The notes below the pieces were generated by a model. That model made no database searches and was not told where the DNA came from. It saw only the letters and a list, made by a program, of their open reading frames with translations. 64,000 nucleotides of DNA, taken from NCBI GenBank assembly GCA_963842445.1, contig CAWJHF010000002.1, forward strand, positions 173,858 to 237,857, in the 5' to 3' direction. This DNA comes from an uncultured Verrucomicrobiae bacterium. GTDB lineage: Bacteria > Verrucomicrobiota > Verrucomicrobiia > Limisphaerales > UBA11358. The position numbers and the translations under genes are program-made. Every line of letters begins with the position of its first letter. Positions within the stretch are counted from its first letter, which is position 1. Below, piece after piece: positions 1-64,000 of this stretch.

Positions 1-2
1 AA

Positions 3-314
3 CTAACATTTGATGAATTTGCGAAACTTGAGACGCCCGCCCGGATTGAAATTGACCCAAGGGCGGCCCCGCTGAATTGGCGAGCTTGGCGCAAATTGTC
101 AGGCGTAAAGGCAAGAATTGCGCGGAGTTTGGAAGAAGTCGCTTTGCGTCAAGATGCGAACATTGCGGATTGGCGAATGAGCTTTGAACCAGTGAGGGTT
201 AAGGATGGACACTGGCTCGCTATCGAGCTTTTTGTGCAGGGTAAATGGCGAGACTTTGAGGAAGTTTACGGAAGAACCGCCCGGCCATCAGGCTCAAAGT
301 TGTGTGGGACTTAG
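3..314 (+). CDS. 3' end of a CDS entering from the left window edge; hypothetical protein
   Basis: The frame is open from nt 3 to the TAG at 312-314. The track ORF 96..314 begins at an internal TTG. No motif recognised. Confidence 0.35.
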   Translation, partial: LTFDEFAKLETPARIEIDPRAAPLNWRAWRKLSGVKARIARSLEEVALRQDANIADWRMSFEPVRVKDGHWLAIELFVQGKWRDFEEVYGRTARPSGSKLCGT

Positions 315-338
315 AACGTTTCAGCCTGGCGCAAATTT

Positions 339-406
339 GCAGTGGGAATCCACATCCGCCATCAGCCGGTCCCAGTTCAGGTTCAAATCCACGTTGCGGG
401 CGTTCG
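339..406. repeat. Left copy of a 68-nt imperfect inverted repeat (partner at 36486..36554)
   Basis: 339-406 compared with the reverse complement of 36486-36554 shows 4 substitutions and 1 single-nt indel. The identical core is 44 nt: ccacatccgccatcagccggtcccagttcaggttcaaatccacg. The repeat is also visible as shared peptides (RGFEPELGPADGGCGFPL, SAISRSQFRFKS) in opposite-strand track ORFs 220..696(-) and 36200..37093(+). Confidence 0.9.
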
Positions 407-457
407 TCTGGTAGATGAAGACCTTGACCGCCCGGTGCCCACCAAATCAAAGCAGCC

Positions 458-742
458 ATGAAGCGAAGCAAAAAACATAAGAGAATCAACGAACAAGACT
501 TTTCACCAAACGTCTTCTTCGGCCCGGCCACGGATGAACAAATACGCGCCGCTGACGTAGCTATCGGTTGCCCAGAGTCGGGCGGCCCCAAAATACTGTT
601 TGGTGAACACCACTTAGAACGTATCGTGCGGCGGAATACTCCGGAAAAACTGATGATGTTGGTTATCCCGGTCCGCGATGAAACAGAAATGGCCAACCTC
701 GTCGCTAGAATTTCACAAATTAAGGATGCTCAGGCCAACTGA
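458..742 (+). CDS. hypothetical protein (94 aa, basic N-terminus)
   Basis: ATG-initiated ORF in the same direction as the downstream genes. No motif recognised. Confidence 0.4.
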   Translation: MKRSKKHKRINEQDFSPNVFFGPATDEQIRAADVAIGCPESGGPKILFGEHHLERIVRRNTPEKLMMLVIPVRDETEMANLVARISQIKDAQAN

Positions 743-746
743 AGTT

Positions 747-896
747 ATGGATGCTCTGGTCGGCAGAATGAAGCGTGAGCGGCAGAAATCTCGATACGTT
801 CGGGTTTACCATGACCACATCGAGGACGAGTTCGACGACGATGGCAATGAATACCACGATGGCAGCTTCATGGAGAATGACGACGACGGAGCATGA
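747..896 (+). CDS. hypothetical small acidic protein (49 aa)
   Basis: ATG at 747 in the frame of track ORF 678..896, with an acidic tail DEFDDDGNEYHDGSFMENDDDGA. Support is weak. Confidence 0.2.
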   Translation: MDALVGRMKRERQKSRYVRVYHDHIEDEFDDDGNEYHDGSFMENDDDGA

Positions 897-960
897 AAAC
901 AAATCACGGATTGCGGGTCGTTTACGCCATGGCACGACTGGCGGGCGTGACTGTAAACTT

Positions 961-2769
961 ATGTTGTTAATGGTCATTGAAGGGGCGGGACGCCGCAAAC
1001 AGGATAGACCTGGATTAACCCAATACCGCCGTGTCCACAGAGTCCTGGCATCTGACGCGGCCCTGAGCAGAAAGTTTGGACCCCTTGTCCTGGTTGAGCG
1101 CGACGGCGTGTCGGCCCAGTTCCCGAAGGCTGTTGTCGAACTGACCGAAGCCATTCATGCCGAAGGACTGAACATTTACAAACTAAACAAGCGGGACATA
1201 ATGAGGCGGGCCGCGCAAATGCTGATCCTCTCACCGGCAGCGCCTATTTCCAAAGAATCCGAGAGCGCAACAAACCAAAGCCAGAAACCCAAGGCCGCTG
1301 CGCCAAATGTGAGAGAAAGCAAAACGGTGAGTTCAGCACCCGCAGCCCCCAAAATCAGCAACTTTGCTGGATCGGCAGGCAAGCTAAAAACAGGCAGTAC
1401 TGCCGCCCCGCAGACGGACCGTAGCGGGGATGTCAAATTTGTCGAAAATTCCACCGGCGCGGCTGGTTCGACAACTTCGACAACTTCGACAGGGGGTCAC
1501 ACCCTGGAAATGGCCATCATTCCTGCCGACTCGCTGCTGGAAGATTACCGTCATTTTGCCCGTGACCAGTTGGAGAGCGCCGACAGTTACATCATCGGCT
1601 CGTTTCTGCCGGTCGTGGCGGCGTGCCTTGGCCGCCGGGTTCACTTCCCGTGGGCCAGCGAGCGGATATACCCGAACCTCTTTTCCATTCTGGCTGGCAA
1701 GTCCGGCGACCGAAAGTCCACGGCTATAAACCTAGCCGAGGCCGTTGCAACAGCACTGCTCAAACCTGAAAATTTTCTCCCGCACGATTGCAGCGTGGAG
1801 TCGCTGTTCGATGAATACGACCCCGGCTTCGGAGGCTCACCCGACAAACTCTTGATGGTGGACGATGCCAACAGCCTCCTCGGCACGTGGACCAAAAGCG
1901 GGTATGGCGAGCGCGTGTCACGACGGTTTCTGGACCTCTACGACTGCCAGCATCTCTCGGAGTCATTCCAGAAAAACAAGAAGGCCAGCGCGGATGGAAC
2001 CGGACGCCGGTTCATTCCTGAAACATCGACGAGCGTCGTTTTGGGGGCCACTTTCGACATCTGCCGGTTGCGGGGGCGGCAAATCAGTTCCGGCCTGCAA
2101 CGCCGCTTCCTGTTCTACGCCGCCGAGCGCCACGGGCGGTTCATTGCCAGTCCGCCGCCGGGCGACATGGCGCAGTTTAATGGCCTCGTGAAGGCGCTGA
2201 ACAGGCTCGCTGAACTGAAGGCCGAGTGCGCGTTCTCGGATCAGGCGGGCGTTCTGTGGGAGGCGTATCAACGGCAAAACCGGGAGCTGCTGAAAATCGA
2301 AGCAGACGAGGGCCGCCTGTCACGAATCAACGGCGCTCCCCGCCATGTGCAAAAAATCGCCATGCTCTTTGAGGCGGCCATCTGGGCGAGGCAGGACCGC
2401 CCGGCTTGGGACGGGGTCGTCCAGGCCACCACATTGCAGTTGGCCATCAACCATGTGACCCACTGCCTTGAAACCGCTGCGCGGCTGGACGCTTTGGCTG
2501 ACAAGGCGGAAATCACCACGGCGGCTGACGTGTTGTTGGCGAAAATCAGGCGTGATTTCAGGCTGCCGCAGCACCTTCGAGACGGGCGGATTTGGCTCAC
2601 CAAAACCGATTTGACCGCAAAGTATGCGCCGCATCCTGATCGTCCCCATTCCTGGAAACCAGATGACCTTTACTTGCGCCTAATACCCAATCTCATTGAG
2701 CACGGTCTGGCCCGCTTGGGCGAGCAGCAGGGCAAAAAAGTCTGGTACGGATTCGCGGTTGAGGACTGA
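961..2769 (+). CDS. P-loop NTPase, DUF3987-like (primase-associated helicase family of mobile elements)
   Basis: Degenerate Walker A LAGKSGDRKST and Walker B KLLMVDDANSL. The overall layout matches my recollection of DUF3987/YfjI-type proteins. The start is uncertain: the track ORF starts with GTG at 775, and I chose the ATG at 961 because the upstream part is low-complexity and overlaps 747..896. Confidence 0.5.
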   Translation: MLLMVIEGAGRRKQDRPGLTQYRRVHRVLASDAALSRKFGPLVLVERDGVSAQFPKAVVELTEAIHAEGLNIYKLNKRDIMRRAAQMLILSPAAPISKESESATNQSQKPKAAAPNVRESKTVSSAPAAPKISNFAGSAGKLKTGSTAAPQTDRSGDVKFVENSTGAAGSTTSTTSTGGHTLEMAIIPADSLLEDYRHFARDQLESADSYIIGSFLPVVAACLGRRVHFPWASERIYPNLFSILAGKSGDRKSTAINLAEAVATALLKPENFLPHDCSVESLFDEYDPGFGGSPDKLLMVDDANSLLGTWTKSGYGERVSRRFLDLYDCQHLSESFQKNKKASADGTGRRFIPETSTSVVLGATFDICRLRGRQISSGLQRRFLFYAAERHGRFIASPPPGDMAQFNGLVKALNRLAELKAECAFSDQAGVLWEAYQRQNRELLKIEADEGRLSRINGAPRHVQKIAMLFEAAIWARQDRPAWDGVVQATTLQLAINHVTHCLETAARLDALADKAEITTAADVLLAKIRRDFRLPQHLRDGRIWLTKTDLTAKYAPHPDRPHSWKPDDLYLRLIPNLIEHGLARLGEQQGKKVWYGFAVED

Positions 2770-2833
2770 AACCCTGTCGCTGAGCACGTATCACGACGAG
2801 CCGTGGCGGCTCCCGACAATGAGTTGACTTTAC

Positions 2834-3559
2834 ATGCCGTTTTGGTCTGCTGGCAATGTGATTTGGGTCTTCCTAACATTGGCACTTCTGGTGACCACAC
2901 TGATAGCAATTCTGGTCGCCTATGTGAGCGGTCATACCGAGGATGCGAAGTTCTTTGTCCAAGCATTTTCAGGAACAGGCGTAATCTTGGCCGTCCTAAC
3001 TGCGCTCTACCGTGACGCCATTACCAATCTTGTTGACAGAATCCAGCTTCATCTCGAATTGCCGGAGCAACCGGACAATTTCCACAATCTTAAATCCACG
3101 CCCGCTGGTGCCGTAAGGGTCTTATGCCATCACCTGCGAGTCGTAAACGAAAAACCGCATCGTCCGGTGCGTAACTGCCGGGTCTGGCTTGTCCGCATTT
3201 TCGATGAGGTTGCGGAGGGCAAATTTGAGGAGCGGTTCAAATTTGCGGTTCCCAGGTTAATGCCATGGGCACCCAATGAGTTTTCGCCAGAAGTCAGGAG
3301 CTTCGCTGAAGACCAAGTTTTCGACTTCGGCCAGTCTGTGGTTGATTTTGGCAGGTTCGAGGTTACCTACCATGAAAGGCAACGGGGTGTTTTTAAGGGC
3401 GACTGTGAAGTCGGAAAGACCCGGAGATACGTCTTCAAAATAGCCGCCGACAATTATGTGAGGTCAGAATCGTTCACCGTTGAGGTGAGGGTAAGCAAGG
3501 TTGAACCCACGGATGATTGGCCCTATAAGATGAAGGCCGATGTAAAAATTTTTTCGTGA
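2834..3559 (+). CDS. hypothetical membrane-anchored protein
   Basis: Two N-terminal hydrophobic helices (VIWVFLTLALLVTTLIAILVAYV, GTGVILAVLTALY). No catalytic motif. Confidence 0.5.
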   Translation: MPFWSAGNVIWVFLTLALLVTTLIAILVAYVSGHTEDAKFFVQAFSGTGVILAVLTALYRDAITNLVDRIQLHLELPEQPDNFHNLKSTPAGAVRVLCHHLRVVNEKPHRPVRNCRVWLVRIFDEVAEGKFEERFKFAVPRLMPWAPNEFSPEVRSFAEDQVFDFGQSVVDFGRFEVTYHERQRGVFKGDCEVGKTRRYVFKIAADNYVRSESFTVEVRVSKVEPTDDWPYKMKADVKIFS

Positions 3560-3588
3560 CCAGCGAGGAACCGGGACGGACATGCAGA

Positions 3589-3616
3589 TGTCGTCCACAA
3601 TTGGTTGTGGACGACA
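3589..3616. terminator. Perfect 12-bp stem / 4-nt loop hairpin between convergent ORFs
   Basis: tgtcgtccacaa-ttgg-ttgtggacgaca, 30 nt after the stop of 2834..3559. There is no U-tract on either strand, so the terminator role is inferred only. Confidence 0.4.
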
Positions 3617-3644
3617 GCAGCCCACTCGGTAGCCGGAATGTTTG

Positions 3645-3914
3645 TCAGAACTCAATTCCCGGCTCAGAGTCAGGGTCCTCGGCCCAAATTTTCGCCTTTA
3701 GCGTGGGCGTGAGCAGCTTCGTTGGCTCATGGTTCGGTCGGTTCAAGTACTGGACCCATACGGGCGGGATGTTCGGGTCAGCCCGGAAGCTCCAGTTGTC
3801 CCACTTGAAGAAGCGATGAACCCAAAACGTGTGGTATTGGCCGTTCACACTCAGACCTTGGCGGAACGACGTATGTCGCCGCATGTGTGGAATTACACGG
3901 CACCGCATCCGCAT
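3645..3914 (-). CDS. hypothetical protein (89 aa), possibly a gene remnant
   Basis: The ORF converges on the 3589-3616 hairpin. No motif recognised. Confidence 0.2.
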   Translation of the reverse strand: MRMRCRVIPHMRRHTSFRQGLSVNGQYHTFWVHRFFKWDNWSFRADPNIPPVWVQYLNRPNHEPTKLLTPTLKAKIWAEDPDSEPGIEF

Positions 3915-4077
3915 CCGAACCCCATTGCCAAAAACTCAAAAAACCTGTCAAGGGATTTATTTTCGATCCGCACTGGCAACGACTTGCACCGGTGGCATCA
4001 GGCCAAAACGCCACTTTTGAAAACTGCCTGTGATAAAATAGTGGATGATCAATTGGCATCAAACGAAGAAAGGCAAA

Positions 4078-5526
4078 ATGAAAAACTGGTTTGAAGTGGA
4101 CAAACAGGGACTGGCGAAAATCCTCGAACGGAAGGGCAAGGAATTCGTCGTGTTCGAGCTGATTCAGAATTCATGGGACGAGCCGGGCGTTACCCAAGTC
4201 GGTGTGTCGCTGGAATACGAAGGGCGGAACAAAGCCCGGCTCGTGGTCGAGGACGACGCCCCGGAAGGATTCAAAGACCTGGCCCATGCGTTCACGCTGT
4301 TTGCGGACTCGGCCAAGAAAGCCAATCCCGAACAGCGCGGGCGGTTCAACCTTGGCGAGAAGCTGGTGCTGGCTATCAGCGACGAAGTCACCATCCGCAC
4401 GACCAAAGGAACCATCCGCTTCGATGCCGAGGGCAGGCATCATCTGCGATCAAAGCAGGCGGTCGGCAGCCGGGTCGAATGTCTCCTGCGCCTGAAGGCG
4501 GACGAGTGCGCCGCCATCGAAGCGCAAGTCCGCAGGCTGATCCCGCCGCCACACATCACAACCATCTTCAACGGTGCCGCACTGCAATCGCAGCGGGTTG
4601 CCGACGAATTCAGGGCAACGCTGCCAACCGAGATCGCCGGTGCAGACGGGTTTCTGGCGCGGGCCGACCGCGAAACGACCGTCCGGCTCTTTGCCGTCGC
4701 GCCGGGCCAAACCGCCATGCTTTACGAACTGGGCATTCCGGTGGTGGAGACCGGCGACAAATGGCACTACGACATCGGGCAGAAAGTCCCACTGACACTC
4801 GACCGTGAGAACGTGCAGCCCAGTTTTCTTCGGCAGGTGCGTGTCGCCGTCTTCAACCGGATGCACGCCCAACTGTCGGCAGAGGATGTGAACAGTGGAT
4901 GGGTGGAAACGGCCATTGCTTCACCGGACTGCGCACTTGAAGCAGCGCAAAACTACGTCCGCCAACGTTTCGGAGAAAAACGGGTGAGCTTCGACCCATC
5001 CGACCCGGAGGCCAACAAACTTGCCGTCAGTCAGGGTTACACGGTCGTACATGGTTCGATGATGTCATCGGGCGCATGGAAAAACGCCAAAGCCGCCAGC
5101 GCCATCCAGCCTGCGGGTCAGGTCACACCCGGCCCGAAAGTCTGGACAGGCGAAGATGATCCCGATGCCGCGCTGTTCCATGACTGGATTCCCGAAGCAA
5201 AGTGGACGAACGGGATGCGCGAGATTGCGGATTTCGCCAAGTGCGTTGCCCAGAAAGTGCTGACGCGCCCGATCACGGTGAAGTTCTGCGCGACGCCGCA
5301 TCATCTGGGCGGCGCATCCTACGGCCCAAGCGGGGAACTGGTCTTCAACAAATTCCGGTTGGGCGCTGACTGGTTTGAGCGCGGGATCAACGAAGACGTG
5401 GTGCGGCTGCTCATCCACGAGTTCGGGCACCAGTGCAGCGCCGATCACCTGAGTTCTGAGTACCACGAAGCCCTGTGCCGGATCGGAGCAAAACTGTTCG
5501 CCTTGGCCCGGCGCGGTGAAGTGTGA
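4078..5526 (+). CDS. GHKL-type ATPase domain fused to a C-terminal HExxH (zincin-like) region
   Basis: N-box-like ELIQNSWDE, G1-like VEDDAPEGF and G2-like RGRFNLGEK in the first ~120 aa. C-terminal LLIHEFGHQ provides the HExxH motif. The ATG at 4078 is preceded by gaaagg; the track ORF starts at 4045. Confidence 0.6.
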   Translation: MKNWFEVDKQGLAKILERKGKEFVVFELIQNSWDEPGVTQVGVSLEYEGRNKARLVVEDDAPEGFKDLAHAFTLFADSAKKANPEQRGRFNLGEKLVLAISDEVTIRTTKGTIRFDAEGRHHLRSKQAVGSRVECLLRLKADECAAIEAQVRRLIPPPHITTIFNGAALQSQRVADEFRATLPTEIAGADGFLARADRETTVRLFAVAPGQTAMLYELGIPVVETGDKWHYDIGQKVPLTLDRENVQPSFLRQVRVAVFNRMHAQLSAEDVNSGWVETAIASPDCALEAAQNYVRQRFGEKRVSFDPSDPEANKLAVSQGYTVVHGSMMSSGAWKNAKAASAIQPAGQVTPGPKVWTGEDDPDAALFHDWIPEAKWTNGMREIADFAKCVAQKVLTRPITVKFCATPHHLGGASYGPSGELVFNKFRLGADWFERGINEDVVRLLIHEFGHQCSADHLSSEYHEALCRIGAKLFALARRGEV

Positions 5527-5538
5527 TAAACGAGACAG

Positions 5539-6084
5539 GTGACTGTTTCAAAGTCCAATCCAGTAGTGGAAAGAGACCTGATTTTTTACCAGTTCAGCCG
5601 CTTCAAAGTGGAACGCAGCGACTTCAGCCATTTCTTGGGCCTGTATGCGCCGGACATACTACCCACCGGCAGGCGGCAGCGGGAAATGATGGACAGCCTG
5701 ATGTTCGGCATCGAAGGTTGGGACAACGATCCTCGTGAAATCCACACGATCCCCGAAATCCTGCGGTTCTATTCAGCGTTCCATGACGCTTGGCCATACT
5801 GGCTCTACTTCTGCAACCTTGATGTGGATACGCTCAGGGCGATGACGATGTGCTGCCTGCCCTCAACCAACACGATGCAGGTGGACGGGCGAATACCGGT
5901 GGCAGTCACCTGCGATCCGCCCGACCTGTTGAATTTTCTCAAACGTGATTTCATGCCGATGGACCTGATGTGTGAACGGGCCGGGATTTTTGAAGAACGG
6001 ATTTACGACCGGACGAAGGCGGTGTTTGATTACTTCAACCTGCCCTTTCAGGCTGAACCGCTACCGGAGAAACGCCTTGCATGA
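5539..6084 (+). CDS. conserved hypothetical protein, paralogue A (about 60% identical by eye to 39574..40080)
   Basis: GTG start 12 nt after the upstream stop. Shared blocks with the paralogue include IFYQFSR.KVER.DFS.FLGLYAPD.LPTG, HTIPEI, AWPYWLY.CNLD and MCCLPS. Confidence 0.6.
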   Translation: MTVSKSNPVVERDLIFYQFSRFKVERSDFSHFLGLYAPDILPTGRRQREMMDSLMFGIEGWDNDPREIHTIPEILRFYSAFHDAWPYWLYFCNLDVDTLRAMTMCCLPSTNTMQVDGRIPVAVTCDPPDLLNFLKRDFMPMDLMCERAGIFEERIYDRTKAVFDYFNLPFQAEPLPEKRLA

Positions 6085-6446
6085 ATCGCCGCACGCTCAA
6101 GAGGCTTCGCACCAAGCGGCAGCCGCAACCGCATCACCATGTCTATGTCGTGCTGCTCGATCCGGCAGTTCGCAGAATGCGGAAGGTCCGTGCGGAAAAT
6201 CCCAAGCGCAATCCCAGGAAGCCCTGCGTGTATGTCGGCATGACCGGACTGACGCCGGAGGAACGTTTTGCAAATCACAAAAGCGGAATCAAAGCTGCTT
6301 CTCTGGTCAAACGCTACGGCATCCGCCTGCTGCCGGAACTCTACGCGCACCTGAACCCCATGCCGTTCGAGGCGGCGGTGCAGATGGAGAAGGATTTGGC
6401 GGAGGATTTGCGCCGGGCCGGGTTCACGGTCATGGGTGGGCATTAG
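6081..6446 (+). CDS. GIY-YIG-superfamily-like small protein
   Basis: ATGA start/stop overlap with 5539..6084. Sequence HVYVVLL...CVYVGMTGLTPEERFANHKSG resembles GIY...YIG...R...H, but with an unusually long spacer. Confidence 0.4.
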   Translation: MNRRTLKRLRTKRQPQPHHHVYVVLLDPAVRRMRKVRAENPKRNPRKPCVYVGMTGLTPEERFANHKSGIKAASLVKRYGIRLLPELYAHLNPMPFEAAVQMEKDLAEDLRRAGFTVMGGH

Positions 6447-8643
6447 CCGTTGCCAGCAACCGCGCCAGCAGCCCTGAAAACCGGTTTTCCGTCCGGTTGT
6501 TCTTCACCGCCATCGCCAGCGCCTTGCGCTGGCCGATGAGCACCACCAGTTTCTTTCCCCGCGTGATACCGGTGTAAACGAGATTGCGCTGCAACAGCAG
6601 GTACTGCTGCATCGCCAGGGGGATGACGACCGCCGGAAATTCCGATCCCTGCGATTTGTGGATGGTGATGGCGTAAGCCAGTGAAATCTCGTCCAGCTCG
6701 CCGTAGTCGTAAACGACCTCGCGCTGGTCGAAGCGGATGGTGACCTCCCGCTCGACGGAATCAATCTTGACGATCTGGCCGATGTCGCCGTTGAACACGT
6801 CCTTGTCGTAGTCGTTTTCAGTTTGGATCACCTTGTCCCGTGGCCGGAACTGCCAGCCGAACTTTTCCACGGACGGCTCGTCGGCGCGGGCCGGGTTGAG
6901 TTCCTGCTGGAGCCGCACGTTGAGTTCACGGATGCCCAGTGAACCTTTGTTCATCGGGCAGAGCACCTGTATGTCGCCGATGGGATCGAGCCGGAATCTG
7001 GCCGGGATGCGGGTCTTGACCATTTCCACGAGCGTCGAGGCGATCTGATCCGGCTCATTGCGCTCTATGAAGAAGAAATCCGACTCTCTACCTTTGGCTG
7101 GAACCTCTGGCATCTGACCTTCGTTGATCCGGTGCGCGTTGGTGATGATCCGGCTGTGCGCCGCCTGCCGGAAGACTTCAGTTAGGCGCACCACCGGCAC
7201 GACTTTGCTTTCGATCACATGCCGCAGCACCATGCCCGGCCCCACGGACGGCAACTGGTCGATGTCGCCCACCAAGAGCAGGCTGGCCTTCGATGGCAGG
7301 GCGCGGAGCAGGTGTGCCATGAGCACCACGTCCACCATCGAGGTTTCGTCCACGACCAGAAGGTCGCAGTCCAATGGCTTGGCTTCGTTCCGCGTGAAAC
7401 TGCCAGTGGCAGGCTGGACTTCGAGCAGGCGGTGGATGGTCTTGGCCTCGACGCCGGTCGCCTCGGACAGGCGCTTGGCGGCCCTGCCGGTGGGCGCACA
7501 CAGGAGGCAGCGCACTTTCTTGGCCCGGAGGATCAGCAGAATTGCGTTGACCAGGGTCGTCTTGCCCACACCGGGGCCGCCGGTGATGACCAGCGCCCGG
7601 CTCGTCAGGGCCAGCTTGAGCGCCTCGCGCTGGCTGGCCGCAAGCTCCTTGCCGGTCTTTTCCTGACACCAGACGACCGCCTTGTCGAAATCAATGGCCG
7701 GGAAGGCGGACGGCGAGCCGCAGAGGCTCCTGATCCGGCCCGCGATGATTTCCTCGGCCCGTTTCAGGTGCGGCAGGAAGATCAGTTCCTGCCCGTTGAT
7801 CGTTTCCTTGACCAGATCGTTGCTGGCCAGGGTGCGCTCCAGCGCCCCGGTCACGATCTTGTCGTCCACAAGCAGGAGCTTGCCCGCCTCGTCCTTGAGC
7901 AGTTCCACCGGCAGGGCACAGTGTCCGTCGCCGGTCGCCTCGATCAGGACATGGCTCAGCCCGGCGCAGGCCCGGAGCAGGGAATCCACCGGGATGCCGA
8001 TCTTCTGCGCAATCTGGTCGGCGGTTTTGAAACCGATGCCGTGAATGTCCTTGGCCAGCCGGTAGGGGTCGCTGCGCACCTTCTCGATGGCGTCCTCGCC
8101 GTAGGTCTTGTAGATGCGCACGGCCCGGCTGGTGCTCACGCCGTGGCTATGCAGGAACACCATGATCTGGCGGATGACCTTCTGCTCCGCCCAGGCGTCC
8201 TTGATCCTGTGCCTGCGCTTCGGCCCGATCCCGTCCACTTCCTCCAGCCGCGCCGAATGATTCTCGATGATGTCGAAGATGCTCTCACCAAACTTCGCCA
8301 CCAGCTTCTTGGCATACACCGGCCCGATGCCCTTGACCATGCCGCTGCCCAGATATTTTTCGATGCCTTCCCTGGTCGTCGGCGCGGTGCTGCTCAGCAT
8401 CTCGGCCCGGAACTGAAGGCCAAACTCCCGATCCTGCACCCATCGGCCTTCCGCCGTCATCCATTCACCGGCGCTGACCGAGGGCAGGGAGCCGACGACC
8501 GTAACCTGATCCCGGTGGCTCTTGGCTTTGACCTTGAGCACCGCGAAGCCGTTTTCCTCATTGAAGAAAGTGACGCGCTCGATCAGCCCGGAAAGACTTT
8601 CGGCGAACTGCTTGGACGGAGGATGTGCTTTCACCGGCATCAT
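6430..8643 (-). CDS. recD2: RecD2-type SF1B ATP-dependent DNA helicase
   Basis: Motifs ITGGPGVGKTT, LLVVDETSMVD, LLLVGDIDQLPSVGPG, AITIHKSQGSEFP and VYTGITRGKKLVVLIG. ATG at 8643; the track start at 8670 is TTG. Confidence 0.9.
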   Translation of the reverse strand: MMPVKAHPPSKQFAESLSGLIERVTFFNEENGFAVLKVKAKSHRDQVTVVGSLPSVSAGEWMTAEGRWVQDREFGLQFRAEMLSSTAPTTREGIEKYLGSGMVKGIGPVYAKKLVAKFGESIFDIIENHSARLEEVDGIGPKRRHRIKDAWAEQKVIRQIMVFLHSHGVSTSRAVRIYKTYGEDAIEKVRSDPYRLAKDIHGIGFKTADQIAQKIGIPVDSLLRACAGLSHVLIEATGDGHCALPVELLKDEAGKLLLVDDKIVTGALERTLASNDLVKETINGQELIFLPHLKRAEEIIAGRIRSLCGSPSAFPAIDFDKAVVWCQEKTGKELAASQREALKLALTSRALVITGGPGVGKTTLVNAILLILRAKKVRCLLCAPTGRAAKRLSEATGVEAKTIHRLLEVQPATGSFTRNEAKPLDCDLLVVDETSMVDVVLMAHLLRALPSKASLLLVGDIDQLPSVGPGMVLRHVIESKVVPVVRLTEVFRQAAHSRIITNAHRINEGQMPEVPAKGRESDFFFIERNEPDQIASTLVEMVKTRIPARFRLDPIGDIQVLCPMNKGSLGIRELNVRLQQELNPARADEPSVEKFGWQFRPRDKVIQTENDYDKDVFNGDIGQIVKIDSVEREVTIRFDQREVVYDYGELDEISLAYAITIHKSQGSEFPAVVIPLAMQQYLLLQRNLVYTGITRGKKLVVLIGQRKALAMAVKNNRTENRFSGLLARLLATANAHP

Positions 8644-8830
8644 GGTGCGGGCCAACCGTAGAACAGGCAAGCGTCGGGCGGGTCCGACAGAAAACGGACG
8701 CAGACGGGATGAGACTGATGGCGCTGGCCGACGCCGATTTGGAACCGATGCGGAAAGAAATCGCGCAGATGAGAGCGCGAAAGAAGAAAAGGCGCGTCGC
8801 GTGACGTTGCTGCTGCAATAGAGATAAATT

Positions 8831-9655
8831 TCACTTCGTCGGCGGTTGGACGACGTTGGTCGCGGGGAGACACTTTAAAAACGCAAATTCCCAATCTTCA
8901 ATCAATTGTGGTGGGATTGAAAAATCCCGTTCTACTGACGGTGCGTTAAACCAGACCTCGACTGAACCGCCCAAAACGACTGTTCCTGCCCGAAGAAATG
9001 ACGGCGTCAATGAAACATCTTCAAAGCCTGAATCTGCAATTTCTCCAGCCGTCAAATTTGTCGCTCCCACGAGGCTGTTCCACCGCATACTAAATGGCTG
9101 CCGCATTGCAGCATCTCCGCTTAGGTGGATTGAAATTGAATTAGAATCCAATAATCTATTATTCCCAACTTGGTATTCCGTTATCGGTGGAGGTGGGGCA
9201 TCACAATACAGTTCAATATCATACCCATGTTTTGAAAAGAGCCGCATTTGCAGAGGATTTTCCCAGCGGTTCTGCGGAATCACCGACTCCACCCACTTAT
9301 TTGAAACCAGAACATTTTCAGCAAAATATAAAGTGGCAACTGCGGTCACGGATTTTATAGGCTGGTTGCGCGGGTCATTTTTAATTGCGATTTGCCTTGT
9401 TTCCCAAGCGTCATTTGCAGACATACCGGCTACTGCAATTTCAATAAAGATGCCAAGCATCAGAATGCACCAGCCTGCCGTTTCTAGCGGCTTGTGGGGT
9501 TTCTCCGGCCCCCCTAAATATCGGTCGTTCATCCAGTCCGCGAATTTTTCGACTGCCAAACCAACAAAAACCAAGATGCCGCCGATTGTTGCCCAAATCA
9601 GTACCGGAATCTCTCCCGCCGGAAGCGATGAGGCTGTCAAAAGAAGTATATTCAT
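8831..9655 (-). CDS. hypothetical membrane protein
   Basis: Two N-terminal TM helices. GC content is visibly lower than in the flanks. No motif recognised. Confidence 0.5.
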   Translation of the reverse strand: MNILLLTASSLPAGEIPVLIWATIGGILVFVGLAVEKFADWMNDRYLGGPEKPHKPLETAGWCILMLGIFIEIAVAGMSANDAWETRQIAIKNDPRNQPIKSVTAVATLYFAENVLVSNKWVESVIPQNRWENPLQMRLFSKHGYDIELYCDAPPPPITEYQVGNNRLLDSNSISIHLSGDAAMRQPFSMRWNSLVGATNLTAGEIADSGFEDVSLTPSFLRAGTVVLGGSVEVWFNAPSVERDFSIPPQLIEDWEFAFLKCLPATNVVQPPTK

Positions 9656-9849
9656 TCGGTTTCAAGGCTTGAAGATTCAAATTAAGACACGACCGGACTA
9701 TAAAGTCCAGTCTGCGGTGCCATGATACAACGGCCCGTGTTGGTGTACGCTGATTGAAACTGCTGACGCACCTGCCGTGCCCGGCATTTCGCCGAACACT
9801 TTTTTCGCCAGGGCTTTCGTTTCTCCCCCGGTCATGCCATATTCCCGCC

Positions 9850-10254
9850 ATGCCGAACCACAAATCGGGCACCAGCTACTCGTTTTCTCAGCTTGTCAAG
9901 GCGTACAATGCAGACCCGCAGAGCGACACCGATGCACATTACCTCCTTTACCGGGACGACGAGATTCTCGCGCTGTGCCTACGCCACAAATACAACCACG
10001 ACCCCGGCGAAGTCTGGGTCGGGGATGCTCCGGTGGTAGCGGAATGGGGCAAGAAGCTCGCAGCCCTCAAGGACAAGAAAACGCTTCCGCTCTATTACTC
10101 ACAGCGCGGGCGCACCCTTTACGAGTACAGGGATCACCAGTTGATCGCCGGCGATACGGACGACCCGCAGGAACTCGCCAAGCGCAAAAGCCCTGTGCCG
10201 CTGTCCCGAATCGTATTCCTCAAACCGGTGGCCCATGCCGCCTTTGCCCGTTAG
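9850..10254 (+). CDS. hypothetical protein (134 aa), upstream partner of the HEPN-like gene
   Basis: ATG at 9850 within track ORF 9754..10254. The stop lies 2 nt before the next ATG at 10257. Confidence 0.5.
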   Translation: MPNHKSGTSYSFSQLVKAYNADPQSDTDAHYLLYRDDEILALCLRHKYNHDPGEVWVGDAPVVAEWGKKLAALKDKKTLPLYYSQRGRTLYEYRDHQLIAGDTDDPQELAKRKSPVPLSRIVFLKPVAHAAFAR

Positions 10255-10256
10255 CC

Positions 10257-10913
10257 ATGCCGAAAAATCTAAAGCCGTTAAAGATGGACTCTCCTGAAAA
10301 GTTCAGGGCGTTCCTTCACAGGTTGTGGGATGAATTGTATTGGGCAAACTTTCACTACGAATTGTTGAAAGAACTGTCGCGGCTTTGTGAAAAGCATAGG
10401 CGAACGGCCAATTTGTCCGCCGTTTTTTGGAACTATACTTTACGCGCACATCATCAGACTGCGATGGTCTATTTGCATCGAATCTATGACCAAAACAAGG
10501 AAAGTTTCAACCTGCACCGATTTCTTCTCACAGTCCGGGAAAACTGGGAGATATTCGATTCAGCAAATGTTCGCAAAAGGCGGCAAAGCGATCCTCATGT
10601 CGAAGGCTTAATGCGGGCAATTGGCGAGCTTGACCTGGCGCAACTCGACCGCGACATCACGTTTTCAAGTAATGAGAACGAGAAAGTGAAAAACCTCAAT
10701 ACTTGGCGTGACCGCGTCATCTTCCATAACGATGAAAGAGAGTTGTTCCGGCAGAAACCGTTTGAAGATGAGCATCCACCGCCGGACATTGAGATGCTCA
10801 TTGACCAGGGGTTTCAAATTCTAAATCGCTATTCTCAATTTTTCGACACGACTGTTTACAGCAAAGGATGTCGGGATTGGAAAGATATGAGATTCGTTTT
10901 TGAGCGCGGGTGA
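10257..10913 (+). CDS. HEPN-domain protein, AbiU2-like (abortive-infection type)
   Basis: An in-frame ATG at 10257 inside track ORF 9777..10913; the upstream part of that ORF overlaps 9850..10254 in another frame. Helical protein with WRDRVIFHNDE, an Rx4-6H HEPN-type motif. The AbiU2 assignment is from memory of that family. Confidence 0.45.
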   Translation: MPKNLKPLKMDSPEKFRAFLHRLWDELYWANFHYELLKELSRLCEKHRRTANLSAVFWNYTLRAHHQTAMVYLHRIYDQNKESFNLHRFLLTVRENWEIFDSANVRKRRQSDPHVEGLMRAIGELDLAQLDRDITFSSNENEKVKNLNTWRDRVIFHNDERELFRQKPFEDEHPPPDIEMLIDQGFQILNRYSQFFDTTVYSKGCRDWKDMRFVFERG

Positions 10914-11110
10914 ATTGCACGCCTCGCTCGCTGTGGTTCGCAACATCGTATGCACCCTGCTGCTGCCAGAAAAATGCAACACGGACCTGCAACCGTTATT
11001 GGCTGAAATTAGGGAGATTTGACTGCCATGGCCATATTGCAGAAATTTTTGGCGTTGTTTTGCGGTCGGTAGTTGTTGGAATCTTATGCCAGTGAAATTC
11101 CGAACTGAAG

Positions 11111-11932
11111 ATGCCTAAAGATCATTTCGTTCCGCAGCACTATCTGCGGCAATTCGGTGTCGATGAGAAACGGATAGCTTTCGCAACACTGTCGCCGTAT
11201 CGGTTCATCGGGGCCGTTCCAATTGACCGGCAATGCCAAGAAAAGAATTTCTACGAAAAGGATAAGCCCTTGGACAAACTACTGTGGCAAAGCGAAAACG
11301 ACATTGCCCCGGTGCTATCACGGGTGATCCAAAGAAGGGATTTTGATCCAAAGGAGGCAGTTGCTCTCAAGCTGCTTGCTGCGATTTTTCATGTACGGAC
11401 CCGAAAGGCAGCGGAAATCGCCAAAGTCTTCCCGAAGTATGTGGCGCATGAAGTTATCAAACGAGCTATCAATCGTGGTGAACTGCCGCCGCCGCCCGAA
11501 GGTGAATTCACGGAGGAAATGATGGACTTTGGGGGAGTATCGGGTGTCCTGATACAGCAGGCGGTTTTATGTTGGATGGAAATGCAAACGCTCGAATGCA
11601 AACTGCTTCAGCCCGAACCGCCGACTTATTTTGTTACAAGCGATAATCCGGTCGTCATCTTGAATCAGTTTTGCGCCGATACAATGCCTCACCGCAGCTT
11701 CGCGGGATTCAGCATGTCAGGGTTTCAATTGTTACTGCCACTCAGTCCAAATCTTTGTTTGTGCCTTTATGATGCGAAAATCTACAAGGTCGGGAATCGA
11801 CGTGACCGGCTTGTGCCAATCTCGAAGCGTGATGTTGAGATTGTGAACGCACTCCAAATTCAATCGGCTGAGAAATGTCTCTATTTCCACGATCCGACGT
11901 TGGAGCCGGAAATCCGACGCCTTGTCGGTTGA
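11111..11932 (+). CDS. DUF4238 domain protein (possibly truncated by an in-frame TGA; the frame stays open to 12199)
   Basis: N-terminal HFVPQHYLRQF and internal TSDNPVV are signature-like for DUF4238. The same frame continues without stops from 11933 to the TAA at 12197-12199. Confidence 0.7.
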   Translation: MPKDHFVPQHYLRQFGVDEKRIAFATLSPYRFIGAVPIDRQCQEKNFYEKDKPLDKLLWQSENDIAPVLSRVIQRRDFDPKEAVALKLLAAIFHVRTRKAAEIAKVFPKYVAHEVIKRAINRGELPPPPEGEFTEEMMDFGGVSGVLIQQAVLCWMEMQTLECKLLQPEPPTYFVTSDNPVVILNQFCADTMPHRSFAGFSMSGFQLLLPLSPNLCLCLYDAKIYKVGNRRDRLVPISKRDVEIVNALQIQSAEKCLYFHDPTLEPEIRRLVG

Positions 11933-12239
11933 TACGCCACATTCAGGGTTCCGATACGTGACGCCCTCCGCGTAATCTCAGGCGAAAATGAAAATGAGGA
12001 ACTGCTGCAAATGCGAGCGCCTTCGGCGAAGCTACCCAAGCCCTGGATTTTTTGCCGCTATCGGAGGCGCATCAATTTCAAGCCGGGAGATCGGCGTGAT
12101 CCTGCATGGACCGCACTGGGTGGACGATTGATGGAGGACATTGACCGCGATCCCAAGGGTGGTGACCTTTTCGCTCGTTTGGAAAAGATTATTGGTTAAG
12201 CCGCTGTGGCTCCAGACGGATTTGCGACCGTTTCACAGT

Positions 12240-12497
12240 TTAATCCCTTTCGCCAAAAAGCCAGCCGACCGAAACTCTGAGCGCCTTGGCAATGGCGGCG
12301 ACTTCGTAATCCATTAAATAGCGGGTCCGGTTTTCGATTCGAGATATTGCGGTTTGGTCGATGCTGACGCCCCGTGCCGCCAACCGCCCGGCTAAATCTT
12401 CCTGTGAAACTGACGGCCTGCACCGCAAGCGGGCCTGGCGGATACGCCTTCCCACGATGTTTCGGTTTTCAATCTGGGCGGTCTTTTTCATCAGCAT
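12240..12497 (-). CDS. XRE-family helix-turn-helix transcriptional regulator
   Basis: IVGRRIRQARLRCRPSVSQEDLAGRLAARGVSIDQTAISRIENRTR is a typical HTH_3/Cro-C1 pattern. Confidence 0.85.
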   Translation of the reverse strand: MLMKKTAQIENRNIVGRRIRQARLRCRPSVSQEDLAGRLAARGVSIDQTAISRIENRTRYLMDYEVAAIAKALRVSVGWLFGERD

Positions 12498-12510
12498 GTG
12501 GATTTCACAT
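12496..12510. promoter_or_regulatory. Candidate operator half of a repeated dyad ATGTGGAYTTCACAT (copy 1, overlaps the XRE start codon)
   Basis: atgtggatttcacat has ATGTG-N5-CACAT dyad symmetry and recurs at 12544-12558. A TTGACT -35-like hexamer lies at 12513-12518 between the copies. Confidence 0.45.
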
Positions 12511-12543
12511 GCTTGACTTCTACCTGAAATTCAGTGAGATTGT

Positions 12544-12558
12544 ATGTGGACTTCACAT
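12544..12558. promoter_or_regulatory. Candidate operator, copy 2 of ATGTGGAYTTCACAT
   Basis: atgtggacttcacat differs from copy 1 at one position. It lies between the putative promoter and the ATG at 12604. Confidence 0.45.
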
Positions 12559-12603
12559 ATACACGGCTCATGTGTGGCTGATAAATGAACTGGGACCCCT
12601 GTC

Positions 12604-13860
12604 ATGAGTGAAAGCAGGCCAAAATCATCGTGGGTTGATTACGCAAACCTGGCGTCGAACGCCGCTCAAAACGTTCAGCTTGGTGAAGTCCAGTCTGCGC
12701 TCAAGTCATTGGGCGCGTTGCAGGCCGAAAAAGTGCGCCTGGAATTGAGCGAGCAGCAGGCCAGGGGGCGGGAAGACCAGCTCCGTGAACACATCTGGCA
12801 GATGGAACAGGCTTTCGAGCGTTTTGTCCCTGGGGCGACCCCATGCGCGATCTGCGTGGTTGCCCGGCAGATACAGGACGCGATGGCCCGGTATCGAATC
12901 TCGGCGGCTTCGTTCCGTGAATTTTCCGACAAGGACCGGCTCGGCCAATTCGTCAGCCGTCTGAAACAGGCCACTGACGACGCCAGCAACAAGATGCCAG
13001 CAACCGAGCGAAATGAGTGGGAGACATACGTCCGTTATCAGGACGAAGCGCCAGAACTGGATGACCTCGCTGACCGGCTTCAGTCTGAACTTCAACGCAA
13101 CGCACAGCAGGTTCACCGTCTCTCCGAAGTCAGAGAACAGAAGGAAGCCGTCACCGAGGAACTGCAAAAGCTGTCAGGTCCAAACGGGCAATCAAACAGT
13201 TTGAATAGAGCCGCGTGGAGCAGCAACAGTATCACACTGGCCAGAGTTGCGGTTTCCCTTCTGTTTGGGACCGGTCTGCTCGCCGCCATTCTTGGAATCG
13301 GCGGCCTTTCATTTGGGCACGTTTTTGCCGGGGGTGGCTTGATGCTGCTTTGCCCCGCCTGTTTTGCCCTGGCGTATTACCTTCAACAGAAAGCCGCCAG
13401 GCACGAGCGAATCGCCGCGCAGGTGGGGACCATCGAGAGGACTGAGTCTGAAATCATTGAGTTGGCCAGTGTCGTCCCGCTCACCGATAAGGACCCAATA
13501 GCTCGATACGCGCTCGAATCATCCGTTGGCGCGAAGGGCAGCATTGCCAGTGAATTGAAGAAATTCCAAGCCAGCACCGTTGCTGAACTCCTGCAAACGC
13601 GGGCAGAACGCCAGGCGTTCATGAAGAAATTTGGCTACGCAAACAGGTTGACCGACGATGACTTGTCTCAGGAAGTTGATGACCAAGCGTCCAGAGCAAT
13701 CACCGTTAGTGAGCTTTCGCCCGAAGTGCAGGACTTGGCCAGAAACGCACACGGCAAAATTTCAGCCATTATGCTCCATCGAAAACAGACCGGGGCGAGT
13801 CTGGCAGAGGCAAAAGATGCCGTGGAAGCCTACATGGTGAGTAATAATGATTCCGTTTGA
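12604..13860 (+). CDS. hypothetical coiled-coil membrane protein with a C-terminal ribosomal L7/L12-CTD-like module
   Basis: Long charged helical N-terminal half and two adjacent TM helices (ITLARVAVSLLFGTGLLAAILGIGG, GGGLMLLCPACFALAYYL). C-terminal GKISAIMLHRKQTGASLAEAKDAVE resembles the L7/L12 C-terminal motif KI.AIK..RE.TG.GLKEAKD.VE. Confidence 0.55.
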   Translation: MSESRPKSSWVDYANLASNAAQNVQLGEVQSALKSLGALQAEKVRLELSEQQARGREDQLREHIWQMEQAFERFVPGATPCAICVVARQIQDAMARYRISAASFREFSDKDRLGQFVSRLKQATDDASNKMPATERNEWETYVRYQDEAPELDDLADRLQSELQRNAQQVHRLSEVREQKEAVTEELQKLSGPNGQSNSLNRAAWSSNSITLARVAVSLLFGTGLLAAILGIGGLSFGHVFAGGGLMLLCPACFALAYYLQQKAARHERIAAQVGTIERTESEIIELASVVPLTDKDPIARYALESSVGAKGSIASELKKFQASTVAELLQTRAERQAFMKKFGYANRLTDDDLSQEVDDQASRAITVSELSPEVQDLARNAHGKISAIMLHRKQTGASLAEAKDAVEAYMVSNNDSV

Positions 13861-13908
13861 TTCAGGGCGTTGAGGGAACCAACCGGGCAAAGTTAAAAGG
13901 AAATAATT

Positions 13909-14163
13909 ATGACGACCGACACAACGCAGCCAGGACCACCACCGGCAACACGGCGCAACTCAGGGTATCAGGCATTAAAAGCCTGGATTGAACGACAGGG
14001 GAACAGGCGCATGACCATTTTTATGACTGGCATGGGCGCTTACGTGTTGATCGCCGGGGCACTGGCCGCGACTGGGTCACCGCAAGTGATTTTGTCTGGC
14101 ATGGTCGGGCTTTCCATGGTGACATTTATCGTTGCCTGGGCAGCCGCCTGCTTCAAATTCTGA
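13909..14163 (+). CDS. small 2-TM membrane protein
   Basis: The ATG is preceded by aaaagg. Two hydrophobic helices. Confidence 0.45.
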   Translation: MTTDTTQPGPPPATRRNSGYQALKAWIERQGNRRMTIFMTGMGAYVLIAGALAATGSPQVILSGMVGLSMVTFIVAWAAACFKF

Positions 14164-14300
14164 AGGTGCGGCGTAATTCAGAGACGCCTTCAGCATCCGG
14201 CAGCGGCACCGGCAAATCCGTTGCGGCGGGATCAGCCAGCAAAACATCAGAGGACGGCGTGGAAAAAACTGGGCGCTTGCAATAAGCGGGCTGGTATAAA

Positions 14301-15866
14301 ATGATTCAGACTATGTTGAAATGGGTCGGGTCAATCCCTTTGATCCTGCGCATTGGTTTCCTGTGTTTATTTTCGACGGCCACGCTGCCTGGCCAGGGCA
14401 CGAATGCCCTTTCCCCAACCGATTTGCTTCAAAGCGGATGGAGTGAATTGTCGTCCAATAACTATATGGCGGCGGCGGTGTCCTTCCACGCAGCCGTCAT
14501 TGCCAATCCCACCAATGCGGAAGCGTATGCGGGTCTTGGGCGAAGTCAGTACCATTTGAAGGATTACCCGTGGGCGATCAGATACCTCGAACGGGCGCTG
14601 GCTTTGGAACCCGGCCACACGAACTGGCTGCTGTATCTGGGGGAAAGTTATTGTCTGGCGGGCGAACATACCAAGGCGACCAATCTATTTCAAAAATACG
14701 TGTCACTCCGCGCCGATGATGCGGAAGGATACAAGTGGTTGTCCTATGCCTTATCTGAGATGGCGCAATATGACGGGGCGGTGAGTGCGGCCAGACACGC
14801 CTTGACCCTCAATCCCACCAACACTTACTGCTACCGGCAATTGGGTTATTGCCTGGCACGGCTCAACCGCCATGACGACGCCGTCCAGGCGTTCCGTCAG
14901 GCGCTCGCCATCGACCCGAAAGACGGGGATGCCTACTTGCAGTGCGCGTTAAGCTTGTTGGCGGAAGAACGCTTGGGCGAGGCGACCACGAACCTTGAGA
15001 AAGCCTGCGAAATCAAGAAGAACAACCGGGCGGCGCATTGGCTGTTGTTTGGATGCTACCTCGGATCATTGCAGTACGAAAAAGCCTACCAGCTTTTTCC
15101 GGGGGTTTTTGCCATCGGCGGATGCGCCGCGCTCCTGGCTTACCTGATGGGGCTGGCATTTTTGCTGCCTTTAAGTTTCCGGGTTCGCCCCCAGGCGTTT
15201 CCGGGCATTGGGTTTTCTCTGGCCTGGCTGGCCGTGTATTTTGAAGGGCAGCTCGCGCTCTTTCTCGTTCTTGGGTTGCTTTCCCGGATCAAACCTGCTG
15301 AATCCCTTCTGGCTGGCGTCATCTTGGCCGGAATCCCGGTGGTGCTGGCGGGGATGCTCGGATTCCGCCAGCAACCCTGGGGCAAGCCCTTTGCCTGGCC
15401 GTTGCATCTGGGAACGAAAAAGACGATTGGACTTTGCCTGTTTGGGCTGGTTTTGATGGGGCTGTTTAACTGGGCGTATCTGACGTTGGTCCAGCGGATC
15501 ACGCACCAGCCCGCCCCCGTTCAGGAGGTGGAGCTTTTAATTAAATCCGCCTTGAAAGGCGATCCGCTGCTGGCATTTCTGTCCGTCGTCATCCTAGGGC
15601 CGGTGGTGGAAGAAATCCTGGTTCGGGGTCTGCTCTACGGTGCCTTGGAAAGACGACTGCCCACCGGTGGAACCATCATCGTCACTTCCTTGGTTTTTGC
15701 CCTGTATCATTTTCAAATGGTCTTTTTCATCCCGCTTTTTGGCGTCGGCGTCCTTCTGGGGTGGGCACGCGCCAAGACCGGATCAATCGGCCTGCCCATA
15801 TTGATTCATGTACTAAACAACGGGTTGTCCTTGTTGCTGGTTAAATTGGTTGAAAACGGCCTTTGA
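14301..15866 (+). CDS. TPR-repeat protein fused to a CPBP-family (CAAX/Abi) intramembrane glutamic endopeptidase
   Basis: Signal/TM segment followed by TPR-like repeats. C-terminal polytopic part carries the CPBP motifs GPVVEEILVRGLLYG, FALYHF and ILIHVLNNG. Confidence 0.8.
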   Translation: MIQTMLKWVGSIPLILRIGFLCLFSTATLPGQGTNALSPTDLLQSGWSELSSNNYMAAAVSFHAAVIANPTNAEAYAGLGRSQYHLKDYPWAIRYLERALALEPGHTNWLLYLGESYCLAGEHTKATNLFQKYVSLRADDAEGYKWLSYALSEMAQYDGAVSAARHALTLNPTNTYCYRQLGYCLARLNRHDDAVQAFRQALAIDPKDGDAYLQCALSLLAEERLGEATTNLEKACEIKKNNRAAHWLLFGCYLGSLQYEKAYQLFPGVFAIGGCAALLAYLMGLAFLLPLSFRVRPQAFPGIGFSLAWLAVYFEGQLALFLVLGLLSRIKPAESLLAGVILAGIPVVLAGMLGFRQQPWGKPFAWPLHLGTKKTIGLCLFGLVLMGLFNWAYLTLVQRITHQPAPVQEVELLIKSALKGDPLLAFLSVVILGPVVEEILVRGLLYGALERRLPTGGTIIVTSLVFALYHFQMVFFIPLFGVGVLLGWARAKTGSIGLPILIHVLNNGLSLLLVKLVENGL

Positions 15867-16237
15867 ACATGACCCAACAGGCTCCAACGGTCGCAAGGCT
15901 TGAGCAACCATATCAGGACGACCAGTTGTGATGGTGTGCTCCGACGAACGTACAGGCAAAAGATAAGGGAACCGCCATCGGTGGAGTCTGCTCGTCCCCC
16001 TTTTCCGTTGATCAATGGCGATGGCATCAAATCAGATAGCCTTTTAGGTCTCCGATTATGTCTTTCGCCTTGGACAGCCAATGTCCAACACGATTTGAGA
16101 CACTGCTCAAAGGAAGCAGCAAAAACGAAGCTTTGCCAATCGGCTCGTAGCTTGGCATAAAGACGCATGGAACGGAGTGTTACGTGTGTGCGCAGTGGCA
16201 ACTGTGGCTCATATCATTCTGTGTTACTGATAGTTAG

Positions 16238-19200
16238 ATGAATTCTGGCCAACTCAAATTAGTTGATGACCGTCCGCTTTCCGAGCGTCTTCGCGCTTAC
16301 GGCTGTACGGATTTCGTTCGTCTTGACGATGGCCTCACGACTCCCGAACAACTCGACTATCTCGACTTGTTACCACGCCGGAGCACTTCGCCGGTCACAG
16401 CGGTTGTTGAGCACCAAGGAACAGCACTCCTCTACCTCGTGGATGCGTGTGGCAATATCACGACCGACGCTACTACGCTTGCGCAGTTGCAGCGGCAACT
16501 TGCGAACCGCAGCGACCCTGCTTGGCTTGGTGTACTGCGGCCCGGCTCACTGGAGATACATCCCATTGGCTTTCACGAAAGCAGCACGACTGTTCCAGTC
16601 GAGACCGTAGTCGAAAAAGATGATCGCGCTCCATTTTTCTTTCAAAGTCTAGCGCATGGCACTTTTGCACAGAACGAACGACTTAAAGGCTCGGATTATG
16701 TTTTCAAAAAAATCTATGGCCTGCTGACGCAGACGACGGACGCCTACGTTCCCGACAACAAACTCGAACCGCTTGAAGTTCTTTCCATGGCTGGCCGGGC
16801 GCTGTTCTTCCGATTCCTCATCGACCGCAGGATCGTTTTGCGAGATGAGCGAAAAGAAATCTGCCCGGCGTCGGACGGTTTGAAGGACGCTTTTGCCAAC
16901 GCTGAAAAAGCCGCCATGACTTCCGCGTGGCTCGACCAAACTTTCAATGGCGATTTCCTTCAACTGATTGACGAATCTATTTCTGCCGATGACCGTACCG
17001 CGCGGCAAGACGCATATTTGCAATTTTACAGACGAATCGAGCGGCGGGCGGGCAAAAAATTCTTTGACCACCTTCATGCCATTCTGAACGGCTGGCACGC
17101 GACGGGTGGCGGCATTCAGCAAGAATTAGACTGGGGTGATCTCGACTTTGCACACATACCAGTTGGCGTGTTGAGTCAGGTCTATGAAAGCTTCAGCCAT
17201 CGTGCCGATGCACGTACGGCGAAAAAAACGAGCGTTCATTACACTCCTAGAACCATCGCTCGGCTGATCGTAGATCAAACTTTCGCCGCCGCCAAAGACC
17301 CTGCTAACGCCCGTGTGCTGGATGCTGCGTGCGGAGCAGGCATCTTCCTTGTTCTTGCCTTCCGCCGTCTCGTGCGGGAGCGATGGCAGCACGACGAACA
17401 GCGCCCCGACACAAAAGCCATTCAGCAAATTCTTTACGGTCAGCTTCGGGGCTTTGACATCAGCGAATCTGCTCTCCGCCTTGCCGCGCTCGCGCTCTAC
17501 ATAACCGCGATTGAGGTAAACGGAACTCAGCGTCCACCAAAGGTGCTCAAGTTTCCGCGAAATCTGCGCAACGAAGTGCTTCACTACTTCGGCGATGTGC
17601 CCCCGGCGAAAGATACTGCTGCAAAGCAGCCTGCGAAGGCCACGTTTACGCTCGGCAGCCTCGGCCCGCGCGTGTCGTCGGAATTCAACAAGTCATTCGA
17701 CATCGTGCTTGGAAATCCGCCGTGGACGCGACTCCGCGAAGACGAACCGCAGAACACCGAACAAAGAGCTGCCGGGCGTGCAGCCAAGAAAGAACCGGCA
17801 AAAGTCGAGACTGACCTGCTGAACGAGGAATTCACGGCCATTGGTCAGCGTGTCCTTCGCGTGCGCGGTCTCGCTGAGTTGGCTGATAGCTACGAAAACC
17901 CCGACAAGAATCCTGACCTGCCTTTCCTCTGGAGGGCAACAGAGTGGGCTAAGGACGGTGGTCTTATTGCATTCGCACTTCCTGCACGCATCTTTGGTCG
18001 TACCACAGGCAAAGGCTACAAAGCATGGCGTGCTGTGCTCCATAGCATATCTCTGACCGGACTCATCAATGGCGCTGATCTGCGAAAGACCGCAGTGTGG
18101 GAGGGTATTGATATGCCGTTCTGCTTGTTGTTTGCTCGTAACGCACTCCCTCAAAACAAACACCGCTTTTATTATGCGACTCCACTCTACGAGCCTGAGC
18201 AAAACCGGGATGGCCGTTTCCGTATAGATTATGAAGCAACGCAGCCGGTGAGCATTGAGCGCGTGGAGAAACAGCCGTGGATATTAAAAACGCTGTCGCT
18301 CGGCACTTGGCGCGATGTTGAGGTGATGGAAAAGTTGACAAAGGCGTTTCAACGAACGCTTGCAGATGAGTGGAGGGTCTGGAATCCGAAGGCGGACAAG
18401 ACGCACCAAGGTTACAATCGTTCGCCTAATTTGAAACAAAAGTCAGCGATGTTTTTCAAAGAATTAAAAGACTTTGAACCGCCGCAAGAAGGCTTCAACA
18501 TTCAATACAGCGAATTAAAATCTTACTTCAAAAAATACAAAACGAACTCTGCTCACGGGCCTCGCACTGAAGCACTCTATGCAGCGCCGCTCGTCATTGT
18601 TCCAAAAGCTCCGGGTGATGTTGTGAACCGTCCCAAGGCATATCTATCGAGAAAACCGCTTACTTTTTCTCAGAGCTACTACGGTTATTCCTGTAATGGC
18701 CATCCCGATGCCAAAACTCTTGCCGCTTTGATTTATCTTATTCCGCAGAGTGATTTGTTTCGCTACTTCACCCTAATGGTTAGTGTGTCCCAGGGTGCGG
18801 ACCACATGATCTTCACCAAGCAAGATTTGGATACTCTCCCATTCCCAGACGTTGCCAAACTTCCAGCTCAAACAAAGAATGCCATCCGCAAGCTTGCTCG
18901 CCGTCTCGAAAGAGACGCAAAAAAACCGTGGGACGAAATTGACTCACTGCTCTTTCGCCTTTATGGCTTACAAGACAATGCGATTCAAGTCGTCCGAGAA
19001 ACCCTTTTTGCCGCCGCAGCCTATCGCCGCCAGGGCCGGGCCGCGCTGGACCGGACAACCCGCAAAGACCGCGCTCCATTCCGAAACACACTGCGTGAAC
19101 TACTAGAACCGTATTTCGACGTGTGTGGCCAGCATGTCGCCGTTGAAGAACCAAAGTCGCAGCCTGACGCTTGGGAGCAGCCGTGGTTCTTTGTCGCCAT

Positions 19201-19432
19201 CTCCCAAGCGGATGAAGAAGTGCCGTTGAATTCTGCGTTGCTCCGCAAGGCAATGGAGGAAGCTAACAAACGAGCCGCCAGTCGGATCATTGTCAAAGTT
19301 CACGGTCAACACGGGCTACTGTTGGGCCTGCTAAATCAACGCCGTTGGTGGACACAGACACGAGCCGAGTTGTGTGGCCAACACATCGTGCGACACCACC
19401 TTGGCGCTTTCGGTCTTGCCGAACAAACATGA
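16238..19432 (+). CDS. Large gamma-class N6-adenine DNA methyltransferase (type IIG/PglX-like architecture, 1064 aa)
   Basis: Motifs VHYTPRTIARLIV, motif I VLDAACGAGIFLV and motif IV DIVLGNPPWTRL. Long N- and C-terminal extensions. Confidence 0.85.
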   Translation: MNSGQLKLVDDRPLSERLRAYGCTDFVRLDDGLTTPEQLDYLDLLPRRSTSPVTAVVEHQGTALLYLVDACGNITTDATTLAQLQRQLANRSDPAWLGVLRPGSLEIHPIGFHESSTTVPVETVVEKDDRAPFFFQSLAHGTFAQNERLKGSDYVFKKIYGLLTQTTDAYVPDNKLEPLEVLSMAGRALFFRFLIDRRIVLRDERKEICPASDGLKDAFANAEKAAMTSAWLDQTFNGDFLQLIDESISADDRTARQDAYLQFYRRIERRAGKKFFDHLHAILNGWHATGGGIQQELDWGDLDFAHIPVGVLSQVYESFSHRADARTAKKTSVHYTPRTIARLIVDQTFAAAKDPANARVLDAACGAGIFLVLAFRRLVRERWQHDEQRPDTKAIQQILYGQLRGFDISESALRLAALALYITAIEVNGTQRPPKVLKFPRNLRNEVLHYFGDVPPAKDTAAKQPAKATFTLGSLGPRVSSEFNKSFDIVLGNPPWTRLREDEPQNTEQRAAGRAAKKEPAKVETDLLNEEFTAIGQRVLRVRGLAELADSYENPDKNPDLPFLWRATEWAKDGGLIAFALPARIFGRTTGKGYKAWRAVLHSISLTGLINGADLRKTAVWEGIDMPFCLLFARNALPQNKHRFYYATPLYEPEQNRDGRFRIDYEATQPVSIERVEKQPWILKTLSLGTWRDVEVMEKLTKAFQRTLADEWRVWNPKADKTHQGYNRSPNLKQKSAMFFKELKDFEPPQEGFNIQYSELKSYFKKYKTNSAHGPRTEALYAAPLVIVPKAPGDVVNRPKAYLSRKPLTFSQSYYGYSCNGHPDAKTLAALIYLIPQSDLFRYFTLMVSVSQGADHMIFTKQDLDTLPFPDVAKLPAQTKNAIRKLARRLERDAKKPWDEIDSLLFRLYGLQDNAIQVVRETLFAAAAYRRQGRAALDRTTRKDRAPFRNTLRELLEPYFDVCGQHVAVEEPKSQPDAWEQPWFFVAISQADEEVPLNSALLRKAMEEANKRAASRIIVKVHGQHGLLLGLLNQRRWWTQTRAELCGQHIVRHHLGAFGLAEQT

Positions 19433-20181
19433 GTCTGGCCGAAGGAAATGGTTTGTTCGCGCTCGGCATTCCACCGGAGCAGTTTAATTTGCCGCATCCA
19501 CGTCTTGATTTGCCAGTCATTTTGCTCGTCCGCCGTGTTCTGTTGTTTGCTTTTGACTTGTTACGCGAGCGCGGCTTTGCGCTTGTGACCGCCAAAGAAG
19601 ATGAGGTCACTGCGGCACTGCGGGCGATTATCGAAAACGACCTGAGACAAACAGGGAAGGTAGCAGGTTTTGGTCGCCTGACTTACGAAACCGTCGTTCG
19701 GCAAGGTCAGGTTATCAATTTTGACCTGACCAAACTGACGAAAACGCCAGACCTGTGCTTCAAACTCCGCAACGATGAAGAAGAACCACGACAGGTGCTT
19801 TCCGAACACGAAGCACTCTTTGTCGAATGCAAGCCGGTGGACGAAACCCACGCCGTAGGTGGCAGGTATTGTGATGACGGTTTGTGTCGTTTCGTCGAAG
19901 GCGACTACGCTTGGGCGATGCAGGAGGGACTCATGCTTGGGTACGCACGCCACGGTCGCACCATCGCGGAACATCTCATCCCTGTAATGGAAGAAGCGGT
20001 GCGGCGCATGAAATTAAAAACAGTCAAAGCCCCGCAGGAAATCAAGCACCCTGGAGCGGTCGCGTGCGAACACGCCGAAGCTCTGCATGTAAGCCGTCAT
20101 AACCGTGGGTTTGCATGGGTAGCAAACAAAGGTCCGGCCACTGATATTTTCATTTATCACTCGTGGCACGACTGCGGATGA
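19429..20181 (+). CDS. PD-(D/E)xK-type nuclease-fold protein, candidate restriction partner of the methyltransferase
   Basis: ATGA overlap with the upstream stop. TPDLCFKL...ALFVECKPV fits PD...ExK. Confidence 0.5.
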   Translation: MSLAEGNGLFALGIPPEQFNLPHPRLDLPVILLVRRVLLFAFDLLRERGFALVTAKEDEVTAALRAIIENDLRQTGKVAGFGRLTYETVVRQGQVINFDLTKLTKTPDLCFKLRNDEEEPRQVLSEHEALFVECKPVDETHAVGGRYCDDGLCRFVEGDYAWAMQEGLMLGYARHGRTIAEHLIPVMEEAVRRMKLKTVKAPQEIKHPGAVACEHAEALHVSRHNRGFAWVANKGPATDIFIYHSWHDCG

Positions 20182-20214
20182 AACGCTGGCACATGCCATA
20201 ACCATCGGTCCCGA

Positions 20215-21015
20215 CTACTCCCCGGTTCTCGTGTCGCCTTCGCCGGTATGGTCTTTACTGAAGGCACTGAAGGATGAGTAATTTTTGATGCGCTTGCCAC
20301 GGTTGATGCTCCCAAGTTGTGTCCGATCAATCCTGCGCTGTAGAAGATCGACCAGCTCATCGAAACGGGCGATGGGTATCCGTTCCCAGTCCGCCTTGAA
20401 TTCCTTTTTGATGATCCTGTAAATGGCGGCAAATGAAAAGTCGGTGCGTCCCGCCTGCTTGCTCGCAAAATCATTGTAACGGTCAATCAGATGCTTAACG
20501 TAATTGCGGCGGACCAAATCTGAACCGAGACTGCCCTCGACGGGGAGAAACTTCGGACTTCCCTTGGATTGGCGGATCGTCACGTTGTCAGCTTGAATTG
20601 ACCCCGGACTGTTCAGCATCACATGCCCTCCAGCCGTAATATAAACGGCCCGGTAGTCTCTCAGGATGGCTTCCACTTTTCGGGCGTCCGATTGCGAGAG
20701 GTCGATAGAGCCGTTTTTCTCATGAGCCTCCTTCATCTGACGTAGAAACTCGACCGTGTAGGTCTTCGGGTCGGAATCAATAAGCTTGCTGTGCCTGGCG
20801 CACATCAAAATCAGGTTCGCATGGCCATGTCGTTCTTCAGTGGGCTGCTTGGAGTCGTAACGGGGGCCTCCCTTACTCCGTGCCTTGATGTGGCAGACGA
20901 TGCCTGTGACAACGCCTGAATCTTCAACGATTGGAAGCTCACATTGAGGGAAGGCGCATCGGTTGTTCGATAGTACAAAGAGCCTTTTGAGCGTCGAAAG
21001 CAACGGTTCGTTCAT
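20215..21015 (-). CDS. HNH endonuclease-domain protein
   Basis: CAFPQCELP...VCHIKARSKGGPRYDSKQPTEERHGHANLILMCARHSKLID carries Cys pairs plus an H-N-H pattern. The ATG at 21015 avoids overlap with the hsdR stop at 21032. Confidence 0.7.
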   Translation of the reverse strand: MNEPLLSTLKRLFVLSNNRCAFPQCELPIVEDSGVVTGIVCHIKARSKGGPRYDSKQPTEERHGHANLILMCARHSKLIDSDPKTYTVEFLRQMKEAHEKNGSIDLSQSDARKVEAILRDYRAVYITAGGHVMLNSPGSIQADNVTIRQSKGSPKFLPVEGSLGSDLVRRNYVKHLIDRYNDFASKQAGRTDFSFAAIYRIIKKEFKADWERIPIARFDELVDLLQRRIDRTQLGSINRGKRIKNYSSFSAFSKDHTGEGDTRTGE

Positions 21016-21031
21016 ATCAACCTGAGTCGGC

Positions 21032-23989
21032 TCAATAATACTGCCGGATGTATTCGTAGGCCCGGTCAAAAAGCTCCTGCTCCCGGTGAAGCTGGTATTT
21101 CAGCAGCGTGCTCCGCAGCGCCCGCTTGATCTCGCGCTCGCCACCCGTGGTCTGCTGCCAACCGTCGAACCGCACGGCTCGGACAATGGCGTCAATGTCG
21201 CTGACAACGCGCTCGACCATCACCGGCGTCTTGGTGTTTTTGGCCGCTTTGAACAACTCCGTCAACGCGGCTTTGCCGCGATCCTGTTCCTGCGTTGGGA
21301 CGACTTCCTTTTCAGCGGCCACCACATCCTTGGCCAACTCCAGCAGCAGCTTCAGGAACGCCAGGCTGGTCAGGAGGCCCTTCTCGTGGCGCTCCTTCAA
21401 TTCCTCCAACCGCTGGCCCAGAGCGATGAATTTCGGATTCTTCGAGTGTTTTCGGATGCGGGCAATGATGTTGATCTCGATCAGCTTGATCTTGGTCGGG
21501 TCCTGAGACTCGATAATTTCCTTCAGCAGGTTTTCGTCCATCACCAGGGTTTCGAGGTTGTCTTGGACCGCTTCAACGTGGACGTTCTGATGGATCAATT
21601 CCACCGTTTTCGCGCCGAGCGTATGCCACAGCAGCTTGCCGTTACCACTGGGCGGTTTCACCGATTCGTACACCTGGCCGAGCCAGCGGTAATCGTCCTC
21701 ATAGGGTTTCAGGCACGAATCCGGCGACAATGCCTCCCACACCCTGGCAAAAACTGAAAAATCCGCAGCGAAAGCATCGCGCTTTTCATTATTCGGCAGG
21801 CATTGCTGCGCGGCGATCAGACCCTCGTAGCCGCTGACCTTCCGGTTCACGCCGGGGAAATAATCCACGCACTTTTTCCAGATCACCGATAATTGTGCTT
21901 TCACTTCCTCCAGGTTGGTGATGACCAGTCGGATGGATTTCTCGTCAAACATCAGCGCCCGGCCCACGTCGTCGAAAATGCCCAGGTAATCCACCACCAG
22001 GCCGTGCGTCTTGCCGGTGTACGGGCGATTCGTCCGGCAGATGGCCTGCAACAGCGTGTGATCCTTCATCGGCTTGTCCAGGTACATCGCCTGAAGAATT
22101 GGCGCGTCAAAGCCGGTCAGCAATTTCGATGTGACGATCAAGAATTTCAACGGGTGATTCGGGTCGCGGAAATTATCCAGGAGCCGCTCCTCGTCGTCCT
22201 TGCTGCGCTCGTAAAGCTTTTTATATTCCGTTTCGCCGCTGGCCACGGTCATCACGACGGCACTTGCTTCAGGCGGCAAAATCTTATCGAACTCCTGCTT
22301 AAACAAATGGCAGGACTCGCGGTCGAACGTCACCACCTGGGCTTTGAAACCGTTCGGCTCCACTTTCGTTTCGTAGTGCTCCACGATGTCCTTCACCAGC
22401 GTCTGAATGCGCTCCGGCGACTTAACCAGCACGCCCATTTTGGCGGCCATCTTTGACAGGTCCGCCGCGTCTTCTTCCGACATGTCGCTGGTAATGTTCT
22501 TAAACGCTTCATCAATCGCGTCCTTGTCTATGCGCAGTTGGACCAGCCTGGCCTCAAAATGCAGCGGCAGCGTGGCCTTGTCGCGGATGGATTCCTCGAA
22601 CGAATACTTGCTCATGTACCCATTGCCATCCTCGGCGGCACCAAACGCCCAAAACGTGTTCCGGTCGGCGCGGTTGATTGGCGTGCCGGTCAGGCCGAAC
22701 AGGAAAGCATTGGGCAGCGCCTCGCGCATTTTCCGGCCAAGGTCACCTTCCTGGGTCCGGTGCGCCTCGTCCACCATGACGATGATGTTCTTGCGGTCGT
22801 TCAGAACGCCGGGTGCTTCACCAAACTTGTGAATCGTGGTGATGATGATCTTCCGCACGTCCTGGGCCAGCAACTGACGCAGGTCATTGCGCGTGACGGC
22901 GGGAGCAACATTTGGGATGTCTGACGCGCTGAACGTGGCGGTGATCTGCGTATCCAGGTCGATTCGGTCCACCACAATGATGACGGTGGGATTTTGCAGA
23001 GCTGGATGCAGCCGCAACTTCTGCGCGGCAAAAACCATGAGCAGCGACTTTCCCGATCCCTGGAAATGCCAGATCAACCCTTTTTTCACGCGCCCCTCCA
23101 GCACGCGCTCGACGATCTGGTTCACCGCTTCGTATTGCTGGTAGCGACTGATAATTTTGATTTTCCGCCGTTTTTTGTCCGTGGCGAACAACGTGAAGCT
23201 GCCCAGGATGTCCAGCACCACTTCAGGCCGTAACATGCTCTCCACCGCCGTCCGCATCTCGCTCAAGCCGCCATGCTCGCCCTGCTCGGAATCCCGCCAG
23301 GGTGCCCATAGGTCCAGCGGCATACGGATCGAACCAAACCGGTACGTTTTGCCCTCTGTTGCGAAGGAAAAGACATTCGGAACAAACAACGCCGGGATGT
23401 TGACCTCGTAATCGTTCAGGATGTCGTCCGCCGCGTCCACCCAACTGATGGCCGGGCGCACCGGCGTCTTCGTCTCGCCCACGATCACGGGGATGCCGTT
23501 GACGAACAGCACCAGATCAGGCCGGAGTTTCTTGGCTGAGTAAACAAACTGCTGTGTACAGACGAACCGGTTGTTGCCCAAGGTCTCGAAATCAATCAGT
23601 CGGACGGGCGTGTGCTCGTTGTTTGGGCCGAACGGCATGGACCGCTCACCGCGCAGCCAGGCGGTGAATTCCTCATTGGCCCGGACCAGGCCGTCGCTCT
23701 GGACCGACAGCAGGATGGCCCGGAGTTTGTAAAAGACCTCATCGGCCCGGTCGGGCTTTTCGGCGATCTCTGGATTCAGCCGGATCAGCGCCTCACGTAG
23801 ATGCGGCTCAACCAGCACATCGTTGAAGTCACGGGGTAGTTGGTCGGCGGGGATGAAATGCCATCCCAGGCCCGCCGCCAGCGCCGGTAGCGATGCGCCT
23901 TTGAACAATGGCTCCCGCACCGCAGCGTCCTGTTTACCGCAGAGCAGATCACGGACATAATCCTCAACGCTGTTGGCTTCGTTAAACAT
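21032..23989 (-). CDS. hsdR: Type I restriction enzyme R subunit
   Basis: Motifs IWHFQGSGKSL, IIVMVDEAHRTQ, LLTGFDAP and QAICRTNR. 985 aa, with an 8-nt overlap with hsdS. Confidence 0.92.
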   Translation of the reverse strand: MFNEANSVEDYVRDLLCGKQDAAVREPLFKGASLPALAAGLGWHFIPADQLPRDFNDVLVEPHLREALIRLNPEIAEKPDRADEVFYKLRAILLSVQSDGLVRANEEFTAWLRGERSMPFGPNNEHTPVRLIDFETLGNNRFVCTQQFVYSAKKLRPDLVLFVNGIPVIVGETKTPVRPAISWVDAADDILNDYEVNIPALFVPNVFSFATEGKTYRFGSIRMPLDLWAPWRDSEQGEHGGLSEMRTAVESMLRPEVVLDILGSFTLFATDKKRRKIKIISRYQQYEAVNQIVERVLEGRVKKGLIWHFQGSGKSLLMVFAAQKLRLHPALQNPTVIIVVDRIDLDTQITATFSASDIPNVAPAVTRNDLRQLLAQDVRKIIITTIHKFGEAPGVLNDRKNIIVMVDEAHRTQEGDLGRKMREALPNAFLFGLTGTPINRADRNTFWAFGAAEDGNGYMSKYSFEESIRDKATLPLHFEARLVQLRIDKDAIDEAFKNITSDMSEEDAADLSKMAAKMGVLVKSPERIQTLVKDIVEHYETKVEPNGFKAQVVTFDRESCHLFKQEFDKILPPEASAVVMTVASGETEYKKLYERSKDDEERLLDNFRDPNHPLKFLIVTSKLLTGFDAPILQAMYLDKPMKDHTLLQAICRTNRPYTGKTHGLVVDYLGIFDDVGRALMFDEKSIRLVITNLEEVKAQLSVIWKKCVDYFPGVNRKVSGYEGLIAAQQCLPNNEKRDAFAADFSVFARVWEALSPDSCLKPYEDDYRWLGQVYESVKPPSGNGKLLWHTLGAKTVELIHQNVHVEAVQDNLETLVMDENLLKEIIESQDPTKIKLIEINIIARIRKHSKNPKFIALGQRLEELKERHEKGLLTSLAFLKLLLELAKDVVAAEKEVVPTQEQDRGKAALTELFKAAKNTKTPVMVERVVSDIDAIVRAVRFDGWQQTTGGEREIKRALRSTLLKYQLHREQELFDRAYEYIRQYY

Positions 23990-25190
23990 GCTCGATCAAC
24001 TCCTTTCGCAGACTGGTCGCCAGAGCCTCACAATTGCTCAGGTGATGCTGGAGCCTTCTCATGCGCTCCTGCACCGCTGCGAGCTTCTCGACAAAAGAAT
24101 CCTGCTGGCTTCGCGGAATCGGAGGAACTGGAAATTTTCGGAGGACAGTTGAGTTGATGGTGTGAAGTCCACTCGTGCTCTTGGCGCGACTACGGAAATA
24201 TGAACAGCCTTCGGAGCTGTTCATCAAGGCAACCAGGTATCTCGGATTGAGTTCGTCGCAGCACCTCGCTCGAAGAATATGGTTCTGATGTAGGCAGATT
24301 GGAATTTCGTCCGACCAGATGGCGGCTCGACCAATGGCATTTTTGTCGGCATGGCCTTCGACCACGAGCACGTCGTCCCTGAGAAGCTGGAACCTGGATA
24401 TTTCGTTGGCCTCACAGCCGATGGTCCTCATTTCCTCTAAATTCAAGAAACCGCGTCCGACGTTTGCCACACGAAGGTAAGGATAGACGGAAGAAATGGC
24501 GCGTCGTTTTCCGTCCACTGTGAGTCCATAGGCCACGGTGGAAAGTGTATCCAAGCTGACCATACGCAGATCAGCCGTAGCTTGAAAACGCTCATGGACT
24601 ACTGCTTCAACTACCTGCTCTGCGGCCTTCGCCGAATCTTCAACTGAAGTCCTTTGGTTTTCTGCGGCCCACAGAATCTCCGCAATCCGGCGCTGCTCAT
24701 CCTTCGGTGGGATCACGAACTCGTAGCGAGACAGGTCTTGCCATTTCGTGCGCGGTGACAACGATCCCGCCGACGTGTCCAGGGCGTGTTGCCAGAAACG
24801 CTCGGCCAGCATGATGAACGGAAGTAGTTCGGAAATCAGGTCATCATTTTTCGGCTCGAACACCAGGATGTCGCCGGAGCAGATGCCGTCAAACTCTGCC
24901 ACAGCCAGCTTGCGCTGATACGCCCGCCGTTTGCCAAACAACACCTGGCCCGAACGGAACCGTCGCGTGAACGTCGTGCCCTCCTCAATGTCAGCCCATC
25001 GTTTGATGTGCAACGATCCAGGGTCGAGATGATCCAGCCCCACGACCCGCTCGATACCCGCCGCTTGCGGATCAGTCACCGTGTCGTTGACACACTCCAC
25101 CACGTCACCAAACTTCACCCGCCGCCAGTCAGACTTGAGATTCTGGCTGCCGTTGGCCTGCGCGTTTGATTTGGTCGGCTTACTTGGCAT
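23982..25190 (-). CDS. hsdS: Type I restriction-modification specificity subunit
   Basis: Two-half architecture with conserved-region motifs PPKDEQRRIAEIL and PVPPIPRSQQDSFVEKL. Positioned directly upstream of hsdR. Confidence 0.8.
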   Translation of the reverse strand: MPSKPTKSNAQANGSQNLKSDWRRVKFGDVVECVNDTVTDPQAAGIERVVGLDHLDPGSLHIKRWADIEEGTTFTRRFRSGQVLFGKRRAYQRKLAVAEFDGICSGDILVFEPKNDDLISELLPFIMLAERFWQHALDTSAGSLSPRTKWQDLSRYEFVIPPKDEQRRIAEILWAAENQRTSVEDSAKAAEQVVEAVVHERFQATADLRMVSLDTLSTVAYGLTVDGKRRAISSVYPYLRVANVGRGFLNLEEMRTIGCEANEISRFQLLRDDVLVVEGHADKNAIGRAAIWSDEIPICLHQNHILRARCCDELNPRYLVALMNSSEGCSYFRSRAKSTSGLHTINSTVLRKFPVPPIPRSQQDSFVEKLAAVQERMRRLQHHLSNCEALATSLRKELIEHV

Positions 25191-25238
25191 CAGCAGGAAC
25201 TGTGGTTTTCTGTGTAGGTTTGAGCCGCACGCTCATGG

Positions 25239-26999
25239 TTACCGGAGTTTTTTATGCACCCATCGCCATTGCGTGTAGGCGCGTTCCATACACTTTTCAA
25301 AAGCGGTGTTCGTGCGAAGAAATCCGAAATTCCCTTCGGCCACACGGTCTTTATACTCTTTGTTGTCGGTTAGCCAACTCATTAGCATCCTACAGCGAGC
25401 CGTGGCCAGGTAACTAAGTTTGTTCACAAAATCCGCTTCGACGCTCAGGCTCGTGCCATATCGGTCTGCCAATTCTGCCAGTGCGGAGTCATTAAGCACG
25501 CCCTGGCAAAGCAGTGCCCATAAAAGCCCACGGGCGCGGCTGATGTAGCTGTAGCGATTGGGGCCTTTTTCTACGATGTCATTCATTAGTCGGCGGAGGC
25601 GGTAATGAATTTTGTAGCAGAGTACAATATGGCGAGTGTCAGCCTGGATTCGCGCTTCGTTGAATGCTAGGCCGTAGATGCGGTCGTCCTCAAATACCTG
25701 CGCCATACTCTGCGTTTTATCCACTTCGCCTTCCGTTAAGAGAAATGTCTGCGCCAGCGGTCGAATCTGAATGGGTTTGATTTCTGTGATGCCCTCCTCA
25801 TCCAAATTATCCAACGCCTCGAAAGCGTTCTCCTGGCGCTCATAGAATATGCCCAAGTCATCTTTGAACTTTTCCTGTAATTGAAGCTGGATCAGGTCAT
25901 TGGCCCGAAGATTCCATGGCTCTACGGGATTTTGACGGTTATTATTGATTGTAACGCTGGTGAAGAAGTCAGACGTGGCCTTAGTGATGATTTTGCACAG
26001 GACGCGCACTTCGTCCAAAGCCTGCTTCCGTTCCTCGACAAGTGGGTTCTCGGCGTTCGCCTTGATGAACTCGTCGAAAGTAGTCACCGTCTGAGCACCG
26101 TTAAGCAGTCTTGGCGATGTGATGTGATAGTTACTGTCGATTTTCTCAAGGTGTTCGGCTGCGAGCGTGATACCATTGTGGTTGAAGGCAAAGACCAACG
26201 GAGATTCGCCATCGACCGCAATCTGCTTGAGCGCCCGCGAGAGCGCCCGGTTGACCGACCGGTTCATTCCAAGTCCAAAACGAATGTTGCGCTCGAAAAA
26301 CCGAGGTCCCATGTCTCGGTGCATGAAATTCAAGTCGGTCAATCGAATGAAGCCGACATACATCTGTTCACCTGCCGGACCTGGGCGCTCAATTAACTCA
26401 GTCAAGGGAAGTTGATAAACACGGGCGCGGGTGTGGTCTTCCACCGTGCCGATTTTGCCCGTGACGGAACGAAACTCGACCAAAAAACTGACCTGCCTGC
26501 CCTCAAAGAACTTGTCGATGAGAAACTTTTTGTTTTCAAGGTCTTCCCGGAGATGGTCGAGCACCGGGCTTTTGTCTGCTTCAGCGGGGTCACCGGTAAA
26601 GATGAACCGCAAACACACCTGCTTGATGGCCTCACGGTTCTCCAACATGCAACTGCGAAGTTGAAGCAGAATCTGATTTTTCGCCGGGTCAGCCTTTTGT
26701 GGCTTCGAGAAAATCACTTCCATGCCCTCATCGATCAATCGTTGCATCGAGCCTTTGAATTGAGCGTGAGATTTGGAGTATTTGAACTGGAACAGGTAAA
26801 GATTCCTTTTTTCGGGATCGAAGTGAAAGCCGTCCAGTCCGTAGTCGTTTCCGCCAAATGCGACTTGATTGAGGACCTGCTCTCGCGGCACTTTGTAATC
26901 TCGCTCCAACACCAAAAGCCCGAAGTAGTCATTGCGTACGCCTCCGCATGTATCTTTCAAATCGGAATATGCTTGGTCAATCATTCGGTCTGTTATCAT
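25239..26999 (-). CDS. AIPR-family (abortive infection phage resistance) protein
   Basis: N-terminal nuclease-like DYGLDGFHFD...LYLFQFKYS, and central FNHNGITLAA / LLNGAQTVTTF typical of AIPR. Embedded between hsdM and hsdS. Confidence 0.7.
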   Translation of the reverse strand: MITDRMIDQAYSDLKDTCGGVRNDYFGLLVLERDYKVPREQVLNQVAFGGNDYGLDGFHFDPEKRNLYLFQFKYSKSHAQFKGSMQRLIDEGMEVIFSKPQKADPAKNQILLQLRSCMLENREAIKQVCLRFIFTGDPAEADKSPVLDHLREDLENKKFLIDKFFEGRQVSFLVEFRSVTGKIGTVEDHTRARVYQLPLTELIERPGPAGEQMYVGFIRLTDLNFMHRDMGPRFFERNIRFGLGMNRSVNRALSRALKQIAVDGESPLVFAFNHNGITLAAEHLEKIDSNYHITSPRLLNGAQTVTTFDEFIKANAENPLVEERKQALDEVRVLCKIITKATSDFFTSVTINNNRQNPVEPWNLRANDLIQLQLQEKFKDDLGIFYERQENAFEALDNLDEEGITEIKPIQIRPLAQTFLLTEGEVDKTQSMAQVFEDDRIYGLAFNEARIQADTRHIVLCYKIHYRLRRLMNDIVEKGPNRYSYISRARGLLWALLCQGVLNDSALAELADRYGTSLSVEADFVNKLSYLATARCRMLMSWLTDNKEYKDRVAEGNFGFLRTNTAFEKCMERAYTQWRWVHKKLR

Positions 27000-27027
27000 T
27001 TTCGTTTTCCTTTCCGGTTTTCAGAAG

Positions 27028-28530
27028 TTACCCACGCATGTCAGTATGATTTAAAATCACAAGGAGGTTGTCCATTGACGACCGCAGAGCCGCTGAACTT
27101 GTTTGCCATACCTCGATGACCTTTGCCAGCGGTTTTTCGGTCGCGGTGGTTGTTGCGCCGTTGGCGTTGAGCCGGATGTAAAGCGGGATGCTCAAGTTGG
27201 CCTTGTTGGCGCGGATTTCATCCAGTGGCACGGCGCGGGCAAAACCATCCACGTCGGCGAACGATTGATAGGTCGTCAGGATTTTTTGGATGTGATTTTC
27301 TTCCAGAAAACTCTGCGCTCGTTCACGGGTGACTTCGTTTACGGCATTGATGAATAAAATCTTGTTTTTCCGCGCCTTGGGTTTTGCCGTCCGGCACACC
27401 ACCACGCACGCCTCCATCGGCGAGTTGTAAAACAAGTTGGGACCCAGGCCCAGGACACATTCAATCTGGTCTCTGTCCACGAGCTTGGCCCGCATCTCTT
27501 GTTCCTCGTCCCGGAACAGCACGCCGTGTGGGAACAGGATCGCGCACCGGCCCGTCTTCGGCTTTAGGCTGGCCAGGATGTGGCCGAGGAAGGCGTAGTC
27601 CGCTCGACCCTGCGGCGGCGTGCCCAGGGAATTGCGCCCGAAACGGTCGGATGACCAGGCGGTGCGGTCCCACTGCTTGATGGAGTACGGAGGATTGGCC
27701 AGCGCCAGGTCAAATTGCCGGAGCCGGTCGCCATCCGTGAAAGCCGGAGCCGCCAGCGTATCGCCGCGCACGATTTTGAAATCCTCGATGCCATGCAGGA
27801 ACATGTTCATCCGGGCGATGGAACTGGTCATCAGGTTGCGCTCCTGGCCGTATGCTTTGAGATTGCGCCATTCTTTGCCGCGTGTCCTGACTTCGGCGAT
27901 GGCTGACAGCAACATGCCGCCAGTGCCGCAGGTCGGATCGTAGATGGAGTCCCCCGGCTGCGGATCAAGCATCAACGTCATCAGGTGGACCAAAGTGCGG
28001 TTCGTATAAAACTCGGCGGCGGTGTGGCCGCTGTCGTCGGCGAATTTTTTAATCAGAAATTCATACGCATTGCCCAGTTCGTCTTCCGGCACGTTGGCAA
28101 TAGAGAGGTTCAGCGTGGAATAGTGCTCGATCAGGTCTTTGAGCATTTTATCCGGCAGCCGCTCGGTGTTGGTCCACTGCGCGTCACCGAAAATGCCGAA
28201 TAGCGTTTCCGGGTTGGCCTTCTCGATGTCCCGCATCGCGTCCTGGATGCCCTTGCCGATGTTTTTGGGCCGGTTCCGCACATCCCGCCAGTGAGCGCCT
28301 GGCGGCACCTGAAAGCGGTGGTTTTCCGCAAACGTGGCGAAGTCAGCGTCGCCGCTGGATTGTTTCAACGCCTTTTCATATTCCTCATCGTAAACGTCAC
28401 AGAGCCGCTTGAAGAACAGGAGCGGGAAGATGAACTGTTTGTAGTCGCCAGCGTCAATGAAACCACGGAGAAGCGTGGCCGCGCCCCACAGGTAGGATTC
28501 GAGTTGCTGTTGGGTGATGTGGGTGTTCAT
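27028..28530 (-). CDS. hsdM: Type I R-M N6-adenine DNA methyltransferase subunit (copy 1)
   Basis: N-terminal HsdM_N-like LWGAATLLRG...FIFPLLFFKRL, motif I DPTCGTGGML and motif IV LANPPYS. Note FYTNR where FYTPR is usual. Confidence 0.92.
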   Translation of the reverse strand: MNTHITQQQLESYLWGAATLLRGFIDAGDYKQFIFPLLFFKRLCDVYDEEYEKALKQSSGDADFATFAENHRFQVPPGAHWRDVRNRPKNIGKGIQDAMRDIEKANPETLFGIFGDAQWTNTERLPDKMLKDLIEHYSTLNLSIANVPEDELGNAYEFLIKKFADDSGHTAAEFYTNRTLVHLMTLMLDPQPGDSIYDPTCGTGGMLLSAIAEVRTRGKEWRNLKAYGQERNLMTSSIARMNMFLHGIEDFKIVRGDTLAAPAFTDGDRLRQFDLALANPPYSIKQWDRTAWSSDRFGRNSLGTPPQGRADYAFLGHILASLKPKTGRCAILFPHGVLFRDEEQEMRAKLVDRDQIECVLGLGPNLFYNSPMEACVVVCRTAKPKARKNKILFINAVNEVTRERAQSFLEENHIQKILTTYQSFADVDGFARAVPLDEIRANKANLSIPLYIRLNANGATTTATEKPLAKVIEVWQTSSAALRSSMDNLLVILNHTDMRG

Positions 28531-28531
28531 A

Positions 28532-30232
28532 CTACGCTTCCTTGAGCGACGGCGAAATGGCCTTTTCGAGTTTTATAGCTGACGCGACCACCCACTCCGA
28601 CAACGTCTTTAGATCGGCTGCCGACTGCTGAATAGACCCTGCACGATAGATGGCGATCCGGCAGGCCCTTTTGTCGTCCATGCGCTCCCAGCGCAATACT
28701 TCGTCAGATTTTAGCAGGCCAAGTTTGCCGTCAATGTCGGTCTGGTTTCTAAACAACTTGTCGTAAACAGCCTTATTCCACTTCCTCTTGCCGTAATCAA
28801 CATAAAGTTCGACCCGCAACTCCTTGGACTTTGTGAAGCTGGCAAACAAGCCAATCTTCTTTTTGGAAGCGTTCGGGAGGTCTGCCAGCCGGAAATAACT
28901 CCGCCCGTCCGGTTCGCCTACCCTCAAAGGAAATTCTTTGTGTTTCGCAAGTCTCTGCCGAACGCCGTTGAAAAAGTTGATGTATGACTTTTCTCGGCCA
29001 CCAATCCGCACGAAGACGATCTCCTTCCCACCTTGAAAGGCGTTCGGCACAAAATAGAGCACCCTCCAACCGATCTCCAACCATTGCGCCGAACGTAGAT
29101 TTTCAGGTTCATTGGCCCACCAGGACCTGTGTTCGTGTGCGGCCTTTGGCAGCTTGCACTTCGTTATATTCTTCTCAATGTCCTGGAGTCGGATGCGGAC
29201 TTCCTTTTGGCCTGGGGGTAGGGCCTGCAAATAGCTGATCAGTGGAACAAGTATGCTGTCGGTCGGTCGAGCTTCCTCGTCGGTTGGCTCAGTTACTTGC
29301 GATGCAGAACCGCGGGCAGCGGAAGTGACAATCTGACCTAGCTCTTTCGGAGGTTCTGGATGGGCATCGGCAGCACAGACAATTTCAAGCCAGTCCTTGC
29401 AGAACCGTAACTGCTCCCGTTCAGTGGGTGATAATTCACCTCGAAAATGCGCCAGCTTGTTCCGCGTTTCACGCACATCGCTGAGCAGTCGTCGAATCAC
29501 CTCCTTATCATCCGATTGAGCGATTTTCGGGCACATGGGATGCAGCAGCAGCATTTCAGCGAATTCCGCCATCGTAAGCTCATCGAAAGCTTTTTTGCGG
29601 TCAGGCACACCAAGGCGCTTGAATGCCACGTCAACGGTCGGGGCGTCTAATGCACAGGGTTCCGTACGCGATTTGCCCAGATAGGACATTAAGGCCGACT
29701 CAAACTTAGGCCGCATTTGTCGGGCAGGATTGGAGACAGCTTCGATGGTTTCCCCCATGCCACCTTTTTCACCCGGCTTCACAAAATAGGCAGCCTCTAC
29801 GTATTCCTTTAGCATGGTTTCGATGTCTTCGACCAACATCATGTCTCCTGCCCGCCGTCTGAAAAAGTCTGTCGTGTCATAGGTTGTTACGATACCAACT
29901 ACCTTGCTTTCACGGTCGGTAATTACAACGGCGTAAGTATTTTTGGTTTCGTCCAGCAGTTCCTCGATGTCCTGGTCGAGGAACATCTTGGTTGCGCCCT
30001 CCCTGGCGTCACGGACGCCCAACTGTGCGGGCGCAACCTTGAAGCTGTTCGATGCACGCACGATTGAACTTGCGGTAACCATGCCCGACACCACCCCCTC
30101 AGTGGTAACGACTGGCAACTGACTAAAGTCGTGTTTGGCCATCAAGGATAGAGCGTGCGCAACTGTGTCGCTCGACGAAACGCAGACTGGTTGCGCTCGG
30201 CCTTCGATCAAATCTCGCACAGTGAATAGCAT
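28532..30232 (-). CDS. CBS-pair / HEPN (Swt1-like) / DUF4268-like fusion protein
   Basis: Two CBS-like units in the first ~130 aa. Central SDVRETRNKLAHFRG carries an RNxxxH HEPN motif. The C-terminal ~170 aa (LRVELYVDYG...LRWERMDDKRACRIAIYR) resembles DUF4268. ATG at 30232 lies 4 nt after the hsdM-2 stop; an alternative GTG is at 30253. Confidence 0.6.
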   Translation of the reverse strand: MLFTVRDLIEGRAQPVCVSSSDTVAHALSLMAKHDFSQLPVVTTEGVVSGMVTASSIVRASNSFKVAPAQLGVRDAREGATKMFLDQDIEELLDETKNTYAVVITDRESKVVGIVTTYDTTDFFRRRAGDMMLVEDIETMLKEYVEAAYFVKPGEKGGMGETIEAVSNPARQMRPKFESALMSYLGKSRTEPCALDAPTVDVAFKRLGVPDRKKAFDELTMAEFAEMLLLHPMCPKIAQSDDKEVIRRLLSDVRETRNKLAHFRGELSPTEREQLRFCKDWLEIVCAADAHPEPPKELGQIVTSAARGSASQVTEPTDEEARPTDSILVPLISYLQALPPGQKEVRIRLQDIEKNITKCKLPKAAHEHRSWWANEPENLRSAQWLEIGWRVLYFVPNAFQGGKEIVFVRIGGREKSYINFFNGVRQRLAKHKEFPLRVGEPDGRSYFRLADLPNASKKKIGLFASFTKSKELRVELYVDYGKRKWNKAVYDKLFRNQTDIDGKLGLLKSDEVLRWERMDDKRACRIAIYRAGSIQQSAADLKTLSEWVVASAIKLEKAISPSLKEA

Positions 30233-30236
30233 AAAT

Positions 30237-31745
30237 TCAGACCAAATTGGCACTTTTCAGCAGAGACTTGAGCCGGTCCTCGGCAGCGTAGGCGTCGGCC
30301 AGCGCCGTCTTCAAGTTGGCGAGTGCCTGCTTGACCGTGATAGTTTCCTGGTCACTGACCTGCTCAACGTACCGGGGAATGTTCAGGTTATAGTCGTTGG
30401 CGGCGATCTCCTTCAACGTAACGACCTTGGCGATGCCTTTGACGTTTTTGTAATCCCGATACCAGCCGAAGATTTTGTCCACATGTTCCGGCAGGAGCGT
30501 GTTCTGATTCCGACCCTTTTTGAAAATGCCCGATGCGTTGATGATGAGCACACGATTCCGCCGATCCGGCTTTTTTCTGGCCCGGAAGACCAGGATACAA
30601 GCTGCCAGGCCAGTGCCGTAGAACAGGTTTGGCCCCAGTCCGATCACTGCTTCAAGTTTATCCATCTCCAGTATTGTGCGCCGTATCTTTCCCTCGACCC
30701 CCATGCGGAACAGCACGCCATGCGGCAGAACGACCGCCATGCGTCCGGTGCCGGGGGCCATTGACTTCAACATGTGCTGGACGAAGGCGTAATCAGCGCT
30801 GCTCCGTGGCGGGACACCGGCAAAATTGCGGCCATATCGGTCATTGACCCAGATGTCCTCACCCCACCGCTCCACGGAGAACGGCTCGTTGGCGATCACA
30901 CAAACGAACGTGGCCAGGCTGTCACCAGTGAAAAAGGCCGGATCACGGAGCGTGTCGCCCCGGACAATCTTGAAATCTTCGACACCATGCAAAAACAGAT
31001 TGATCCTGGCTATGGCCGACGTGGTGAGGTTCTTTTCCTGACCGAACAGCTTGCCCCATAACTTCCTGACATTGCCGCCAGCCTCTTTTACGTGCTGGAT
31101 TGCGCCCAGGAGCATACCGGCTGTGCCGCAAGTCGGGTCGTAAATCGTGTCGCCCTCCTTCGGGTCGAGGATTTTGACCATCAGCCGGACAACACTGCGG
31201 GGTGTATAAAACTCTCCGGCCTTCCGGTTGGTCTGGTCGGCGAATTTCTTGATCAGGTATTCATACGCCTGGCCCAGAATGTCATCATCGGTGTCACGGT
31301 TGGCCAGACCGATGCGCGAGAAATGCTCAATCAGATCGCGCAGCAGCGCATCGGACAGCCGTTCCTTGTTGCTCCAGGGTGCATCGCCGAAAATTCCGTA
31401 AAGGGTGTTCGGATTGGCCTTTTCGATTTCCCGCATGGCCCTCTGGATGGCCTGGCCGACGTTTGTGGTCTTGGCCCGAACATCATTCCAATGGCAGCCC
31501 TCCGGTATTTGAAACCGATGGTTTTCGGCGAACTGAGCGTAGGCGATGTCGCCGCCCGATTCCTGGAGCGCCTGGTCGTATTCTTCGTCGTAAACGTCAC
31601 TGATCCGCTTGAAAAACAACAGTGGAAAAATGAACGTTTTGAAGTCCGAGGCATCAACCGGCCCGCGCAGGATGTTGGCGGCTTCCCACAGATGGGATTC
31701 CAAGGTTGTCAGATCAACAGTGCTGGTGGACGCCGGAGTTGTCAT
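30237..31745 (-). CDS. hsdM: Type I R-M methyltransferase-subunit paralogue (copy 2) with non-canonical motifs I and IV
   Basis: Collinear with copy 1 and more than 50% identical by eye. FYTPR is present, but motif I reads DPTCGTAGML and motif IV reads IANEPFS, where the N/D-PP-Y/F pattern is expected. Both checked on the DNA. Confidence 0.85.
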   Translation of the reverse strand: MTTPASTSTVDLTTLESHLWEAANILRGPVDASDFKTFIFPLLFFKRISDVYDEEYDQALQESGGDIAYAQFAENHRFQIPEGCHWNDVRAKTTNVGQAIQRAMREIEKANPNTLYGIFGDAPWSNKERLSDALLRDLIEHFSRIGLANRDTDDDILGQAYEYLIKKFADQTNRKAGEFYTPRSVVRLMVKILDPKEGDTIYDPTCGTAGMLLGAIQHVKEAGGNVRKLWGKLFGQEKNLTTSAIARINLFLHGVEDFKIVRGDTLRDPAFFTGDSLATFVCVIANEPFSVERWGEDIWVNDRYGRNFAGVPPRSSADYAFVQHMLKSMAPGTGRMAVVLPHGVLFRMGVEGKIRRTILEMDKLEAVIGLGPNLFYGTGLAACILVFRARKKPDRRNRVLIINASGIFKKGRNQNTLLPEHVDKIFGWYRDYKNVKGIAKVVTLKEIAANDYNLNIPRYVEQVSDQETITVKQALANLKTALADAYAAEDRLKSLLKSANLV

Positions 31746-32286
31746 CGATCATCGGGGAGTGAATCACGAAGGCAGGGAAAACGAAAGATGTGTTTTCTGC
31801 GAAAACGCGGGGTTGCCGTGCGTTGAACGAATCCGTCAGACCTGCCGATCCTGATCCACAAAGCCACCCCTAAATTAGGCGTGGAAATAGTTTTGAACCG
31901 AGCTTACCGAATTTGAGGCAACCCCCGTTGCTTAATCATCGTCTTGCCAACTTGTGTGTGAATCCACGGAAATGTCTTTTAGAGAGCCGGGTTCCGCTAG
32001 TTTCTCTGGAGCGGGCGATGGGCCGAAGGGGCCGATTGGGTGTGCGAAGTATCGCTTTGGCGGCGGGTCAGACGGAGAGCGTTTTGAACACTTTGACCGC
32101 ACATGGGCAGGCAGTTTTTTGTCCCACATCGGCAAAAAAGCAATACGGGCACCGAACCATTTGTTTGCCTCGTTTCCGCTTACGCATCTAACGATATGGA
32201 TCACCGACACCGCGCCACTGACGCACAGAATGCAATCAGAGCACTTTCGCGGCGTTCGGTACACCCGCTTGTTGGGCCTTTTTTAT

Positions 32287-33075
32287 TCATGCCAAGTGCA
32301 TGGAACTGTGCTGCTTAATCGTGGTGGCGACATCAGGGCGAGACGTTTTAACGGTCTGATCGAAAATCTCTTGGACGAAAGGCGCGACCCAGTATTGCGA
32401 ATCCGGCTCTGGGGTCAACCCACACTCCAAGCAATCCAGATGATCACTGGACATCATGTAGTGGCCGTTGGCAAAAAACATATACGAGACGTGTAGTATC
32501 AGTACATCGCGCAGGTCGTTCGAGAACTCGTCCAAAGCCCGTCGCCGTCCCTCAAGGAGAATCTCTTTGTCGTTGAGGAGGACGTTCCGGTAAAAGTTGT
32601 AGTGTGTATGGTCGTTACAGCGGTCCCTTAGCCGCTTGTACCGGTCATCTGCAAACAAAAGAGCGGTAATCGGAGCAACCCTTGGCGATCCGCGTATGTA
32701 CTGGGACATGATCCTGAATTCGGGTAGTCGGTCTTTTCCCTGCACCCATCTGTCGATCTGCTTCACAACAAAATTTTCAATGCTGACGTGGTCCTCAAGG
32801 TATAGGCCCGTGTAGATATCGATGATCGCGGAATCGTAGTACTTCCGAAGCAAAGCGTAGGCGTCATTGATCCTTCCGTCTCGCAGAATGGCTCGAATTG
32901 ACGCCAGCGTTCCCTGGACCGAGGAAAACAGGTATGAATCAATGTTGCAGATGGCCCGCGTACCAACCGAGACAAATCCGAATACAGAGTGAGCTAAACT
33001 CTCGTAGAACGCAGCGTACCGTTCCAAGTCGGCGAAGACGGTGTGCTTCTGGTATTCTTCGTCACTGACCATCAT
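32287..33075 (-). CDS. hypothetical protein (262 aa)
   Basis: Helical and lower in GC. Contains RLRDRCNDHTHYN, which is only weakly HEPN-like. Confidence 0.45.
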   Translation of the reverse strand: MMVSDEEYQKHTVFADLERYAAFYESLAHSVFGFVSVGTRAICNIDSYLFSSVQGTLASIRAILRDGRINDAYALLRKYYDSAIIDIYTGLYLEDHVSIENFVVKQIDRWVQGKDRLPEFRIMSQYIRGSPRVAPITALLFADDRYKRLRDRCNDHTHYNFYRNVLLNDKEILLEGRRRALDEFSNDLRDVLILHVSYMFFANGHYMMSSDHLDCLECGLTPEPDSQYWVAPFVQEIFDQTVKTSRPDVATTIKQHSSMHLA

Positions 33076-33200
33076 AACGTTTGCTCACAGGGAAGGCGTG
33101 CCTGAACCACGCCCAACGTTTCAAAGCCGAGCCACGGTCACTGGCGGCTGGCTCACGCCTGCAATAATGACTCTCAAATTTCATATCTCAAACCAAAATC

Positions 33201-33701
33201 TCAAGGGACGGTGGCTGTTTGCTCTGGCGCGTTACGCGACGGTGATTTCGGGAATACATGCTCATAATAAAGAAGCGAGAGCGCAATCGCTAGAATGGCA
33301 ACACCAAGTCCGAACGTGGTGAGCTGTAAATAAAACAATCGCCATGTCCATTTGCCGAGAAGGTCTGTAACCGTGCCTAATCGTTCTAACTCGGTTGCGT
33401 CTGCGCCGCGCAACTCACGACGTAACTTGCGAGTGGTCAGCCGAAAATCTCGGAGGCGGGTCCATGTGCTGGCAATGCAGACGCCGACCGTGAGGGTGAA
33501 AATGACTGTCGCCAACACAAAAAAATAGGAACCTGGGCGAGAAAAATGAGAATCCTTGTCCGCGATGTGGGACAAGCAGAATCCAGCAGCAGCAGTAGAA
33601 AGGCCAAATATAAGGTTGATGGCTCCTCCAAGCTGCTCACGGCGCGTCTGCTCGTAACGCCTCAAAGCATCTTTCTTTTCTGCGCGTTCTTCGTCGTTCA
33701 T
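33201..33701 (-). CDS. hypothetical multi-TM membrane protein (166 aa)
   Basis: Charged N-terminus followed by hydrophobic helices (AINLIFGLSTAAAGFCL, YFFVLATVIFTLTVGVCIA, LFYLQLTTFGLGVAILAIALSLLYY). Confidence 0.5.
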   Translation of the reverse strand: MNDEERAEKKDALRRYEQTRREQLGGAINLIFGLSTAAAGFCLSHIADKDSHFSRPGSYFFVLATVIFTLTVGVCIASTWTRLRDFRLTTRKLRRELRGADATELERLGTVTDLLGKWTWRLFYLQLTTFGLGVAILAIALSLLYYEHVFPKSPSRNAPEQTATVP

Positions 33702-33792
33702 AGACTTTACGTTTCGGGCCGCCTAACGGCCAAGAGCCGCGCCGGAACCGTGATGTCAATGCTCATATCGCCATACTTTCACCGACTTCAAA

Positions 33793-36384
33793 TCAGCGCG
33801 TCTTCAAAACGCGGTCGGCTGGCTTTGAAATAAGTATCCCGGTCAGCGAAGCGGGGTCCAGTTGCGCCGATTGCAACCTGTCGGCTGCGTTTGCTCGCCA
33901 CGCCAAGTCACCTGAGCCAGGAAAAGTCCTGCGAAGGTCACGAATAACTTGGAGTGCGGATTTCGCCCATGAACGGAATTCGGCCAAGTTCCACACACAC
34001 ACGTCTTTCAGATGCGGCATCGCCTCCTTATCAGCGACGGCTACCGGCGTGACAAGGACCGGGATTATGTTGGCAGCCTTTGCCAGCGGTACTCTCTCCC
34101 GTATCCAATTTGGGTGGGAAGCCGCTTGCCTCGCCTTCGTTACGTCGAGGCTGCCAGCACGGTCCCCGTTCGAGTGGTCCTCAAAGACCAGGCAAAGCTC
34201 GTCATGCAAAATCCACCATGGATCGGGCGATCCTTTTGATTCTTCCTTCCCGGCCTTGAAGCCGAGCATCGTTCCCAGTCGCTCATGGGCGGTTTCAAAC
34301 TTGGAGCTTTCGTTCTGCATGATGTTTTCTGCAATGAACTTTTCCTCCTGGTCGAATTTCCGGTCATGGGCGGTACCCAGATTTTCAAGATTGCTCTCAA
34401 TGTTCTCAACCTGGAGCGCGAGGGCCTCGTCACGGGTCGGCGTGGATTTGGCCTTTTCTTGTAGTCGGCAAAGGCCGACCAACCACGAGACCCCTGGCGC
34501 TGCTTTTTGAGCGGCTGCGTATTGAGCGCGTGCCTGTTGGTCGAGTCCTTCGACACCGCTCTTGTACGCCAGCCAGGCGGCGCTGCCAGCCAAGTAACTC
34601 CACAACGCCCGATAACCACGGAGTGCCGGGTCATTAAGCCGCCCAAGAACTGCCCTGGCCGCATCGAATGCCCCAGGGTAATCCCCCTGCCACAGGCTCG
34701 TTTGATACTCAATTTCGGAGTCCACAGCCTGATGGAGATCGGCTGTGCCCGGCAGGGCTTTTCGTGTGAGGCCCTCACGGAGTTGAACGATCTGACTGTC
34801 CGCCTGCTGCCAATCTTGGGATTGCTGAAGGAAAGCCGCCAAGTTGTCCACGAAATCAGACACCTTCTGGTCTTTGGATTGATCGATGCCGAACTGGAGT
34901 TCGGCTTGCAGTTCAGGATGGAGAAAGCACCGACGATCAGTGGCAAGCAGGTAATTGTGAAGTTCCTCCCCTTCAACAATCACAGCGGCAAAATCTGTCG
35001 CCGAACGGGTGCAACGACCGAACGCTTGGACCATTCTCGTCAGGATGCGGTCGTTCAACATTGCAACGGCCCCCAATCGAGTGATGAAGAATCTTTCCTG
35101 GAGATTCGTGGCGCGTGGCAGTCCCGCCACGATGAGAACACGGCATTCGTCGTCAGGAAAATCGATCCCATCGTAACGGTTGGCCAAGACAGCGACCGCC
35201 TTCGCTCTGGACGTAAATGGCGTTTTGGCAAGCTCAATGTCCCTGGCGTTGAAGGTGTCAAAACCCACCTTCTGCTTGACCCAATCCCGATACAGGGCGG
35301 CGCTTTCATCGTCTGGCACGATTACAAGGCTTCGTCCCGCCTTTTTGAGCACATGGACGGTCAACTCGTCGGCTTCCGTTTTGTTAAGTGATCTTTCGGG
35401 AAACAGGAAAAAGCGCCTGCCAATACCCTGCTTTTCCCACCCCTTGACCTGGAGGCGAAGAATACTCGACCGCCCGGTGATTCTCTCCAGATCGCCGCCT
35501 TCGCCGAGAGTAGCCGACATGTACACTCTTTGCCTTGCATCGGCGAAGGGCGCATGGCTGAAGGTTGGTGGGATAATGGGCCGCAGCAGAACTTCTCGCG
35601 CACTCAGGAACAGATGGCAAGCTGGCACGTGATCCCGGATCATCTTCCAAGGGAACGACAAATCCGAATCCGTTTCCTCAAGCCGGGTGTCCATGACTTT
35701 GATCAGTTCCGGGATGCGGTCGAAGAATTTAGGCGTCGGGATTTTTTCGACCCAGTTTTGGTCCCAAGTGCCGCCAGAACCTCCGCGCACGCGCTGCTGG
35801 TCCGCGCAGGACAGCAAATCCATAAAAACCCCAACGACGGCCTCATAGATCGCCGTATCCTCGGACCGAACTATCCGCAGCGACCACATCTTCGGAATGT
35901 AATTTTCCGCCGAATGGGAATCATCGAGAATGATTGTGTTCGGGTTCTGAAAATAAGGAGCAGTATTGAAAAGACTGCTGTAGGATGTAACCGCAATGGC
36001 CTCTCCGCCGATAAACTCACCCTTAGCGCCAGGATCGTAATCGGCTTTCTTTCCCACAAACCCGTTCACTTTCAAGCCGTACTGGGAAACCGCCTGGGTG
36101 ACGACTTGGTGGACGAGCTGATTAGTCGGGCACAGATAAACGACACGCTCCTGGAATTTCCTTCTCCGCCATTCGCCGATAAGCAAGCCGACGAGGGTCT
36201 TGCCACTGCCGGTGGCAAGCTGGAGTGCCACGTCGGGTACATCAACTGCTTTTGAAGTGTACTCGCGGAGAAGGTCAGCTTGCTGCGACAGCAAGCCTGG
36301 TATTTTTTTGGTGCGAATGTCTCTGAACAGGGCTTCGGGATTCTCCAGAGACAAGGCCGCAGTTGCAACGGGTTTGAAAGCCAT
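33793..36384 (-). CDS. SF2 helicase, DinG/XPD-like, with a ~350-aa C-terminal region of unknown function
   Basis: Motif I QLATGSGKTLVG, motif II IILDDSHS, VYMSATLG, ANRYDGIDFPDDECRVLIVAGLP and motif VI VQAFGRCTRS. ATG at 36384 (MAFKPV...). The track ORF extension to 36600 runs through the inverted repeat and looks non-coding. Confidence 0.8.
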   Translation of the reverse strand: MAFKPVATAALSLENPEALFRDIRTKKIPGLLSQQADLLREYTSKAVDVPDVALQLATGSGKTLVGLLIGEWRRRKFQERVVYLCPTNQLVHQVVTQAVSQYGLKVNGFVGKKADYDPGAKGEFIGGEAIAVTSYSSLFNTAPYFQNPNTIILDDSHSAENYIPKMWSLRIVRSEDTAIYEAVVGVFMDLLSCADQQRVRGGSGGTWDQNWVEKIPTPKFFDRIPELIKVMDTRLEETDSDLSFPWKMIRDHVPACHLFLSAREVLLRPIIPPTFSHAPFADARQRVYMSATLGEGGDLERITGRSSILRLQVKGWEKQGIGRRFFLFPERSLNKTEADELTVHVLKKAGRSLVIVPDDESAALYRDWVKQKVGFDTFNARDIELAKTPFTSRAKAVAVLANRYDGIDFPDDECRVLIVAGLPRATNLQERFFITRLGAVAMLNDRILTRMVQAFGRCTRSATDFAAVIVEGEELHNYLLATDRRCFLHPELQAELQFGIDQSKDQKVSDFVDNLAAFLQQSQDWQQADSQIVQLREGLTRKALPGTADLHQAVDSEIEYQTSLWQGDYPGAFDAARAVLGRLNDPALRGYRALWSYLAGSAAWLAYKSGVEGLDQQARAQYAAAQKAAPGVSWLVGLCRLQEKAKSTPTRDEALALQVENIESNLENLGTAHDRKFDQEEKFIAENIMQNESSKFETAHERLGTMLGFKAGKEESKGSPDPWWILHDELCLVFEDHSNGDRAGSLDVTKARQAASHPNWIRERVPLAKAANIIPVLVTPVAVADKEAMPHLKDVCVWNLAEFRSWAKSALQVIRDLRRTFPGSGDLAWRANAADRLQSAQLDPASLTGILISKPADRVLKTR

Positions 36385-36485
36385 GCGGTCTTTTAGAACA
36401 TCGCCCCGTGGGTGTAAAGCCTTCGCCGCGCCGCTACCGGACGCCACCACGCCCCGCTCGGTGATCCCGGACAGGCAAGGGAGAG

Positions 36486-36554
36486 CGAACCGCCTGCGGC
36501 GTGGATTTGAACCTGAACTGGGACCGGCTGATGGCGGATGTGGGTTCCCACTGC
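36486..36554. repeat. Right copy of the 68-nt imperfect inverted repeat (partner at 339..406)
   Basis: See 339..406. Lies in the 260-nt divergent intergenic region between the helicase (start 36384) and the DUF5069 gene (start 36644). Confidence 0.9.
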
Positions 36555-36643
36555 CAACCGGCGGGCTGATTCCAAATTGTAACAGGGTTGACCTTGCCAA
36601 TCAGCGAAGCGATGGGCATGGTGTCATCAAAGAAAGAAACTTT

Positions 36644-37093
36644 ATGGCTATATTCGCACTCGACCTCACCAAACAGGCACCCCGCAGTCCACGGGTCCGC
36701 ATTGGCGGCTTCGTCATTCTTCCCCGCTGCCTCGACAAAGGCCGCGCAACCCTCATCCGCAAGAATGGCGAATACCGCTACGATTGTCCGTTGGATCAGC
36801 GGTTCCTGAACTTTGTTGGCATCAAGGCCGCCGCCCTGAAAAAGCAGCTCGCCACGGGCAAGGGTGACGGGGCGATTCTGGCCTGGATCACCGCCAACGC
36901 GAAGTTCAAGCGCAGCGAACTGGAAATCGCTCAATGGTCAGCCTACGTGGAGCAGCGCTTTCCGAAGGACCCGGAAACGCGGGAATACGTCAACGCAGCG
37001 CACAAGAAATACGGTCCTGAACGGGAGGACATCGGGACGTTCTTTGACCTGCTGGATTTGGACGACTACGTCAGCTTCGGGGGCAAGGCGTAA
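36644..37093 (+). CDS. DUF5069 domain protein
   Basis: DLTKQAPRSPRVRIGGFVILPRCLDKGRA matches my recollection of the DUF5069 N-terminal signature. ATG at 36644 within track ORF 36200..37093. Confidence 0.6.
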   Translation: MAIFALDLTKQAPRSPRVRIGGFVILPRCLDKGRATLIRKNGEYRYDCPLDQRFLNFVGIKAAALKKQLATGKGDGAILAWITANAKFKRSELEIAQWSAYVEQRFPKDPETREYVNAAHKKYGPEREDIGTFFDLLDLDDYVSFGGKA

Positions 37094-37125
37094 GCTTTCG
37101 GCTCCATCATTCATTGCGGCCAACT

Positions 37126-37503
37126 CTATAGCTCGTTCAAACAGCGACGCCTGGTTTTAAAATAGGCGTTGATTTCTTCCGCTGCCTGGCGATTTGCAAA
37201 TTCTGCGGCACGCTCGCCGTTTCTTCCGGGTGGAAATGCCCCTCGTTGCCCGACCACTGTCATGCCGCCATCTGACTCTGCAAGCATAAGTTTGATACCA
37301 ACCACAAGGCGCGTGCTGGTGGATCGAGGCAATTTTGCAGTCCGCCCCCGGCATGGTGCCAACACTTTGCTCAGCAGCCGGTGCGGGTAAGGTGTGGTTC
37401 GCACTCGGCCATGGAACCAGCGGGCGAACAGATTGTCCTCCGGGTTGGCGTGACTGACGGACACCATATTTCGGTTCGATGACAAATTGATCATTGCTGG
37501 CAT
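37126..37503 (-). CDS. hypothetical protein (125 aa)
   Basis: An ATG at 37503 avoids overlap with the upstream gene's stop at 37509. No motif recognised. Confidence 0.3.
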   Translation of the reverse strand: MPAMINLSSNRNMVSVSHANPEDNLFARWFHGRVRTTPYPHRLLSKVLAPCRGRTAKLPRSTSTRLVVGIKLMLAESDGGMTVVGQRGAFPPGRNGERAAEFANRQAAEEINAYFKTRRRCLNEL

Positions 37504-37508
37504 TATCG

Positions 37509-39479
37509 CTACTGGGTCTTTTCGCCGTTCTGGAACATCTCCAGCGCGATCAGGAACGGCTCGTGCAGGTCCATCCTCAGATCGTGCTCCGGCGCGATGC
37601 GCTTGAAACCCGCGAACATCAGGCACATCAGGTTCAGCCCGCTGAACTTTTCGCCGGGAAGGGATTTGAGCGTGTATTTCTGATCCGGCGAGGCATAGTC
37701 GAGGCCGTTGCGACCGACCAGCCCGATCTCCAGGGCGATCTCACGAATCTTTTCCACCGGCAGCTTGTCGTAGCGTTGCAGCGCATCCAGCAGGAAATAC
37801 ACGGCGGGCGTATGCTTCCGCTTCAGCAATTCAGGATTCGTCGAACCTTCCTTGCGGGGCGGCTCGGTCACGGTGTGTGTGCCTGGATCAATCTTCCATT
37901 CATACCAGCCCCGCAAGCCGACCATGTCGGCAAACTCGTCCACCAGGTCGTATTCATCGCCGGGACCAAGCTGCGGAAAGCGACTCCGCCAATGCTGGAA
38001 CAGGCGCTGTGAAAGCGGGAACGCATCCGACCGCTGATAGTGGGCGGCATAGTTGCAGGCTCCCCGATAAAGGTTGTCCAGGAACAGGCAGTACGCTCCG
38101 TTCAAGGCCAGACCCGCCCGCAGAATCAGCTTGGGGGTTACCTCCAGCACTTTGGGGTTCATATTCGATTCCAAGGCGTCCTGAACACCCATCCGCAATG
38201 CCACAAACTGCATTGCCGCCAGCACAGGCATCCGCTCCCGCAGCCGGGTTTCGATCAGCATGTCGAGCGGGCAGTTAAACAGGAAGCCTGCCAATCCCCG
38301 GATAAGTGCCGTTATCAATCCTTGGGAGGCATCAGCCGGAAATCCTTTGCGCTGCAAATTTCGGATGTCGTTTTCCAGACGCTGAAGGGCGCTCTGTTCT
38401 GTCTTGTCGGTCGTGACGAGGAACCGGTTCTTGCCCGCTTGCCGGGCCTCGGCCTCCAATTGCAGGTGGGTCAGCTCGTGCGCCGTCTGGTGTGTCCGCA
38501 AGTCTTCCGGCAAGCCAGTTCGGAACGTGATCAGGTGATGGTCCCGTCCATGCTTCCATGCCATCTGGATCGTGGCGCTCGTCTTGTCCTTGAACTCGCC
38601 CTCCGTCACCCGCACCGGATAACCGGTCAACCGCTCCAGTTCCGCCCGAAAGTTCTCGACGGCCTTGAACGCCTCCGACTGCTGCTGTTTCACCAGTTCG
38701 TCCTGAACTGCGCCGTAGAGCGTGCGGGCCTGATCGAAGACGTGTTTGGACCGGGCGTCCTGCATCCGGGCGTTGGCGAAAAGCCGGTCGAGTGAACGGG
38801 CGGCCAAAGGAAGCTGGCCGGTGCGCTGGAACGTGACGCCCAGTCCGTAGTAGGGGTTGGGCAGATCAGGGTTGGACGAGATCGCCTGCTCGAACAGTTT
38901 CACTGCCTCCTCGGTCTGGCCACGTTGGGCGGTCATGGCGGCGAGGCCGTTGAGCGCCCACGAATCGTCCGGTGCAATCTCCAGGGCGCGGCGCAGGAAT
39001 TTTTCGGCGGTTGCCCAGTCTTTTTCGCTTTTGGCGTAGAGATTGCCCAGGACAACCCAACCCCAGGGATCGCCCGGATTCAGCCGGAGAACCTCGATGA
39101 GATGATTCTTGGCACCCTCAATGTCACCTGTTTCCATGCAGGACATCGCCAGGTCACGGCGGGCCTTGTGAAAAGATGGGTTCAGTTCGAGCACCCGCTT
39201 CCAGAGCGAGATCGCCTTGTCGTAGCTGCCTTCGGCGGCTCGCTTGGCCGCCCGCTCGGCCAGGCGTTCAGCTTCGTGTTGAGCGCCCGGCGATTCCTCG
39301 GAAAACGAGATGGTCACGGTGTGTTCACCGAACTCGATCTGAAGCGACTGGCGCAGGAACTGAAACTGGCGGCGGACCATCGCTTCAACGATAGCGTTGT
39401 CGGGGCGCTGCGCCGGAACTGGCTGGCCCTCGAACTCGAACAGATCATTGATTTGAAGTGTGACTGACTTCACCTGCAT
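37509..39479 (-). CDS. TPR-repeat protein with a C-terminal HExxH-containing domain
   Basis: TPR-like repeats (AISLWKRVLELNP, AKNHLIEVLRLNP, AEKFLRRALEIAP, AVKLFEQAISSNP) followed by HQTAHELTHLQLE. ATG at 39479; the track start is 39521. Confidence 0.7.
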   Translation of the reverse strand: MQVKSVTLQINDLFEFEGQPVPAQRPDNAIVEAMVRRQFQFLRQSLQIEFGEHTVTISFSEESPGAQHEAERLAERAAKRAAEGSYDKAISLWKRVLELNPSFHKARRDLAMSCMETGDIEGAKNHLIEVLRLNPGDPWGWVVLGNLYAKSEKDWATAEKFLRRALEIAPDDSWALNGLAAMTAQRGQTEEAVKLFEQAISSNPDLPNPYYGLGVTFQRTGQLPLAARSLDRLFANARMQDARSKHVFDQARTLYGAVQDELVKQQQSEAFKAVENFRAELERLTGYPVRVTEGEFKDKTSATIQMAWKHGRDHHLITFRTGLPEDLRTHQTAHELTHLQLEAEARQAGKNRFLVTTDKTEQSALQRLENDIRNLQRKGFPADASQGLITALIRGLAGFLFNCPLDMLIETRLRERMPVLAAMQFVALRMGVQDALESNMNPKVLEVTPKLILRAGLALNGAYCLFLDNLYRGACNYAAHYQRSDAFPLSQRLFQHWRSRFPQLGPGDEYDLVDEFADMVGLRGWYEWKIDPGTHTVTEPPRKEGSTNPELLKRKHTPAVYFLLDALQRYDKLPVEKIREIALEIGLVGRNGLDYASPDQKYTLKSLPGEKFSGLNLMCLMFAGFKRIAPEHDLRMDLHEPFLIALEMFQNGEKTQ

Positions 39480-39573
39480 AGGATTATGCCCGATCACCGC
39501 ATCTGCGGCGAACCAAAACAACGGTTTGAACCGAGTCGCCGAAACGAAGCCTGCGCGTTACAATCAGGAAGGC

Positions 39574-40080
39574 ATGGCCAGCGACATCATCTTCTACCAG
39601 TTTTCCCGCCCGAAGGTGGAGCGGTGCGACTTCAGCGATTTCCTGGGCCTGTATGCGCCGGACCAACTGCCCACCGGCACTCGGCTGCGGGAAAAGATGG
39701 ACAGGATGATCTTTGTCATTGACGGCTACAACGATGATGACCGTGAAGTTCATACCATCCCGGAGATTCGCGGGTTCTACACGGCGTTCCACCTGGCATG
39801 GCCCTACTGGCTCTACTATTGCAATCTGGACACCGAAGCGCTGAAGATGATAGTGATGTGCTGCCTGCCTTCGATTGCGGCTATGAAGATGGATGGCAAG
39901 CCGAATGTTGCGGTGAAATACGACCCGCTCGAACTGCTTCGCTTCGTCAGCCAGGACTTTGGTCCGATGAACGTAATGTGTGAGCAGGCAGAAATGTCTG
40001 AACGGATGATCTACGACCGAAGCAAGGCCGTGTTCGAGTATTTCGGGATGCCGTTCAACGCCGAACCGCCGCTTGAATGA
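39574..40080 (+). CDS. conserved hypothetical protein, paralogue B of 5539..6084
   Basis: The ATG at 39574 is preceded by caggaagg. See paralogue A for the shared blocks. Confidence 0.6.
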   Translation: MASDIIFYQFSRPKVERCDFSDFLGLYAPDQLPTGTRLREKMDRMIFVIDGYNDDDREVHTIPEIRGFYTAFHLAWPYWLYYCNLDTEALKMIVMCCLPSIAAMKMDGKPNVAVKYDPLELLRFVSQDFGPMNVMCEQAEMSERMIYDRSKAVFEYFGMPFNAEPPLE

Positions 40081-40093
40081 TCATTTCCATGTT

Positions 40094-40618
40094 ATGACTG
40101 AGCAAGAATTTCACAAAATGTATCCGCTCATCATCGAGTGGATTCGCAACACGCTGGCGCAACATGCACCGGCTGCACGATCTGTGGCCTCACTGGGATT
40201 CAAACGCCTGCCGCATTACTACCATCAGGACACTCTGTCTGCTGCAAGGGTGGTTGTTGTGCCCAAGGTGCCGGTGCCGCCGCTGTCAGCAATGGGCCTG
40301 GAGCGATTTAGCAGCTTTGAGAAGATGGACGCTGGTGGCATCACCTACCTCGACACATATTTCGTGCGTGCCGACCAAAGCCACATCGAGTCGCTTCATT
40401 TTCACGAACTGGTTCACATCATCCAGTGGAGGCTGCTTGGTCCTGAAACGTTCCTGGCTCTTTATGCTGACGGTTTGGAACGCTTCGGCTACCGGAACAG
40501 TCCGCTGGAAAAGATGGCCTACGACTTGCAGGAGCGGTTTGGGCATGAAGCGCAGCCATTCAACGTAGAGACCGTTTGCGAGCCATTGATCCGGGAGATG
40601 AGGAACACACGCGGATGA
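40094..40618 (+). CDS. hypothetical HExxH-motif protein (putative zincin-like)
   Basis: SLHFHELVHIIQW. ATG at 40094 lies 13 nt after the paralogue B stop; an alternative TTG is at 40073. Confidence 0.45.
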   Translation: MTEQEFHKMYPLIIEWIRNTLAQHAPAARSVASLGFKRLPHYYHQDTLSAARVVVVPKVPVPPLSAMGLERFSSFEKMDAGGITYLDTYFVRADQSHIESLHFHELVHIIQWRLLGPETFLALYADGLERFGYRNSPLEKMAYDLQERFGHEAQPFNVETVCEPLIREMRNTRG

Positions 40619-40671
40619 GCTGGATTCAAAACCGCACCGCCCGTAAGACAGTACGGCAGCAGGCTATCGCA

Positions 40672-41424
40672 CTAAACCGCCACAACGTCAGCGTCGTCGC
40701 CCAAAGCGACCAGCATCAACGGCGCTTTGCCGTCGAGTTGACCAGCCTCCACACGCTGTCGGAATGCCGCCAGCTTTTCAGGCGTGGCGGTGGAGATTAG
40801 TTGGGCGGCTTGCCGGTGGTATTCTCTCGGCAGGTGTTGTGCTACCGAAATGGCAACGAAGGCGTCACGGCGCATGGTCAATTCCTGAAGCATGGCGTCT
40901 TTTGCCGGGCATTCTGGTGCTTCCTCCGACAGGCGCTTCAAAATCCTTCCATAGAGATTGACGATTGCTTCAGGGAAAGGGTCTTGGTGGACGCACAGCT
41001 CGTGGATCATGGCCAATGTCTGGTCAAGGTCTTCTTCCCACGGCAGTTCCCGTTTAAGGACCGGAAGATTGCCCTGCGGCTGGACGCTGACCCCACCACC
41101 CGGCTGATCCCCACCTGAAATGTGGGATTTCATGACGGATGTGGCAGCCTCGCCATCGCCACACAAAGTGTGGTGCTCCACGGGAAACAGCAAACGATGC
41201 CGACGAGCACGGCCCTTGCCGGTTTGCTCGATGTATCCCCGGCGGCGCAGGCGGCGCAAAAGGTTTTCGACGCCACGGCACGTGCCACCAATCAGTTTGG
41301 CCAGCCGGGCATTGGAACAGCCGGGGAATTTTACGATGTGCGCCAGAACGACTTTTTCGCCGATGGCCAACGGCAGGGCACCGATGGCCGCCGGAATTTT
41401 GATTTCAATACTGGTCGAGTCCAT
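40672..41424 (-). CDS. winged-helix (MarR-like) DNA-binding protein
   Basis: N-terminal VLAHIVKFPGCSNARLAKLIGGTCRGVENLLRRLRRRGYIEQTGKG. ATG at 41424. Confidence 0.5.
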   Translation of the reverse strand: MDSTSIEIKIPAAIGALPLAIGEKVVLAHIVKFPGCSNARLAKLIGGTCRGVENLLRRLRRRGYIEQTGKGRARRHRLLFPVEHHTLCGDGEAATSVMKSHISGGDQPGGGVSVQPQGNLPVLKRELPWEEDLDQTLAMIHELCVHQDPFPEAIVNLYGRILKRLSEEAPECPAKDAMLQELTMRRDAFVAISVAQHLPREYHRQAAQLISTATPEKLAAFRQRVEAGQLDGKAPLMLVALGDDADVVAV

Positions 41425-41992
41425 TGTGTTTACCCAATAGAACTGAATTCCCAGGCTCAGGTTGGGGGGAATCGTTGCGGTGCTGATCACCGCCTTCTGC
41501 CCGCTCCCATCGGCGCTTCAGCCAATCCAAAAGTTCGCTCAAATCCGGGTACTGGCGGATTCGCGGTTCCAGAATAGCCAGCTCGGCCCTTGATCCGGCG
41601 ACCGCTGCCTCAATTATGGCCGTTTCCTGCTGCCGGTACGGCCGTAGCCTGGCGTAAATGACTTCTTCCGCCTGCCGGAGCCGGTTCAATTGGCGGGTCT
41701 GCCTGGCTTTTTTCAAATTGCGCCGGGCTGCTGCCAACTTGCGTCGTGACCGGATGCCACGAGTGGCCCTGCCGCCGAGCATGGCCAGGCCGGAGCGCCG
41801 GTTCCACGCCCGGACCGCATCCTGATATTCGGTGTGGATCGCCGGGATGCTGGCCCCGCATGAACGGCATCTGACGCCGTAGGTCAACGGATTAAGACCC
41901 ACCCAAAATACGTGAGCTGAAGTGCCACAAAATGGGCAGCACCGGATCGAATTGATGGAATTGCTCACAAAGTTTTTCGTGCTCAGATTCAT
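41405..41992 (-). CDS. Lar-family (restriction alleviation) zinc-ribbon domain protein with a basic/coiled C-terminal extension
   Basis: CPFCG...YGVRCRSCGASIP...EYQDAVRAWNRR matches the Lar-family pattern CPFCG-x(n)-C..CG-x(n)-A..AWN.R. Confidence 0.55.
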   Translation of the reverse strand: MNLSTKNFVSNSINSIRCCPFCGTSAHVFWVGLNPLTYGVRCRSCGASIPAIHTEYQDAVRAWNRRSGLAMLGGRATRGIRSRRKLAAARRNLKKARQTRQLNRLRQAEEVIYARLRPYRQQETAIIEAAVAGSRAELAILEPRIRQYPDLSELLDWLKRRWERAEGGDQHRNDSPQPEPGNSVLLGKHNGLDQY

Positions 41993-42185
41993 GTCTTACA
42001 TACCGTGCACAGCGCCGGCGTCGTGACCCAAGCCACGGCATCGAGGCCGGAATCTGTTTCGCCGGGGGAATTCGCCGGTTTCTCGTTGTGCAAGAACGGA
42101 CAAGGATGGGGCGCGGTGATTTTTGATAGTGGCAGCGCAAAACGTACTGCCGCCGCTTGTGAGGCAGATAATTGAGGATGTTGGA

Positions 42186-42509
42186 TCAACGCAAGGCCAG
42201 ATAATTCCTGCCAACCCGCCTGATGTACCGAAAGTAAACCAGTCGAGTTATCCGTGAGAGAATTTGTTTTTTTAACTCGCGGCTTGCGGAACGATTCGGC
42301 GGGTTGAGGGCGGCGGCGACACCATTGACCATCGCCCAGGTTGTAACGGCTTCGGGCTGATCCCGCAAGAAGTTTACAATTTCACGGTCCAACGGGAATG
42401 TTGGGTCAGGTAGGTTCAGTTTGGCCGCTGGAAGAACCGGCGGCGCCGAAGGTGGTCTATAACATACGTCGATAAAGTCCATGTCATATCTACCGACGCT
42501 GCCGGACAT
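42186..42509 (-). CDS. hypothetical protein (107 aa)
   Basis: ATG-initiated ORF. No motif recognised. Confidence 0.4.
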   Translation of the reverse strand: MSGSVGRYDMDFIDVCYRPPSAPPVLPAAKLNLPDPTFPLDREIVNFLRDQPEAVTTWAMVNGVAAALNPPNRSASRELKKQILSRITRLVYFRYIRRVGRNYLALR

Positions 42510-42767
42510 TTAGCTGTGAGAGCCGGGGCGGGCAAAGGCGGCTTGGAGCGGATCAGGAAAAAGTGCTGGTGGTGTCCGGCACAAAAACATGGATCAGCGG
42601 AGAGCCGAGCTGTGACGATCCACACCGGCTGGCGGGATCGGGGTCGCCGCAAAGGCTGAATCTGATGACACGAGCCATTTATTTTGTGGTGCTTTGGTGA
42701 TGCCGCAACCATACACAGTTGTCCGTGTAAACACCGGCAGATCAGAAAGCAAAAAGATATTCCGCGA

Positions 42768-43247
42768 CTATTCGGTTCCACCGTGCTGGCGAAGAAGCTC
42801 CGCGACGGCAGTTTGGTGCCACAATTCGGCCCGTTTGAGCGGCGTGCGGCCCTGATCATCGCGTGCATTTACCTTTGCCCCTTTTGCCAACAGCAACTCA
42901 ACGGCCCCCGCACATCCCTCCTGCGCCGCCAGATGCAGCGGCGTGGCGTCGTCCTTTGCCTCGCAATTTACCTTCGCGCCCTTGTCCAGCAACAGCATCA
43001 CCACGTTCGTATGGCAATGGAGCACTGCCAAATGTAAAGGAGTCAGCCCTGCATCGTCAGGCAAATTGAGGTCGCTTGGATTTTTGGATAACTCTTGGTC
43101 CACGTGGACAGCATCCCCGGCCTTGGCGTATTCGTGGATGGGCCGATATGCGCTGTGCTGGTGGAACAAGATGCACCCTCCACAAACCAGGGCCAGCGCC
43201 ACAGCCAAGGTTGCGGTCCATACGGATGTCTGGAGTTTGGTTTTCAT
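42768..43247 (-). CDS. secreted ankyrin-repeat protein
   Basis: N-terminal signal-like helix, then GLTPLHLAVLHCHTNVVMLLLDKGAKVN, DATPLHLAAQEGCAGAVELLLAKGAKVN and GRTPLKRA. Confidence 0.85.
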   Translation of the reverse strand: MKTKLQTSVWTATLAVALALVCGGCILFHQHSAYRPIHEYAKAGDAVHVDQELSKNPSDLNLPDDAGLTPLHLAVLHCHTNVVMLLLDKGAKVNCEAKDDATPLHLAAQEGCAGAVELLLAKGAKVNARDDQGRTPLKRAELWHQTAVAELLRQHGGTE

Positions 43248-44620
43248 GGCTGGCTGGTCGGGTTAGCTGGTGTGGCGTTCATTTGTTGGAACAGCGGGCC
43301 GAACTTCTTATGATCCGGGCCAGCACCCTGCCGCTTCATCTCCTTTACTGAATCGCGGAAAGCCTGCTGCAATGGGGTCTTGGGCGGCGGAACAGTTACC
43401 GCCGGTGCCGGTTGCCGGGGCGTCAGGTACTCGTTGAGCGCGGGCGCAGCAGGCGGGTCGGAGATCGCGGTGTCGAAATCGAGCGCGTCGGCGACACTTT
43501 TCACTGGCCGGGCATCAACGGCGGGTGAATACGATCCGGCGGGATCAAACTTCTGGCCGAGCATTTTGAGGATCGAGGTATGGTCAAACACCAGATGGCT
43601 GACCGCGCCCCGCACAACAAACGGCGAAATGATATAAGCCGGAACCCGCACACCGAGGGAATCGAACTGCGGATACAGACCGGCCTGGGGCGGCGCGGTC
43701 GGAATGAGCGGGGGTGAAACGTGGTCGAAGAACCCGCCGTGTTCATCATAGCTGACAAACAGGAGAGCCTTGCTCCAAAACGCGGGACTGGCGGTGACCG
43801 CGTTGTACACCTGCATGAGGAACTCCTGCCCGTCACTGATACCTGCCGGAGCATGGTCGTCAGTGCTTGGGCCGACATGCGGCGCGTCGCCAAAGGTCGG
43901 CTCGACGAAGATCACCTGCGGCAGTTCATCCGGCGGTGTGTTGACGAGGTCGCTTTCCAGGTCGGAAAATGAGCGGAACCGCTCGTTGCCCAGAATCTCA
44001 GGCACCCACTTCAACATCATCGTGAAAAAGGGGATGCCCTGATGGTAAACGCGCCAGGTGACCTTGCGGGCGTCGAGCCAGTCATAAACGAGTTCCTGCT
44101 CCGGCAGCGGGGTCTGGTTCTGCTGGATCATGGACAGGCCGCTCATCGCCATGAGGCGGTTGGGCTGAGTGCTCGCAGGCAGGGAACAAAACCAGCGGTC
44201 GCAAATGGTGAAATTCCTGGCGAAAAAGTCATTGATGGGAGCTTGTTGCGCACCGCAGTAGGACATCACCAAACGCCGAACGGCGGGGTCTGCCGATACA
44301 TTGTCGGGAATGGCGCACGGAAAACCGTTCATCGGATACTGCCCGTTCTGGAGTTTGCCCAAGTGCTGCGCGATGTCCTGTCGCTCATGGGGAGGGTCAA
44401 ATTCGTTGGGCAGGGAGTATGGATTGGTGGACAGAAAGGGTTGCAACGACTGGCCCTTGTCGGCGTTCGCGTAGCGGGCCAGCCACGCCGGGTCAGTGCT
44501 CTGCCCATCAACATCCGCCCGGTTGAAGGGCGGCAGGCTCAAGTAACCAAGCATGTGGTCGAAGGAACGGTTCTCCATCATGACCACAACGATGGTTTGG
44601 ATTTGATCGAGGTTTGCCAT
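43244..44620 (-). CDS. phosphoesterase-family protein (phospholipase C / AcpA acid phosphatase type)
   Basis: N-terminal IVVVMMENRSFDHMLGYL signature. ATGA overlap with the ankyrin gene. Confidence 0.8.
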   Translation of the reverse strand: MANLDQIQTIVVVMMENRSFDHMLGYLSLPPFNRADVDGQSTDPAWLARYANADKGQSLQPFLSTNPYSLPNEFDPPHERQDIAQHLGKLQNGQYPMNGFPCAIPDNVSADPAVRRLVMSYCGAQQAPINDFFARNFTICDRWFCSLPASTQPNRLMAMSGLSMIQQNQTPLPEQELVYDWLDARKVTWRVYHQGIPFFTMMLKWVPEILGNERFRSFSDLESDLVNTPPDELPQVIFVEPTFGDAPHVGPSTDDHAPAGISDGQEFLMQVYNAVTASPAFWSKALLFVSYDEHGGFFDHVSPPLIPTAPPQAGLYPQFDSLGVRVPAYIISPFVVRGAVSHLVFDHTSILKMLGQKFDPAGSYSPAVDARPVKSVADALDFDTAISDPPAAPALNEYLTPRQPAPAVTVPPPKTPLQQAFRDSVKEMKRQGAGPDHKKFGPLFQQMNATPANPTSQP

Positions 44621-44696
44621 ACAGGGTTTCAGCTTTTCGTTACTTCCGAGGAATGCGGCTCGTTGATCATGAAGCTCAGGCAGGTGATGGAAGGTA

Positions 44697-45047
44697 TCAT
44701 ACCATCGCAGCAGCCTGGGCCGCCTCTTTGAGCAAGGAGTCTATAGATTGTGCCAGTTGTCCAGCACCGTTGACGACGCCAATGGCCTGAGTGATGTCCT
44801 GTTGCGCCTGGTTTAACGCTTGCGTCACGCTGTTCAGATTCGCCATGACGCCCTGATACGCGGCAGTGTTTTGAGAGAATTGTCTGGCTACGAGGGTGAC
44901 GAGGTCGCCACGCAGGTCGTGCGCCTGGAGCAGAAGGGCCTGCCGTTGGTCGGCGGGAACCTGGCTGTTGCCTGCCATGTCGTAAAGCTGGCTCACGATG
45001 GAGGCCAGTTGTCCGGCTGGATTGGTCAATGTAGGGGCTGTTGGCAT
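44697..45047 (-). CDS. hypothetical helical protein (116 aa)
   Basis: Q/A-rich helical sequence, 12 nt downstream of 45060..46016. Confidence 0.45.
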   Translation of the reverse strand: MPTAPTLTNPAGQLASIVSQLYDMAGNSQVPADQRQALLLQAHDLRGDLVTLVARQFSQNTAAYQGVMANLNSVTQALNQAQQDITQAIGVVNGAGQLAQSIDSLLKEAAQAAAMV

Positions 45048-45059
45048 AGGTTCTTTCGG

Positions 45060-46016
45060 TTATTTTGAAGTTTTGTCGGCTGATTGGACCGAAGCGATGG
45101 CGTCTCCAAAAAGTTTTACATGCGCAGTGAACACATCAATTTGCGCCGCCAGGTCGGACAGGTCCTTCGGCCCCTTGCTCGATTTGGCAAACGATACCAG
45201 GGCCGCCTGCGCACTTTCCATGTCCGAAAGCAGCGAGTCAACCTGGAGGGCGCGGAGCGTTTGGATTCGGTTGTTCTGCTGCACGAAGTCGTCAATCAGG
45301 GCGATCAAACCCTTTGGGTCGGTTTTGCTCCGCGCATCATTGTATAGCTTCACCATTCCCGTTTGCATCGCGGCGTACGATGAATTATCAAGCAGTGTCA
45401 GTGCTCTCAAATCAGCCCTGAGCAGCTCAATGAGCTGGCCCACCGGTTTGTCGCCGTTGAGGATGGCCGTCTCGATGGCGGCTTTCTGCTTTTGTTCGAT
45501 AACGAGGGTGCCGACCAGCGTTACCAGCGACGATACGGGACCGCTCAAATCCAGGGTTGCCGCCTGTTTTGCCACAGCGCCTTGGCCGGAGGTTGTTGCT
45601 CGCTTGGTCGCCAGACCTTGAATCGTGGTATTGAGTCCATTGACATCATCGCCCAATGCCTTGGCGGCCTGTCCAAGCTGGTCGGCATCCTTCGCATTGG
45701 CGACCGCCCCAAGCGCGTTGGCGTAACTGGCAATCGTGGAAAGCGCCTGGAGCCGGACCTGTATTTCCTCCGAGGGAATGCCCGCGTGCAAGTCTTCGGT
45801 TCCCCAGGGCTTGTCCATGCCCACTTTGTCGTACAAGTTGGCCTCGGCAATCAGATTGTTCACCCCAAGCAGGTAGGGCCGGATCGAATCGTTTGCGGCG
45901 TTGACGGCGGTTTGAAAATTCGAGACCGGACTCTGATAAACAGAAACGGTGGTGCAGCCGCAAAACCACAGACCGAAAAACATCATCAGCGCCAGGCTTG
46001 GCAATTTTCTAAGCAT
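45060..46016 (-). CDS. putative lipoprotein, helical
   Basis: Signal peptide with a lipobox-like LWFCGC. Confidence 0.55.
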   Translation of the reverse strand: MLRKLPSLALMMFFGLWFCGCTTVSVYQSPVSNFQTAVNAANDSIRPYLLGVNNLIAEANLYDKVGMDKPWGTEDLHAGIPSEEIQVRLQALSTIASYANALGAVANAKDADQLGQAAKALGDDVNGLNTTIQGLATKRATTSGQGAVAKQAATLDLSGPVSSLVTLVGTLVIEQKQKAAIETAILNGDKPVGQLIELLRADLRALTLLDNSSYAAMQTGMVKLYNDARSKTDPKGLIALIDDFVQQNNRIQTLRALQVDSLLSDMESAQAALVSFAKSSKGPKDLSDLAAQIDVFTAHVKLFGDAIASVQSADKTSK

Positions 46017-46401
46017 AGGATTTTATCTCCTTTTGTGTTTCATCCCTTGCAATTGAACGACCTATGGCCAGAGGCCCTTTGCATCCATTTTAATTTGCGG
46101 AAGATTGGCAAATTTGGCCGGTTGAACGACAGTTCGCTCCCTGCGACAGCCGAAGCGCATCCAGCGTTCGCCCAAGTTTGTTGACCGGTTAGATTCATTC
46201 ATTGCCCCCATTGCGTCCACGATCACTACCCCATGGAAAACCAGCTTTCCATCTTTGGTCAGGATGGGGAAATGCTGCGCTCGTGCCGAAATCACGGCAA
46301 GCACTATTTTCCTGAGCGTTTCCAACCCCAGAGGGACTAGCCGCGCACTGTCCTGGTGAACGGATGGCCGTGGACCGGCTTTGGATGGTTAGCCCGCTGC
46401 T

Positions 46402-46608
46402 TCACGCGCAGGAAATTCCAGCGTTCGGACTAAGTTCACCACCGTAGGCGATTCTACACATTTCCCATTCGATGGCCTTTTCGAGTGTATCTTGGAGGAC
46501 TCTTTCGCAGTAGCGCCCCACCGTCAAGCCATAGACTTTTGCTTGTTCGCACAGGTTAAACTTGGCTGCTTCTTTCAGACAGTCGAATTGTTGCTTCGTG
46601 ACTTTCAT
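46402..46608 (-). CDS. hypothetical small protein (68 aa)
   Basis: ATG-initiated ORF only. Confidence 0.3.
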   Translation of the reverse strand: MKVTKQQFDCLKEAAKFNLCEQAKVYGLTVGRYCERVLQDTLEKAIEWEMCRIAYGGELSPNAGISCA

Positions 46609-46741
46609 GTCTTCGCTTTATCTTAACCCCTTACGGTTAGGTCGCAACGAGAAAGAAAAAATAGGCGATTTCAAATTCACTCACTACCGACCAATCCATG
46701 GGCTTGACTTCACGGGAATGCAGAGTTTCACTGGCACAACT

Positions 46742-47068
46742 ATGATCAATCTATCTGCCAGTCAACTGCGCCGTGCGGCGAGTATCAAACACAAAATCGA
46801 ATCGCTGCAAAAGAAACTTGCCGGTCTGTTGGGCGGCACCGCTGGCGCTGCCACTCCGCATCAGCGCCGAAGGATGAGCGCCGCCGGAAGGCGTAGAATT
46901 GCCGCAGCGGCCAGGGCGCGGTGGGCGAAAGTCAAGGGGCGGAAGTCAGCCAGCAAGCCAGTGAAGAAGCCCCGGCGCAAAATGAGTGCGGTAGCCAGGG
47001 CAAAAATTGCAGCGGCAGCCAGGGCACGGTGGAAGAAAGCCAAGGCGGCGGGGAAAAATTCGCTTTAA
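46742..47068 (+). CDS. hypothetical basic protein with an internal tandem duplication
   Basis: ATG at 46742. RRMSAAGRRRIAAAARARWAKVKG and RKMSAVARAKIAAAARARWKKAKA are two copies of one unit. Followed by the terminator at 47141. Confidence 0.45.
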   Translation: MINLSASQLRRAASIKHKIESLQKKLAGLLGGTAGAATPHQRRRMSAAGRRRIAAAARARWAKVKGRKSASKPVKKPRRKMSAVARAKIAAAARARWKKAKAAGKNSL

Positions 47069-47140
47069 GCCGACTAGGTCATGGACCAGAACGGGGAAGA
47101 AATGATTTCCGGTTGACTGATTAGTTTGACCTGGTGAGAC

Positions 47141-47174
47141 AAAGCCGCTGGCTCGTTTTGGCAGCGGCTTTTTC
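47141..47174 (+). terminator. Rho-independent terminator
   Basis: Perfect 10-bp stem aaagccgctg / cagcggcttt with an 11-nt loop, running into ttttc. Confidence 0.65.
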
Positions 47175-47198
47175 ATTGCGGAACGGGCAGAGTCGGTT

Positions 47199-48470
47199 AT
47201 GAATCTTCGGGTGAAACGGATCACGTCAATCAGTTGGGCCATCGTCGGTTTTGCACTCCTGCAACTCAATGTGTTTGGCTGGTTGGGCGGAGGTCACGTT
47301 GCCATCGCTGCCGAAGCCTTCCGCCAGCTTCCACCGGAGATGAAGGCACAGGCGTACGAAGTTTTGAAGGCCCATCCTGATTATGCGAAATGGGAAAAAG
47401 CCTACCACCCCAATCCCAATTTCGACCTCGCCGCATACGTCTTCATGCGCAGCAGCACGTGGCCCGATGACATCAGGCGAAGCGGCAGCCAATATGACCA
47501 CCCCAACTGGCATTTCATTGACTATCCGCTGCGGCCACCGGCATTTCCGCTCGAACCCGGCCCCAAGCCCACGGATGATATACTGTTCGCTTTGGCGCAA
47601 TGTGAAACAACCTTGAGTGACACCAATGCCAGCCCTGAACTGCGAGCGGCGTATCTGTCATGGCTGATTCATCTGGTCGGCGACATCCATCAACCGCTCC
47701 ACTGCGCTTCCCTGTTCACGGACGCCTACCCGAAGGGTGATCGAGGCGGAAACGACTTTTATGTAACGCCTGCACAACACGGTGTCCGTCTGCATGGCAT
47801 CTGGGACGGTCTGTTAGGAACTTCCGTCAACCCGCAGGCGCAGTGGAAGTATGCGATCACGATTGATACTGAATATCCCAGAACGGCGCTGCCGGAACTG
47901 ACCGCACATACCACGCCCAAGGCTTGGAGTCTGGAAAGCCGTGAATTGGCAATCGAGAAGGGTTATTTGCGCGGGGAACTCAAAGGCAGCACCAATGCGG
48001 ATTCAGCCCCGGCTTTGCCGGAGGATTACACCAAGGCGGCAAAAGTGGTGGCCGAACACCAAGCAGCATTGGCAGGTTATCGTCTGGCCGATGAGGTTGA
48101 GAAGTATTTGAAAGTTAATGGCGTGGTTCCCTTGCTGCCGGAGAACACCAACACCGCAGCACAAATGGCCACTCCGCACAAAGTCGGGACAGCGGACGCC
48201 AACAAGTATTACGATGAAACGATGACCGTAACGGGGATGGTGGCTCAGGCGAGAGTCAGGTCAAATGTTGCCATTCTGGACATGGACAAACCCTACCCGG
48301 ACTCACCGTTCACGGCGGTCATTTTTGAGGAAAACATGGCGCAGTTCGGCGACTTGCAGAAGCTCAAAGGCCAAAACGTGGAGGTCAGCGGGACCATCAC
48401 CGAGTATCGTGACAAGCCGGAGATTATTTTGGAATCACCCGCTCAACTCAAAGTGGTTGGTGGCAAATGA
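47199..48470 (+). CDS. S1/P1-family nuclease with a C-terminal OB-fold-like extension
   Basis: Motifs WLGGGHVAIAAEAF, WLIHLVGDIHQPLH and DRGGNDF. N-terminal signal-like helix. Confidence 0.85.
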   Translation: MNLRVKRITSISWAIVGFALLQLNVFGWLGGGHVAIAAEAFRQLPPEMKAQAYEVLKAHPDYAKWEKAYHPNPNFDLAAYVFMRSSTWPDDIRRSGSQYDHPNWHFIDYPLRPPAFPLEPGPKPTDDILFALAQCETTLSDTNASPELRAAYLSWLIHLVGDIHQPLHCASLFTDAYPKGDRGGNDFYVTPAQHGVRLHGIWDGLLGTSVNPQAQWKYAITIDTEYPRTALPELTAHTTPKAWSLESRELAIEKGYLRGELKGSTNADSAPALPEDYTKAAKVVAEHQAALAGYRLADEVEKYLKVNGVVPLLPENTNTAAQMATPHKVGTADANKYYDETMTVTGMVAQARVRSNVAILDMDKPYPDSPFTAVIFEENMAQFGDLQKLKGQNVEVSGTITEYRDKPEIILESPAQLKVVGGK

Positions 48471-48540
48471 TCCCGATTCCTCAAGGTCGCGCCACTTCAA
48501 CATCCGAATGCTTGCCCAACAGCGCAACTACCTCCGCTGT

Positions 48541-49290
48541 TCAAAGACCGCAACCGGGCCGCCGGTATCGTGGAATTCCCAAACCATAACGCCGCTGCCA
48601 AACACCGTGCCAAGTGCGCTTCAATTGCTTGGCCAGCGCTTTGTCGGGCATGGTTCCCAACAATGACAACTCTTTCGGCGTCCAGTGTCGCCGGACGACA
48701 CGCCGGATGCGGAATCCAATGTGTTCGCGGCGCATCGCAATTGATCTCAGCGACCGCTTCAATCGTCTGGCAGCCTCGGCACAGGGATATTTGCGCACCA
48801 CCGCATCTTCCGCGGGTGTATAAAGCCGGTAGATTCGCGCAAAGACCGGGATACCCAATCTGCGTCGTCTGACTGCAATCGCCTCTTTGCTCCGGTCCAG
48901 CCGCCGCGCCACTTGGCCGTCCAGCATTCTGCCAAGCAACCTGATCTCAGCCCGCGTCCAAGGGCGTCTTTCCGGCGGCGGTTTGAAAGGTGGGATTCTG
49001 AGGGCGATCCGTTGTTTTCGGACTGAGTGCCTCTCACGACGGAGGCGGCGTCCGAGTTCCGCGTCGTTCATCGTGCCCAGAAATCTTACTTCCCGCGCCG
49101 TCCATCGGCGCGGCGGCGTTGGCAGCCGGATGCGGCGGTGCTCGCGCATTGCCACCACTTCCCCGATGGTGCGTCCGGTGCGCCGGGCCAGAAGTGAATC
49201 GGGCGTTTTGCCAAGCTGTTTCAGTTCAGCAGTGCTCCAGCGGGCACCACGACGGTTTTTGATCTTCTGTCGCTTGATGGCGGGCATCAT
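48541..49290 (-). CDS. protein of five tandem SANT/Myb-like repeats
   Basis: Five ~45-50-aa units starting RWSTAELKQLG, RWTAREVRFLG, PWTRAEIRLLG, LYTPAEDAVV and HWTPKELSLLG. ATG at 49290. Confidence 0.55.
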   Translation of the reverse strand: MMPAIKRQKIKNRRGARWSTAELKQLGKTPDSLLARRTGRTIGEVVAMREHRRIRLPTPPRRWTAREVRFLGTMNDAELGRRLRRERHSVRKQRIALRIPPFKPPPERRPWTRAEIRLLGRMLDGQVARRLDRSKEAIAVRRRRLGIPVFARIYRLYTPAEDAVVRKYPCAEAARRLKRSLRSIAMRREHIGFRIRRVVRRHWTPKELSLLGTMPDKALAKQLKRTWHGVWQRRYGLGIPRYRRPGCGL

Positions 49291-49324
49291 TCCAGCCTTG
49301 GTAAATGCTTGGCAGACCCAACGA

Positions 49325-49618
49325 TCATTCAGGTGGCTTCCTGAGTGTTCTGCATTGATCGTAATGCTTCCAGAGGATGCAACCCACGCAGGAAAACGCA
49401 AAGCCCGCCAACGGCACGATTCCGAATGTCAGTGCCCGTATCAAAGCCAGACTGTCTTCGGCAGAACCATCCGAGTCGAGCGCATCCAATTGCATTTTGT
49501 CCCAATAACAAAGGTAAACCCACACCGAGAAAACCATGAGCATCAGACCCAAAACGAAACAGAAGATCGCAGTCCACATCAGGTCTTTGGCCGGGCCGGT
49601 TGCATTTTCCGCGTTCAT
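49325..49618 (-). CDS. small 2-TM membrane protein
   Basis: ATGA overlap with the upstream TPR-like gene. Two hydrophobic helices. Confidence 0.45.
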   Translation of the reverse strand: MNAENATGPAKDLMWTAIFCFVLGLMLMVFSVWVYLCYWDKMQLDALDSDGSAEDSLALIRALTFGIVPLAGFAFSCVGCILWKHYDQCRTLRKPPE

Positions 49619-50112
49619 AGCTTTCCAATCTGGTCCCACAACGCTTCCAGGTCCGGGTCGTCCAGCGCCATGATGCGGATGTCCTTTTTGCCCGCCAGGT
49701 CAATCGCCTTCTTCAGCCACAGTTTTGCCTCCTGCAAATTCCCAAGCTGGCACGAGTAGCACGCCAGGTTGTATCGCATCAGGTATTCGTCGGGGAATTT
49801 TGCCACGACCGAGTTGACGATGTCATACGCCTCCTTTGTCCGTTTCAATTCATGCAGGCTGTAGGCCCAGTGTATCCAGCCAAAGGGAGATGCGGATCGC
49901 AACTTTGAAATGGCCCGCGCCACTTCGACCGCAGGCTCCCATCGCTTGGCCGCTGCATAAACGGCCCATCGAACTTCGAGCACGTCCGGGTGCGCCCGCA
50001 TTAGTGGCGTTATTTCCTCTAACTCGTCATTGGCTTCAAGCCAGTTGTTTAGCCCAAGCCAGCCTTGTGCTGCCTCCAAGTGTCGCTTGTCCTGTAATTC
50101 CAGTTCTCTCAT
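49615..50112 (-). CDS. TPR-like helical repeat protein
   Basis: Repeated helical hairpins (AVEVARAISKLRSASP, YNLACYSCQLGNLQEAKLWLKKAIDL). Confidence 0.55.
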   Translation of the reverse strand: MRELELQDKRHLEAAQGWLGLNNWLEANDELEEITPLMRAHPDVLEVRWAVYAAAKRWEPAVEVARAISKLRSASPFGWIHWAYSLHELKRTKEAYDIVNSVVAKFPDEYLMRYNLACYSCQLGNLQEAKLWLKKAIDLAGKKDIRIMALDDPDLEALWDQIGKL

Positions 50113-50118
50113 GGCCCC

Positions 50119-51408
50119 TCATTGCCGTGAAACGCGATAGAATCTTTGGGGTGAATCCCCGTTCGTATCCGTGAACACGAAAGGCACCGCCTGAGCATTG
50201 GTTACCAACAAGACTGACCATTCTGGGTTGACCAGATTTGTTGTCGCTTCGACGGTGTATGTTCCATTGGTTGGGCCTGAAATCAGCAGGCTGAAATTTC
50301 CGTTGGTGAATCCAACAGATTGGATGTCCGGCCTTTCTTCGAGAATGGTGAAAATGGCCGCGCTGGTTGCCAATCCGCCGGGCGCGATCACTGAAACCGG
50401 CCCGGTCGTCGCACCGGCTGGCACGATGGCAGTGATCTGGTTGCCTGAATCAATTGTAAAAGTGGCGTTGGTGCCGTTGAACCACACCGCCGAAGCCCCG
50501 GCAAAATTCGTTCCCATGATAACCACGCTGCTGCCTGTGTTACCGGATACAGGTGAGACATTGGTGATGCCGGGCGCGGGCGAGCCGTCAATTTTCGTTT
50601 GGAACACAGCAGCAATGTTGGCAGGAACGGCGCTGAAGAAGCTGAAGCCGGTGTCCGTTTCAATCTTCTGTGCCGATGTCAAATAGGTCTGCCATGAACT
50701 GCTCAAGCCGTTCGTTACGTTCGGTATGGACACGGCAATGACGCGGTTCGTGACGCTCACGCGACTCAAGGCGGTAGTGCCGCTTCCTGGTGGAACAATC
50801 ACGATGACTTTCCAGACATTGGAAGCGATGTAAGCCTTGCCGCTTGGGATTTTGTTTGTCCCGAATCCACTTGGCCCGCAGGTGATGAGCAATTCGTTCC
50901 CTGCCGCAGCGAGGTCGCGGCAGTCCGATTCGAGACTTTCCCATACGCCGGAATTATTCAATGCCGACTGCGGCATGATGTTGGACATGAAGAAAACGAG
51001 CTTGTTGTTGGTAGTGGTGTCGGTGCGGTCTTCGGACGGGCATAAATGCCCGCGATTGAAAAGGTTGGTGCCGACGCCGATGTAATCATTGTCGGTGACG
51101 CGATAGAAATTGGGCGGCAGATTTGTGTCGGTGTAGTAGCTGGATGATCGCGGGGCCGACCCGACATCGCCCGCCGTCAAATCCCAACTGGCCCAAACCG
51201 GCTCGCCGAAATGGTCGCTGTAATCAATCGCCTCGACCGTCCGCTGGATCAGGTAATGGTCGTGGTTGTTGGTGTCCGCCGCCGCCCCAGAAGGATTTCC
51301 CAGTTGCATTTGCAGGGAAGCGTCAATAATCGCCTGCGCGTGAAAGGTGGCAAGGGACAGGACTGCGGCACTGATAACGGCTGCCAATATGGTTGAAGAC
51401 TTCTGCAT
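50119..51408 (-). CDS. secreted DNA/RNA non-specific endonuclease (NucA/Endonuclease_NS type) with IPT/TIG-like and C-terminal beta modules
   Basis: Signal peptide MQKSSTILAAVISAAVLSLATFHAQA (ATG at 51408). Active-site block FNRGHLCPSEDR and NIMPQ. Downstream TNVSPVSGNTGSSVVIMGTNF is IPT-like. Confidence 0.85.
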   Translation of the reverse strand: MQKSSTILAAVISAAVLSLATFHAQAIIDASLQMQLGNPSGAAADTNNHDHYLIQRTVEAIDYSDHFGEPVWASWDLTAGDVGSAPRSSSYYTDTNLPPNFYRVTDNDYIGVGTNLFNRGHLCPSEDRTDTTTNNKLVFFMSNIMPQSALNNSGVWESLESDCRDLAAAGNELLITCGPSGFGTNKIPSGKAYIASNVWKVIVIVPPGSGTTALSRVSVTNRVIAVSIPNVTNGLSSSWQTYLTSAQKIETDTGFSFFSAVPANIAAVFQTKIDGSPAPGITNVSPVSGNTGSSVVIMGTNFAGASAVWFNGTNATFTIDSGNQITAIVPAGATTGPVSVIAPGGLATSAAIFTILEERPDIQSVGFTNGNFSLLISGPTNGTYTVEATTNLVNPEWSVLLVTNAQAVPFVFTDTNGDSPQRFYRVSRQ

Positions 51409-51514
51409 CTTTTGGCCCGGTCTTTTCAAGGATAACGGGTGGGTTCTGTGATAATATGCACAAACTCCAACTCGCTTGCGAGCCAGAATTTGGGGGACGA
51501 GATATTTCGGGCAC

Positions 51515-52255
51515 CTAGCGCGGTGCGGGTTGTCTGGCCGGTGAAGCATTGGTCTGGGAGCGTGATTTCTCGTAGTCCAGAATTGGCGCGATAGAATTCG
51601 CCACCACCACGTTCTGTCCTCCGTGTCCGGTTATCACGGCGACAATTTCCAGGTTCGTGTTGAAGACCGGGCCGCCGGACCAGCCGGGGCCGGTGTCACC
51701 CACAAACAAGACGTTATCCACCTTCACGCCGTTATTTGTCCTTGAAGCCTTCTTCCCGGCCCATGCGTAAGCGATTTCGGTCGAGGTCACGAATGTTGAC
51801 GACTGCTTCCGGTCGTAACCCATGTAAATGATCGTGTCGCCCTCATTCAGCTTGGCAAAATCCCCGGCAGGGAAAGATTTGCCATTGATTGGCGGATTTG
51901 CTGAAAAGACCGCAAGGTCAGAGTCCGGCAACGCATATTTCAGCTTCAGGTCGTTGACGCCTTGCCCGCTGATAAACAAAAGGTTGGTATCATGATAGAG
52001 GTCACGTGCCCCCTTTAACACGTGCCAGCAGGTGACAACCTCTTTCCGTGGGCCGAGCACGAACGCCGACGCGATGGGGAGTGAGTTGGAGCGGATCATT
52101 ATCGCCCCGGCCTGTGTTAAAAGCGACTCGTTCGTGGATAAAATGGTTTGTCCCGCAATCGCGCAGACCGGCGACAGCACAAGTGCCGCCAGACCAATAA
52201 TCAGTGTAATAAGTCTGTTTAAGGTTCCCACCGCCACTGACTGACATAGGCTCAT
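51515..52255 (-). CDS. trypsin-like serine peptidase
   Basis: Signal/TM segment, then candidate triad contexts TCWHVLKG (His), SDLAVF (Asp) and GDTGPGWSGGPVF (Ser). Confidence 0.7.
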   Translation of the reverse strand: MSLCQSVAVGTLNRLITLIIGLAALVLSPVCAIAGQTILSTNESLLTQAGAIMIRSNSLPIASAFVLGPRKEVVTCWHVLKGARDLYHDTNLLFISGQGVNDLKLKYALPDSDLAVFSANPPINGKSFPAGDFAKLNEGDTIIYMGYDRKQSSTFVTSTEIAYAWAGKKASRTNNGVKVDNVLFVGDTGPGWSGGPVFNTNLEIVAVITGHGGQNVVVANSIAPILDYEKSRSQTNASPARQPAPR

Positions 52256-52372
52256 CGGTTGGCCCGGTCAAGCACCGGGTCCACTTATGACGCTTGCTTT
52301 GGCCGGAAAGGTTGCTAATCTGTTTGTCATTCATTGGGCGGCCTGCAAGTCCAATGAAAATGCTCAGAAGTT

Positions 52373-52687
52373 ATGATTTCAAACGAAAGACCCTCACGTT
52401 TTGATCGCCAACCTTATCAACAAGCCTTTGCAGCGCAGCCGCCACGTCCTCCCGTTCGGGAAGACACCCTGAAAACCGGCGCAGTCGTGATCGAACGCAA
52501 AACGGTTATCATCAGCCTCAATGAAAATCTCCGGGGCCGTTTCCTGCGCATCACCGAGCAGACTATTGGCAAAAGCATTTCCGTCATCATTCCGGCGACC
52601 GGTCTGGCCGAGTTCAAAAAGCTGATTGATGAAATGGTGAAAGTAGCCGGGGAAATTCCAGCCAAGAATGGCCCCGCCGCCGCTTAG
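52373..52687 (+). CDS. PUR-alpha-like nucleic-acid-binding protein (DUF3276 type)
   Basis: LKTGAVVIERKTVIISLNENLRGRFLRITE...SVIIPATGLAEFKKLIDEM matches my recollection of the bacterial PUR/DUF3276 pattern. Confidence 0.55.
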   Translation: MISNERPSRFDRQPYQQAFAAQPPRPPVREDTLKTGAVVIERKTVIISLNENLRGRFLRITEQTIGKSISVIIPATGLAEFKKLIDEMVKVAGEIPAKNGPAAA

Positions 52688-52697
52688 ACGGCAACCC

Positions 52698-54119
52698 ATG
52701 AAAACCCGAACCCCAAATCTGCTCATCGCGCTGACAGTGCTCGCAGGCATTCACCAAACCCATGCCCTGACAATCTTCCCCATCGCCACCAACGGCGCGG
52801 TCTCGCAGGCAGCAATCAGCCTCGCTTTTGGCGGCACGAATTATTTAGTCGGCATTCAAGGTGACGCAGTTGCCAGCAATCACATCACCGCGCAGTTGGT
52901 TTCCACCAATGGCAATTTGATTGGCTCCCGCATTGCCATCGGACGCACCGGCGGCGCTCCCAAAGTCAGTTTCGACGGCACCAATTTCCTTGTGCTCTGG
53001 CCGGATGATGCACTCTATCCCCCCATTGACGTAATTTATGGTCAATTCGTCAGCCGCACGGGTGCGCTGGTCGGAAGCCCATTTATGATCAGCAATCCAA
53101 ACACCAATGCGGCCTTTGGCAGCTTTCAATCCGTTTGTTTTGACGGCAGAAATTACTTCGTGATTTGGACGGACGCACCCAACGGTGATGCCTACGGCGC
53201 ATTGGTCAGTCCCAATGGGTCTTTGGTGATGTCCGAAACCCTCCTGAGCACCAACGCCTACGAACCGGGCGTCGTTTTTGGCCGGACGAATTATCTGGCC
53301 TTTTGGCAAAGCAAACGGCCAACCGGCCCCGAACTTTATGACACCTATGGGGAATTCATTTCCACCAACGGCGTGCCCGGCTCCGATTTTATCATCAGCC
53401 AGACGCCAAGCCCGGCATACAATCCACTCTGCGCCGCGTTCGATGGCACAAACTTTCTCGTCGTTTGGAACAAGGACATCGGTCCCGGTTATCCGAGTCC
53501 AACCCAGTGGAATTTCTACGGTCGGCTGGTTTCACCGAACGGCACTTTCACCGGAAACGAAGTGGCTTTGGTAACAGATACGAACGGGCCGATTTTCCCC
53601 TTCCTGACGTTCGACGGGGCAGATTTTTTGATGACGTGGACCGTAGGCACACCGGGAACAACCAACACCCAGATTTACTTCCAGTTTTTGAATCAGTCGC
53701 CTGCGCCCGCCGGGCCTGAATTTATTTTGTTTTCCCCGCAGGGCACCAATGCCCCCTTTTTTGGCAGCATTGCTTACGGCAACGGACAATACGCAATCTC
53801 AGGTGTGATTGGTGGTTTTATCGGCAAACCAGTCAGTGGAATTCTCCCTGTCACAAGCAGCACTGCGACGTATGGCATAATCATCCCTAGCAGCGCCGCG
53901 CCGCCGACCATGAGCGCGACTGGCCCTTTGACTGGAACACAATTCTCGCTCCAACTCACCGGCACGCCCGGCATCAACTATGCCATTCAGGTGAGCACGA
54001 ACCTTGCGTTGGTGAATTGGACGGCAATCGTGACCAACTCACCCACGAATGGAACGTTCACTTTCACCGATACGAGCGCCACCAACAAGAGCCGCTTCTA
54101 TCGCGCAGTGAAACAATGA
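52698..54119 (+). CDS. secreted hypothetical beta-rich protein with an RFYR-type C-terminal module
   Basis: Signal peptide MKTRTPNLLIALTVLAGIHQTHA. Repeated G.NYLV/FLV.W units. C-terminus is similar to that of 50119..51408. Confidence 0.55.
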   Translation: MKTRTPNLLIALTVLAGIHQTHALTIFPIATNGAVSQAAISLAFGGTNYLVGIQGDAVASNHITAQLVSTNGNLIGSRIAIGRTGGAPKVSFDGTNFLVLWPDDALYPPIDVIYGQFVSRTGALVGSPFMISNPNTNAAFGSFQSVCFDGRNYFVIWTDAPNGDAYGALVSPNGSLVMSETLLSTNAYEPGVVFGRTNYLAFWQSKRPTGPELYDTYGEFISTNGVPGSDFIISQTPSPAYNPLCAAFDGTNFLVVWNKDIGPGYPSPTQWNFYGRLVSPNGTFTGNEVALVTDTNGPIFPFLTFDGADFLMTWTVGTPGTTNTQIYFQFLNQSPAPAGPEFILFSPQGTNAPFFGSIAYGNGQYAISGVIGGFIGKPVSGILPVTSSTATYGIIIPSSAAPPTMSATGPLTGTQFSLQLTGTPGINYAIQVSTNLALVNWTAIVTNSPTNGTFTFTDTSATNKSRFYRAVKQ

Positions 54120-54308
54120 AAATGGGAAACGCTGTCGAATACCGGGCTGAACACTACGACGCGACAAGTAAGTTTTGGGTTGAGCCATGAGATTTGAACG
54201 TTCAGATTGCAGACGTGAGCCAGCCGCCAGTGGCCGGGGGTCAGCTTCGGTCCGGTCGTTGGGCATAATGTCGTGACAGGCGCAAACAACAACACATAGA
54301 GACTGAAT

Positions 54309-54584
54309 ATGAAACTGAACATCAAAGCATTCGCATTGACTTGCGGCATCATGTGGGGATTGGGGCTGTTCTTTCTGACGTGGTGGTTCATCGCATTTGA
54401 TGGAGCGACGGGAGAACCCACACTCATCGGCAAGCTTTATCGTGGATACAACATTTCTCCAATCGGCAGCGTTGTCGGATTGGTCTATGCGTTCTTCGAC
54501 GCCCTGATCGGCGGTGCCATATTTGCATGGCTCTACAACAAGTTGGCAGGTCGTGTTGAAGACAAGCAGGCGAGCCAGCTATGA
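54309..54584 (+). CDS. small membrane protein (91 aa)
   Basis: Three hydrophobic segments. Confidence 0.5.
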   Translation: MKLNIKAFALTCGIMWGLGLFFLTWWFIAFDGATGEPTLIGKLYRGYNISPIGSVVGLVYAFFDALIGGAIFAWLYNKLAGRVEDKQASQL

Positions 54585-54914
54585 CACCTGATCCCGCCCC
54601 GGAGCCAACGGCCACCGCCCCATGAGTTTTTTCCAACCCCGCAAACGTTTTCAGGATGACTTGTGAATAACTATTTTTTGACCATGTGATACAAGGCGCG
54701 TAACCTTCTTGCGTGGGGCCAGCAGTTGTATTTGGCTCCATGTCGCAAAAGCCGCATCAGGTTGAAGACCTCCGGTGCGGCTTGTTTTTTCAGGACACCC
54801 ACCGCCAAACAATGTCCGCTTGATTTGCTGCGCCAGTCGGCGCGGTCAATTCCGCATTCGTGGTTGAAATCCCGGCCAGTTGACATCGTGCGCAGGAAGG
54901 CACAACTTCACGCC

Positions 54915-55859
54915 ATGCCGTTTGACCGCGAACAAATCAAAAAGATGGCTTCGGCATTTGCCGCCCGTGGTGTGTTCATCGGCACGTCGAGTTGGAAATA
55001 TGAAGGCTGGTTTGGTCAGCTTTACACACCGTCCCGTTACGAGTTTCGTGGCAAGGTCGCCAAGACGCGGTTTGAGCGTGATTGTTTAAGCGAATACGCA
55101 GAGGTTTTTAAGACGGTGAGCGTGGACGCAGCCTACTACACGTTTCCCCGCCCCGAATATCTCAAAAATCTGGCAGACGCCGTGCCCGATGATTTCCGAT
55201 TCGGCTTCAAGGTGACAGACACGGTGACAATCAAAAAGTTTCCGAATCTGGCGCGTTTCGGCGCGAAGGCGGGGCAACCGAACACTGATTCCCTGAACAC
55301 GGACCTTTTCGCAACCGCGTTCCTGAAACCATGTGAAGAAATTCGCGGCAAGGTCGGCGTCCTGATGTTTGAGTTCACAAGGTTCTGGCCGAGTGACTAC
55401 GAACACGGACGCGATTTTGTGGCCGACCTTGACACGTTTTTCGGCAAGCTCCCGAAAGGCTGGCCGTATGCGGTTGAGTTGCGCAACAAGCACTGGCTGC
55501 AACCTGATTATTTCCAGTGTCTCTCGCGTCACAAAGTAACTCACATTTTCAATTCTTGGGATGCTATGCCGCCGGTCAACGAACAAATGGCGTTGCCGGG
55601 CAGCCGCACAAATCCGAGTCTGATTGCCGCCCGCTTCCTCTTGAAGCCGGGCCGGAAATACGAGGAAGCTGTGAAGACTTTTGAGCCTTACGACAAGGTG
55701 AAGGAACCGAACTCGGAGGCACGAGCGGCGGGCAGGGCACTGATCGCCGAAGGGAAGGCCGTCAAGTCAGGCCGCGAAACTTTCATCTACGTGAACAACC
55801 GGCTGGAGGGGAATGCGCTGGAGACGATTGACGCGATGCTCGACGCGGAGACCGATTGA
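54915..55859 (+). CDS. DUF72 family protein
   Basis: FIGTSSWKYEGWFGQLY signature. ATG at 54915 within track ORF 54726..55859. Confidence 0.85.
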   Translation: MPFDREQIKKMASAFAARGVFIGTSSWKYEGWFGQLYTPSRYEFRGKVAKTRFERDCLSEYAEVFKTVSVDAAYYTFPRPEYLKNLADAVPDDFRFGFKVTDTVTIKKFPNLARFGAKAGQPNTDSLNTDLFATAFLKPCEEIRGKVGVLMFEFTRFWPSDYEHGRDFVADLDTFFGKLPKGWPYAVELRNKHWLQPDYFQCLSRHKVTHIFNSWDAMPPVNEQMALPGSRTNPSLIAARFLLKPGRKYEEAVKTFEPYDKVKEPNSEARAAGRALIAEGKAVKSGRETFIYVNNRLEGNALETIDAMLDAETD

Positions 55860-55869
55860 TTTTCCAGCT

Positions 55870-56649
55870 TCAGAGCAATGCCAACTGCCGTCGATTATCA
55901 TCTTGCCGTGTTTGCTTCAATCTGAATTCCTCAAGAACTTCCAGTTCTTGCTCGATGACACTCCGCTCGAACGGGATGGTTCGCGCCGCGAATTTCGACC
56001 CCAACCAAAAAATGAACCGGTCTGTGTCATACCAGAAAAAAGCATCCAGCATTGTTGTTACCTCACCAGCCGATGCGCCGCAGTGGATCGTAGCCAGTTC
56101 CATATACCTGCCCTGGGTCCAACCCGGAGGTAGCTCGGCAACGGCACGATCCTTGTTCAGCGCCAGCCACAGCAGCCGTGCAAGTGTGCGCTGTATTATC
56201 ACGGCATTGCCATTCAACGGGCCGACACGCTGCCAGCCCGGTTCCGGGGTTTCGACTACCCTTAACTCAAGCTGCTCGCCCTGCAACCGCCATGCGACGA
56301 ACCGGGCTTTGCCCGGCCAGACCCCGGCACGATTGAATTTGGGCTTGAGCGCCCGCAACAGCTTTGCCTCACGAGTCAGCGCCGATGATTCATTGGCGCA
56401 GAACTGGAATTCGATCCGCTTGACTTCCCGCACCAGCCGCAAATGACGGCGGGGCATCCGGTCGGGATTGGCGATCCGGTAGTTGTTCAACCGCTGTCGG
56501 AGGTCTTTTGCTTTGCCGACGTAAAGAACCTTGTCCGCCTTGTCCTTCATCAGGTAAACCCCCGGACGGCGCGGCGCGTCCCGGAAAAACCTCCGACCCA
56601 ACCGCTGTTCGAGCGGTCGCGCATCCGGGATGAGCAGCAGTTGAGCCAT
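55870..56649 (-). CDS. GIY-YIG nuclease-domain protein (UvrC N-terminal/Cho-like)
   Basis: PGVYLMKDKADKVLYVGKAKDLRQRLNNY...EAKLLRALKPKFN. Divergent from lexA. Confidence 0.75.
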   Translation of the reverse strand: MAQLLLIPDARPLEQRLGRRFFRDAPRRPGVYLMKDKADKVLYVGKAKDLRQRLNNYRIANPDRMPRRHLRLVREVKRIEFQFCANESSALTREAKLLRALKPKFNRAGVWPGKARFVAWRLQGEQLELRVVETPEPGWQRVGPLNGNAVIIQRTLARLLWLALNKDRAVAELPPGWTQGRYMELATIHCGASAGEVTTMLDAFFWYDTDRFIFWLGSKFAARTIPFERSVIEQELEVLEEFRLKQTRQDDNRRQLALL

Positions 56650-56730
56650 GGCGACAAATCGTTTAACCCAAAGCCCGTCAAAACGCCAGCCTGCAACCGG
56701 CCAGAGACGGATTGACAGCCGGGCGGGCGC

Positions 56731-56752
56731 ATACTACTCTTTTGAGTAGTAT
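56731..56752. promoter_or_regulatory. Candidate LexA operator: perfect palindrome ATACTACTC-N4-GAGTAGTAT abutting the lexA start codon
   Basis: 9-bp arms are exact reverse complements. A TTGACA -35-like hexamer lies at 56712-56717, so the dyad would cover the -10/+1 region. The ATG of lexA is at 56753. Confidence 0.5.
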
Positions 56753-57376
56753 ATGACCGGGTTGACCAAAAGGCAGCGCCAAATCCTGGAATTCGTGCTT
56801 TCCGCTCAACGGGCAGGCGAACCAACGCCGACGTTGCGGGAAATCTCAGACCGTTTCGGCTTCAAGAGTTCACGGGCTGCCGCCGATCACCTTGACGCCT
56901 TGAAACGGAAAGGCTTCCTCGATTCCGAACCCGGCAAGGCGCGTTCCTTGCGCGTCATGTCCCCGCTGGCAAAGTTGCGGAGCCGCACCGTGGACATTCC
57001 GCTGTTCGGATCGATACCGGCGGGCCTGCCACAGTCCCGTGAGCAGGACGCCGAGGGCTGCGTCACGGTGGACGTGGAGAGCATCGGGTTCAAGCCGACG
57101 CGGAACACGTTTGCATTGCGGGTGACCGGCGATTCGATGATCGGGCGGTGCGTTCTGGAGGGTGACATCGTTGTTCTGGAACACGGGCCGGAGCCGCGCC
57201 ATGGCCAGATAGTCGCTGCGCTCATCGACGGCGAAAGCACACTCAAAACTTTTGTCTTGAAAGGCGGCAAGCCGTATCTGCGAGCCGAAAACCCGAAGTA
57301 TCCGAGTCTCGTTCCGGCGCAGGAGTTGATGATTCAGGGCGTGTTCAAGGCTCTCATCCGAAAGGCGAAGGAATGA
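56753..57376 (+). CDS. lexA: LexA repressor
   Basis: N-terminal wHTH LTKRQRQILEFV...LREISDRFGFKS. S24 peptidase part with VTGDSMIG (Ser) and TLKTFVLKG (Lys). Confidence 0.9.
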   Translation: MTGLTKRQRQILEFVLSAQRAGEPTPTLREISDRFGFKSSRAAADHLDALKRKGFLDSEPGKARSLRVMSPLAKLRSRTVDIPLFGSIPAGLPQSREQDAEGCVTVDVESIGFKPTRNTFALRVTGDSMIGRCVLEGDIVVLEHGPEPRHGQIVAALIDGESTLKTFVLKGGKPYLRAENPKYPSLVPAQELMIQGVFKALIRKAKE

Positions 57377-57379
57377 ACC

Positions 57380-60202
57380 ATGTCCCGCACTATTGTTCAT
57401 CTCGATGCCGACGCTTTCTTCGCTTCGGTCGAGCAAGCCGCCGACCCGCGATTGCGGGGCAGACCCGTTGCGGTCGGCGGTGAACAGCGTGGTATCATCG
57501 CCTCGGCCTCATACGAGGCGCGGAAGTTCGGCATTTACACACCGATGCCCACGGCGCGGGCGCACAAACTCTGCCCGAAGCTGATTGTCCTGCCCGGCGA
57601 CTACGAACGCTACGAACAGTTTTCCAACTGGATGTTCGGCTACGCCTACGACTTCACGCCGGACGTGGAACAAACTTCGATTGATGAAGGCTATTTTGAC
57701 CTGACGGCCAACCGCAAAAAACCGCCGGTCGAAATCGCGCTGACGATTCGCAAGGCCATCGGCCAATCGCTCAAAATTACCGTGAGCGAGGGCATCGGCT
57801 CGAACAAGCTCGTCAGTCAGATCGCTTCCAAGCTCAACAAGCCCGCCGCATTTCAAACCGTGCCCGCCGGACATGAAAAGCAGTTTCTTCATCCACTGCC
57901 GAATTGCTGGCTGCCGGGTATCGGGCCGAAAACCGCCGTGCGATTGAACGCGGCGGGACTGGCCGACATCGGGCAGATTGCAGCGACGCCGGTGGATTTG
58001 CTCGCCTTGCTTTTGGGCAACCAAGCTCCCACTGTCCGGCAGTTCGCCAACGGCGTTGACGAGCGCCCGCTGATACCGGCTAGCGAACCGCAGAAGTCCT
58101 TCAGCCAGCAGGAGACATTCGACGAAGACGTGACCGATGAGGAATATGTTGAGGCCGTGCTCCGGCGCATGGCCGACCGGCTATTTGCCACGGTGCGCGA
58201 GGAAGGCCGGAGCGTGCGGACGCTGACGGTGAAGGTGCGTTATAACGACCGCGACGAAAACCAGCGGGCCGAAAGTCTGCGGGAGCCGACCGATTTGGAA
58301 ACGGATGTGTATGGGCTTTTGCGCGGGCTGTTGCGGGAAGCCTGGCAGCGGCGCGTGAGCCTGCGGATGGTGTCACTGAAGCTGTCGAACGTTTATGAGG
58401 GCGTGTTCCGCAGTGAATTGCCGCTGGAATCAAACGCGCAGAACCATGTCGCACGCCAACGGCTGGCTTCTGTAGTGGACGAACTGCGGCGCAATAAAGG
58501 GTGGTCCGTGGTCTTGCGCGGTCATGACATGCGGTTGCGTGATGCTCCCAGGGACATCGTGAACGAAGGCAAACCGCCGCAACTGAAAATCCATTTTCAT
58601 GTCCAAACACGCACCAGCTCCCCGACCAGAGTCACGACCTATGTCCCGTTGCGAGTTCGCAGTTACTACTCGTTTCTGGACTCAACGCTGTCGCCTGCCG
58701 CCGCCGTGAGTCTAGCTGTGCAGCACGGCCTTCCGGCCATTGCTTTGACCGACATCGGCAACTTGCACGGCGCAGTGGAATTCGCGCAGGCCGCCAGGCA
58801 GGCAGGCATCAAACCTGTTCTCGGCGCGGAGTTCAGCGCAGGCGGACACCCGCTGCTGGTTTATGTCGAGTCCGCTCGCGGCTATCACAATCTCAACCTG
58901 CTGCTTTCCAGCCGGGCCGAATCCGCCGCTCAAAACGAGGGCGAGGGAGCGGTTGCTGCACGGCAGCGTCGGCCCGTTGAGTTTGAACGTCTGGAGGGCT
59001 TCACCGAAGGCTTGATTGCCGTCAGCACCGACCTGCGCCTGGCCGACCTGTTTCCCGGTCGGTTCTACCAGATGGCGACGAAGCAATCCGTTGAAGGCCG
59101 GTTCCCACTCGTCGCCTGTCCTGCCATTCATTACGCGCTACCGGGCGACCGCACCAAATACGACATTGTCCAATCCATCCGCACCCTGACGCTACTGCGC
59201 CAGGAACACCCGGACAAGCGTGTGGCCGGACGATTCCATTTTCGGACACCGCTGGAAATGAACGAAGCGTGCAAACAACACCCGGAATGGCTGGCGCACT
59301 CGTTGGAAATTGCTGAACGCTGCTGTTTTGAAATGCCGTTGGGCAAGCCACAGTTTCCCGCGTTCAAGCCACCGGACGGTTCCTGCCCCCGTGAATTTTT
59401 GCGGACGCTGGTCATGGATGGATTATGCCGCCGTTACGGTGAACGGGCTGTGGCCATGCGCCCGCAGGTTGAACAGGAGCTGCGCATCATCAGCGCGGTC
59501 GGTTACGAAGAATACTTTCTGGTCGTGTGGAACATCCTCCAGGATTGCCGCCAGCGCGGCATCGAATGGATCACACGCGGCAGCGCGGCGGATTCGCTGG
59601 TCTGCTACTGCCTCGGCATTTCCGACGTGTGCCCTGTCCGCTTCGGCCTCTACTTTCGCCGGTTTCTGAATGAAGAACGCATGGCACTCAACAAACTGCC
59701 GGACATTGACATTGATTTCCCGCACGACCGCAAAGACGACGTGGTGGACCTCATCTTCGCCAAATATGGCCGGGAGCATTGCGCCGTGGTTGGCGGCTTC
59801 TCAACGTTTCAGGCCCGCAGCGCATTCGCCGACGTGGCTAAGGTGCTCGGTGTCGCCGAACGCGAAGTGCGGCGGTTCACCGAACATTTCCCGTGGAGCT
59901 TCGGCGGCGGTTGGGTTCCCGACGAGCACACGCCGAGCGGCGGGGCGAAGTTGCGCGAACTGCTTGCCGCCAGCCCCGAAAACCGCGATCTGCCCTTGAA
60001 CGATGAACCGTTCAAGACGGCGCTAGACGTGGCGGAGTTCCTCGACGGCTTCCCGCGTTATCCAAAAATGCACCCCTGCGGCGTGGTGCTGTCACGCCAG
60101 CCGATGCACGAACTGACGCCGACGTTCATTTCCAACAAAGGCTATCCCCACAACGCATTTCGAGATGGATGCTGTGGAATTACTCGGCTTAGTGAAAATT
60201 GA
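57380..60202 (+). CDS. Y-family DNA polymerase (DinB-like, catalytic residues present) continuous in frame with the N-terminal half (PHP and following) of DnaE2
   Basis: N-terminus IVHLDADAFFASVEQ and SIDEGYFDLT. From ~58640, YVPLRVRSYYSFLDSTLSP...IALTDIGNLHGAVEF is the PHP domain of a Pol III alpha-type subunit. No stop codon between 57380 and 60202. Confidence 0.75.
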   Translation: MSRTIVHLDADAFFASVEQAADPRLRGRPVAVGGEQRGIIASASYEARKFGIYTPMPTARAHKLCPKLIVLPGDYERYEQFSNWMFGYAYDFTPDVEQTSIDEGYFDLTANRKKPPVEIALTIRKAIGQSLKITVSEGIGSNKLVSQIASKLNKPAAFQTVPAGHEKQFLHPLPNCWLPGIGPKTAVRLNAAGLADIGQIAATPVDLLALLLGNQAPTVRQFANGVDERPLIPASEPQKSFSQQETFDEDVTDEEYVEAVLRRMADRLFATVREEGRSVRTLTVKVRYNDRDENQRAESLREPTDLETDVYGLLRGLLREAWQRRVSLRMVSLKLSNVYEGVFRSELPLESNAQNHVARQRLASVVDELRRNKGWSVVLRGHDMRLRDAPRDIVNEGKPPQLKIHFHVQTRTSSPTRVTTYVPLRVRSYYSFLDSTLSPAAAVSLAVQHGLPAIALTDIGNLHGAVEFAQAARQAGIKPVLGAEFSAGGHPLLVYVESARGYHNLNLLLSSRAESAAQNEGEGAVAARQRRPVEFERLEGFTEGLIAVSTDLRLADLFPGRFYQMATKQSVEGRFPLVACPAIHYALPGDRTKYDIVQSIRTLTLLRQEHPDKRVAGRFHFRTPLEMNEACKQHPEWLAHSLEIAERCCFEMPLGKPQFPAFKPPDGSCPREFLRTLVMDGLCRRYGERAVAMRPQVEQELRIISAVGYEEYFLVVWNILQDCRQRGIEWITRGSAADSLVCYCLGISDVCPVRFGLYFRRFLNEERMALNKLPDIDIDFPHDRKDDVVDLIFAKYGREHCAVVGGFSTFQARSAFADVAKVLGVAEREVRRFTEHFPWSFGGGWVPDEHTPSGGAKLRELLAASPENRDLPLNDEPFKTALDVAEFLDGFPRYPKMHPCGVVLSRQPMHELTPTFISNKGYPHNAFRDGCCGITRLSEN

Positions 60203-61694
60203 TGTGCTGGCGCAGGGCGGATTGGCCGTGATGCGTGACGCGAAATCGTCGCTGGCCGGGCGCGGCGTCACCGTGGAATTGAATTCCCTGGCACCGTGGC
60301 AGGACCCGCAGGTCTGGGAGATGATTTCCGGCGGTGGGGCTAGGGCAGTGCATCATATCGAAAGCCCGGCCATGACCGGCCTGTGCCGCCAGTGCAACGT
60401 GCGCGACATTGACACGCTCATTGCCATCGTGAGCGTCATCCGGCCCGGCGCGGCCAACGAAGGCAAGAAACTCGCGTTCACGCGGCGCTATCAGGGCCTG
60501 GAACCCGTGATGTATCCGCACTCGTCACTGGAACCCGCTCTGCGGGACACGTTCGGGCTGGTCGTCTATGAGGAACACATCCTGCAAATTTGTGAAGCGT
60601 TCGCCGGATTGCCGCCGGGCCGTGCCGACGTGCTGCGCCGGGCCTTGAACAAACAAAAGCGAGGCGTCATTGCGAAAATTCGGGAGGAATTCTTCGCTTC
60701 GGCAACGGCACGCGGGCACGCACTGGAAAAGGTAGAAGAAGTTTGGGGCCTGGTCGCGGGCTTTGCCGGTTATGCCTTCTGCAAGGCCCACTCGACGGCT
60801 TACGGCGTTGAAGCCTATCAGGCTGCGTGGCTCAAGCGAAATTATCCGGCGGAATTCATGGCCGCTGTGCTGACCAACGGCAAAGGCTTCTATGACCCGC
60901 TGGTCTATGTGCTGGAAAGTTACCGGCTCGGACTCAAGTTCCTGCCGCCGTCAGTCAACGAACCGGGCGCGGCATTTGCAGTGCATGGCAACGCGATCCG
61001 CGTTCCGCTCACCCGCGCCAAGGGACTCGCGGAACGCACTATCAAGCGCCTGCTGGCTGAGCGCGGGCGCGGAGCGTTCGCATCACTAGCCGACTTTCAT
61101 CATCGTGTCAGGCCGTTGCCGGAGGAACTGGAGATCATGATTCGTGCGGGTGGTTTTGATGAGTTCGGCCAGACGCGAACGCAACAGTTTTGGGAAACCC
61201 AGTATCTGCATCGCACCTACGGCGGTGGTCACGCATCCGGCCAAGGCTGGCTGTTACCGCCTCCGTCGCTGGATCGCTTTCCCGGTGTGCCGCTGCGCGA
61301 ACCAACCCGGCGCAAGCGGTTGGAAGCCGAAACGGAACTGTTCGGCCACGCCGTGAGCGGACATCCGCTGGAATTGTTTGAAGACGTGGCATGGGACACC
61401 TACTGCCCGGTGGAGCGACTGGGCGAGCACATCGGCGAAACAGTGGTGACCTGCGGGCTGGTGGTCGAGCAGCGGACGCATCACCAGATCACCGGCGAGC
61501 CGATGAAATTCCTGACATTGGCGGACTGGACGGGCATCGTGGAAACAGAACTGTTCGCACAGACCTACAAAAACTACGGACTGGCAACTGTGCGTTATCC
61601 GGTGTTGGAAGTCACGGCGACTGTCGAGCCGTTTGAGAATGGACGGGGCTTTTCATTGCGCGTGTTGCGGGCAGCGAGGCCGCGCACAACGTGA
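60165..61694 (+). CDS. dnaE2: C-terminal half of DnaE2 (error-prone Pol III alpha), in the +1 frame relative to 57380..60202
   Basis: TTHFEMDAVELLGLVKIDVLA matches the .QFDK...E..GL.K.D.LG block. IESPAMTGL, VIRPGA and FCKAHSTAYG follow. Frame change occurs at the C-run 60146-60149. Confidence 0.8.
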   Translation: MDAVELLGLVKIDVLAQGGLAVMRDAKSSLAGRGVTVELNSLAPWQDPQVWEMISGGGARAVHHIESPAMTGLCRQCNVRDIDTLIAIVSVIRPGAANEGKKLAFTRRYQGLEPVMYPHSSLEPALRDTFGLVVYEEHILQICEAFAGLPPGRADVLRRALNKQKRGVIAKIREEFFASATARGHALEKVEEVWGLVAGFAGYAFCKAHSTAYGVEAYQAAWLKRNYPAEFMAAVLTNGKGFYDPLVYVLESYRLGLKFLPPSVNEPGAAFAVHGNAIRVPLTRAKGLAERTIKRLLAERGRGAFASLADFHHRVRPLPEELEIMIRAGGFDEFGQTRTQQFWETQYLHRTYGGGHASGQGWLLPPPSLDRFPGVPLREPTRRKRLEAETELFGHAVSGHPLELFEDVAWDTYCPVERLGEHIGETVVTCGLVVEQRTHHQITGEPMKFLTLADWTGIVETELFAQTYKNYGLATVRYPVLEVTATVEPFENGRGFSLRVLRAARPRTT

Positions 61695-61846
61695 TGCTGG
61701 AATGGTCGGGCTACCGCATCGCTTTTCGCCTTGTCTGGTGGCTATTGCTTGGCACAGTGGCGGTGTCTCTTATGCCAAAAGTCTTTGGAAAATCGGGCAG
61801 ATACCAAAAACCGGGATGTAGGAAGCGGCCTCAGACATCATTCTGA

Positions 61847-62116
61847 ATGAACCTAATTTCAAAGCAAACGCGACGCATTATTCGGGAGTCGTTCCAAACG
61901 TTCATAATTGCCCTGTTCGAGTTCGCTTCGGCGATTCTCCTGACGTTTGTAAAGGATTTGGCGGTTCTGGCGAAGCGACCCGCGTGGTTGATTATTGGCA
62001 TTGAGGTTTTTTCTGTGATACTGTTTATTGGCAGTGTTCTGGTCATTGCCAATGTGGTCGCCAGAATAGTTTTTCGGGCTTTTCGAGACTTCTTGGATGA
62101 GGTCAGGAAAGGTTGA
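61847..62116 (+). CDS. small 2-TM membrane protein
   Basis: Low-GC ORF with two hydrophobic helices. Confidence 0.4.
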   Translation: MNLISKQTRRIIRESFQTFIIALFEFASAILLTFVKDLAVLAKRPAWLIIGIEVFSVILFIGSVLVIANVVARIVFRAFRDFLDEVRKG

Positions 62117-62119
62117 AAA

Positions 62120-62857
62120 ATGAGAATCGAACAATTTATCGCGCCAATGCCCCGCCAAGCCGGTGATTACCGATTTGGATGGGTGTTTTCATTTTTGGTG
62201 GCAATTGTCTCGGCACCCTTCATTGTCGCGTTTCAACACAGTCTCCCGTGGCTGATTGCAGTGCCGATTGTTTTGGGGGTGGCTCTTATTGCTGTCTCCG
62301 AATGGAAAGTTTGTGCCGCCATGCCGAGTCAGGAATTCTTTGAATCAATCCCCAAAGGATATTCTGGAATAAAATCGTATGAACAGCTTGTGGCATTGGA
62401 AATTCATCCGCCGAGAAAATCGTCCAAAAACCAACTCCCATTGTTTGAGGCGTTTCCTGAAACGACAGCGGTAAATTCAATTCGCACTCTTTACGACAGC
62501 GCGAACAAGGAAATTGCCGTTGTGAATTGTGACCGTTATGCGGCTTTACTAATAGCTTATTTGATCGAGAATTTAGACGCAGCCACTGAAAAATCCCTTC
62601 GTGCGGGATTGGCTCGATTTGGCGAATTGGGTAAAGGCCGGAGCGACATACAAACGTTCAACGACAAAGCAATTCGGGAAACGATCAAAGCTGATTTTCG
62701 TGGAAATTTGCTCACACTGGTTAGTAAGGGTGGAGAAAGAGTTCTCAAAGACTTGCTAAAAGCGGTGGACGCCATTGAAAAGGAGAAGCTCGAAAAGGAG
62801 CTTGAAAAGCAGAAGTCTGAAAAAGGAAAACAGGATTCCACATTTCAGCTACATTAG
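62120..62857 (+). CDS. hypothetical membrane protein with a lysine/glutamate-rich C-terminus
   Basis: ATG lies 3 nt after the upstream stop. Two N-terminal TM helices, and a KEKLEKELEKQKSEKGK tail. Confidence 0.5.
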   Translation: MRIEQFIAPMPRQAGDYRFGWVFSFLVAIVSAPFIVAFQHSLPWLIAVPIVLGVALIAVSEWKVCAAMPSQEFFESIPKGYSGIKSYEQLVALEIHPPRKSSKNQLPLFEAFPETTAVNSIRTLYDSANKEIAVVNCDRYAALLIAYLIENLDAATEKSLRAGLARFGELGKGRSDIQTFNDKAIRETIKADFRGNLLTLVSKGGERVLKDLLKAVDAIEKEKLEKELEKQKSEKGKQDSTFQLH

Positions 62858-63041
62858 TCGCCGGTTCTGGAAATTCAGTTTCCAGCAACACACTAATCAC
62901 ACACGGCCCCGCCCGGAGAAGCACAGTATCGCGGCTGGTTTTCATCCGGCTCCGTGCATACACTGGAGCGCGTGAACCGGCCCGCGTGCCCATTCTGCAA
63001 CCTGCCGCAAGAACGCGTTCTTCTTGAAACGGAGTCATTCG

Positions 63042-63698
63042 TCAACCGAACTGTGACTTCACTTCCGGCTTGTTCATGACCACTAACGCCCAGATGCCAG
63101 CAGGCAGCCCGAACAGGCAGCAGCATTGGCAGGGCAACATTGCGACAATAGCGGCGACCATGGCTACGCCATAGTTTCGCAACCGCAACATCTCTATCGC
63201 GCCAAACAGCACAAAGCCGTTCACCGCTGCAATCGCAAGGCTGATCACTCCGGCCATCGGCCCCCGCATTCCTTGGATGAACGCCCGCATTTGGGGCGGG
63301 ATGTTTGGCGGCATTTGGCGGTGGAACATCATACCACCATGAAATAAGGCGAAAAGGGCGCTCAAACCATAATACGCGACTCCCAAGCTGGCGATTGCGA
63401 TCAGGGCGATTGCCGGGCCTTTGACGGCTTGCAGCGCCGCTTCCCGCCCGCCGCCGGATGGAAATGATGGCGGTGCGGCAGATAGCAAAGGCGGTGGTGT
63501 GCCTGATGCGGCGGATTTGGCTGCAAGCGCGTCGGCGAATTCGGGAAAAGCCGAGAGCGGACGCCATTCTGCATCGCCCTCCGCCTTTACCTGGGTTTGC
63601 GCGTTGACCCGGCTATCACGAATCCACTCGTGCAACTGTTCCGCCGTCACCGGGCCATATTGTTTTTGATCACTGCCGATGATTGTGTAGGTTGCCAT
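63042..63698 (-). CDS. GYF_2 (DUF4339) domain membrane protein
   Basis: YTIIGSDQKQYGPVTAEQLHEWIRDSRVNAQTQVKAEGDAEWRPLSAFPEF, followed by TM helices. Confidence 0.7.
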   Translation of the reverse strand: MATYTIIGSDQKQYGPVTAEQLHEWIRDSRVNAQTQVKAEGDAEWRPLSAFPEFADALAAKSAASGTPPPLLSAAPPSFPSGGGREAALQAVKGPAIALIAIASLGVAYYGLSALFALFHGGMMFHRQMPPNIPPQMRAFIQGMRGPMAGVISLAIAAVNGFVLFGAIEMLRLRNYGVAMVAAIVAMLPCQCCCLFGLPAGIWALVVMNKPEVKSQFG

Positions 63699-64000
63699 AG
63701 GGTGCTTCCGTGGTTGCCGACTTCTAGTTCATCGGTCGTCCTGGTGCAAGCCTGTTTCAGTGACCCGTCCTGTTGTGCGGCGACCTCCTTTCGTTCGCTT
63801 TCTGTTGGATGGCTGAAATGCACGCCGCCGGTCCAGCCGCGCCTCAACCAACCTGCACCCAGACAGAAACCCGCTTGCGGCCACGGAGGCGGCGGCACGG
63901 GCACGTGCAAGATTTCCACCAAGCCGAACCCCGCCTGGGCCATGTCCCTCTGGCGGGCACGCATAAACCAGGCGTTAATCAGGCACAGGAAAACGATATT

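Follow-up and report, generated by a model that had tools for sequence, protein, structure and literature searches.

The 4.6-kb stretch running from gene A to recD2 in the window, i.e., the whole 64,000-nucleotide stretch of DNA analysed here, is best explained, with a probability of roughly 0.6, as the chance juxtaposition of three unrelated components (gene A, the gene pair B–C, and the helicase gene recD2), and not as a four-part defence system. On our best reading, this composite locus sits in a variable, defence or mobile-element island of a Verrucomicrobia-type chromosome. An earlier note on this DNA had proposed a single anti-phage module made of an ATPase/peptidase, a small protein, a nuclease and RecD2. 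That one-module reading is unsupported because the homologues of A are scattered over genomes without conserved co-occurrence, and no fixed partner of A was present in 164 loci. The same note had not recognised the combination as a named system. PADLOC models exist for none of A, B and C, save for a weak, GHKL-only match of A to TmtA. It had also placed the genes in a region otherwise full of defence genes, downstream of a DUF3987-like gene, and both observations are borne out.

Organization of the locus

The coordinates of the genes, together with those of a second B neighbourhood in the window, are collected in Table 1.

Table 1. Features of the locus and of the second B neighbourhood (window coordinates)
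Feature	Position	Strand	Description or basis
DUF3987/primase-helicase-like gene, upstream of A	775..2769	+	Pfam DUF3987 2.3e-13; PHROG DNA primase 4.9e-13
Gene A	4078..5526	+	482 aa; GHKL ATPase with C-terminal zincin-like domain
Gene B	5566..6084	+	172 aa; distant Crr6/DUF1817 (PF08847) superfamily member
Gene C	6081..6446	+	121 aa; putative minimal Slx1/YhbQ-like GIY-YIG core
recD2	6430..8670	-	SF1B helicase, full RecD2 domain set; TTG-initiated ORF
Second B neighbourhood	37509..40618	mixed	tblastn, ORFs, alignment
TPR protein with HELTH motif (second B neighbourhood)	37509..39521	-	Pfam TPR
B paralogue, 63% identical (second B neighbourhood)	~39574..40080	+	tblastn, alignment
181-aa HExxH protein overlapping the B paralogue	40073..40618	+	ORF list

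The open reading frames reported earlier are present where they had been placed, and so are the motifs of gene A, with ELIQNSWDE located at aa 27 (nt 4156), RGRFNLGEK at aa 87 (nt 4336) and the C-terminal HEFGH at aa 447 (nt 5416). In alignment, the ATG of gene A at 4078 coincides with the MKNWFEVDK start of its homologues. The start of gene B requires revision: GTG 5539 would give a protein of 181 aa, but the database version and all B homologues begin with M(E/S)RDLIFYQ, which corresponds to GTG 5566, and this start is more likely on sequence comparison. The gap between A and B is therefore probably 39 nt and not the 12 nt given before. As previously described, the stop of B and the start of C share ATGA at 6081–6084, and C (stop at 6446) overlaps the 3′ end of recD2 (stop at 6430) by 17 nt. 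The true start of recD2 probably lies a few codons inside its TTG-initiated frame.

Gene A, a GHKL ATPase with a zincin motif

In the protein encoded by gene A, a GHKL ATPase whose nucleotide-binding motifs are intact is joined to a transducer-like domain and an invariant zincin motif. The order of the protein is a GHKL (Bergerat-fold) ATPase (~aa 1–150), a transducer-like beta domain (~160–235), a helical linker (~245–375) and the C-terminal zincin-like domain. Across the homologue alignment, residues E27, N31, D34, G88 and G93 of the GHKL part and Q235-K236 of the transducer-like domain are invariant, as are H447, E448, H451 and H457 of the zincin motif H447-E-F-G-H451...D456-H457, in which D456 is nearly so; this motif, HExxHxxxxDH, is retained even in a homologue with 23% identity. 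Foldseek searches of the PDB with the AF2 model (pLDDT 83) returned Hsp90, TRAP1, MORC and MutL at E-values down to 5e-10, and Pfam HATPase_c_3 scored just under its cut-off (23.5 vs 25 bits). The GHKL assignment made earlier is thus upheld, as is HExxH in the sense of a conserved motif, and all weak Pfam, NCBIfam and PADLOC matches of A are confined to the GHKL region.

Comparison with known GHKL systems suggests that A is built on the principle seen in rIIA, where GHKL is combined with a variable C-terminus, and in the GHKL-nuclease Shedu protein VcSduA. The sacsin, Hsp90, MORC and MutL proteins provide the best sequence and fold matches for aa 1–240 (NCBIfam sacsin N-terminal domain, 6.8e-6; PDB sacsin, E 0.19), although every sequence match is under the family cut-off and these proteins have no counterpart of the C-terminal half of A. 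Among fold matches in BFVD, one true viral homologue is followed by rIIA-like proteins, which make up much of the named matches; two unnamed viral proteins and an uncharacterised Erwinia phage protein rank ahead of them. Like rIIA, A is a phage-borne protein of one chain with a similar N-terminal GHKL and transducer fold, but it has no sequence-level relationship to rIIA (no PHROG match at all), is shorter (482 aa vs ~650–850), ends in a zincin-motif domain, and is accompanied by neither an rIIB-like protein nor any other fixed partner. The defence proteins VcSduA, a Shedu type I-D protein combining GHKL with a DUF4263 nuclease (PMC12137116), and Tiamat TmtA resemble A in being GHKL ATPases fused to an effector, encoded by one stand-alone gene in islands or prophages. 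The weak PADLOC match of A to TmtA lies across the GHKL motifs, yet it spans ~97 aa of a 1486-position model (E 6e-5), and the effector of A is a putative metalloprotease and not a nuclease.

The distribution of A is that of an uncharacterised, very widespread phage protein family. At least 2629 relatives exist, the family reaches at least 8 phyla, and the 80 genome loci examined include Verrucomicrobiota, Planctomycetota, Chloroflexota, Acidobacteriota, Actinomycetota, alpha-, beta- and gammaproteobacteria, and others. In IMG/VR, 159 viral contigs match A, and 13 of 80 among the matches listed are at least 200 kb long; three plasmids of proteobacteria carry it too, as does an uncultured phage of 485 kb. 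A conserved neighbour was absent from 75 loci and then from 164, with a serine recombinase (18 loci) and a tyrosine integrase (11 loci) as the commonest genes nearby. ORFans, methylases, kinases, PAPS reductase and head proteins also occur next to A. Besides the window, B or C lies within 10 kb of A in 3 of these 164 loci (L015, L016 and L093) and in none of the viral A loci, and the single RecD2 found near A is an unrelated copy, 29% identical. Gene A is autonomous and moves horizontally, its main carriers being phages, prophages and plasmids. The fallback of the earlier note, in which the genes belong to the replication or maintenance machinery of a mobile element, was right for A about the mobile-element connection, A being a phage, plasmid and island gene; nothing ties it specifically to replication or maintenance.

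Judged from its motifs, A probably serves in conflicts between phage and host as a protease gated by ATP. In such a single-chain metalloprotease, dimerisation of the GHKL part upon ATP binding, together with the lysine of the transducer, would transmit the nucleotide state to the C-terminal protease, and a protein of the host or of a phage would then be cleaved in the course of the conflict. We lean slightly towards a role on the phage side (counter-defence or takeover) over one on the lysogen side (exclusion), because A is found in very large viral contigs and adjoins DNA-modification and nucleotide-metabolism genes.

Genes B and C as part of an ordered gene string

The pair B–C, found so far solely in Verrucomicrobia-type contigs, is the shortest version of a gene string that is ordered and specific to this lineage. 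The full order is XRE-HTH, B, a small HExxH protein, DUF1186-SEC-C, an Smr-like gene and C, frequently with a TPR gene upstream; B anchors the string and C is its terminal gene. Among 69 copies of B followed by 400 nt or more of sequence, 16 have C directly adjoining and 11 more have it 61–1500 nt off (27 in total), so that the pairing of B and C suggested earlier holds as a recurrent same-strand, closely spaced unit. Where 1.5 kb or more follows B (41 loci), the counts are 20 for C (within 3 kb), 12 for DUF1186, 9 for the Smr-like gene and 7 for the small HExxH protein, whereas A precedes B in 2 of 39 loci (~5%). The TPR/B/small-HExxH arrangement of the window’s second copy recurs in many contigs. 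The sample centred on C is small (five independent contexts), a caveat for the composite reading.

B belongs to a family of 1626 representatives and, on profile evidence, is a distant relative of Crr6/DUF1817: PF08847 matches 15 of 44 diverse B relatives (best 6.3e-11), although the window’s own B gives no match when searched alone. Some relatives carry a SEC-C motif at the C-terminus. The AF2 model of B is poor and has no fold match. CRR6 is a plant and cyanobacterial factor required in the assembly of the chloroplast NDH complex, but the context of B is wholly other (XRE, TPR, zincins, small nucleases), and the NDH-assembly role cannot be transferred to it. B would be a non-enzymatic adaptor or chaperone-like partner. 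Its neighbours include three different HExxH-bearing proteins, namely A, the TPR protein and the one of 181 aa, which could mean that B works with zincins.

C has 7196 relatives at ~80% identity, several of them named ‘predicted GIY-YIG superfamily endonuclease’ by JGI. A basic N-terminal tail precedes the putative minimal GIY-YIG core, in which Y22, Y51, G53, R62, H66 and E103 are invariant and the two Tyr strands are separated by an insertion of ~25 basic residues. The small, stand-alone format, the Y...Y-x-G...R...H...E pattern and the missing C-terminal Asn, which is typical of the Slx1 branch, recall the minimal Slx1/YhbQ nucleases (PMC1564403); the insertion and the basic tail set C apart from them. 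The earlier GIY-YIG assignment is suggestive in its motifs, but falls below threshold with Pfam (17.6 vs 22.6 bits, and likewise in 14 of 19 relatives), NCBIfam and hhalign, where C aligned with E. coli YhbQ, annotated ‘DNA damage response nuclease’, over the YIG-R-H stretch alone and not significantly. The PDB gave no match for C. C may be a small YhbQ/Slx1-type nuclease co-transcribed with B.

RecD2 as a syntenic neighbour

The recD2 gene encodes a canonical RecD2 (TIGR01448 equivalog, 896 bits vs a cut-off of 500; OB_YrrC, HHH_RecD2, AAA_19/30, SH3_13 and UvrD_C_2 all found by Pfam) and is a syntenic neighbour, no component of a module. Several lineages have recD2 or its relics within 5 kb of B or C, which can lie on either flank of the helicase gene, and in L177–186, L173 and L115 C-terminal relics alone remain near C or B (aa 680–739, i.e., 60 codons, or 573–746). 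Such relics beside C point to decaying synteny rather than function, and the 3′ end of recD2 was probably adjacent to C ancestrally.

Alternative explanations

An integrative element at the recD2 3′ end, with the DUF3987 gene, A, B and C as cargo serving its replication or maintenance, is improbable. The primase-like gene lies 1.3 kb upstream of A, integrases occur in several homologous islands, and the recD2 relics adjoin C as they would at an attachment site; however, the relic end points vary (6621, 6643 and 6684 in window coordinates), which fits deletion decay and not a fixed att core, and the window contains neither a repeat of the recD2 3′ end nor convincing direct repeats. By tblastn, the DUF3987 gene was found in the window copy only and beside no other homologue of A, B or C, which are themselves unlike known replication or partition proteins, and the left end of any such element would lie outside the window. 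It is unlikely that the B-centred string forms a regulated conflict or stress module, e.g., a repressor-plus-protease switch as in ImmR/ImmA or CapH/CapP that controls small nuclease effectors, with the zincin of A occasionally substituting for the small one. Its order stays constant while internal members come and go, many loci have the XRE gene overlapping B, the distal end carries two small genes of nuclease type as alternatives, one Smr-like and one GIY-YIG-like, B domains are fused elsewhere to TPR and to a GAP1-N1-bearing protein, and integrases are often close by. Regulators of immune operons that pair HTH with a metallopeptidase are of a known kind (preprint 10.1101/2022.04.27.489752). 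On the other hand, neither the Smr nor the GIY-YIG assignment reaches threshold, no ImmA/IrrE family matches the small HExxH protein, whose one faint hit is to eCIS_core/DUF4157, the PADLOC scan of A, B and C gave no match for B or C, and high conservation with recD2 synteny would equally fit a chromosomal housekeeping or stress operon.

A single anti-phage system of A, B, C and possibly RecD2, acting as ATPase/protease sensor, adaptor, nuclease effector and helicase, is very improbable and largely refuted by missing co-occurrence: A stands without B, C and RecD2 in ~160 of 164 loci and in phages, B–C without A in ~95% of loci, and C persists next to truncated recD2. B and C are also 70–85% identical over very many contigs, unusually conservative for defence genes, and PADLOC contributes nothing beyond the GHKL-only TmtA match. 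What speaks for such a system is the tight same-strand packing of A, B and C with the ATGA overlap, the defence-island setting, and the A-(HTH)-B order of L136 and L277 with A relics upstream of B in L155 and L006. These last cases also count against the preferred composite reading, as do the HExxH-bearing neighbours of B and the recD2 genes or relics near B or C. A or a 3′ relic of it stands just upstream of (TPR/)HTH-B in four other contigs (L136, L155, L006 and L176), and the order A-B-C recurs in a 921-nt contig from another sample. A loose functional tie of A to B is conceivable; the recurrence of A upstream of B exceeds random placement and may reflect shared ancestry in one sub-lineage.

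Gene organization and genomic setting

The earlier note proposed that gene A, the two small genes B and C that follow it, and the convergent helicase gene recD2 may together form one anti-phage module. As a "system", the four genes do not form a real unit: neighbour clustering of 75 and then 164 loci of A homologues gave no conserved partner of A, only B and C co-occur (20 of 41 loci), and the neighbourhood-conservation check with B homologues places A upstream in just 2 of 39 loci. Close gene spacing with an ATGA overlap, even within a defence island, does not suffice to infer a system, and as the four-part finding fails, these genes are not a worthwhile candidate for a new defence operon. 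The accompanying statement that the combination corresponds to no named system is borne out by a PADLOC check, which returned no catalogued system. In PADLOC-DB v2 (2023 release), B and C have no match, A resembles TmtA weakly (6e-5) and over the GHKL region alone, and RecD2 matches generic RecD models.

ORF calling and direct reading of the junctions confirmed the four genes (Table). The TGA stop of A ends at 5526, the ATGA at 6081-6084 joins the stop of B to the start of C, and C (stop at 6446) overlaps the minus-strand helicase gene (stop at 6430) by 17 nt. The motifs reported for A are likewise in place, with ELIQNSWDE at residue 27 (nt 4156), RGRFNLGEK at residue 87 and HEFGH at residue 447. 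For B, the ORF is present, but the proposed start at 5539 and the 12-nt gap after A are probably incorrect. The database version of B and all B relatives begin with M(E/S)RDLIFYQ, which matches the GTG at 5566 and not 5539; the A-B spacer is therefore probably 39 nt.

The setting is indeed rich in defence genes, with a dense island to the right of recD2 (9777-36600). To the left of A, Pfam and PHROG both support the DUF3987/primase-like gene, and the small ORFs flanking that gene and A have no Pfam matches.

Table. Coordinates of genes and features in the window and in compared loci
Feature	Sequence	Position (nt)	Remark
DUF3987/primase-like gene	window	775-2769 (+)	upstream of A
A	window	4078-5526 (+)	482 aa
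B	window	5566-6084 (+)	172 aa; probable start
C	window	6081-6446 (+)	121 aa
recD2	window	6430-8670 (-)	convergent with C
HEPN AbiU2 domain	window	in ORF 9777-10913	defence island
DUF4238	window	11111-11932	defence island
TPR repeats + C-terminal Rce1-like CAAX-type intramembrane protease domain	window	14301-15866	521 aa; inside defence island
Type IIG-like methylase/REase	window	16238-19432	defence island
Endonuclease-effector-like protein	window	20215-21069	defence island
Type I R-M hsdR	window	21032-23989	defence island
Type I R-M hsdS	window	23982-25190	defence island
AbiU-like protein	window	25239-26999	defence island
Two hsdM genes	window	27028-28530, 30237-31745	defence island
PDC-S11 candidate	window	28532-30253	defence island
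PDC-S28 candidate	window	33793-36600	defence island
Second B locus	window	37509-40618	partial copy of B neighbourhood: TPR protein with HELTH (-), B paralogue, 181-aa HExxH protein
recD2 relics	L177-L186	about 3617-3796 in L177	rest of recD2 missing
recD2 relic	L173	1453-1632	rest of recD2 missing
recD2 relic	L115	2779-3273	rest of recD2 missing

Gene A: a GHKL ATPase with an invariant zincin motif

The assignment of A to the GHKL ATPases, made by the earlier note from motifs, is solid. In GHKL ATPases, the ExxxNxxD motif supplies the catalytic Glu and the Mg-binding Asn. In an alignment of 18 homologues (54-89% identity), E27, N31 and D34 of this motif are invariant, and the glycine motifs of the ATP lid, D59...G64-F65 and R87-G88-R-F-N/D-x-G93-E-K, are invariant or almost so; in a PDB profile search the glycine-rich motif aligns with GRFGIG of sacsin. 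A Q235-K236 pair is also invariant and lies in the beta domain, and we infer that its lysine is the gamma-phosphate lysine. The AF2 model built from the homologue alignment is confident (pLDDT 82.9), with a Bergerat fold that leads into a transducer domain; its Foldseek matches in the PDB are Hsp90, TRAP1, MORC2/3/4, MutL and GyrB fragments (N+M), with E from 5e-10 to 1e-6. Among viral models, one true homologue was found (E 2e-31), followed by two unnamed or uncharacterised viral proteins and then by many rIIA-like GHKL proteins.

Sequence matches of A to named families are weak and confined to the first ~120 residues. A scores 23.5 bits against Pfam HATPase_c_3 (cut-off 25; 6e-5) and 26.5 bits against the NCBIfam sacsin N-terminal domain (cut-off 50; 7e-6). 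Both values fall below the curated thresholds, and A is therefore a divergent member of the superfamily that lies outside these two families.

As for the peptidase proposed at the C-terminus, the HExxH motif is conserved, whereas the one sequence match to a known peptidase is not significant. H447, E448, H451 and H457 are invariant among the 18 homologues, and D456 is at least 90% conserved. In the AF2 model the C-terminal ~100 residues follow a small-zincin layout of helix, beta strands, HExxH helix and helix, the motif being placed at the end of helix 439-450 with beta strands before it. No Pfam peptidase family matches A, and the only peptidase in the PDB profile search, myroilysin, is not significant (E 0.8); the whole-model Foldseek search is dominated by the GHKL half. 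The C-terminus is thus a putative peptidase, judged from a motif that does not vary and from the plausible secondary structure around it. Five close homologues of A (P0042, P0051, P0055, P0061 and P0069; 564-636 aa) carry an N-terminal DUF6166 (PF19663) extension, and a separate DUF6166 protein was found once among the neighbours of A.

Distribution and neighbours of gene A

The A family comprises at least 2629 clusters and reaches beyond the lineage of the window. Its members in 80 genome loci are all full length, at 37-78% identity; the taxa represented are Verrucomicrobiota, Planctomycetota, Chloroflexota, Acidobacteriota, Actinomycetota, alpha-, beta- and gammaproteobacteria, and others. 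IMG/VR holds 159 matches, and among the matches listed 13 of 80 contigs are at least 200 kb long; A is also present in an uncultured 485-kb phage. Furthermore, A occurs on plasmids of Methylibium, Rhodovastum and Bosea, on the first of which it sits inside a phage-like block of methyltransferase, dUTPase, NADAR and DUF4326 genes. The annotated plasmid records examined call its members nothing more specific than "hypothetical" or "ATP-binding protein".

Among the 164 loci, the commonest neighbour families are serine recombinases (18 loci) and tyrosine integrases (11 loci); the other neighbours are mostly ORFans, together with HTH proteins, methylases, kinases, PAPS reductases, a topoisomerase and head proteins. 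Besides the window, B or C lies within 10 kb of A in only three genome loci (L015, L016 and L093) and in none of the viral loci. RecD2 is near A in a single locus, at 29% identity, and DUF3987 was never seen near other A homologues in genome or viral loci. Because there is no conserved partner, and B, C and RecD2 are nearly always absent nearby, we conclude that A is an autonomous gene carried by phages and other mobile elements.

Two further observations concern the surroundings of A. A 479-aa protein with a GQFGSGNK motif, which may be another GHKL-like or nucleotide-binding paralogue, lies ~0.9 kb from A, usually downstream, in six loci (L221, 7241-8680, and five others). In two different genomes, the same variable island, bounded by an ImuB/DnaE2-LexA-DUF72-Mrr block and a DUF2779-integrase block, holds an A homologue in one (L001) and an HTH gene with a B-SEC-C pair in the other (L008); the island resembles a hotspot for insertions whose cargo can be exchanged.

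Genes B and C: a recurrent pair within a longer string

Initial comparisons of gene neighbourhoods gave a different context for the homologues of A, for those of B and for those of C. It was a B-centred sample of 80 metagenome contigs that changed the picture for B and C, by revealing their co-occurrence. Among 69 copies of B with at least 400 nt of downstream sequence, C is directly adjacent in 16 and 61-1500 nt away in 11 (27 in total). Where B is followed by 1.5 kb or more (41 loci), C was counted in 20 loci, a DUF1186-SEC-C gene in 12, an Smr-like gene in 9 and the gene for a small HExxH protein in 7. On the upstream side of B, roughly every second locus has a TPR/U307 gene, and 7 of 39 have an XRE-HTH gene. 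The members always keep one order, namely (TPR) HTH, B, small HExxH, DUF1186-SEC-C, Smr-like, C. B and C are thus a recurrent, co-oriented and closely spaced pair, and the pair in the window is the shortest version of the string; the second B locus is another partial version.

The pair plainly persists without A. Four loci (L136, L155, L006 and L176) have A, complete or as a relic, immediately upstream of the HTH-B genes or the TPR gene, and the A-B-C order is repeated in a 921-nt contig from another sample. In a small C-centred sample, C occurs without B in five independent contexts, three of which have the Smr-like gene upstream. Beside a tyrosine integrase and upstream of a C homologue, L010 (2838-8366) encodes a 287-aa HATPase_c protein, a 613-aa TOP6A/Spo11-Toprim protein and two more proteins; this Topo VI-like pair in an island is a candidate for a different GHKL-containing system.

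B of the window matches no family in Pfam, PADLOC, NCBIfam or PHROG, but 15 of 44 diverse B relatives match Crr6/DUF1817 (PF08847; best 6.3e-11). B is therefore probably a distant member of the Crr6/DUF1817 superfamily, through a link that is transitive via these relatives. Its AF2 model is poor (pLDDT 58), and on that model Foldseek found no fold match (best E 2.8); PDB profile searches with two B alignments returned nothing meaningful. An exhaustive profile search gave 1626 representatives of the family. In some close relatives a SEC-C motif forms the C-terminus, and in P0491, P0397 and P0414 the Crr6-like domain forms the C-terminus of larger proteins, one with an N-terminal fragment of GAP1-N1 (GTPase-associated protein) and two with TPR repeats. 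The second paralogue (~39574..40080) is 63% identical to the first and is overlapped by the gene for the 181-aa HExxH protein; this trio of TPR protein, B paralogue and HExxH protein recurs in many metagenome contigs. A constant pairing of B with a zincin was considered, given HELTH in the TPR/U307 protein of the window, but is disfavoured, as the one U307 sequence that was read has a degenerate motif at the corresponding site.

The earlier note read C as GIY-YIG-like. The residue pattern agrees with this reading, whereas all statistical tests are below threshold or negative. C has 7196 relatives; its 120 best matches all have a length of ~121 aa, at 78-86% identity, and several of them bear the JGI name "predicted GIY-YIG superfamily endonuclease". 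Across 19 sequences, Y22, Y51, G53, R62, H66 and E103 do not vary and follow the GIY-YIG order, as a pattern match only. The Slx1 branch of GIY-YIG lacks the C-terminal Asn (PMC1564403); C lacks it as well and is compatible with the Slx1/YhbQ branch. Against Pfam GIY-YIG, C scores 17.6 bits (cut-off 22.6), with residues 44-76 alone aligned, and sub-threshold matches come from 14 of 19 relatives (best 0.0013). NCBIfam has no match for C, the sole match in the PDB profile search is a His-tag artefact, and hhalign is not significant against either E. coli YhbQ (probability 2%) or the annotated GIY-YIG protein of the Rhodovastum plasmid. We treat C as a putative GIY-YIG-like protein.

The convergent recD2 gene

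The product of recD2 scores 896 bits against TIGR01448 (SF1B helicase; cut-off 500), which makes it an equivalog-level RecD2, and Pfam finds the full domain set (OB_YrrC, HHH_RecD2, HHH_5, AAA_19/30, SH3_13 and UvrD_C_2). L115 and L177-186 share the convergent C/recD2 junction, with only the last 60-170 codons of recD2 left there. Such relics are 76-88% identical at the best-matching stretch, and adjoin C or lie a few kb from B-C (4.4 kb in L173); where they end differs from locus to locus. L143 has a recD2 that runs into the contig end but otherwise seems intact, and this copy is divergent from B.

One rival explanation takes the C/recD2 junction for the att site of an integrative element. 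The window has neither a second recD2 3' end nor convincing direct repeats, and the varying end points of the relics also disfavour this idea, which we keep as a low-probability rival. The simplest account of the proximity of C and recD2 is decaying ancestral synteny, which needs neither a functional partnership nor a fixed att site.

Proposed roles and significance

A combines a GHKL ATPase whose motifs are intact with a transducer-like domain and with a zincin motif that does not vary, and phages and mobile elements carry it by itself. In the working that we propose, its GHKL head would dimerise with ATP, the transducer lysine would act as sensor, and the C-terminal protease, gated in this way, would cut a target during infection. 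We put at roughly 0.4 the probability of a two-part reading, in which A represents an unrecognised and very widespread group of ATP-gated metalloproteases of phages and mobile elements that serves as a single-gene weapon in phage-host conflict, and the string could, separately, be a new module. As a weapon, A might serve the phage by cleaving immune or housekeeping proteins of the host, or serve the lysogen by aborting or excluding infection. The very large viral contigs and the DNA-modification neighbours make us lean towards action on the phage side; the positions beside recombinases fit a "moron" gene expressed by the lysogen.

For the string, B and C would be co-transcribed, with B as a non-catalytic partner and C as a small YhbQ/Slx1-type nuclease. 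The whole set of HTH, B, zincin, DUF1186-SEC-C, Smr and C could form a new regulated small-nuclease module. In the library searched, literature searches on DUF1186 or DUF1817 found no papers, and those on SEC-C, Smr and GIY-YIG together found nothing relevant. What emerges is an uncharacterised recurrent string in Verrucomicrobia-type contigs, with a Crr6-like protein at its core and a small GIY-YIG-like protein at its end.

A resembles T4 rIIA in design and in the fold of the GHKL part, whereas sequence membership is absent: PHROG gave no match for A at E <= 0.1, rIIA families included. Likewise, A shares its design with GHKL-effector defence proteins such as VcSduA but is not a member of them. 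The outcome is a defined protein family, combining a GHKL ATPase with a zincin motif, in phages (very large ones too), prophages and plasmids across many phyla. If A is an ATP-controlled protease, a protease effector joins the GHKL-effector designs of rIIA, GHKL-Shedu and Tiamat.

A cyanobacterial plasmid branch hints that A has been recruited into larger conflict systems. On plasmid pAQ6 of Picosynechococcus PCC 7002 (L278, 6394-12865), a collinear homologue of A at 23% identity retains the zincin motif as HEAAHAMNMHH and is flanked by a gene with a DisA_N domain and a gene for a 1378-aa CHAT-domain protein; the locus looks like a multi-gene conflict system. TPR, sigma-70 and DUF1822 genes lie near this homologue.

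Follow-up and report, generated by a model that had tools for sequence, protein, structure and literature searches.

A PacII-type restriction–modification operon with three probably modular defence genes in an uncultured Verrucomicrobiae bacterium

Organization of the locus

Seven intact open reading frames lie together on the minus strand of the window (the whole stretch of 64,000 nucleotides that was analyzed). In transcript order, they encode an M1-type HsdM of 502 aa (30237–31745); a first cargo protein of 566 aa combining a CBS pair, a predicted HEPN domain (Swt1/Abi2-like, RNxxxH), DUF7662 and DUF4268 (28532–30232); an M2-type HsdM of 500 aa (27028–28530); a second cargo protein of 586 aa, related to AIPR/AbiU1 abortive-infection proteins (25239–26999); the specificity subunit HsdS, 402 aa long with two target-recognition domains (23982–25190); the restriction/translocase subunit HsdR of 985 aa (21032–23989); and a third cargo protein of 266 aa, of the Cap5-type HNH kind (20215–21015). 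The successive junctions are a 4-nt gap, a 1-nt gap, 28 nt, 48 nt, an 8-nt overlap and 16 nt, lengths which presuppose the ATG codons at 30232 (CBS gene) and 21015 (HNH gene) as starts, the former being backed by the family alignment. These coordinates and exact gaps agree throughout with a preliminary description of this DNA, which had recognized a tightly packed type I restriction–modification (R-M) locus that also holds three further genes of defence type. Its domain calls also hold, in Pfam for N6_Mtase/HsdM_N, CBS, DUF4268, AIPR, Methylase_S and the HsdR domains, and in PADLOC and PDB searches for HNH.

Upstream of the first methylase gene, a non-coding leader of 541 nt (31746–32286, minus strand) is the likely promoter region. 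No minus-strand open reading frame of at least 60 aa was found between 31745 and 32287, and the leader holds a single weak sigma-70-like match (31962–31935, 9/12) which is not above chance. Sequence scans, which have little power here, returned no excess over shuffled sequence of either promoter-like sites (7 vs 6.9 expected) or terminator-like sites (21 vs 18.1 expected), and none of the latter falls in the inter-gene gaps. Since the genes overlap or are separated by only 1 to 48 nt and their gaps lack terminator-like sites, they appear packed tightly enough for one transcription unit, and we infer that the cargo genes are probably co-transcribed with the R-M operon. No tRNA gene was found in the window, nor does its sequence hint at the route by which the cargo entered.

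The PacII-type core

The PacII type is a non-canonical family of type I R-M systems that make both m6A and m4C (Morgan et al., 2016, PMC5100572; Zhu et al., 2022, PMC9613975; PDB 7vru/7vs4). The methylase of these systems is a heterotrimer of M1, M2 and S in which M1 installs m6A on one strand and M2 m4C on the other, and the complex together with HsdR cuts unmarked incoming DNA (PMC5100572, PMC9613975). The window has the same order, with M1 upstream followed by M2, S and R. Both HsdM proteins carry N6_Mtase and HsdM_N domains (Pfam) and they are 54% identical to each other, within the published range of 45–55%. In PDB searches, the M1-type protein matches PacII M1 best (7vru_A, 582 bits, vs 480 bits for 7vru_B), while the M2-type protein matches PacII M2 best (7vru_B, 620 bits, vs 477 bits for 7vru_A), and these matches are reciprocal. 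The 'AGEF' signature is present in M1, and TAAEFYT, LANPPYS and LLRG of M2 align with 'AAEF', 'NPPY' and the conserved arginine (R29) of PacII M2. Judged by these sequence features, the two hsdM genes are the M1 (m6A) and M2 (m4C) subunits of a PacII-type system and not a duplication, the methylation chemistry itself being predicted.

That the two genes are the M1/M2 pair which defines this family (PMC5100572, PMC9613975), and not one hsdM duplicated and separated by an insertion, had been missed in the preliminary description, whose labels hsdM-2 and hsdM-1 were also the reverse of the published naming. A dedicated three-gene module made of the two hsdM genes and the CBS gene was likewise considered and rejected, because the hsdM genes match the published M1/M2 pair and adjoin without an insert in most loci.

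HsdS is recognized by Pfam (Methylase_S) and PADLOC (Specificity_I, 2.2e-119), and its best PDB match is the PacII S subunit (7vru_C, 4e-42), the N-terminal target-recognition domain aligning best. HsdR is called by TIGR00348 (hsdR, 530 bits) along with HSDR_N, SWI2_SNF2 and T1R_D3, and all its motifs are present, namely D158...E172-x-K174, GSGKS311, DEAH407 and QxxxRxxR648.

A departure from the PacII type lies in motif IV of M1, which reads NEPF in place of NPPF. NPPF was found in 78 of the 80 M1 orthologues scored and NPPY in all 54 M2 orthologues scored. The N and F of the motif are retained in the window, and a second change, D to V, occurs five residues upstream. NEPF is shared with a 92%-identical orthologue in a related locus, L080, and comparison with it gives a dN/dS of 0.04 at dS ~1: the NEPF-bearing M1 is under strong purifying selection. 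Departures from NPPF (NEPF twice, NLPF once) are confined to loci carrying a CBS–HEPN gene, and six other such loci keep NPPF. GTAG in motif I of the window M1 also occurs in one of 80 orthologues. EcoKI likewise has GTAG. Only NEPF remains notable in M1. An inactivated upstream hsdM paralogue, as suggested by NEPF, the D to V change and the GTAG of motif I, was dropped as a general property, six syntenic orthologues being canonical. Published mutants in which the N and F of motif IV were replaced (NPPF to APPA) lose m6A, and with NEPF the m6A activity of the window M1 is, from its sequence, not assured.

The cargo genes

In the first cargo protein, Pfam calls CBS, DUF7662 (residues ~337–391) and DUF4268. 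DUF7662, a fourth domain absent from the preliminary description, has an order of secondary-structure elements resembling that of a winged helix. The HEPN domain of the window protein alone is below the Pfam threshold (HEPN_Swt1, E=0.19); nevertheless, the HEPN label given earlier is upheld by its family. Of its 22 members, 5 give HEPN_Swt1 hits with E no higher than 0.01, the best being 1.8e-4, R257-N258-x3-H262 (RNKLAH) and E138 are invariant in the alignment of these 22 members, and residues 117–290 are all-alpha in an AF2 model (pLDDT 81). An Rx4-6H motif, an all-alpha domain and a family profile match thus together identify, at the level of sequence and model, a HEPN domain of the Swt1/Abi2 clade. 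With Foldseek, the full-length model returned CBS-pair matches only. A separate C-terminal model (pLDDT 90) gave no significant PDB match, only a weak YbjN/SycE-like similarity (probability ~0.8, E above 0.04), and DUF4268 therefore shows no nuclease-like fold.

The closest characterized counterpart is DS-11, a single protein combining CBS and HEPN for which anti-phage defence has been validated; both domains are needed, the adenine-binding residue of CBS and residues of HEPN being required for protection, and DS-11 defends alone in E. coli (DefensePredictor; Science 2026, PMC13092281). The window protein similarly has an N-terminal CBS pair followed by a HEPN domain with intact RNxxxH. The NCBIfam model DS11_antiphage (NF053863) matches residues 4–149 (E=4.5e-27, 94.9 bits, against an equivalog cut-off of 260 bits) and aligns with nothing beyond the CBS pair and the first helix of HEPN. 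Since this match is partial and below the cut-off, the protein is not an equivalog of DS-11; its sequence makes it a distant relative. By analogy, a DS-11-like, nucleotide-gated HEPN RNase is predicted, in which adenine-nucleotide sensing by the CBS pair would gate the RNase and which would serve as a back-up abortive-infection toxin. Whereas DS-11 stands alone, the window protein is encoded inside an R-M operon, and it is about twice as long, with C-terminal DUF7662 and DUF4268 in addition. The DUF4268 part is matched by PADLOC PDC-S11. DUF4268 is an accessory domain of GmrSD type IV enzymes and of MdgA/MdgB, where it has been proposed to be a substrate-recognition module (PMC4619093; bioRxiv 10.1101/2025.02.28.640651). 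As in these enzymes, it closes a defence protein as its C-terminal module, but it is fused here to CBS–HEPN and not to DUF262/DUF1524 nucleases.

At least nine further loci (L005, L014, L018, L021, L026, L041, L061, L080 and L103) carry a CBS–HEPN gene in the same M1–M2 slot, and in the first seven of these it lies no more than 54 nt from the M1-type gene upstream. Single-gene decay was seen in two of them, L041 and L061. The slot-borne genes are polyphyletic: the CBS–HEPN tree places them in five or more separate clades. About one third of the family members in genomes are within 3 kb of R-M genes, which belong to three architectures (type I M1/M2, classical HsdR and type IIG/ISP). About two thirds are more than 10 kb from any R-M gene, and no neighbouring gene proved universal when the family was searched for a conserved partner.

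The second cargo protein is above the Pfam cut-off for AIPR (PF10592, 74.8 bits vs 25) and matches PADLOC AbiU (2.3e-27). The association of AIPR with R-M loci, noted in the preliminary description, is indeed established (Makarova et al., 2012, PMC3506569), and the window protein, situated inside an R-M operon, shows no meaningful difference from AbiU1/AIPR as described there. Orthologues with 58–59% identity occupy the other slot, between M1 and M2, in L097 and L110.

The third cargo protein is matched by PADLOC PDC-M68A (1e-27) and by CBASS/SAVED HNH effector models, as well as by 9om4_A (6e-15) and Cap5 (7rwm_A, 3.5e-10) in the PDB; Pfam HNH_2 alone is sub-threshold. The HNH motifs are present (CH41-42, N56, C72-x2-H75), and the protein consists of an N-terminal Cap5-type nuclease domain and an uncharacterized C-terminal half. 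Its family comprises 243 clusters of ~260 aa proteins. No type I gene was found beside homologues in the five other contexts read, which are mobile-element-like, and tblastn detected no homologue in ~160 related loci.

Conservation of the core and variability of the cargo

The synteny survey took in 64 metagenome loci in which an M1-type gene is followed by 600 nt or more of sequence. An M2-type gene comes next after the M1-type gene in 60 of these 64 loci, with S and R coming after, and the M1–M2 gap is at most 60 nt in 39 of the 60 tandem loci. When a slot is scored as occupied above 400 nt, the M1–M2 slot is filled in 15/66 loci (~23%) and the M2–S slot in 18/44 (~41%), both being occupied in eight loci. 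Cargo is absent from most PacII-type loci surveyed. Where present, the M1–M2 slot holds a PLD nuclease, GmrSD, DUF4062-HATPase_c_4, PDDEXK_3, AIPR or CBS–HEPN, and the M2–S slot Schlafen/AlbA_2, GmrSD, DUF6236 or AIPR; TIR-Roc-COR follows R in one locus. The genes are thus unrelated from locus to locus while the slots are the same. The locus in the window fills both slots and has a gene after R, and its cargo set was not matched in any other of ~160 loci examined. This exchange of unrelated cargo between loci argues for modular hitch-hiking and against one integrated seven-gene machine.

Extra open reading frames had already been reported for the ten characterized PacII-type systems, six having them in the M1–M2 interval and two in the M2–S interval (Morgan et al., 2016, PMC5100572). 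Together with the occupancy found here, these figures do not support the description of the arrangement as unusual, and cargo that swaps between loci speaks against a dedicated layered locus. A preferential association of the extra genes with type I loci fails for HNH in the contexts read, and only in roughly one genome in four does a CBS–HEPN gene adjoin type I genes; CBS–HEPN insertion between hsdM genes is nonetheless recurrent, even if most of the family lies away from R-M genes.

Possible functional organization of the locus

Collectively, these data make it probable that the locus is a PacII-type R-M operon with three self-contained, modular defence genes in customary extra-ORF positions. 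M1M2S would methylate the host's own DNA, one strand receiving m6A and the other m4C, and HsdR would join it to cut unmarked incoming DNA. To this core, ordered M1–[slot]–M2–[slot]–S–R, three self-contained defence genes would have been recruited: the putative nucleotide-gated RNase as a back-up abortive-infection toxin in the M1–M2 slot, the AIPR/AbiU1-like abortive-infection protein in the M2–S slot and the Cap5-type HNH nuclease downstream of R. All three would ride the R-M transcript yet be exchanged from locus to locus on their own, apart from the R-M core.

An unlikely alternative draws on PrrC of EcoprrI, a HEPN anticodon nuclease within a type Ic R-M operon (PMC3710099). The CBS–HEPN protein would then be coupled to M1M2S, supplied stoichiometrically through translational coupling and held inactive by the R-M complex, its RNase being released when an Ocr- or ArdA-like anti-restriction protein disables the complex. 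Ocr and ArdA do bind PacII M1M2S (PMC9613975), and the locus shares with EcoprrI a HEPN RNase gene (here predicted) inside a type I operon and the idea of a second-line suicide effector. Recurrence in one slot in nine other loci across at least five clades, with no more than 54 nt to M1 in seven of them and the same 4-nt and 1-nt junctions in L080, the third of the family near R-M genes of three architectures, and the restriction of NEPF and NLPF to loci with CBS–HEPN all favour such coupling. PrrC, however, has an ABC-ATPase N-domain, while the window protein has no ATPase domain and begins with a CBS pair; PrrC, which is physically associated with the R-M complex, also belongs to a single-hsdM system, unlike the two-methylase locus described here. 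Moreover, two thirds of the family have no nearby R-M gene, the family as a whole has no conserved partner, DS-11 is sufficient alone in E. coli, many unrelated genes use the slot, whose occupation alone does not imply interaction, and NPPF is retained in six other CBS–HEPN-bearing loci. Quite unlikely, in our view, is a dedicated guard role for the protein on M1M2S type I methylases, in which it would dock via its DUF7662/DUF4268 half, with NEPF/NLPF in M1 as a co-adaptation.

Co-orientation of all seven genes, with gaps of at most 48 nt that are free of terminator-like sites, might also reflect one integrated, co-evolved layered system in which HEPN, AIPR and HNH are dedicated components of the R-M operon. 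This is very improbable given a cargo set without a counterpart among ~160 loci, HNH homologues absent from these and found elsewhere, AIPR in the other slot in L097 and L110, and a majority of cargo-free loci in the family. An extremely improbable reading is that of a decaying locus with a catalytically dead M1 (NEPF), an R-M system heading for loss and only the cargo functional. Replacement of the central proline of motif IV by glutamate, the nearby D to V change and the decay of single genes in L041 and L061 are compatible with it, but the constraint on M1 relative to its NEPF orthologue, the full-length reading frames, the intact HsdR motifs and the retained N and F of motif IV speak against it.

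With modular cargo as the preferred explanation, the locus illustrates cleanly, in nature, how an R-M operon can carry interchangeable second-line defence genes; current concepts are unchanged, the locus being a tidy example of a described class and not a new kind of system. It places an uncharacterized four-domain DS-11 relative in a recurrent slot, making it a candidate for testing whether cargo senses the R-M state. Its natural NEPF M1, maintained by selection, could inform active-site tolerance or use in m6A/m4C heteromeric methylases. As a further observation, the 4-nt and 1-nt junctions around the CBS–HEPN gene recur identically in L080 and, running counter to hitch-hiking, the repeated same-slot capture of this gene could mean functional coupling.

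A PacII-Type Core With Two Methylases

The locus comprises seven same-direction genes on the minus strand (20215–31745), as confirmed by ORF listing and translation. The junctions reported in the preliminary description (a 4-nt gap, a 1-nt gap, 28 nt, 48 nt, an 8-nt overlap and 16 nt) are exact if translation is taken to begin at ATG 30232 for the CBS-HEPN gene and at ATG 21015 for the HNH gene. The former start is backed by the conserved N-terminus in the family alignment and yields a 566-aa protein, versus 536 aa for the gene-caller version in the public collection (P0001); the mechanical ORF (28532–30253) reaches further, to GTG 30253. Domain searches (Pfam, PADLOC, NCBIfam) assigned HsdM_N and N6_Mtase to both methylases (30237–31745 and 27028–28530), CBS, DUF7662 and DUF4268 to the second gene (28532–30232), AIPR/AbiU to the AIPR gene (25239–26999) and Methylase_S to hsdS (23982–25190), followed by a complete HsdR (21032–23989; TIGR00348, 530 bits) and a Cap5-like HNH domain (20215–21015; PADLOC 1e-27; PDB matches 9om4_A and 7rwm_A). 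A promoter and terminator scan of the locus returned nothing beyond chance expectation, with no terminator-like site in the gaps between the seven genes.

Type I restriction-modification (R-M) systems of a non-canonical kind, with a heterotrimeric M1M2S methylase, have been described (Morgan et al., 2016, PMC5100572; Zhu et al., 2022, PMC9613975). In these systems, M1 (“AGEF,” “NPPF”) produces m6A and M2 (“AAEF,” “NPPY”) m4C, and M1 is encoded 5′ of M2, followed by S and then R (PMC5100572, PMC9613975). The two window methylases share 54% identity; the upstream one is the reciprocal best match of PacII M1 (7vru_A, 582 bits) and the downstream one that of PacII M2 (7vru_B, 620 bits), while the top match of HsdS is PacII S. 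Because of these reciprocal best matches, the genes initially labeled hsdM-2 and hsdM-1 are assigned by sequence to M1 and M2, respectively. The initial reading, in which one apparent operon combines restriction with probable abortive-infection back-ups, holds to that extent, but it missed that the two-methylase core belongs to the known PacII-type family.

This organization recurs in two sets of loci. Scanning genomes with the CBS-HEPN family and then running tblastn retrieved the order hsdM/CBS-HEPN/hsdM/…/hsdS/hsdR in L005, L014, L018, L021, L026 and L061, and a remnant of it in L041, all from Chloroflexota and Pseudomonadales MAGs. The upstream-hsdM clade was also used to scan metagenomes. 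Of the 64 loci with sufficient downstream sequence, 60 have the downstream-type paralogue after the upstream-type gene; the two directly adjoin (≤60 nt) in 39 loci, and hsdS and hsdR come next. Motif IV reads NPPF in 78/80 upstream-clade genes and NPPY in all 54 downstream-clade genes.

A Variant Motif IV in M1

The window M1 carries NEPF in place of the family-defining NPPF (residues 286–289), together with a D to V change five residues upstream. NEPF is also found in the 92%-identical orthologue of L080 (3249–4757). Since dN/dS between the two genes is 0.04 at a dS of ~1.05, selection maintains the variant protein. Among ~87 orthologues, the sole further departure is NLPF in L103 (6001–7461), a CBS-HEPN-bearing locus; six further CBS-HEPN-bearing loci keep NPPF. 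HsdR looks intact. Since harm would be expected from a dead M1, NEPF is probably either active or tolerated in some other way. In L080, the closest relative, the M2-type hsdM frame departs after ~95 residues near the contig end (6467–6856), which may reflect a frameshift or an assembly artefact.

Variable Cargo Genes

The preliminary description regarded the joint presence of a putative HEPN RNase with a CBS pair and a terminal HNH nuclease in one apparent transcription unit as unusual. It missed that extra genes at these positions are documented and common. Six of ten characterized systems have extra ORFs between the MTase genes, two between M2 and S and one between S and R (PMC5100572). Among metagenome loci, more than 400 nt separate M1 from M2 in 15 of the 66 having both genes; M2 and S lie that far apart in 18/44 loci and both slots are filled in eight, these two counts taking in CBS-selected loci. 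The M1–M2 slot holds PLD nuclease, GmrSD, DUF4062-HATPase_c_4, PDDEXK_3, several unknowns, AIPR (in L097 and L110, 58–59% identical to the window protein) or CBS-HEPN (in L103 and the genome-scan loci named above). The M2–S slot holds Schlafen/AlbA_2, GmrSD, DUF6236 or unknowns, and a TIR-Roc-COR gene lies 3′ of hsdR in L018. Because slot contents vary from locus to locus, the window locus is one realization of a modular design and not an unusual one. The linkage of AIPR to R-M, taken as established at the outset, is indeed textbook knowledge (AIPR/AbiU1, PMC3506569).

The HNH Gene and the Surrounding Apparent Defense Island

The family of the HNH protein is well conserved (~260 aa, 243 clusters, 52–85% identity). 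Five other contexts contain resolvase/ParB/RepB, D5-primase, integrase and toxin-antitoxin genes and no type I genes, and the protein is absent from all ~160 related R-M loci. The family thus shows no association with type I loci in these contexts, and the position 3′ of hsdR here is idiosyncratic. The CBS-HEPN family pairs with an HNH nuclease a second time, independently, in L082 (306–2995): 35 nt downstream of a CBS-HEPN-DUF4268 gene of 46% identity lies the gene for a 326-aa HNH_2 protein, which is not related to the window HNH.

The operon sits in what looks like a defense island (~10–37 kb), with HEPN_AbiU2 (9777–10913), DUF4238 (11111–11932) and a 935-aa helicase (33793–36600; PADLOC candidate PDC-S28, E 1e-116). 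A second R-M-like pair, convergent with the HNH gene, lies at 16238–20181 on the plus strand and consists of a 1064-aa type IIG/BREX-PglX-like methylase (16238–19432) and a ~250-aa PD-(D/E)xK-like ORF with a PD…ECK nuclease-like motif (19429–20181), ATGA-coupled (start 19429, stop 19432).

The CBS-HEPN-DUF7662-DUF4268 Protein

The window protein alone gives no Pfam call for HEPN (E 0.19). A HEPN domain is supported by E138 and R257-N258-x3-H262, invariant in an alignment of 22 diverse relatives, by an all-helical AF2 model of residues 117–290 and by HEPN_Swt1 matches in 5/22 relatives. The family, in which the four-domain architecture is constant, numbers 144 or more clusters (90% identity). 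Over its N-terminal 150 residues the protein matches the DS-11 model of NCBIfam (E 4.5e-27, 95 bits, under the cut-off of 260). DS-11, a single CBS + HEPN protein, guards E. coli against phage, and this defense is lost in a CBS adenine-contact mutant and in HEPN catalytic mutants (PMC13092281). Swt1/Abi2-clade CBS-HEPN fusions were predicted in 2013 to be nucleotide-responsive RNases (PMC3710099). DUF4268, candidate PDC-S11 in PADLOC, occurs as an accessory domain in GmrSD type IV enzymes and MdgA/MdgB, where a role as a substrate-recognition module has been proposed. The AF2 model of residues 325–566 is confident (pLDDT 90, pTM 0.83), with no significant PDB match and no sign of a second nuclease; DUF7662 shows a winged-helix order of secondary structure and DUF4268 a YbjN/SycE-like α-β3-α-β2-α order, with weak Foldseek support.

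We consider the likeliest mechanism, with good confidence, to be an m6A/m4C type I R-M system that would carry three autonomous, co-transcribed defense genes. A guard role of the CBS-HEPN protein resembling that of PrrC, a HEPN nuclease inside a type I R-M operon, seems unlikely, and of the testable ideas it is the most interesting. Among 65 family members in genomes, nine adjoin M1/M2-type or other HsdM genes, six HsdR and seven type IIG/ISP methylase-nucleases; the remaining members have no recognizable R-M neighbor, and no partner gene is universal among the 65. Because slot-embedded members fall at five or more separate places in an NJ tree (without support values), it is implied that members were captured repeatedly into this one slot or exchanged there.

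Single components decay in related loci: the CBS-HEPN gene of L061 (10001–11578) lacks residues ~150–318 and the M1-type hsdM of L041 (9286–9975) residues ~112–372. In cyanobacterial loci (L015, L027, L028, L040 and L058), a conserved EVE-domain and DprA-like (DNA_processg_A) pair lies 3′ of the CBS-HEPN gene, and a type IIG methylase and a PLD-SNF2 helicase often come before that gene; this set may be another composite defense locus.

Follow-up and report, generated by a model that had tools for sequence, protein, structure and literature searches.

Organisation of the operon

The window, by which we mean the whole analysed stretch of 64,000 nucleotides, carries on its minus strand an operon whose core is, by family assignment, almost certainly a PacII-type m4C/m6A Type I restriction-modification system. 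Along the operon the predicted genes follow each other in the order M1, passenger, M2, passenger, S, R. The genes and the motif positions discussed below are:

30237..31745, minus strand: hsdM1 (predicted M1-type, adenine, m6A-family), 502 aa; match to PacII M1, Pfam HsdM_N and N6_Mtase
31119..31121, minus strand: codon GCC, A209 of motif I (GTAG) of M1
30903..30905, minus strand: codon GTT, V281 of M1, in place of the Asp of FDCVIAN
30879..30890, minus strand: codons AAC GAG CCG TTC, motif IV of M1 (N286 E287 P288 F289), where the family normally has NPPF
28532..30253, minus strand: passenger between M1 and M2, a CBS, DUF7662 and DUF4268 protein, 573 aa; PADLOC candidate PDC-S11
27028..28530, minus strand: hsdM2 (predicted M2-type, cytosine, m4C-family), 500 aa; match to PacII M2, signature residues
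25239..26999, minus strand: passenger between M2 and S, an AIPR / AbiU-like protein, 586 aa
23982..25190, minus strand: hsdS, 402 aa; match to PacII S with 148 bits, strongest over TRD1
21032..23989, minus strand: hsdR, 985 aa, intact; Pfam HSDR_N, SWI2_SNF2, ResIII, T1R_D3-like
20215..21069, minus strand: HNH-type endonuclease-like gene (PDC-M68A-like), overlapping the end of hsdR

Type I systems with two methyltransferases, one for m4C and one for m6A, form a described subgroup that includes PacII of Pseudomonas alcaligenes and has an M1M2S architecture (Morgan 2016, PMC5100572; Zhu 2022, PMC9613975; PDB 7VRU/7VS4). Their genes are ordered M1, M2, S, R, with extra ORFs in between (Morgan 2016, PMC5100572). 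The same layout was found here: M1 lies before M2, M2 before S, and R downstream, with the optional additional ORFs present. Both hsdM products are full-length with an HsdM_N and an N6_Mtase domain each (Pfam), and they share 54% identity, within the 45-55% typical of such pairs; the operon has one S and one R. In a survey of 80 genome loci, M1 was followed by M2 in about 70, with the AAEFYTNR motif of M2 invariant there; about 75 M2 genes were collected, and the M1 of the window groups with the M1 genes of the 80 loci. A classical single-M Type I enzyme (M2S1) was ruled out, since the two hsdM genes are not identical and belong one to the M1 and one to the M2 group. Two hsdM paralogues in one operon have been known since 2016, and the window adds one uncharacterised member.

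The initial annotation had suggested a heteromeric M1-M2-S methylase. This idea was right, but the architecture had already been published, and both copies match chains of 7VRU (E 1e-174 and 1e-185). The count of only one hsdS and one hsdR is likewise true of the operon. Another contig of the same genome carries a further Type I M+S pair, apart from this operon.

Two passengers of defence type sit among the core genes, an arrangement often met in the PacII-type subgroup. The HNH-type endonuclease-like gene is probably a further passenger.

Assignment of the two HsdM paralogues and the S subunit

The published signatures of the subgroup are AGEF and NPPF with a GTxxx loop for M1, and AAEF and NPPY with an NSPME loop for M2. 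Copy 1 (27028..28530) displays AAEFYTNR, DPTCGTGG, ANPPY and the pocket loop NSPME, and thereby all M2 residues. It matches PacII M2 (7VRU chain B) with 620 bits, and its combination of AAEFYTNR, NPPY and NSPME was seen again in about 75 M2 genes. By these residues copy 1 is M2, the predicted cytosine methylase of a PacII-type system.

Copy 2 (30237..31745) contains AGEFYTPR, DPTCGTAG, FVCVIANEPF and the pocket loop GTGLA, and matches PacII M1 (7VRU chain A) with 582 bits. The AGEF of the M1 signature is present, and motif IV reads NEPF where NPPF is diagnostic. Since its nearest NPPF relatives are 86-88% identical and trees place it among M1 genes, the protein is assigned to the M1 group by homology, with a variant of the diagnostic motif.

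All motifs named in the initial annotation were found again on the nucleotide sequence; their interpretation as complementary degeneration of two copies was not borne out. The FYTNR of copy 1, taken there for a deviation from FYTPR, is normal for this protein because it is an invariant mark of the M2 family of cytosine methylases, PacII M2 included. The GTAG of copy 2 had been regarded as a degenerate motif I, and it is normal as well, because the same form occurs in the active archetype EcoKI HsdM (DPAAGTAGF) and in NPPF-bearing relatives. What remains as the sole true departure is the Glu in place of the first Pro of motif IV, which is real and unusual. V281 (FVCVIANEPF), absent from the earlier description, is confined to the window among 219 M1 sequences.

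In hsdS, TRD1 is a conserved cytosine-type domain (FGKRRAYQRKLAVA...GSLSP) close to TRD1 of PacII, and TRD2 is an unrelated, divergent domain of the classical adenine type that matches TRD2 of EcoKI S. A search for similarity between the two halves of hsdS found none. Across the operons with an NEPF M1, three TRD1 variants occur, all of cytosine type, together with five unrelated TRD2s. An all-m4C system with a duplicated cytosine TRD, in which M1 would have no need of catalysis, was excluded, because the S halves are unlike, TRD2 is EcoKI-like and five NEPF operons have five unrelated TRD2s.

Taken as a PacII-type system, M1 and M2 would assemble with one S to an M1M2S methylase. M2 (27028-28530) would act through the conserved TRD1 to place m4C on one strand, and M1 (30237-31745) through the variable TRD2 to place m6A on the opposite strand. 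HsdR (21032-23989) would join the methylase for restriction of unmethylated DNA.

Distribution and conservation of NEPF

Glu at site 287 was found in 22 M1 sequences (10 of them distinct), whereas Pro stands there in each of the other 197 M1 sequences compared. The ten distinct NEPF sequences are 87-92% identical and come from peat, soil and freshwater metagenomes; the closest genome is one named Limisphaerales MAG. The Glu codon is GAG or GAA, and the nearest NPPF genes have CCA or CCG; the change at E287 is one of two nucleotides. A metagenome scan for VIANEPF(S/T), a pattern that would miss NEPF in other sequence contexts, gave at least 120 matches. Among those listed, five are M1, all of the same clade, and the rest are unrelated proteins; independent NEPF lineages were discarded as an explanation on this basis. 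In the literature, we found no paper that pairs NEPF with a methyltransferase.

In a tree of the whole M1 gene, two NPPF genes fell within the NEPF group. Region-wise trees explain this mixed group by recombination in the N- and C-terminal thirds. In the tree of the catalytic domain, the two nearest NPPF genes pair with 99% support and lie outside all NEPF genes. NEPF arose once, in a small lineage, and was then retained by purifying selection.

Within the NEPF lineage, the dN/dS of M1 is 0.05-0.11 at dS 0.5-1.4, equal to that of M2 (0.07-0.12). Nine full-length sequences show no change in motifs X, I, II and III, in the N, P and F of motif IV or in the pocket loop, apart from a VGEF in one; the tenth is a fusion (L205) that breaks off before the pocket loop. 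We looked for residues in M1 or M2 that co-vary with E287 or compensate for it, and none is exclusive to the NEPF group, a conservative L291V apart. The differences of M2 between NEPF and other operons are ordinary lineage differences. Complete NEPF operons with a 985-aa R are present in the window and in the loci L001, L004, L007 and L094, and the S subunits of such operons are of at least five kinds. The hsdR of the window is 90-91% identical to the R of the other NEPF operons, at a dN/dS of 0.03-0.07. The CBS-DUF4268 insert recurs in the closest NEPF relative (L193) with 70% identity.

These data bear on the possibility that copy 2 is the leftover, decaying methylase of a second Type I system, or that NEPF is a sequencing or assembly error. 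Such an origin is extremely improbable. Its one starting point is the unusual motif itself, to which the window-specific D281V, which could be an error, may be added. However, the arrangement M1-M2-S-R is what the family normally shows, as seen in about 70 loci, NEPF occurs in ten independent sequences from different samples, and Pro to Glu takes two base changes. Because of these ten sequences with two codon spellings, the complete operons, the low dN/dS of M1 and the intact motifs, NEPF is neither an error nor a product of decay; selection and operon context argue against a decay of copy 2.

Probable activity of the NEPF-type M1

On the sequence evidence, the reading that we consider probable is a PacII-type M1M2S system in which the NEPF-type M1 is still an active adenine methylase. 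In m6A methylases, it is the main-chain carbonyl, and not the side chain, by which the first Pro of motif IV takes part. Activity is plausible because of this main-chain contribution and because a dead M1 beside an intact HsdR would be strongly counter-selected. KsgA and Erm, as a functional analogy and not as members of the family, indicate that N-x-P-aromatic can be catalytic. While the data show the family assignment, the clade distribution, the selection and the completeness of the operons, the catalytic competence of this M1 is something we infer. Several points are to be held against it. Glu adds a charge and backbone freedom beside the site of methyl transfer, and in the precedents, KsgA and Erm, the residue is small and hydrophobic and the substrate is RNA. 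The D281V that the window's M1 alone carries may have an effect as well. To our knowledge, the Pro-Pro of motif IV is nearly invariant among DNA amino-methylases. Type I enzymes such as EcoKI also need AdoMet as cofactor for the discrimination of DNA; the conserved cofactor-binding motifs are for this reason no proof of catalysis.

A functional shift of the adenine subunit, towards either a scaffold or an altered adenine chemistry, is possible, though we would not expect it. As a scaffold, M1 would be catalytically dead and serve a structural role in assembly, DNA clamping or HsdR docking, which we regard as rather unlikely for the NEPF lineage. It is similarly doubtful that the cytosine strand alone is marked (m4C) and that sites stay permanently hemi-methylated, as would follow. 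The notion is fed by the otherwise invariant Pro-Pro among the M1 sequences compared and by mutant studies: in E. coli lacking R, three of four systems with M1-APPA, M2 and S still reached almost the normal level of m4C, and all-m4C hybrids need the M1 protein but not its catalysis (Morgan 2016, PMC5100572). At least where DNA is methylated in E. coli with no R present, M1 can therefore act purely as a scaffold. Purifying selection on the whole protein is equally expected for an essential scaffold, and directly upstream of one NEPF M1 (L096) lies a Lar-type gene for restriction alleviation.

However, if one strand alone is marked, each replication yields one daughter duplex that has no methylation at any site. 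Mutants in the pocket of PacII M1 are also crippled in de novo m4C formation on unmethylated DNA, which they perform inefficiently; with a dead M1, one of the two daughter duplexes would therefore lack protection each time the DNA is replicated, and HsdR is intact and under strong constraint in all complete NEPF operons. In the base pocket, the F of AGEF, the N and F of motif IV and the GTGLA loop show no change among the nine NEPF sequences of full length, where dS reaches 1.4, and these residues have no obvious role in a scaffold. Moreover, TRD2 is of the classical adenine type in every NEPF case and never a second cytosine TRD.

The other form of shift, in which Glu287 alters the action of M1 in the same system, by re-binding of methylated adenine or by a changed preference for base or cofactor, seems quite improbable. 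In KsgA and Erm, another residue in place of the first proline alters the backbone, and a mono-methylated substrate can thereby be methylated again, and E287 has been kept through a synonymous GAG/GAA change across ten sequences, as for a selected trait. Against this stand the small hydrophobic residues and the RNA substrates of these precedents, and the conservative change from L to V four residues later as the sole co-variation with E287 among pocket residues.

Each outcome would have consequences of its own. If M1 is active, as we favour, a DNA m6A methylase can do without the first proline, and motif-based calls of "dead" methylases need care. An inactive M1 would make the NEPF operons the first natural examples of Type I systems that rely on single-strand m4C marking for host protection, and the question arises how they avoid self-restriction after replication; m4C-only systems have been sought in nature, with no clear candidates (Morgan 2016, PMC5100572). 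If Glu287 changes the chemistry, an already methylated N6 might be tolerated, as in KsgA and Erm. Either functional shift would be a natural experiment on the first proline of (D/N)PP(Y/F/W) in a DNA methylase. The interest of the locus is this departure in motif IV, which selection has preserved in ten or more related systems whose restriction subunits are intact.

Comparison with known systems

The classical Type IA enzyme EcoKI (M2S1) shares with the window's M1 the HsdM fold, the DPxxGTAG form of motif I and the S and R partners, and has a motif IV of NPPF type. It differs in using two copies of one M subunit for m6A only, and its HsdM is a distant relative (about 91 bits). KsgA/Dim1 and Erm resemble the NEPF-type M1 as active N6-adenine methylases with a motif IV that lacks the first proline, (A/S/N)(L/I/V)P(Y/F). 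They belong to another family, however, with RNA substrates and a small hydrophobic residue instead of Glu.

The closest known counterpart of the predicted system is the PacII type. All three PacII chains were matched strongly. In common are the two HsdM paralogues, with 54% identity against 45-55% published, the order M1, M2, S, R with interspersed ORFs, an M2 with AAEF(YTNR), NPPY and NSPME, an M1 with AGEF and a GTxxx loop, and the pairing of a conserved cytosine-type TRD1 with a variable adenine-type TRD2. The window differs in its passengers, a CBS-DUF4268 protein and an AIPR/AbiU protein, in the FVC instead of FDC before motif IV of M1, and in NEPF instead of NPPF, shared with nine other distinct sequences. 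The new feature is this NEPF for a near-invariant NPPF in the M1 of a small group of soil bacteria; the rest of the system is known.

Organization of the operon and its genomic context

A tightly packed run of genes, some of them overlapping, extends over the minus strand of the window from 31745 to 20215. Passengers are extra genes between core operon genes.

30237-31745, minus strand, HsdM, 502 aa (copy 2)
28532-30253, minus strand, passenger between M1 and M2, 573 aa, CBS pair, DUF7662 and C-terminal DUF4268 (PADLOC candidate PDC-S11)
27028-28530, minus strand, HsdM, 500 aa (copy 1)
25239-26999, minus strand, AIPR/AbiU-like passenger between M2 and hsdS, 586 aa
23982-25190, minus strand, HsdS, 402 aa
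21032-23989, minus strand, HsdR, 985 aa
20215-21069, minus strand, HNH-type endonuclease-like protein (PDC-M68A, or N-terminus of a SAVED-HNH-type effector), overlapping the 3' end of hsdR

The HNH-type gene is probably co-transcribed with hsdR. The operon lies inside a defence island (approximately 9.7-36.6 kb of the window), which also contains the following features:

9777-11932, plus strand, HEPN AbiU2-domain protein (378 aa) and DUF4238 protein (273 aa), left edge of the island
16238-19432, plus strand, N6_Mtase/Eco57I/MmeI-type protein, 1064 aa (Type IIG-like or PglX-like), adjoining the Type I operon
33793-36600, minus strand, DinG/XPD-like helicase, 935 aa, full-length match to PADLOC candidate PDC-S28 (E 1e-116)

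Another Type I M+S pair, unrelated to this one, is encoded elsewhere in the genome (3.77 Mb, 25 contigs), on contig C16 (approximately 51000-53200, minus strand; HsdM 582 aa, HsdS 460 aa). More N6_Mtase proteins were observed on contigs C22 (1028 aa) and C10 (557 aa). The M1 of the window has no orthologue in any of 24 genomes of the same genus, a result that fits with horizontal acquisition.

Assignment of the two HsdM proteins

The two HsdM proteins share 54% identity across 459 residues. In a search of solved structures, copy 2 was assigned to chain A (582 bits) and copy 1 to chain B (620 bits) of 7VRU/7VS4, the PacII M1M2S methylase (Zhu et al. 2022, PMC9613975), and HsdS of the window matches chain C. 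Systems described by Morgan et al. (2016, PMC5100572) form heterotrimers of two different M subunits and one S, in which M1 (NPPF, AGEF) produces m6A on one strand and M2 (NPPY, AAEF) m4C on the opposite strand (Morgan et al. 2016; Zhu et al. 2022). The pocket loop N-S-P-M-E is specific for M2, and G-T-x-x-x is that of M1. Copy 1, with the loop NSPME, is therefore M2; copy 2, with the loop GTGLA, is M1.

The initial annotation had interpreted three deviating motifs as degeneration. All motifs quoted there are present, namely AAEFYTNR, DPTCGTGG and ANPPY in copy 1 and AGEFYTPR, DPTCGTAG and ANEPF in copy 2, the last encoded by AAC GAG CCG TTC at 30879-30890 of the nucleotide sequence. However, two of the three deviations are not degenerate but normal. 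PacII M2 itself reads AAEFYTNR, as do all M2 proteins, each also with NPPY, at the approximately 70 of 80 genome loci with a downstream M2 (loci fetched using the M1 of the window as query); NSPME is present in nearly all of them. This distribution marks FYTNR as a signature of the M2 family and not as decay. Likewise, GTAG in motif I is normal variation: HsdM of EcoKI (NC_000913), the archetypal active Type I methylase, reads DPAAGTAGF, several NPPF-bearing relatives of M1 have DPACGTAG, and GSAG occurs in Chlorobium M2 genes. Only the departure in motif IV held up and is genuinely unusual, with proline at this site in all 197 M1 sequences outside one small group (219 assembled).

The NEPF lineage

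NEPF is carried by 10 distinct sequences (below 98.5% mutual identity), 87-92% identical to the window: the window itself, four clusters in a large protein collection, a Limisphaerales MAG (PLZQ01000501) and further metagenome contigs. The closest relative (92%) also has the CBS-DUF4268 insert, 70% identical to that of the window. Of seven NEPF genes compared, five encode the Glu by GAG and two by GAA. Since CCA or CCG stands at this site in the nearest NPPF genes, the two states are two base changes apart. Pairwise dN/dS inside the group is 0.05-0.11 for M1, 0.07-0.12 for M2 and 0.03-0.07 for R, at dS of 0.5-1.4. AGEFYTPR (VGEF in one member), motif I, GQEKN, RGDTL, N, P and F of motif IV and GPNLFYGTGLA are constant in the nine full-length members; the tenth, a fusion, ends before the pocket loop. 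Operons on long-enough contigs are complete (M1-M2-S-R, R of 985 aa) and have at least five different S subunits, with three cytosine-type TRD1 variants and five unrelated TRD2s, a variety which is the pattern expected of actively used systems. Because of these codons, selection values, motifs, operons and S subunits, NEPF is a heritable trait that selection has kept in a small lineage. An error or a pseudogene is ruled out by the 10 sequences, the low dN/dS and the complete operons.

In the whole-gene M1 tree two NPPF genes are nested within the NEPF group. Region-wise trees show that this nesting stems from recombination in the two terminal thirds (N and C) of the gene: in the catalytic-domain tree both NPPF genes form a pair (99% support) that lies apart from every NEPF gene, although the NEPF node itself reaches only 58%. 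Mosaic M1 genes were seen at four loci (L001, L098, L007, L097): L001 (NEPF) and L098 (NPPF) group together in both terminal thirds (N and C) with 97-100% support but not in the catalytic domain, a sign of recombination between related systems. The fusion mentioned (L205, metagenome contig, 3170-5263, plus strand) is a single frame that stays open for at least 698 aa, in which NEPF-M1 residues 1-342 are followed by a linker of about 45 aa and then by an M2 whose N-terminus is complete. Either M1(deltaC) and M2 are naturally fused here, or the contig is an assembly chimera.

Probable methylation activity of NEPF-M1

From sequence comparison, we consider it fairly likely that NEPF-M1 is active as a methylase. 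In m6A methylases, both the D/N side chain and the first proline, by way of its main-chain carbonyl, hold the target amino group; a substitution at this proline keeps the carbonyl, which would count for activity. KsgA/Dim1 and Erm, which are active N6-adenine methylases, read (A/S/N)(L/I/V)P(Y/F). However, Glu is unlike the small hydrophobic residue of these precedents, Pro-Pro is otherwise invariant, and the M1 of the window has an additional unique substitution, D281V. NEPF-M1 might instead serve only as a scaffold, which we regard as doubtful. With M1-APPA mutants, m4C was still formed in three of the four systems; M1 is thus able to act in this way (PMC5100572), and the conserved AdoMet-binding motifs may mirror the cofactor role of AdoMet rather than catalysis. 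On the other side, every NEPF system has a classical adenine-type TRD2, so that the 'all-m4C' route engineered by Morgan et al. (PMC5100572), in which M1 catalysis is dispensable, is not applicable. Marking of the cytosine strand alone would leave one daughter duplex per site wholly unmethylated after replication, and PacII M1 pocket mutants are inefficient in de novo m4C formation on unmethylated DNA. Despite this replication problem of one-strand marking, HsdR is intact and highly constrained in the NEPF group. Besides an active M1 and a scaffold, altered chemistry of NEPF-M1 seems highly improbable.

On one short metagenome contig (L096), a Lar-type restriction-alleviation gene (PF14354; 52-549, plus strand) is located immediately upstream of the NEPF M1, which is possibly of interest if NEPF systems under-methylate.

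Comparison with described systems

Morgan et al. (PMC5100572) reported the gene order M1, M2, S, R with M1 upstream and extra ORFs mostly between both M genes, sometimes between M2 and S. How freely the latter slot is used is illustrated by the nearest complete NPPF operon (L099, 12026-15868, plus strand), with a GmrSD_N protein (607 aa) and a HATPase_c_3 protein (667 aa) at this place. NEPF is a minor clade-level variant that merits one methylome experiment. In its main content the two-hsdM operon is an already described system, and its layout corresponds exactly to the order of Morgan et al., extra ORFs included.

Follow-up and report, generated by a model that had tools for sequence, protein, structure and literature searches.

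A CRR6-like protein family of Verrucomicrobiota with a recurrent TPR partner and varied downstream enzymes: a possible adaptor of modular conflict cassettes

Two small paralogous proteins are encoded in the 64,000-nucleotide stretch of verrucomicrobial DNA analyzed here (the window), and both stand beside genes whose products carry an HExxH motif. On this basis, a first-pass annotation proposed for the small protein a dedicated partnership with zincin-type metallopeptidases, which it would serve as inhibitor, immunity protein, chaperone, or substrate and which have been swapped between architectures. The locus thus raises the question of what the small protein is and whether the HExxH proteins or some other neighbors define its context.

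A verrucomicrobial branch of the Crr6/DUF1817 family

Small protein B (39574..40080, plus strand; 168 aa) is a stand-alone CRR6/DUF1817-like domain, and its paralog, small protein A (5539..6084, plus strand), has 181 aa when read from a GTG start. BLASTP aligns them with 102 of 162 residues identical (63%; E = 7e-79), in agreement with the identity of about 60% first judged by eye, and the blocks quoted in support of their relationship, FYQFSR.KVER.DFS.FLGLYAPD and AWPYWLY.CNLD, are both found in the paralogs. The genes are 73% identical across 300 nt. A recent duplication was considered and rejected, as the A-type and B-type subfamilies to which they respectively belong are both widely distributed; they are two old subfamilies of one large family of proteins of about 167 aa. 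Homologs of B fall into 482 clusters at 60 to 85% identity. The 80 genome loci that we collected are all from Verrucomicrobiota MAGs (two of them evidently misnamed), many of which carry two copies, and diverged copies can number several per genome.

In hmmscan searches, both window proteins retrieved nothing from Pfam at E ≤ 0.1 and a weak CRR6_slr1097 match from NCBIfam (E = 0.07); direct matches to them, or to the 174-aa protein encoded downstream of B, were lacking in Pfam, NCBIfam, PADLOC, and PHROGs. Using tblastn, we recovered plasmid genes annotated by NCBI as encoding CRR6 or DUF1817 domain proteins. The profile-profile search suggested in the first-pass annotation gave an identification: hhalign matched our small-protein alignment A1 to these NCBI-annotated CRR6/DUF1817 proteins at 99.2% (E = 2.5e-19; 155 columns). 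Further, Pfam Crr6 (PF08847) is matched by 15 of 67 members of the wide family (best E = 6.3e-11). By these sequence comparisons, we assign the small protein to the Crr6/DUF1817 family as a divergent member. To our knowledge, CRR6 and Slr1097 are the sole characterized proteins of this family, both of them NDH-1 assembly factors, and CRR6 acts, according to its NCBIfam name, as an assembly or chaperone-type factor.

An AlphaFold model built on the wide alignment A2 reached a pLDDT of 96.7; an earlier run on the shallow A1 (30 sequences, at least 61% identity) gave a pLDDT of 52, and that model was dropped. A fold search with the retained model found no match in the PDB (best E = 1.1; TM < 0.26) and a single uncharacterized Marseillevirus protein in BFVD (E = 1.2e-3; TM 0.40/0.47). 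Sequence and profile searches of the PDB with alignments A1, A2, A3, and A5 and with the C-terminal half of the TPR protein described below gave nothing usable, a match to 2x8x (E = 0.0037) being dismissed as too weak. The residues conserved across the wide family are R12, D19, G51, E58, E64, R66, W76, P77, E120, and R149, with no His, Cys, or Ser among them; the small protein is most likely nonenzymatic. The verrucomicrobial subfamily retains four cysteines that the wide family does not conserve. Some family members carry SEC-C tails.

The TPR partner, the downstream genes, and their setting

The gene divergent from small B (37509..39479, minus strand) codes for a 656-aa protein with Pfam TPR hits, in which an N-terminal domain is followed by TPR repeats (residues ~75 to 240) and then by two further domains, named "mid" and "Cterm." The 94 nt between the two genes (39480..39573) are presumed to be their shared promoter region; a consensus promoter scan of this interval found nothing, and promoter and terminator scans around copy B were uninformative. 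Of the 65 loci with enough flank, 29 (~45%) have a member of this TPR family close to the small gene (33 of 82 in another count), and in 27 loci it is the immediately adjacent ORF. The partner may be a fused gene or be split into a mid gene and a TPR-Cterm gene, and it may be divergent from the small gene or in the same operon, the latter arrangement being seen in Opitutales loci. The link is common to both the A-type and B-type subfamilies. Moreover, two proteins, P0157 and P0168, combine TPRs and a CRR6-like domain in a single chain, and an alignment of P0157 with the window protein covers the N-terminal and TPR parts of the latter (E = 3e-8). The TPR protein is thus the steadiest neighbor of the small gene.

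What lies directly downstream is far more varied. The stop codon of small A overlaps by 4 nt (ATGA) the start of 6081..6446 (plus strand), which codes for a 121-aa protein with a weak Pfam GIY-YIG match (E = 0.005) and, from this overlap, is predicted to be translationally coupled to small A. At copy B, the gene 40094..40618 (plus strand; longest ORF from 40073), coding for a 174-aa protein with the motif HELVH, begins 13 nt downstream of the small gene. These two genes form a recurrent same-strand pair with a gap of 2 to 40 nt. Of 58 metagenome loci with sufficient flank, 23 have the pair, as do 15 of 48 dereplicated groups, and it extends across 57 to 82% small-protein identity; among the 80 genome loci, a homolog of the HELVH gene is present in only one. 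Elsewhere, the genes directly after small genes code for amidohydrolase, SIR2, Smr, and PPK2 proteins, and ordinary-looking PPK2, glycosidase-like, or BNR proteins follow many of them. In loci with the HELVH gene, the pattern is the small gene, the HELVH gene, and then an amidohydrolase, SIR2, or GIY-YIG gene, with 4-nt overlaps between the HELVH gene and the next. GIY-YIG is the recurrent last gene of the cassette, with homologs found downstream of small genes at 6 genome loci and of HELVH genes at ~15 metagenome loci. The overall order (small gene, HELVH, amidohydrolase or SIR2, GIY-YIG) is mostly colinear, although the interior varies, and none of the partners is obligatory. Genes of the cassette can also be found where the small gene is missing, as in a succession of PD-(D/E)xK-like, HELVH, and amidohydrolase genes; hence, adjacency could be a matter of island synteny and not of a complex. 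Integron cassettes were considered for this layout and rejected because genes that overlap or lie 2 to 40 nt apart leave no room for attC sites.

The wider surroundings include conflict genes. In the window, a helicase (33793..36600) matches the candidate system PDC-S28 of PADLOC-DB v2 (E = 1e-116). In the same database, the small proteins, the 174-aa HExxH protein, and the GIY-YIG protein have no match, the TPR protein has weak TPR-type matches only, and a GHKL-ATPase protein encoded upstream of small A has a weak match to TmtA (E = 4e-5). Homologs of the small gene stand beside type I and type III RM, BrxL (BREX), and UvrD-like genes, and the HELVH genes stand beside Mrr and PLD-helicase genes.

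On balance, and with somewhat less than even confidence, we favor a view in which the small protein serves a modular conflict cassette as its adaptor or regulatory subunit; the cassette, which sits in defense islands and mobile elements of Verrucomicrobiota, would most probably act in antiphage defense. The CRR6-like protein would be the constant small subunit of the cassette and would either bind proteins as an adaptor or act as a chaperone-like regulator; the neighboring TPR protein would act as a sensor or scaffold, and the genes directly downstream would supply interchangeable effectors, namely, the HExxH protein next to copy B, its GIY-YIG counterpart next to copy A, and SIR2, amidohydrolase, or Smr proteins elsewhere. 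The analysis shows homology, fold confidence, motif conservation, neighborhood statistics, and domain fusions, whereas this division of roles, the physical binding, and the defensive function itself are inferred. Weighing against this view are the lack of a matching PADLOC model for the small, HExxH, and GIY-YIG proteins, the absence of an obligatory partner, and the NDH-1 assembly role of the characterized family members.

The most serious competing explanation, which we consider clearly less probable, is that the small gene belongs to the backbone of integrative or conjugative elements, acting in establishment and possibly in antidefense, and that it marks one edge of a cargo hotspot with functionally unlinked neighbors. 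The colinear order with its variable interior and the two copies in many MAGs would fit such a role. So would the presence nearby of Lar restriction alleviation, Rep-like wHTH, and DUF3987 genes, an orphan D12 methyltransferase with ParB_N adjoining the TPR gene at one locus, and distant homologs on 28 plasmids, some of them among small genes arrayed at length on one strand together with an LPD1 protein, or next to an integrase. Taken by themselves, these mobile-element and antirestriction associations are accommodated about as well by an establishment or antidefense function. However, the fusions of CRR6-like domains to TPRs and to GAP1 (see below) argue for a role inside multiprotein systems. 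The operonic TPR coupling in Opitutales and the 4-nt overlap of small A with the GIY-YIG gene also speak against a backbone gene, and integrase or conjugation genes are not consistently seen beside the verrucomicrobial loci. The family is also not phage borne, being essentially absent from phage collections: it was found in 0 GenBank phage records and, in scans of viral contigs made with alignments A1 and A3, in 2 of 2.9 million IMG/VR contigs. As for the window itself, its GC profile reveals no distinct island. Scans for tRNAs and Rfam families were empty, so that a repeated 67-nt element is no detected tRNA/tmRNA att site; this element shows no fold signal and is absent from the other loci.

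HExxH motifs and the remaining explanations

All three HExxH motifs are where the first-pass annotation had placed them, and the starts that it gave for the genes concerned (4078, 40094, and 39479) match the N termini of homologs. HEFGH occupies residues 447 to 451 (window 5416 to 5430) of the 482-aa product of 4078..5526 (plus strand), 12 nt upstream of small A; HELVH occupies residues 104 to 108 (window 40403 to 40417) of the 174-aa protein; and HELTH occupies residues 334 to 338 (window 38466 to 38480) of the TPR protein. The chance occurrence of 1 to 2% per protein originally assumed was a fair estimate because the composition of related ORFs predicts 0.8% (181 aa), 2.2% (493 aa), and 2.9% (670 aa). 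The empirical rate in related loci exceeds this expectation, at 4.1% of ORFs and 3.1% of protein clusters. That three such motifs should not be coincidental therefore holds in part: they exceed what composition predicts, but only two are conserved within their own families.

One of these is HELVH. Its family comprises 1,411 homologs without a Pfam match, and the 174-aa protein itself has no sequence match in Pfam, NCBIfam, or the PDB. In an alignment of 22 sequences (64 to 90% identity), H109, the motif H111-E112-L-V-H115, E136, and E146 (numbered on the 181-aa ORF) are invariant; the two glutamates, 21 and 31 residues past the motif, are candidate third ligands. From this pattern, the protein is a candidate minimal zincin-like effector. 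The second conserved motif lies at the C terminus of the GHKL protein, whose N terminus matches HATPase_c_3 and sacsin-like profiles. Here, all 21 sequences compared (54 to 89% identity) have H447, E448, H451, and H457, which make up HExxHxxxxxH; the best peptidase profile match of this C terminus is Reprolysin_3 (E = 0.14), with no curated peptidase profile matched. Its homologs lack a neighbor of the small family in all four other contexts (4/4), and the gene beside copy A is probably a separate, independent gene of the island. The third motif, taken originally as a further sign of a peptidase, proved to be confined in the TPR family, as HEL[TSI]H, to one close clade of fused proteins. The equivalent position is HELCR at four other loci, whereas the split mid genes have Q..x.LR, and just 1 of 13 mid domains yields eCIS_core, at a nonsignificant E value of 0.033.

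These observations make a dedicated peptidase partner unlikely. In its favor are the recurrent pair with the small gene directly upstream of HELVH, the invariant HExxH (plus Glu) and HExxHxxxxxH motifs of the two families, and a YgjP-like metallopeptidase encoded two genes upstream at two loci. Yet, the link does not extend to the small family at large. The expected enrichment of HExxH neighbors did not materialize, the motif occurring in 5 of 108 small-gene neighbor clusters versus 18 of 580 background clusters, and the HELVH homolog at a single genome locus, the unconserved HELTH, and the GHKL genes without a small gene all point the same way. The slot is also filled by SIR2, amidohydrolase, Smr, and GIY-YIG genes, and a protein so conserved would be an improbable specific inhibitor of such different enzymes. 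The notion of a partner with a swappable neighbor comes near to what is observed, except that the recurrent neighbors are the TPR protein and nonpeptidase enzymes. With interchangeable effectors downstream, the HExxH neighbor becomes one of several options rather than the defining partner, and the steady TPR neighbor combined with varied downstream enzymes favors a subunit of a conflict module over a dedicated peptidase partner.

It is more improbable still that the small protein is the immunity protein of a polymorphic toxin (Rhs-type) system, kept as multiple orphan immunity genes. A small ORF with RHS repeats follows the small gene at two loci, and several copies per genome, SEC-C tails, and a small, conserved, apparently nonenzymatic protein would be compatible with this; however, the loci examined have no toxin domain or Rhs core upstream, the recurrent neighbors are TPR, RM, and BREX genes, and the family is very highly conserved, which is unusual for immunity proteins. 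Least probable of all is a housekeeping factor that, like plant CRR6 or cyanobacterial Slr1097, assembles a ferredoxin-type subunit of respiratory complex I. The family homology, with its weak NCBIfam match, and the four subfamily cysteines speak for such a factor, but against it stand the varied genomic context, the several diverged copies per genome, the plasmid-borne relatives, the lack of these cysteines in the wide family, and the absence of NDH or other respiratory complex genes from the neighbor clusters scanned.

Significance and relationship to known systems

Two things were already known of Crr6/DUF1817: its one characterized role, in which it assembles NDH-1 in plants and cyanobacteria, and its recent appearance in a validated antiphage protein. 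To this we add a large, very conserved verrucomicrobial branch, a fold predicted with high confidence for which no relative has been solved, a TPR partner that recurs and can be fused into a single chain, and a series of interchangeable downstream enzyme genes. The presence of HExxH beside both paralogs is partly real, with two conserved motifs, but is not the organizing rule of these loci. Cassettes of two to four genes can now be defined for phage defense or toxicity assays, and there are grounds for asking if CRR6-type domains are general adaptors in bacterial immunity. A still broader proposal, which we regard as doubtful, is that the CRR6 fold constitutes a widespread, unrecognized class of adaptors or sensors in bacterial immunity and conflict, with the NDH-1 factor CRR6 as a domesticated offshoot; if so, the class would span the stand-alone proteins with TPR partners in Verrucomicrobiota, the nuclease fusions of Divona, the GAP1 fusions, and the versions on proteobacterial plasmids.

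Like the reference members of Crr6/DUF1817 (PF08847; NF038024, "CRR6 family NdhI maturation factor"; Arabidopsis CRR6; Synechocystis Slr1097), the small proteins are homologous single domains of about 150 to 170 aa, small and apparently noncatalytic. Unlike them, the window proteins themselves miss the Pfam model, and their subfamily is far more conserved, with four extra conserved cysteines. They also differ from the cyanobacterial and plastid versions in their verrucomicrobial host and multiple copies per genome. The NDH-1 (NdhI) maturation context of the characterized members was not seen: the 80 genome loci are verrucomicrobial, and the neighbor clusters scanned are RM, BREX, helicase, SIR2, amidohydrolase, and similar genes, so that TPR, RM, BREX, and effector-like genes take the place of NDH genes. 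With respect to the zincins, the 174-aa protein, with its invariant HExxH and two downstream glutamates, resembles minimal (HExxH plus Glu) versions, and the invariant HExxHxxxxxH of the GHKL protein resembles the metzincin-like motif HExxHxxGxxH; both, unlike DUF4157/eCIS_core and reprolysin-like zincins, match no curated peptidase profile. The tight spacing of the small genes with their downstream neighbors (4-nt overlap at A and 13-nt gap at B) invites comparison with type II toxin-antitoxin systems, although what follows the small gene differs widely among close homologs, and neither Pfam nor the AlphaFold model shows a DNA-binding domain in the small protein.

A relative of the small protein is also found fused to GAP1, as its C-terminal domain, in a complete GAAD-effector/GASH/DO-GTPase/GAP1 operon. 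In GAP1-N1 DO-GTPase systems, this position is held by effector or effector-recruiting domains (Kaur et al. 2020, eLife, PMC7159879); in contrast to those systems, genes for the GTPase, GASH, and GAP1 are all missing from the window, and the link is by this single fusion. Another parallel is Divona, an antiphage protein from a Vibrio chromosomal integron cassette with experimentally shown phage resistance, in which DUF4365, an Mrr-like nuclease, and Crr6 (PF08847) form one polypeptide (bioRxiv 10.1101/2024.07.02.601686). In the window, the CRR6-like domain is, unlike in Divona, a separate protein of 168 or 181 aa without a nuclease domain, with TPR proteins as the usual partner and with other effectors. 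Compared at the level of domain descriptions, the two nevertheless share the pairing of Crr6 with a nuclease effector, here as a CRR6-like gene coupled to a GIY-YIG nuclease-like gene at copy A or to other effector-like enzymes.

The small protein family

As the first-pass annotation had it, the two small genes at 5539..6084 (small A, plus strand, 181 aa) and 39574..40080 (small B, plus strand, 168 aa) are paralogues, their proteins sharing 63% identity over 162 aligned residues (E 7e-79) and their DNA 73% over 300 nt; its ORF positions are correct, and its start codons are backed by the N termini of homologues. A-like and B-like subtypes are both widespread, which indicates that the duplication is old. 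Neither copy matched Pfam, PADLOC, or PHROGs, and the sole NCBIfam match for either was the nonsignificant one of small B to CRR6_slr1097 (E 0.07). A word-indexed search recovered 482 clusters, almost all of about 167 aa and 60 to 85% identical, some with a C-terminal SEC-C motif, and the family profile, run exhaustively with HMMER, reached 1,850 clusters (at 50% identity) at E ≤ 1e-3 and 610 at E ≤ 1e-10. When one genome per species was scanned, every one of the 80 small-gene loci came from a Verrucomicrobiota metagenome-assembled genome (MAG), and many of these MAGs carry two copies.

In a wide alignment of 67 members, extending down to 25% identity, 15 match Pfam Crr6 (PF08847; best E 6.3e-11). 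Plasmid tblastn searches returned 28 records; for 3 of them, the gene that was hit bears the NCBI annotation "chlororespiratory reduction 6 domain-containing" or "DUF1817." The profile-profile check proposed earlier, run with hhalign for the narrow family against these three annotated proteins, gave 99.2% probability (E 2.5e-19, 155 columns). Together, these matches identify the small protein as a divergent Crr6/DUF1817 domain. The characterized Crr6 proteins, going by the NCBIfam name, are NDH-1 assembly factors.

From the wide alignment, AlphaFold predicts an α/β fold (pLDDT 96.7, pTM 0.90), for which Foldseek retrieved no match in the PDB and otherwise a single borderline giant-virus protein. 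The wide family as a whole conserves R12, D19, G51, E58, E64, R66, W76, P77, E120, and R149; because no His, Cys, or Ser is among them, the small protein appears to be noncatalytic. Small B also has four cysteines (C83, C96, C97, and C136; window about 39820-39981) whose conservation reaches at least 90% within the verrucomicrobial subfamily but does not extend to the wide Crr6-like family; they may constitute a metal or redox site. About a tenth of the close homologues bear SEC-C zinc-binding tails (the library proteins P0051, P0083, P0096, P0113, and others).

HExxH motifs beside the small genes

The three HExxH motifs that had suggested a peptidase-partner pair with a swapped peptidase are all present: HEFGH in the GHKL protein (4078..5526, plus strand, 482 aa), HELVH in a 174-aa protein (40094..40618, plus strand), and HELTH in the TPR protein (37509..39479, minus strand, 656 aa). 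The accompanying chance estimate of 1 to 2% is near the composition-based values of 0.8%, 2.2%, and 2.9% for proteins of the three sizes; in related loci, the motif actually occurs in 4.1% of ORFs or 3.1% of clusters.

Two of the motifs are genuine family features. The HELVH protein has 1,411 homologues with an invariant HExxH(+E) signature comprising, in the numbering of its 181-aa longest ORF, H109, H111-E112-L-V-H115, W119, R120, E136, and E146, and it has no peptidase profile match and no PDB sequence match. The GHKL protein belongs to a family of more than 3,500 homologues of about 482 aa, in which neither the C-terminal HExxHxxxxxH nor the GHKL motifs vary. In an alignment of the "mid" domain of the TPR protein with 18 relatives, the third motif is not conserved: HEL[TSI]H is confined to the closest clade, a second fused clade has HELCR, and the split genes have Q..x.LR.

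Counted from the small genes, 1 of the 80 genome loci has a HELVH homologue downstream and 1 has a GHKL homologue in the vicinity, and after clustering, HExxH proteins are not enriched beside the family (5/108 neighbor clusters versus 18/580 in the background). No small-family neighbor was found at four further GHKL homologues. From the HELVH side, 80 metagenome loci were sampled, 58 with enough flank and forming 48 groups after dereplication; the gene directly upstream, on the same strand and 2 to 40 nt away, belongs to the small family in 23 of the 58 loci and 15 of the 48 groups. The two sets of counts are asymmetric, and together with the clustered comparison they indicate that the small-HELVH pair is real but facultative and that HExxH is no family-wide rule. 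The peptidase-partner proposal is borne out in part: it keeps its recurrent small-HELVH pair and two invariant motifs and loses both the family-wide link and the motif of the TPR protein.

Other associations were seen at these genes. Upstream of some HELVH-amidohydrolase operons (L081/L084 3409-3960), the small protein gives way to a conserved protein of 178 aa that has no Pfam match and, as read from its sequence, a PD-(D/E)xK-like motif. A DUF1186 plus SEC-C gene is found repeatedly after HELVH genes (e.g., L122 4874-5788). The GHKL family (4078-5526 in the window, plus strand), a GHKL ATPase head with the C-terminal HExxHxxxxxH, is not covered by a dedicated Pfam family; its homologues elsewhere (L171-L174) have among their neighbors CBASS genes (CD-NTase and Cap15), Mrr_cat, and an AcrVA2-like gene.

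Locus architecture and genomic surroundings

Of 82 loci, 33 have a member of the TPR family next to the small gene (29 of 65 when at least 1.5 kb of sequence upstream is required), and in 27 no other ORF separates the two. The fused form, with an N-terminal domain, TPR, mid, and Cterm regions, is divergent from the small gene or lies just upstream within its operon; the split form consists of a "mid" gene and a "TPR-Cterm" gene. Two representative-library proteins, P0157 and P0168, are single chains that carry both TPR repeats and a CRR6-like domain; the first of them aligns to the window TPR protein across residues 12-184 of the latter (E 3e-8). The genes directly after small genes vary and include those for an amidohydrolase, SIR2, Smr-like, PPK2, and other proteins. 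HELVH loci have the order small-HELVH-amidohydrolase, SIR2, or GIY-YIG, the last gene usually being a 121-aa GIY-YIG gene, with a 4-nt overlap between HELVH and the next gene. In the window, copy B is a TPR gene divergent from small-HELVH, and copy A is small-GIY-YIG (6081..6446, plus strand) with a 4-nt overlap; both fit as reduced versions of the HELVH-locus pattern.

Homologous small-gene loci abut genes for type III and type I R-M systems, BrxL, and UvrD-like helicases, and HELVH genes have Mrr and PLD-helicase genes as immediate neighbors. In the window, a large DEAD/DinG-type helicase (33793-36600, minus strand; true start probably near 36380) matches the PADLOC candidate defense system PDC-S28 (E 1e-116), and a DUF5069 protein (36641-37093, plus strand) lies between it and the TPR gene. 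In a three-gene minus-strand block at 40672-42509, the gene at 40672..41490 codes for a Rep-like wHTH protein and that at 41405..41992 for a zinc-ribbon protein of the Lar restriction-alleviation type (PF14354, E 1.7e-7), the third being a 107-aa ORF (42186..42509); this block is conserved beside small or HELVH genes in four fetched loci (L001, L004, L006, and L088). A RecD-like helicase (6430-8670, minus strand) is convergent with the small A/GIY-YIG pair. Its homologues include one at 82% identity, one gene (277 aa) from a HELVH gene (L088 972-3161), and one at 55%, divergent beside a CRR6-domain gene on the Allochromatium plasmid pALVIN01 (L168 4789-6873), where a YchJ (SEC-C) gene is also near the CRR6-like gene.

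Two inverted repeat pairs were also noted. The first, of 67 nt and 93% complementary, includes GGTTCAAATCC, and its copies (336-402 and 36491-36557, 36 kb apart) each lie about 55 to 110 nt upstream of a gene start (the ATG at 458 on the plus strand and, on the minus strand, that of the PDC-S28-like helicase); it gave no tRNA, tmRNA, or Rfam match, folding analysis showed no signal (z 0.62), and none of the 176 other fetched loci contains it. The second (33124-33198 and 54173-54247) is 75 nt long and 80% complementary.

The Crr6 domain in conflict systems

Distant relatives of the small protein are carried by proteobacterial plasmids, the genes of these loci are essentially absent from phages, and upstream of locus A lies a DUF3987 protein (775-2769, plus strand), of a kind often found in the replication modules of mobile elements. 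The main alternative to the adaptor reading given next, and one that we consider less likely, casts the small gene as part of a mobile element's backbone, or as an establishment gene, next to a cargo hotspot. We tentatively favor, at somewhat short of even odds, the small CRR6-like protein being a nonenzymatic adaptor or regulatory subunit of a modular, probably antiphage, conflict cassette, a reading in which we infer the binding, the roles, and the defense function alike. The TPR protein would then act as its sensor or scaffold, and the downstream enzymes would be interchangeable effectors, the HExxH protein being one among them.

Two findings link the Crr6 domain to conflict systems. The validated Vibrio antiphage protein Divona combines DUF4365, an Mrr-like nuclease, and Crr6, a domain that its authors describe as new to defense (bioRxiv 10.1101/2024.07.02.601686). 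In the library protein P0234, a CRR6-like domain forms the C terminus of GAP1 within a complete GAAD-Metallophos/GASH/DO-GTPase/GAP1 operon, the position to which Kaur et al. (PMC7159879) assign effector or effector-recruiting domains.
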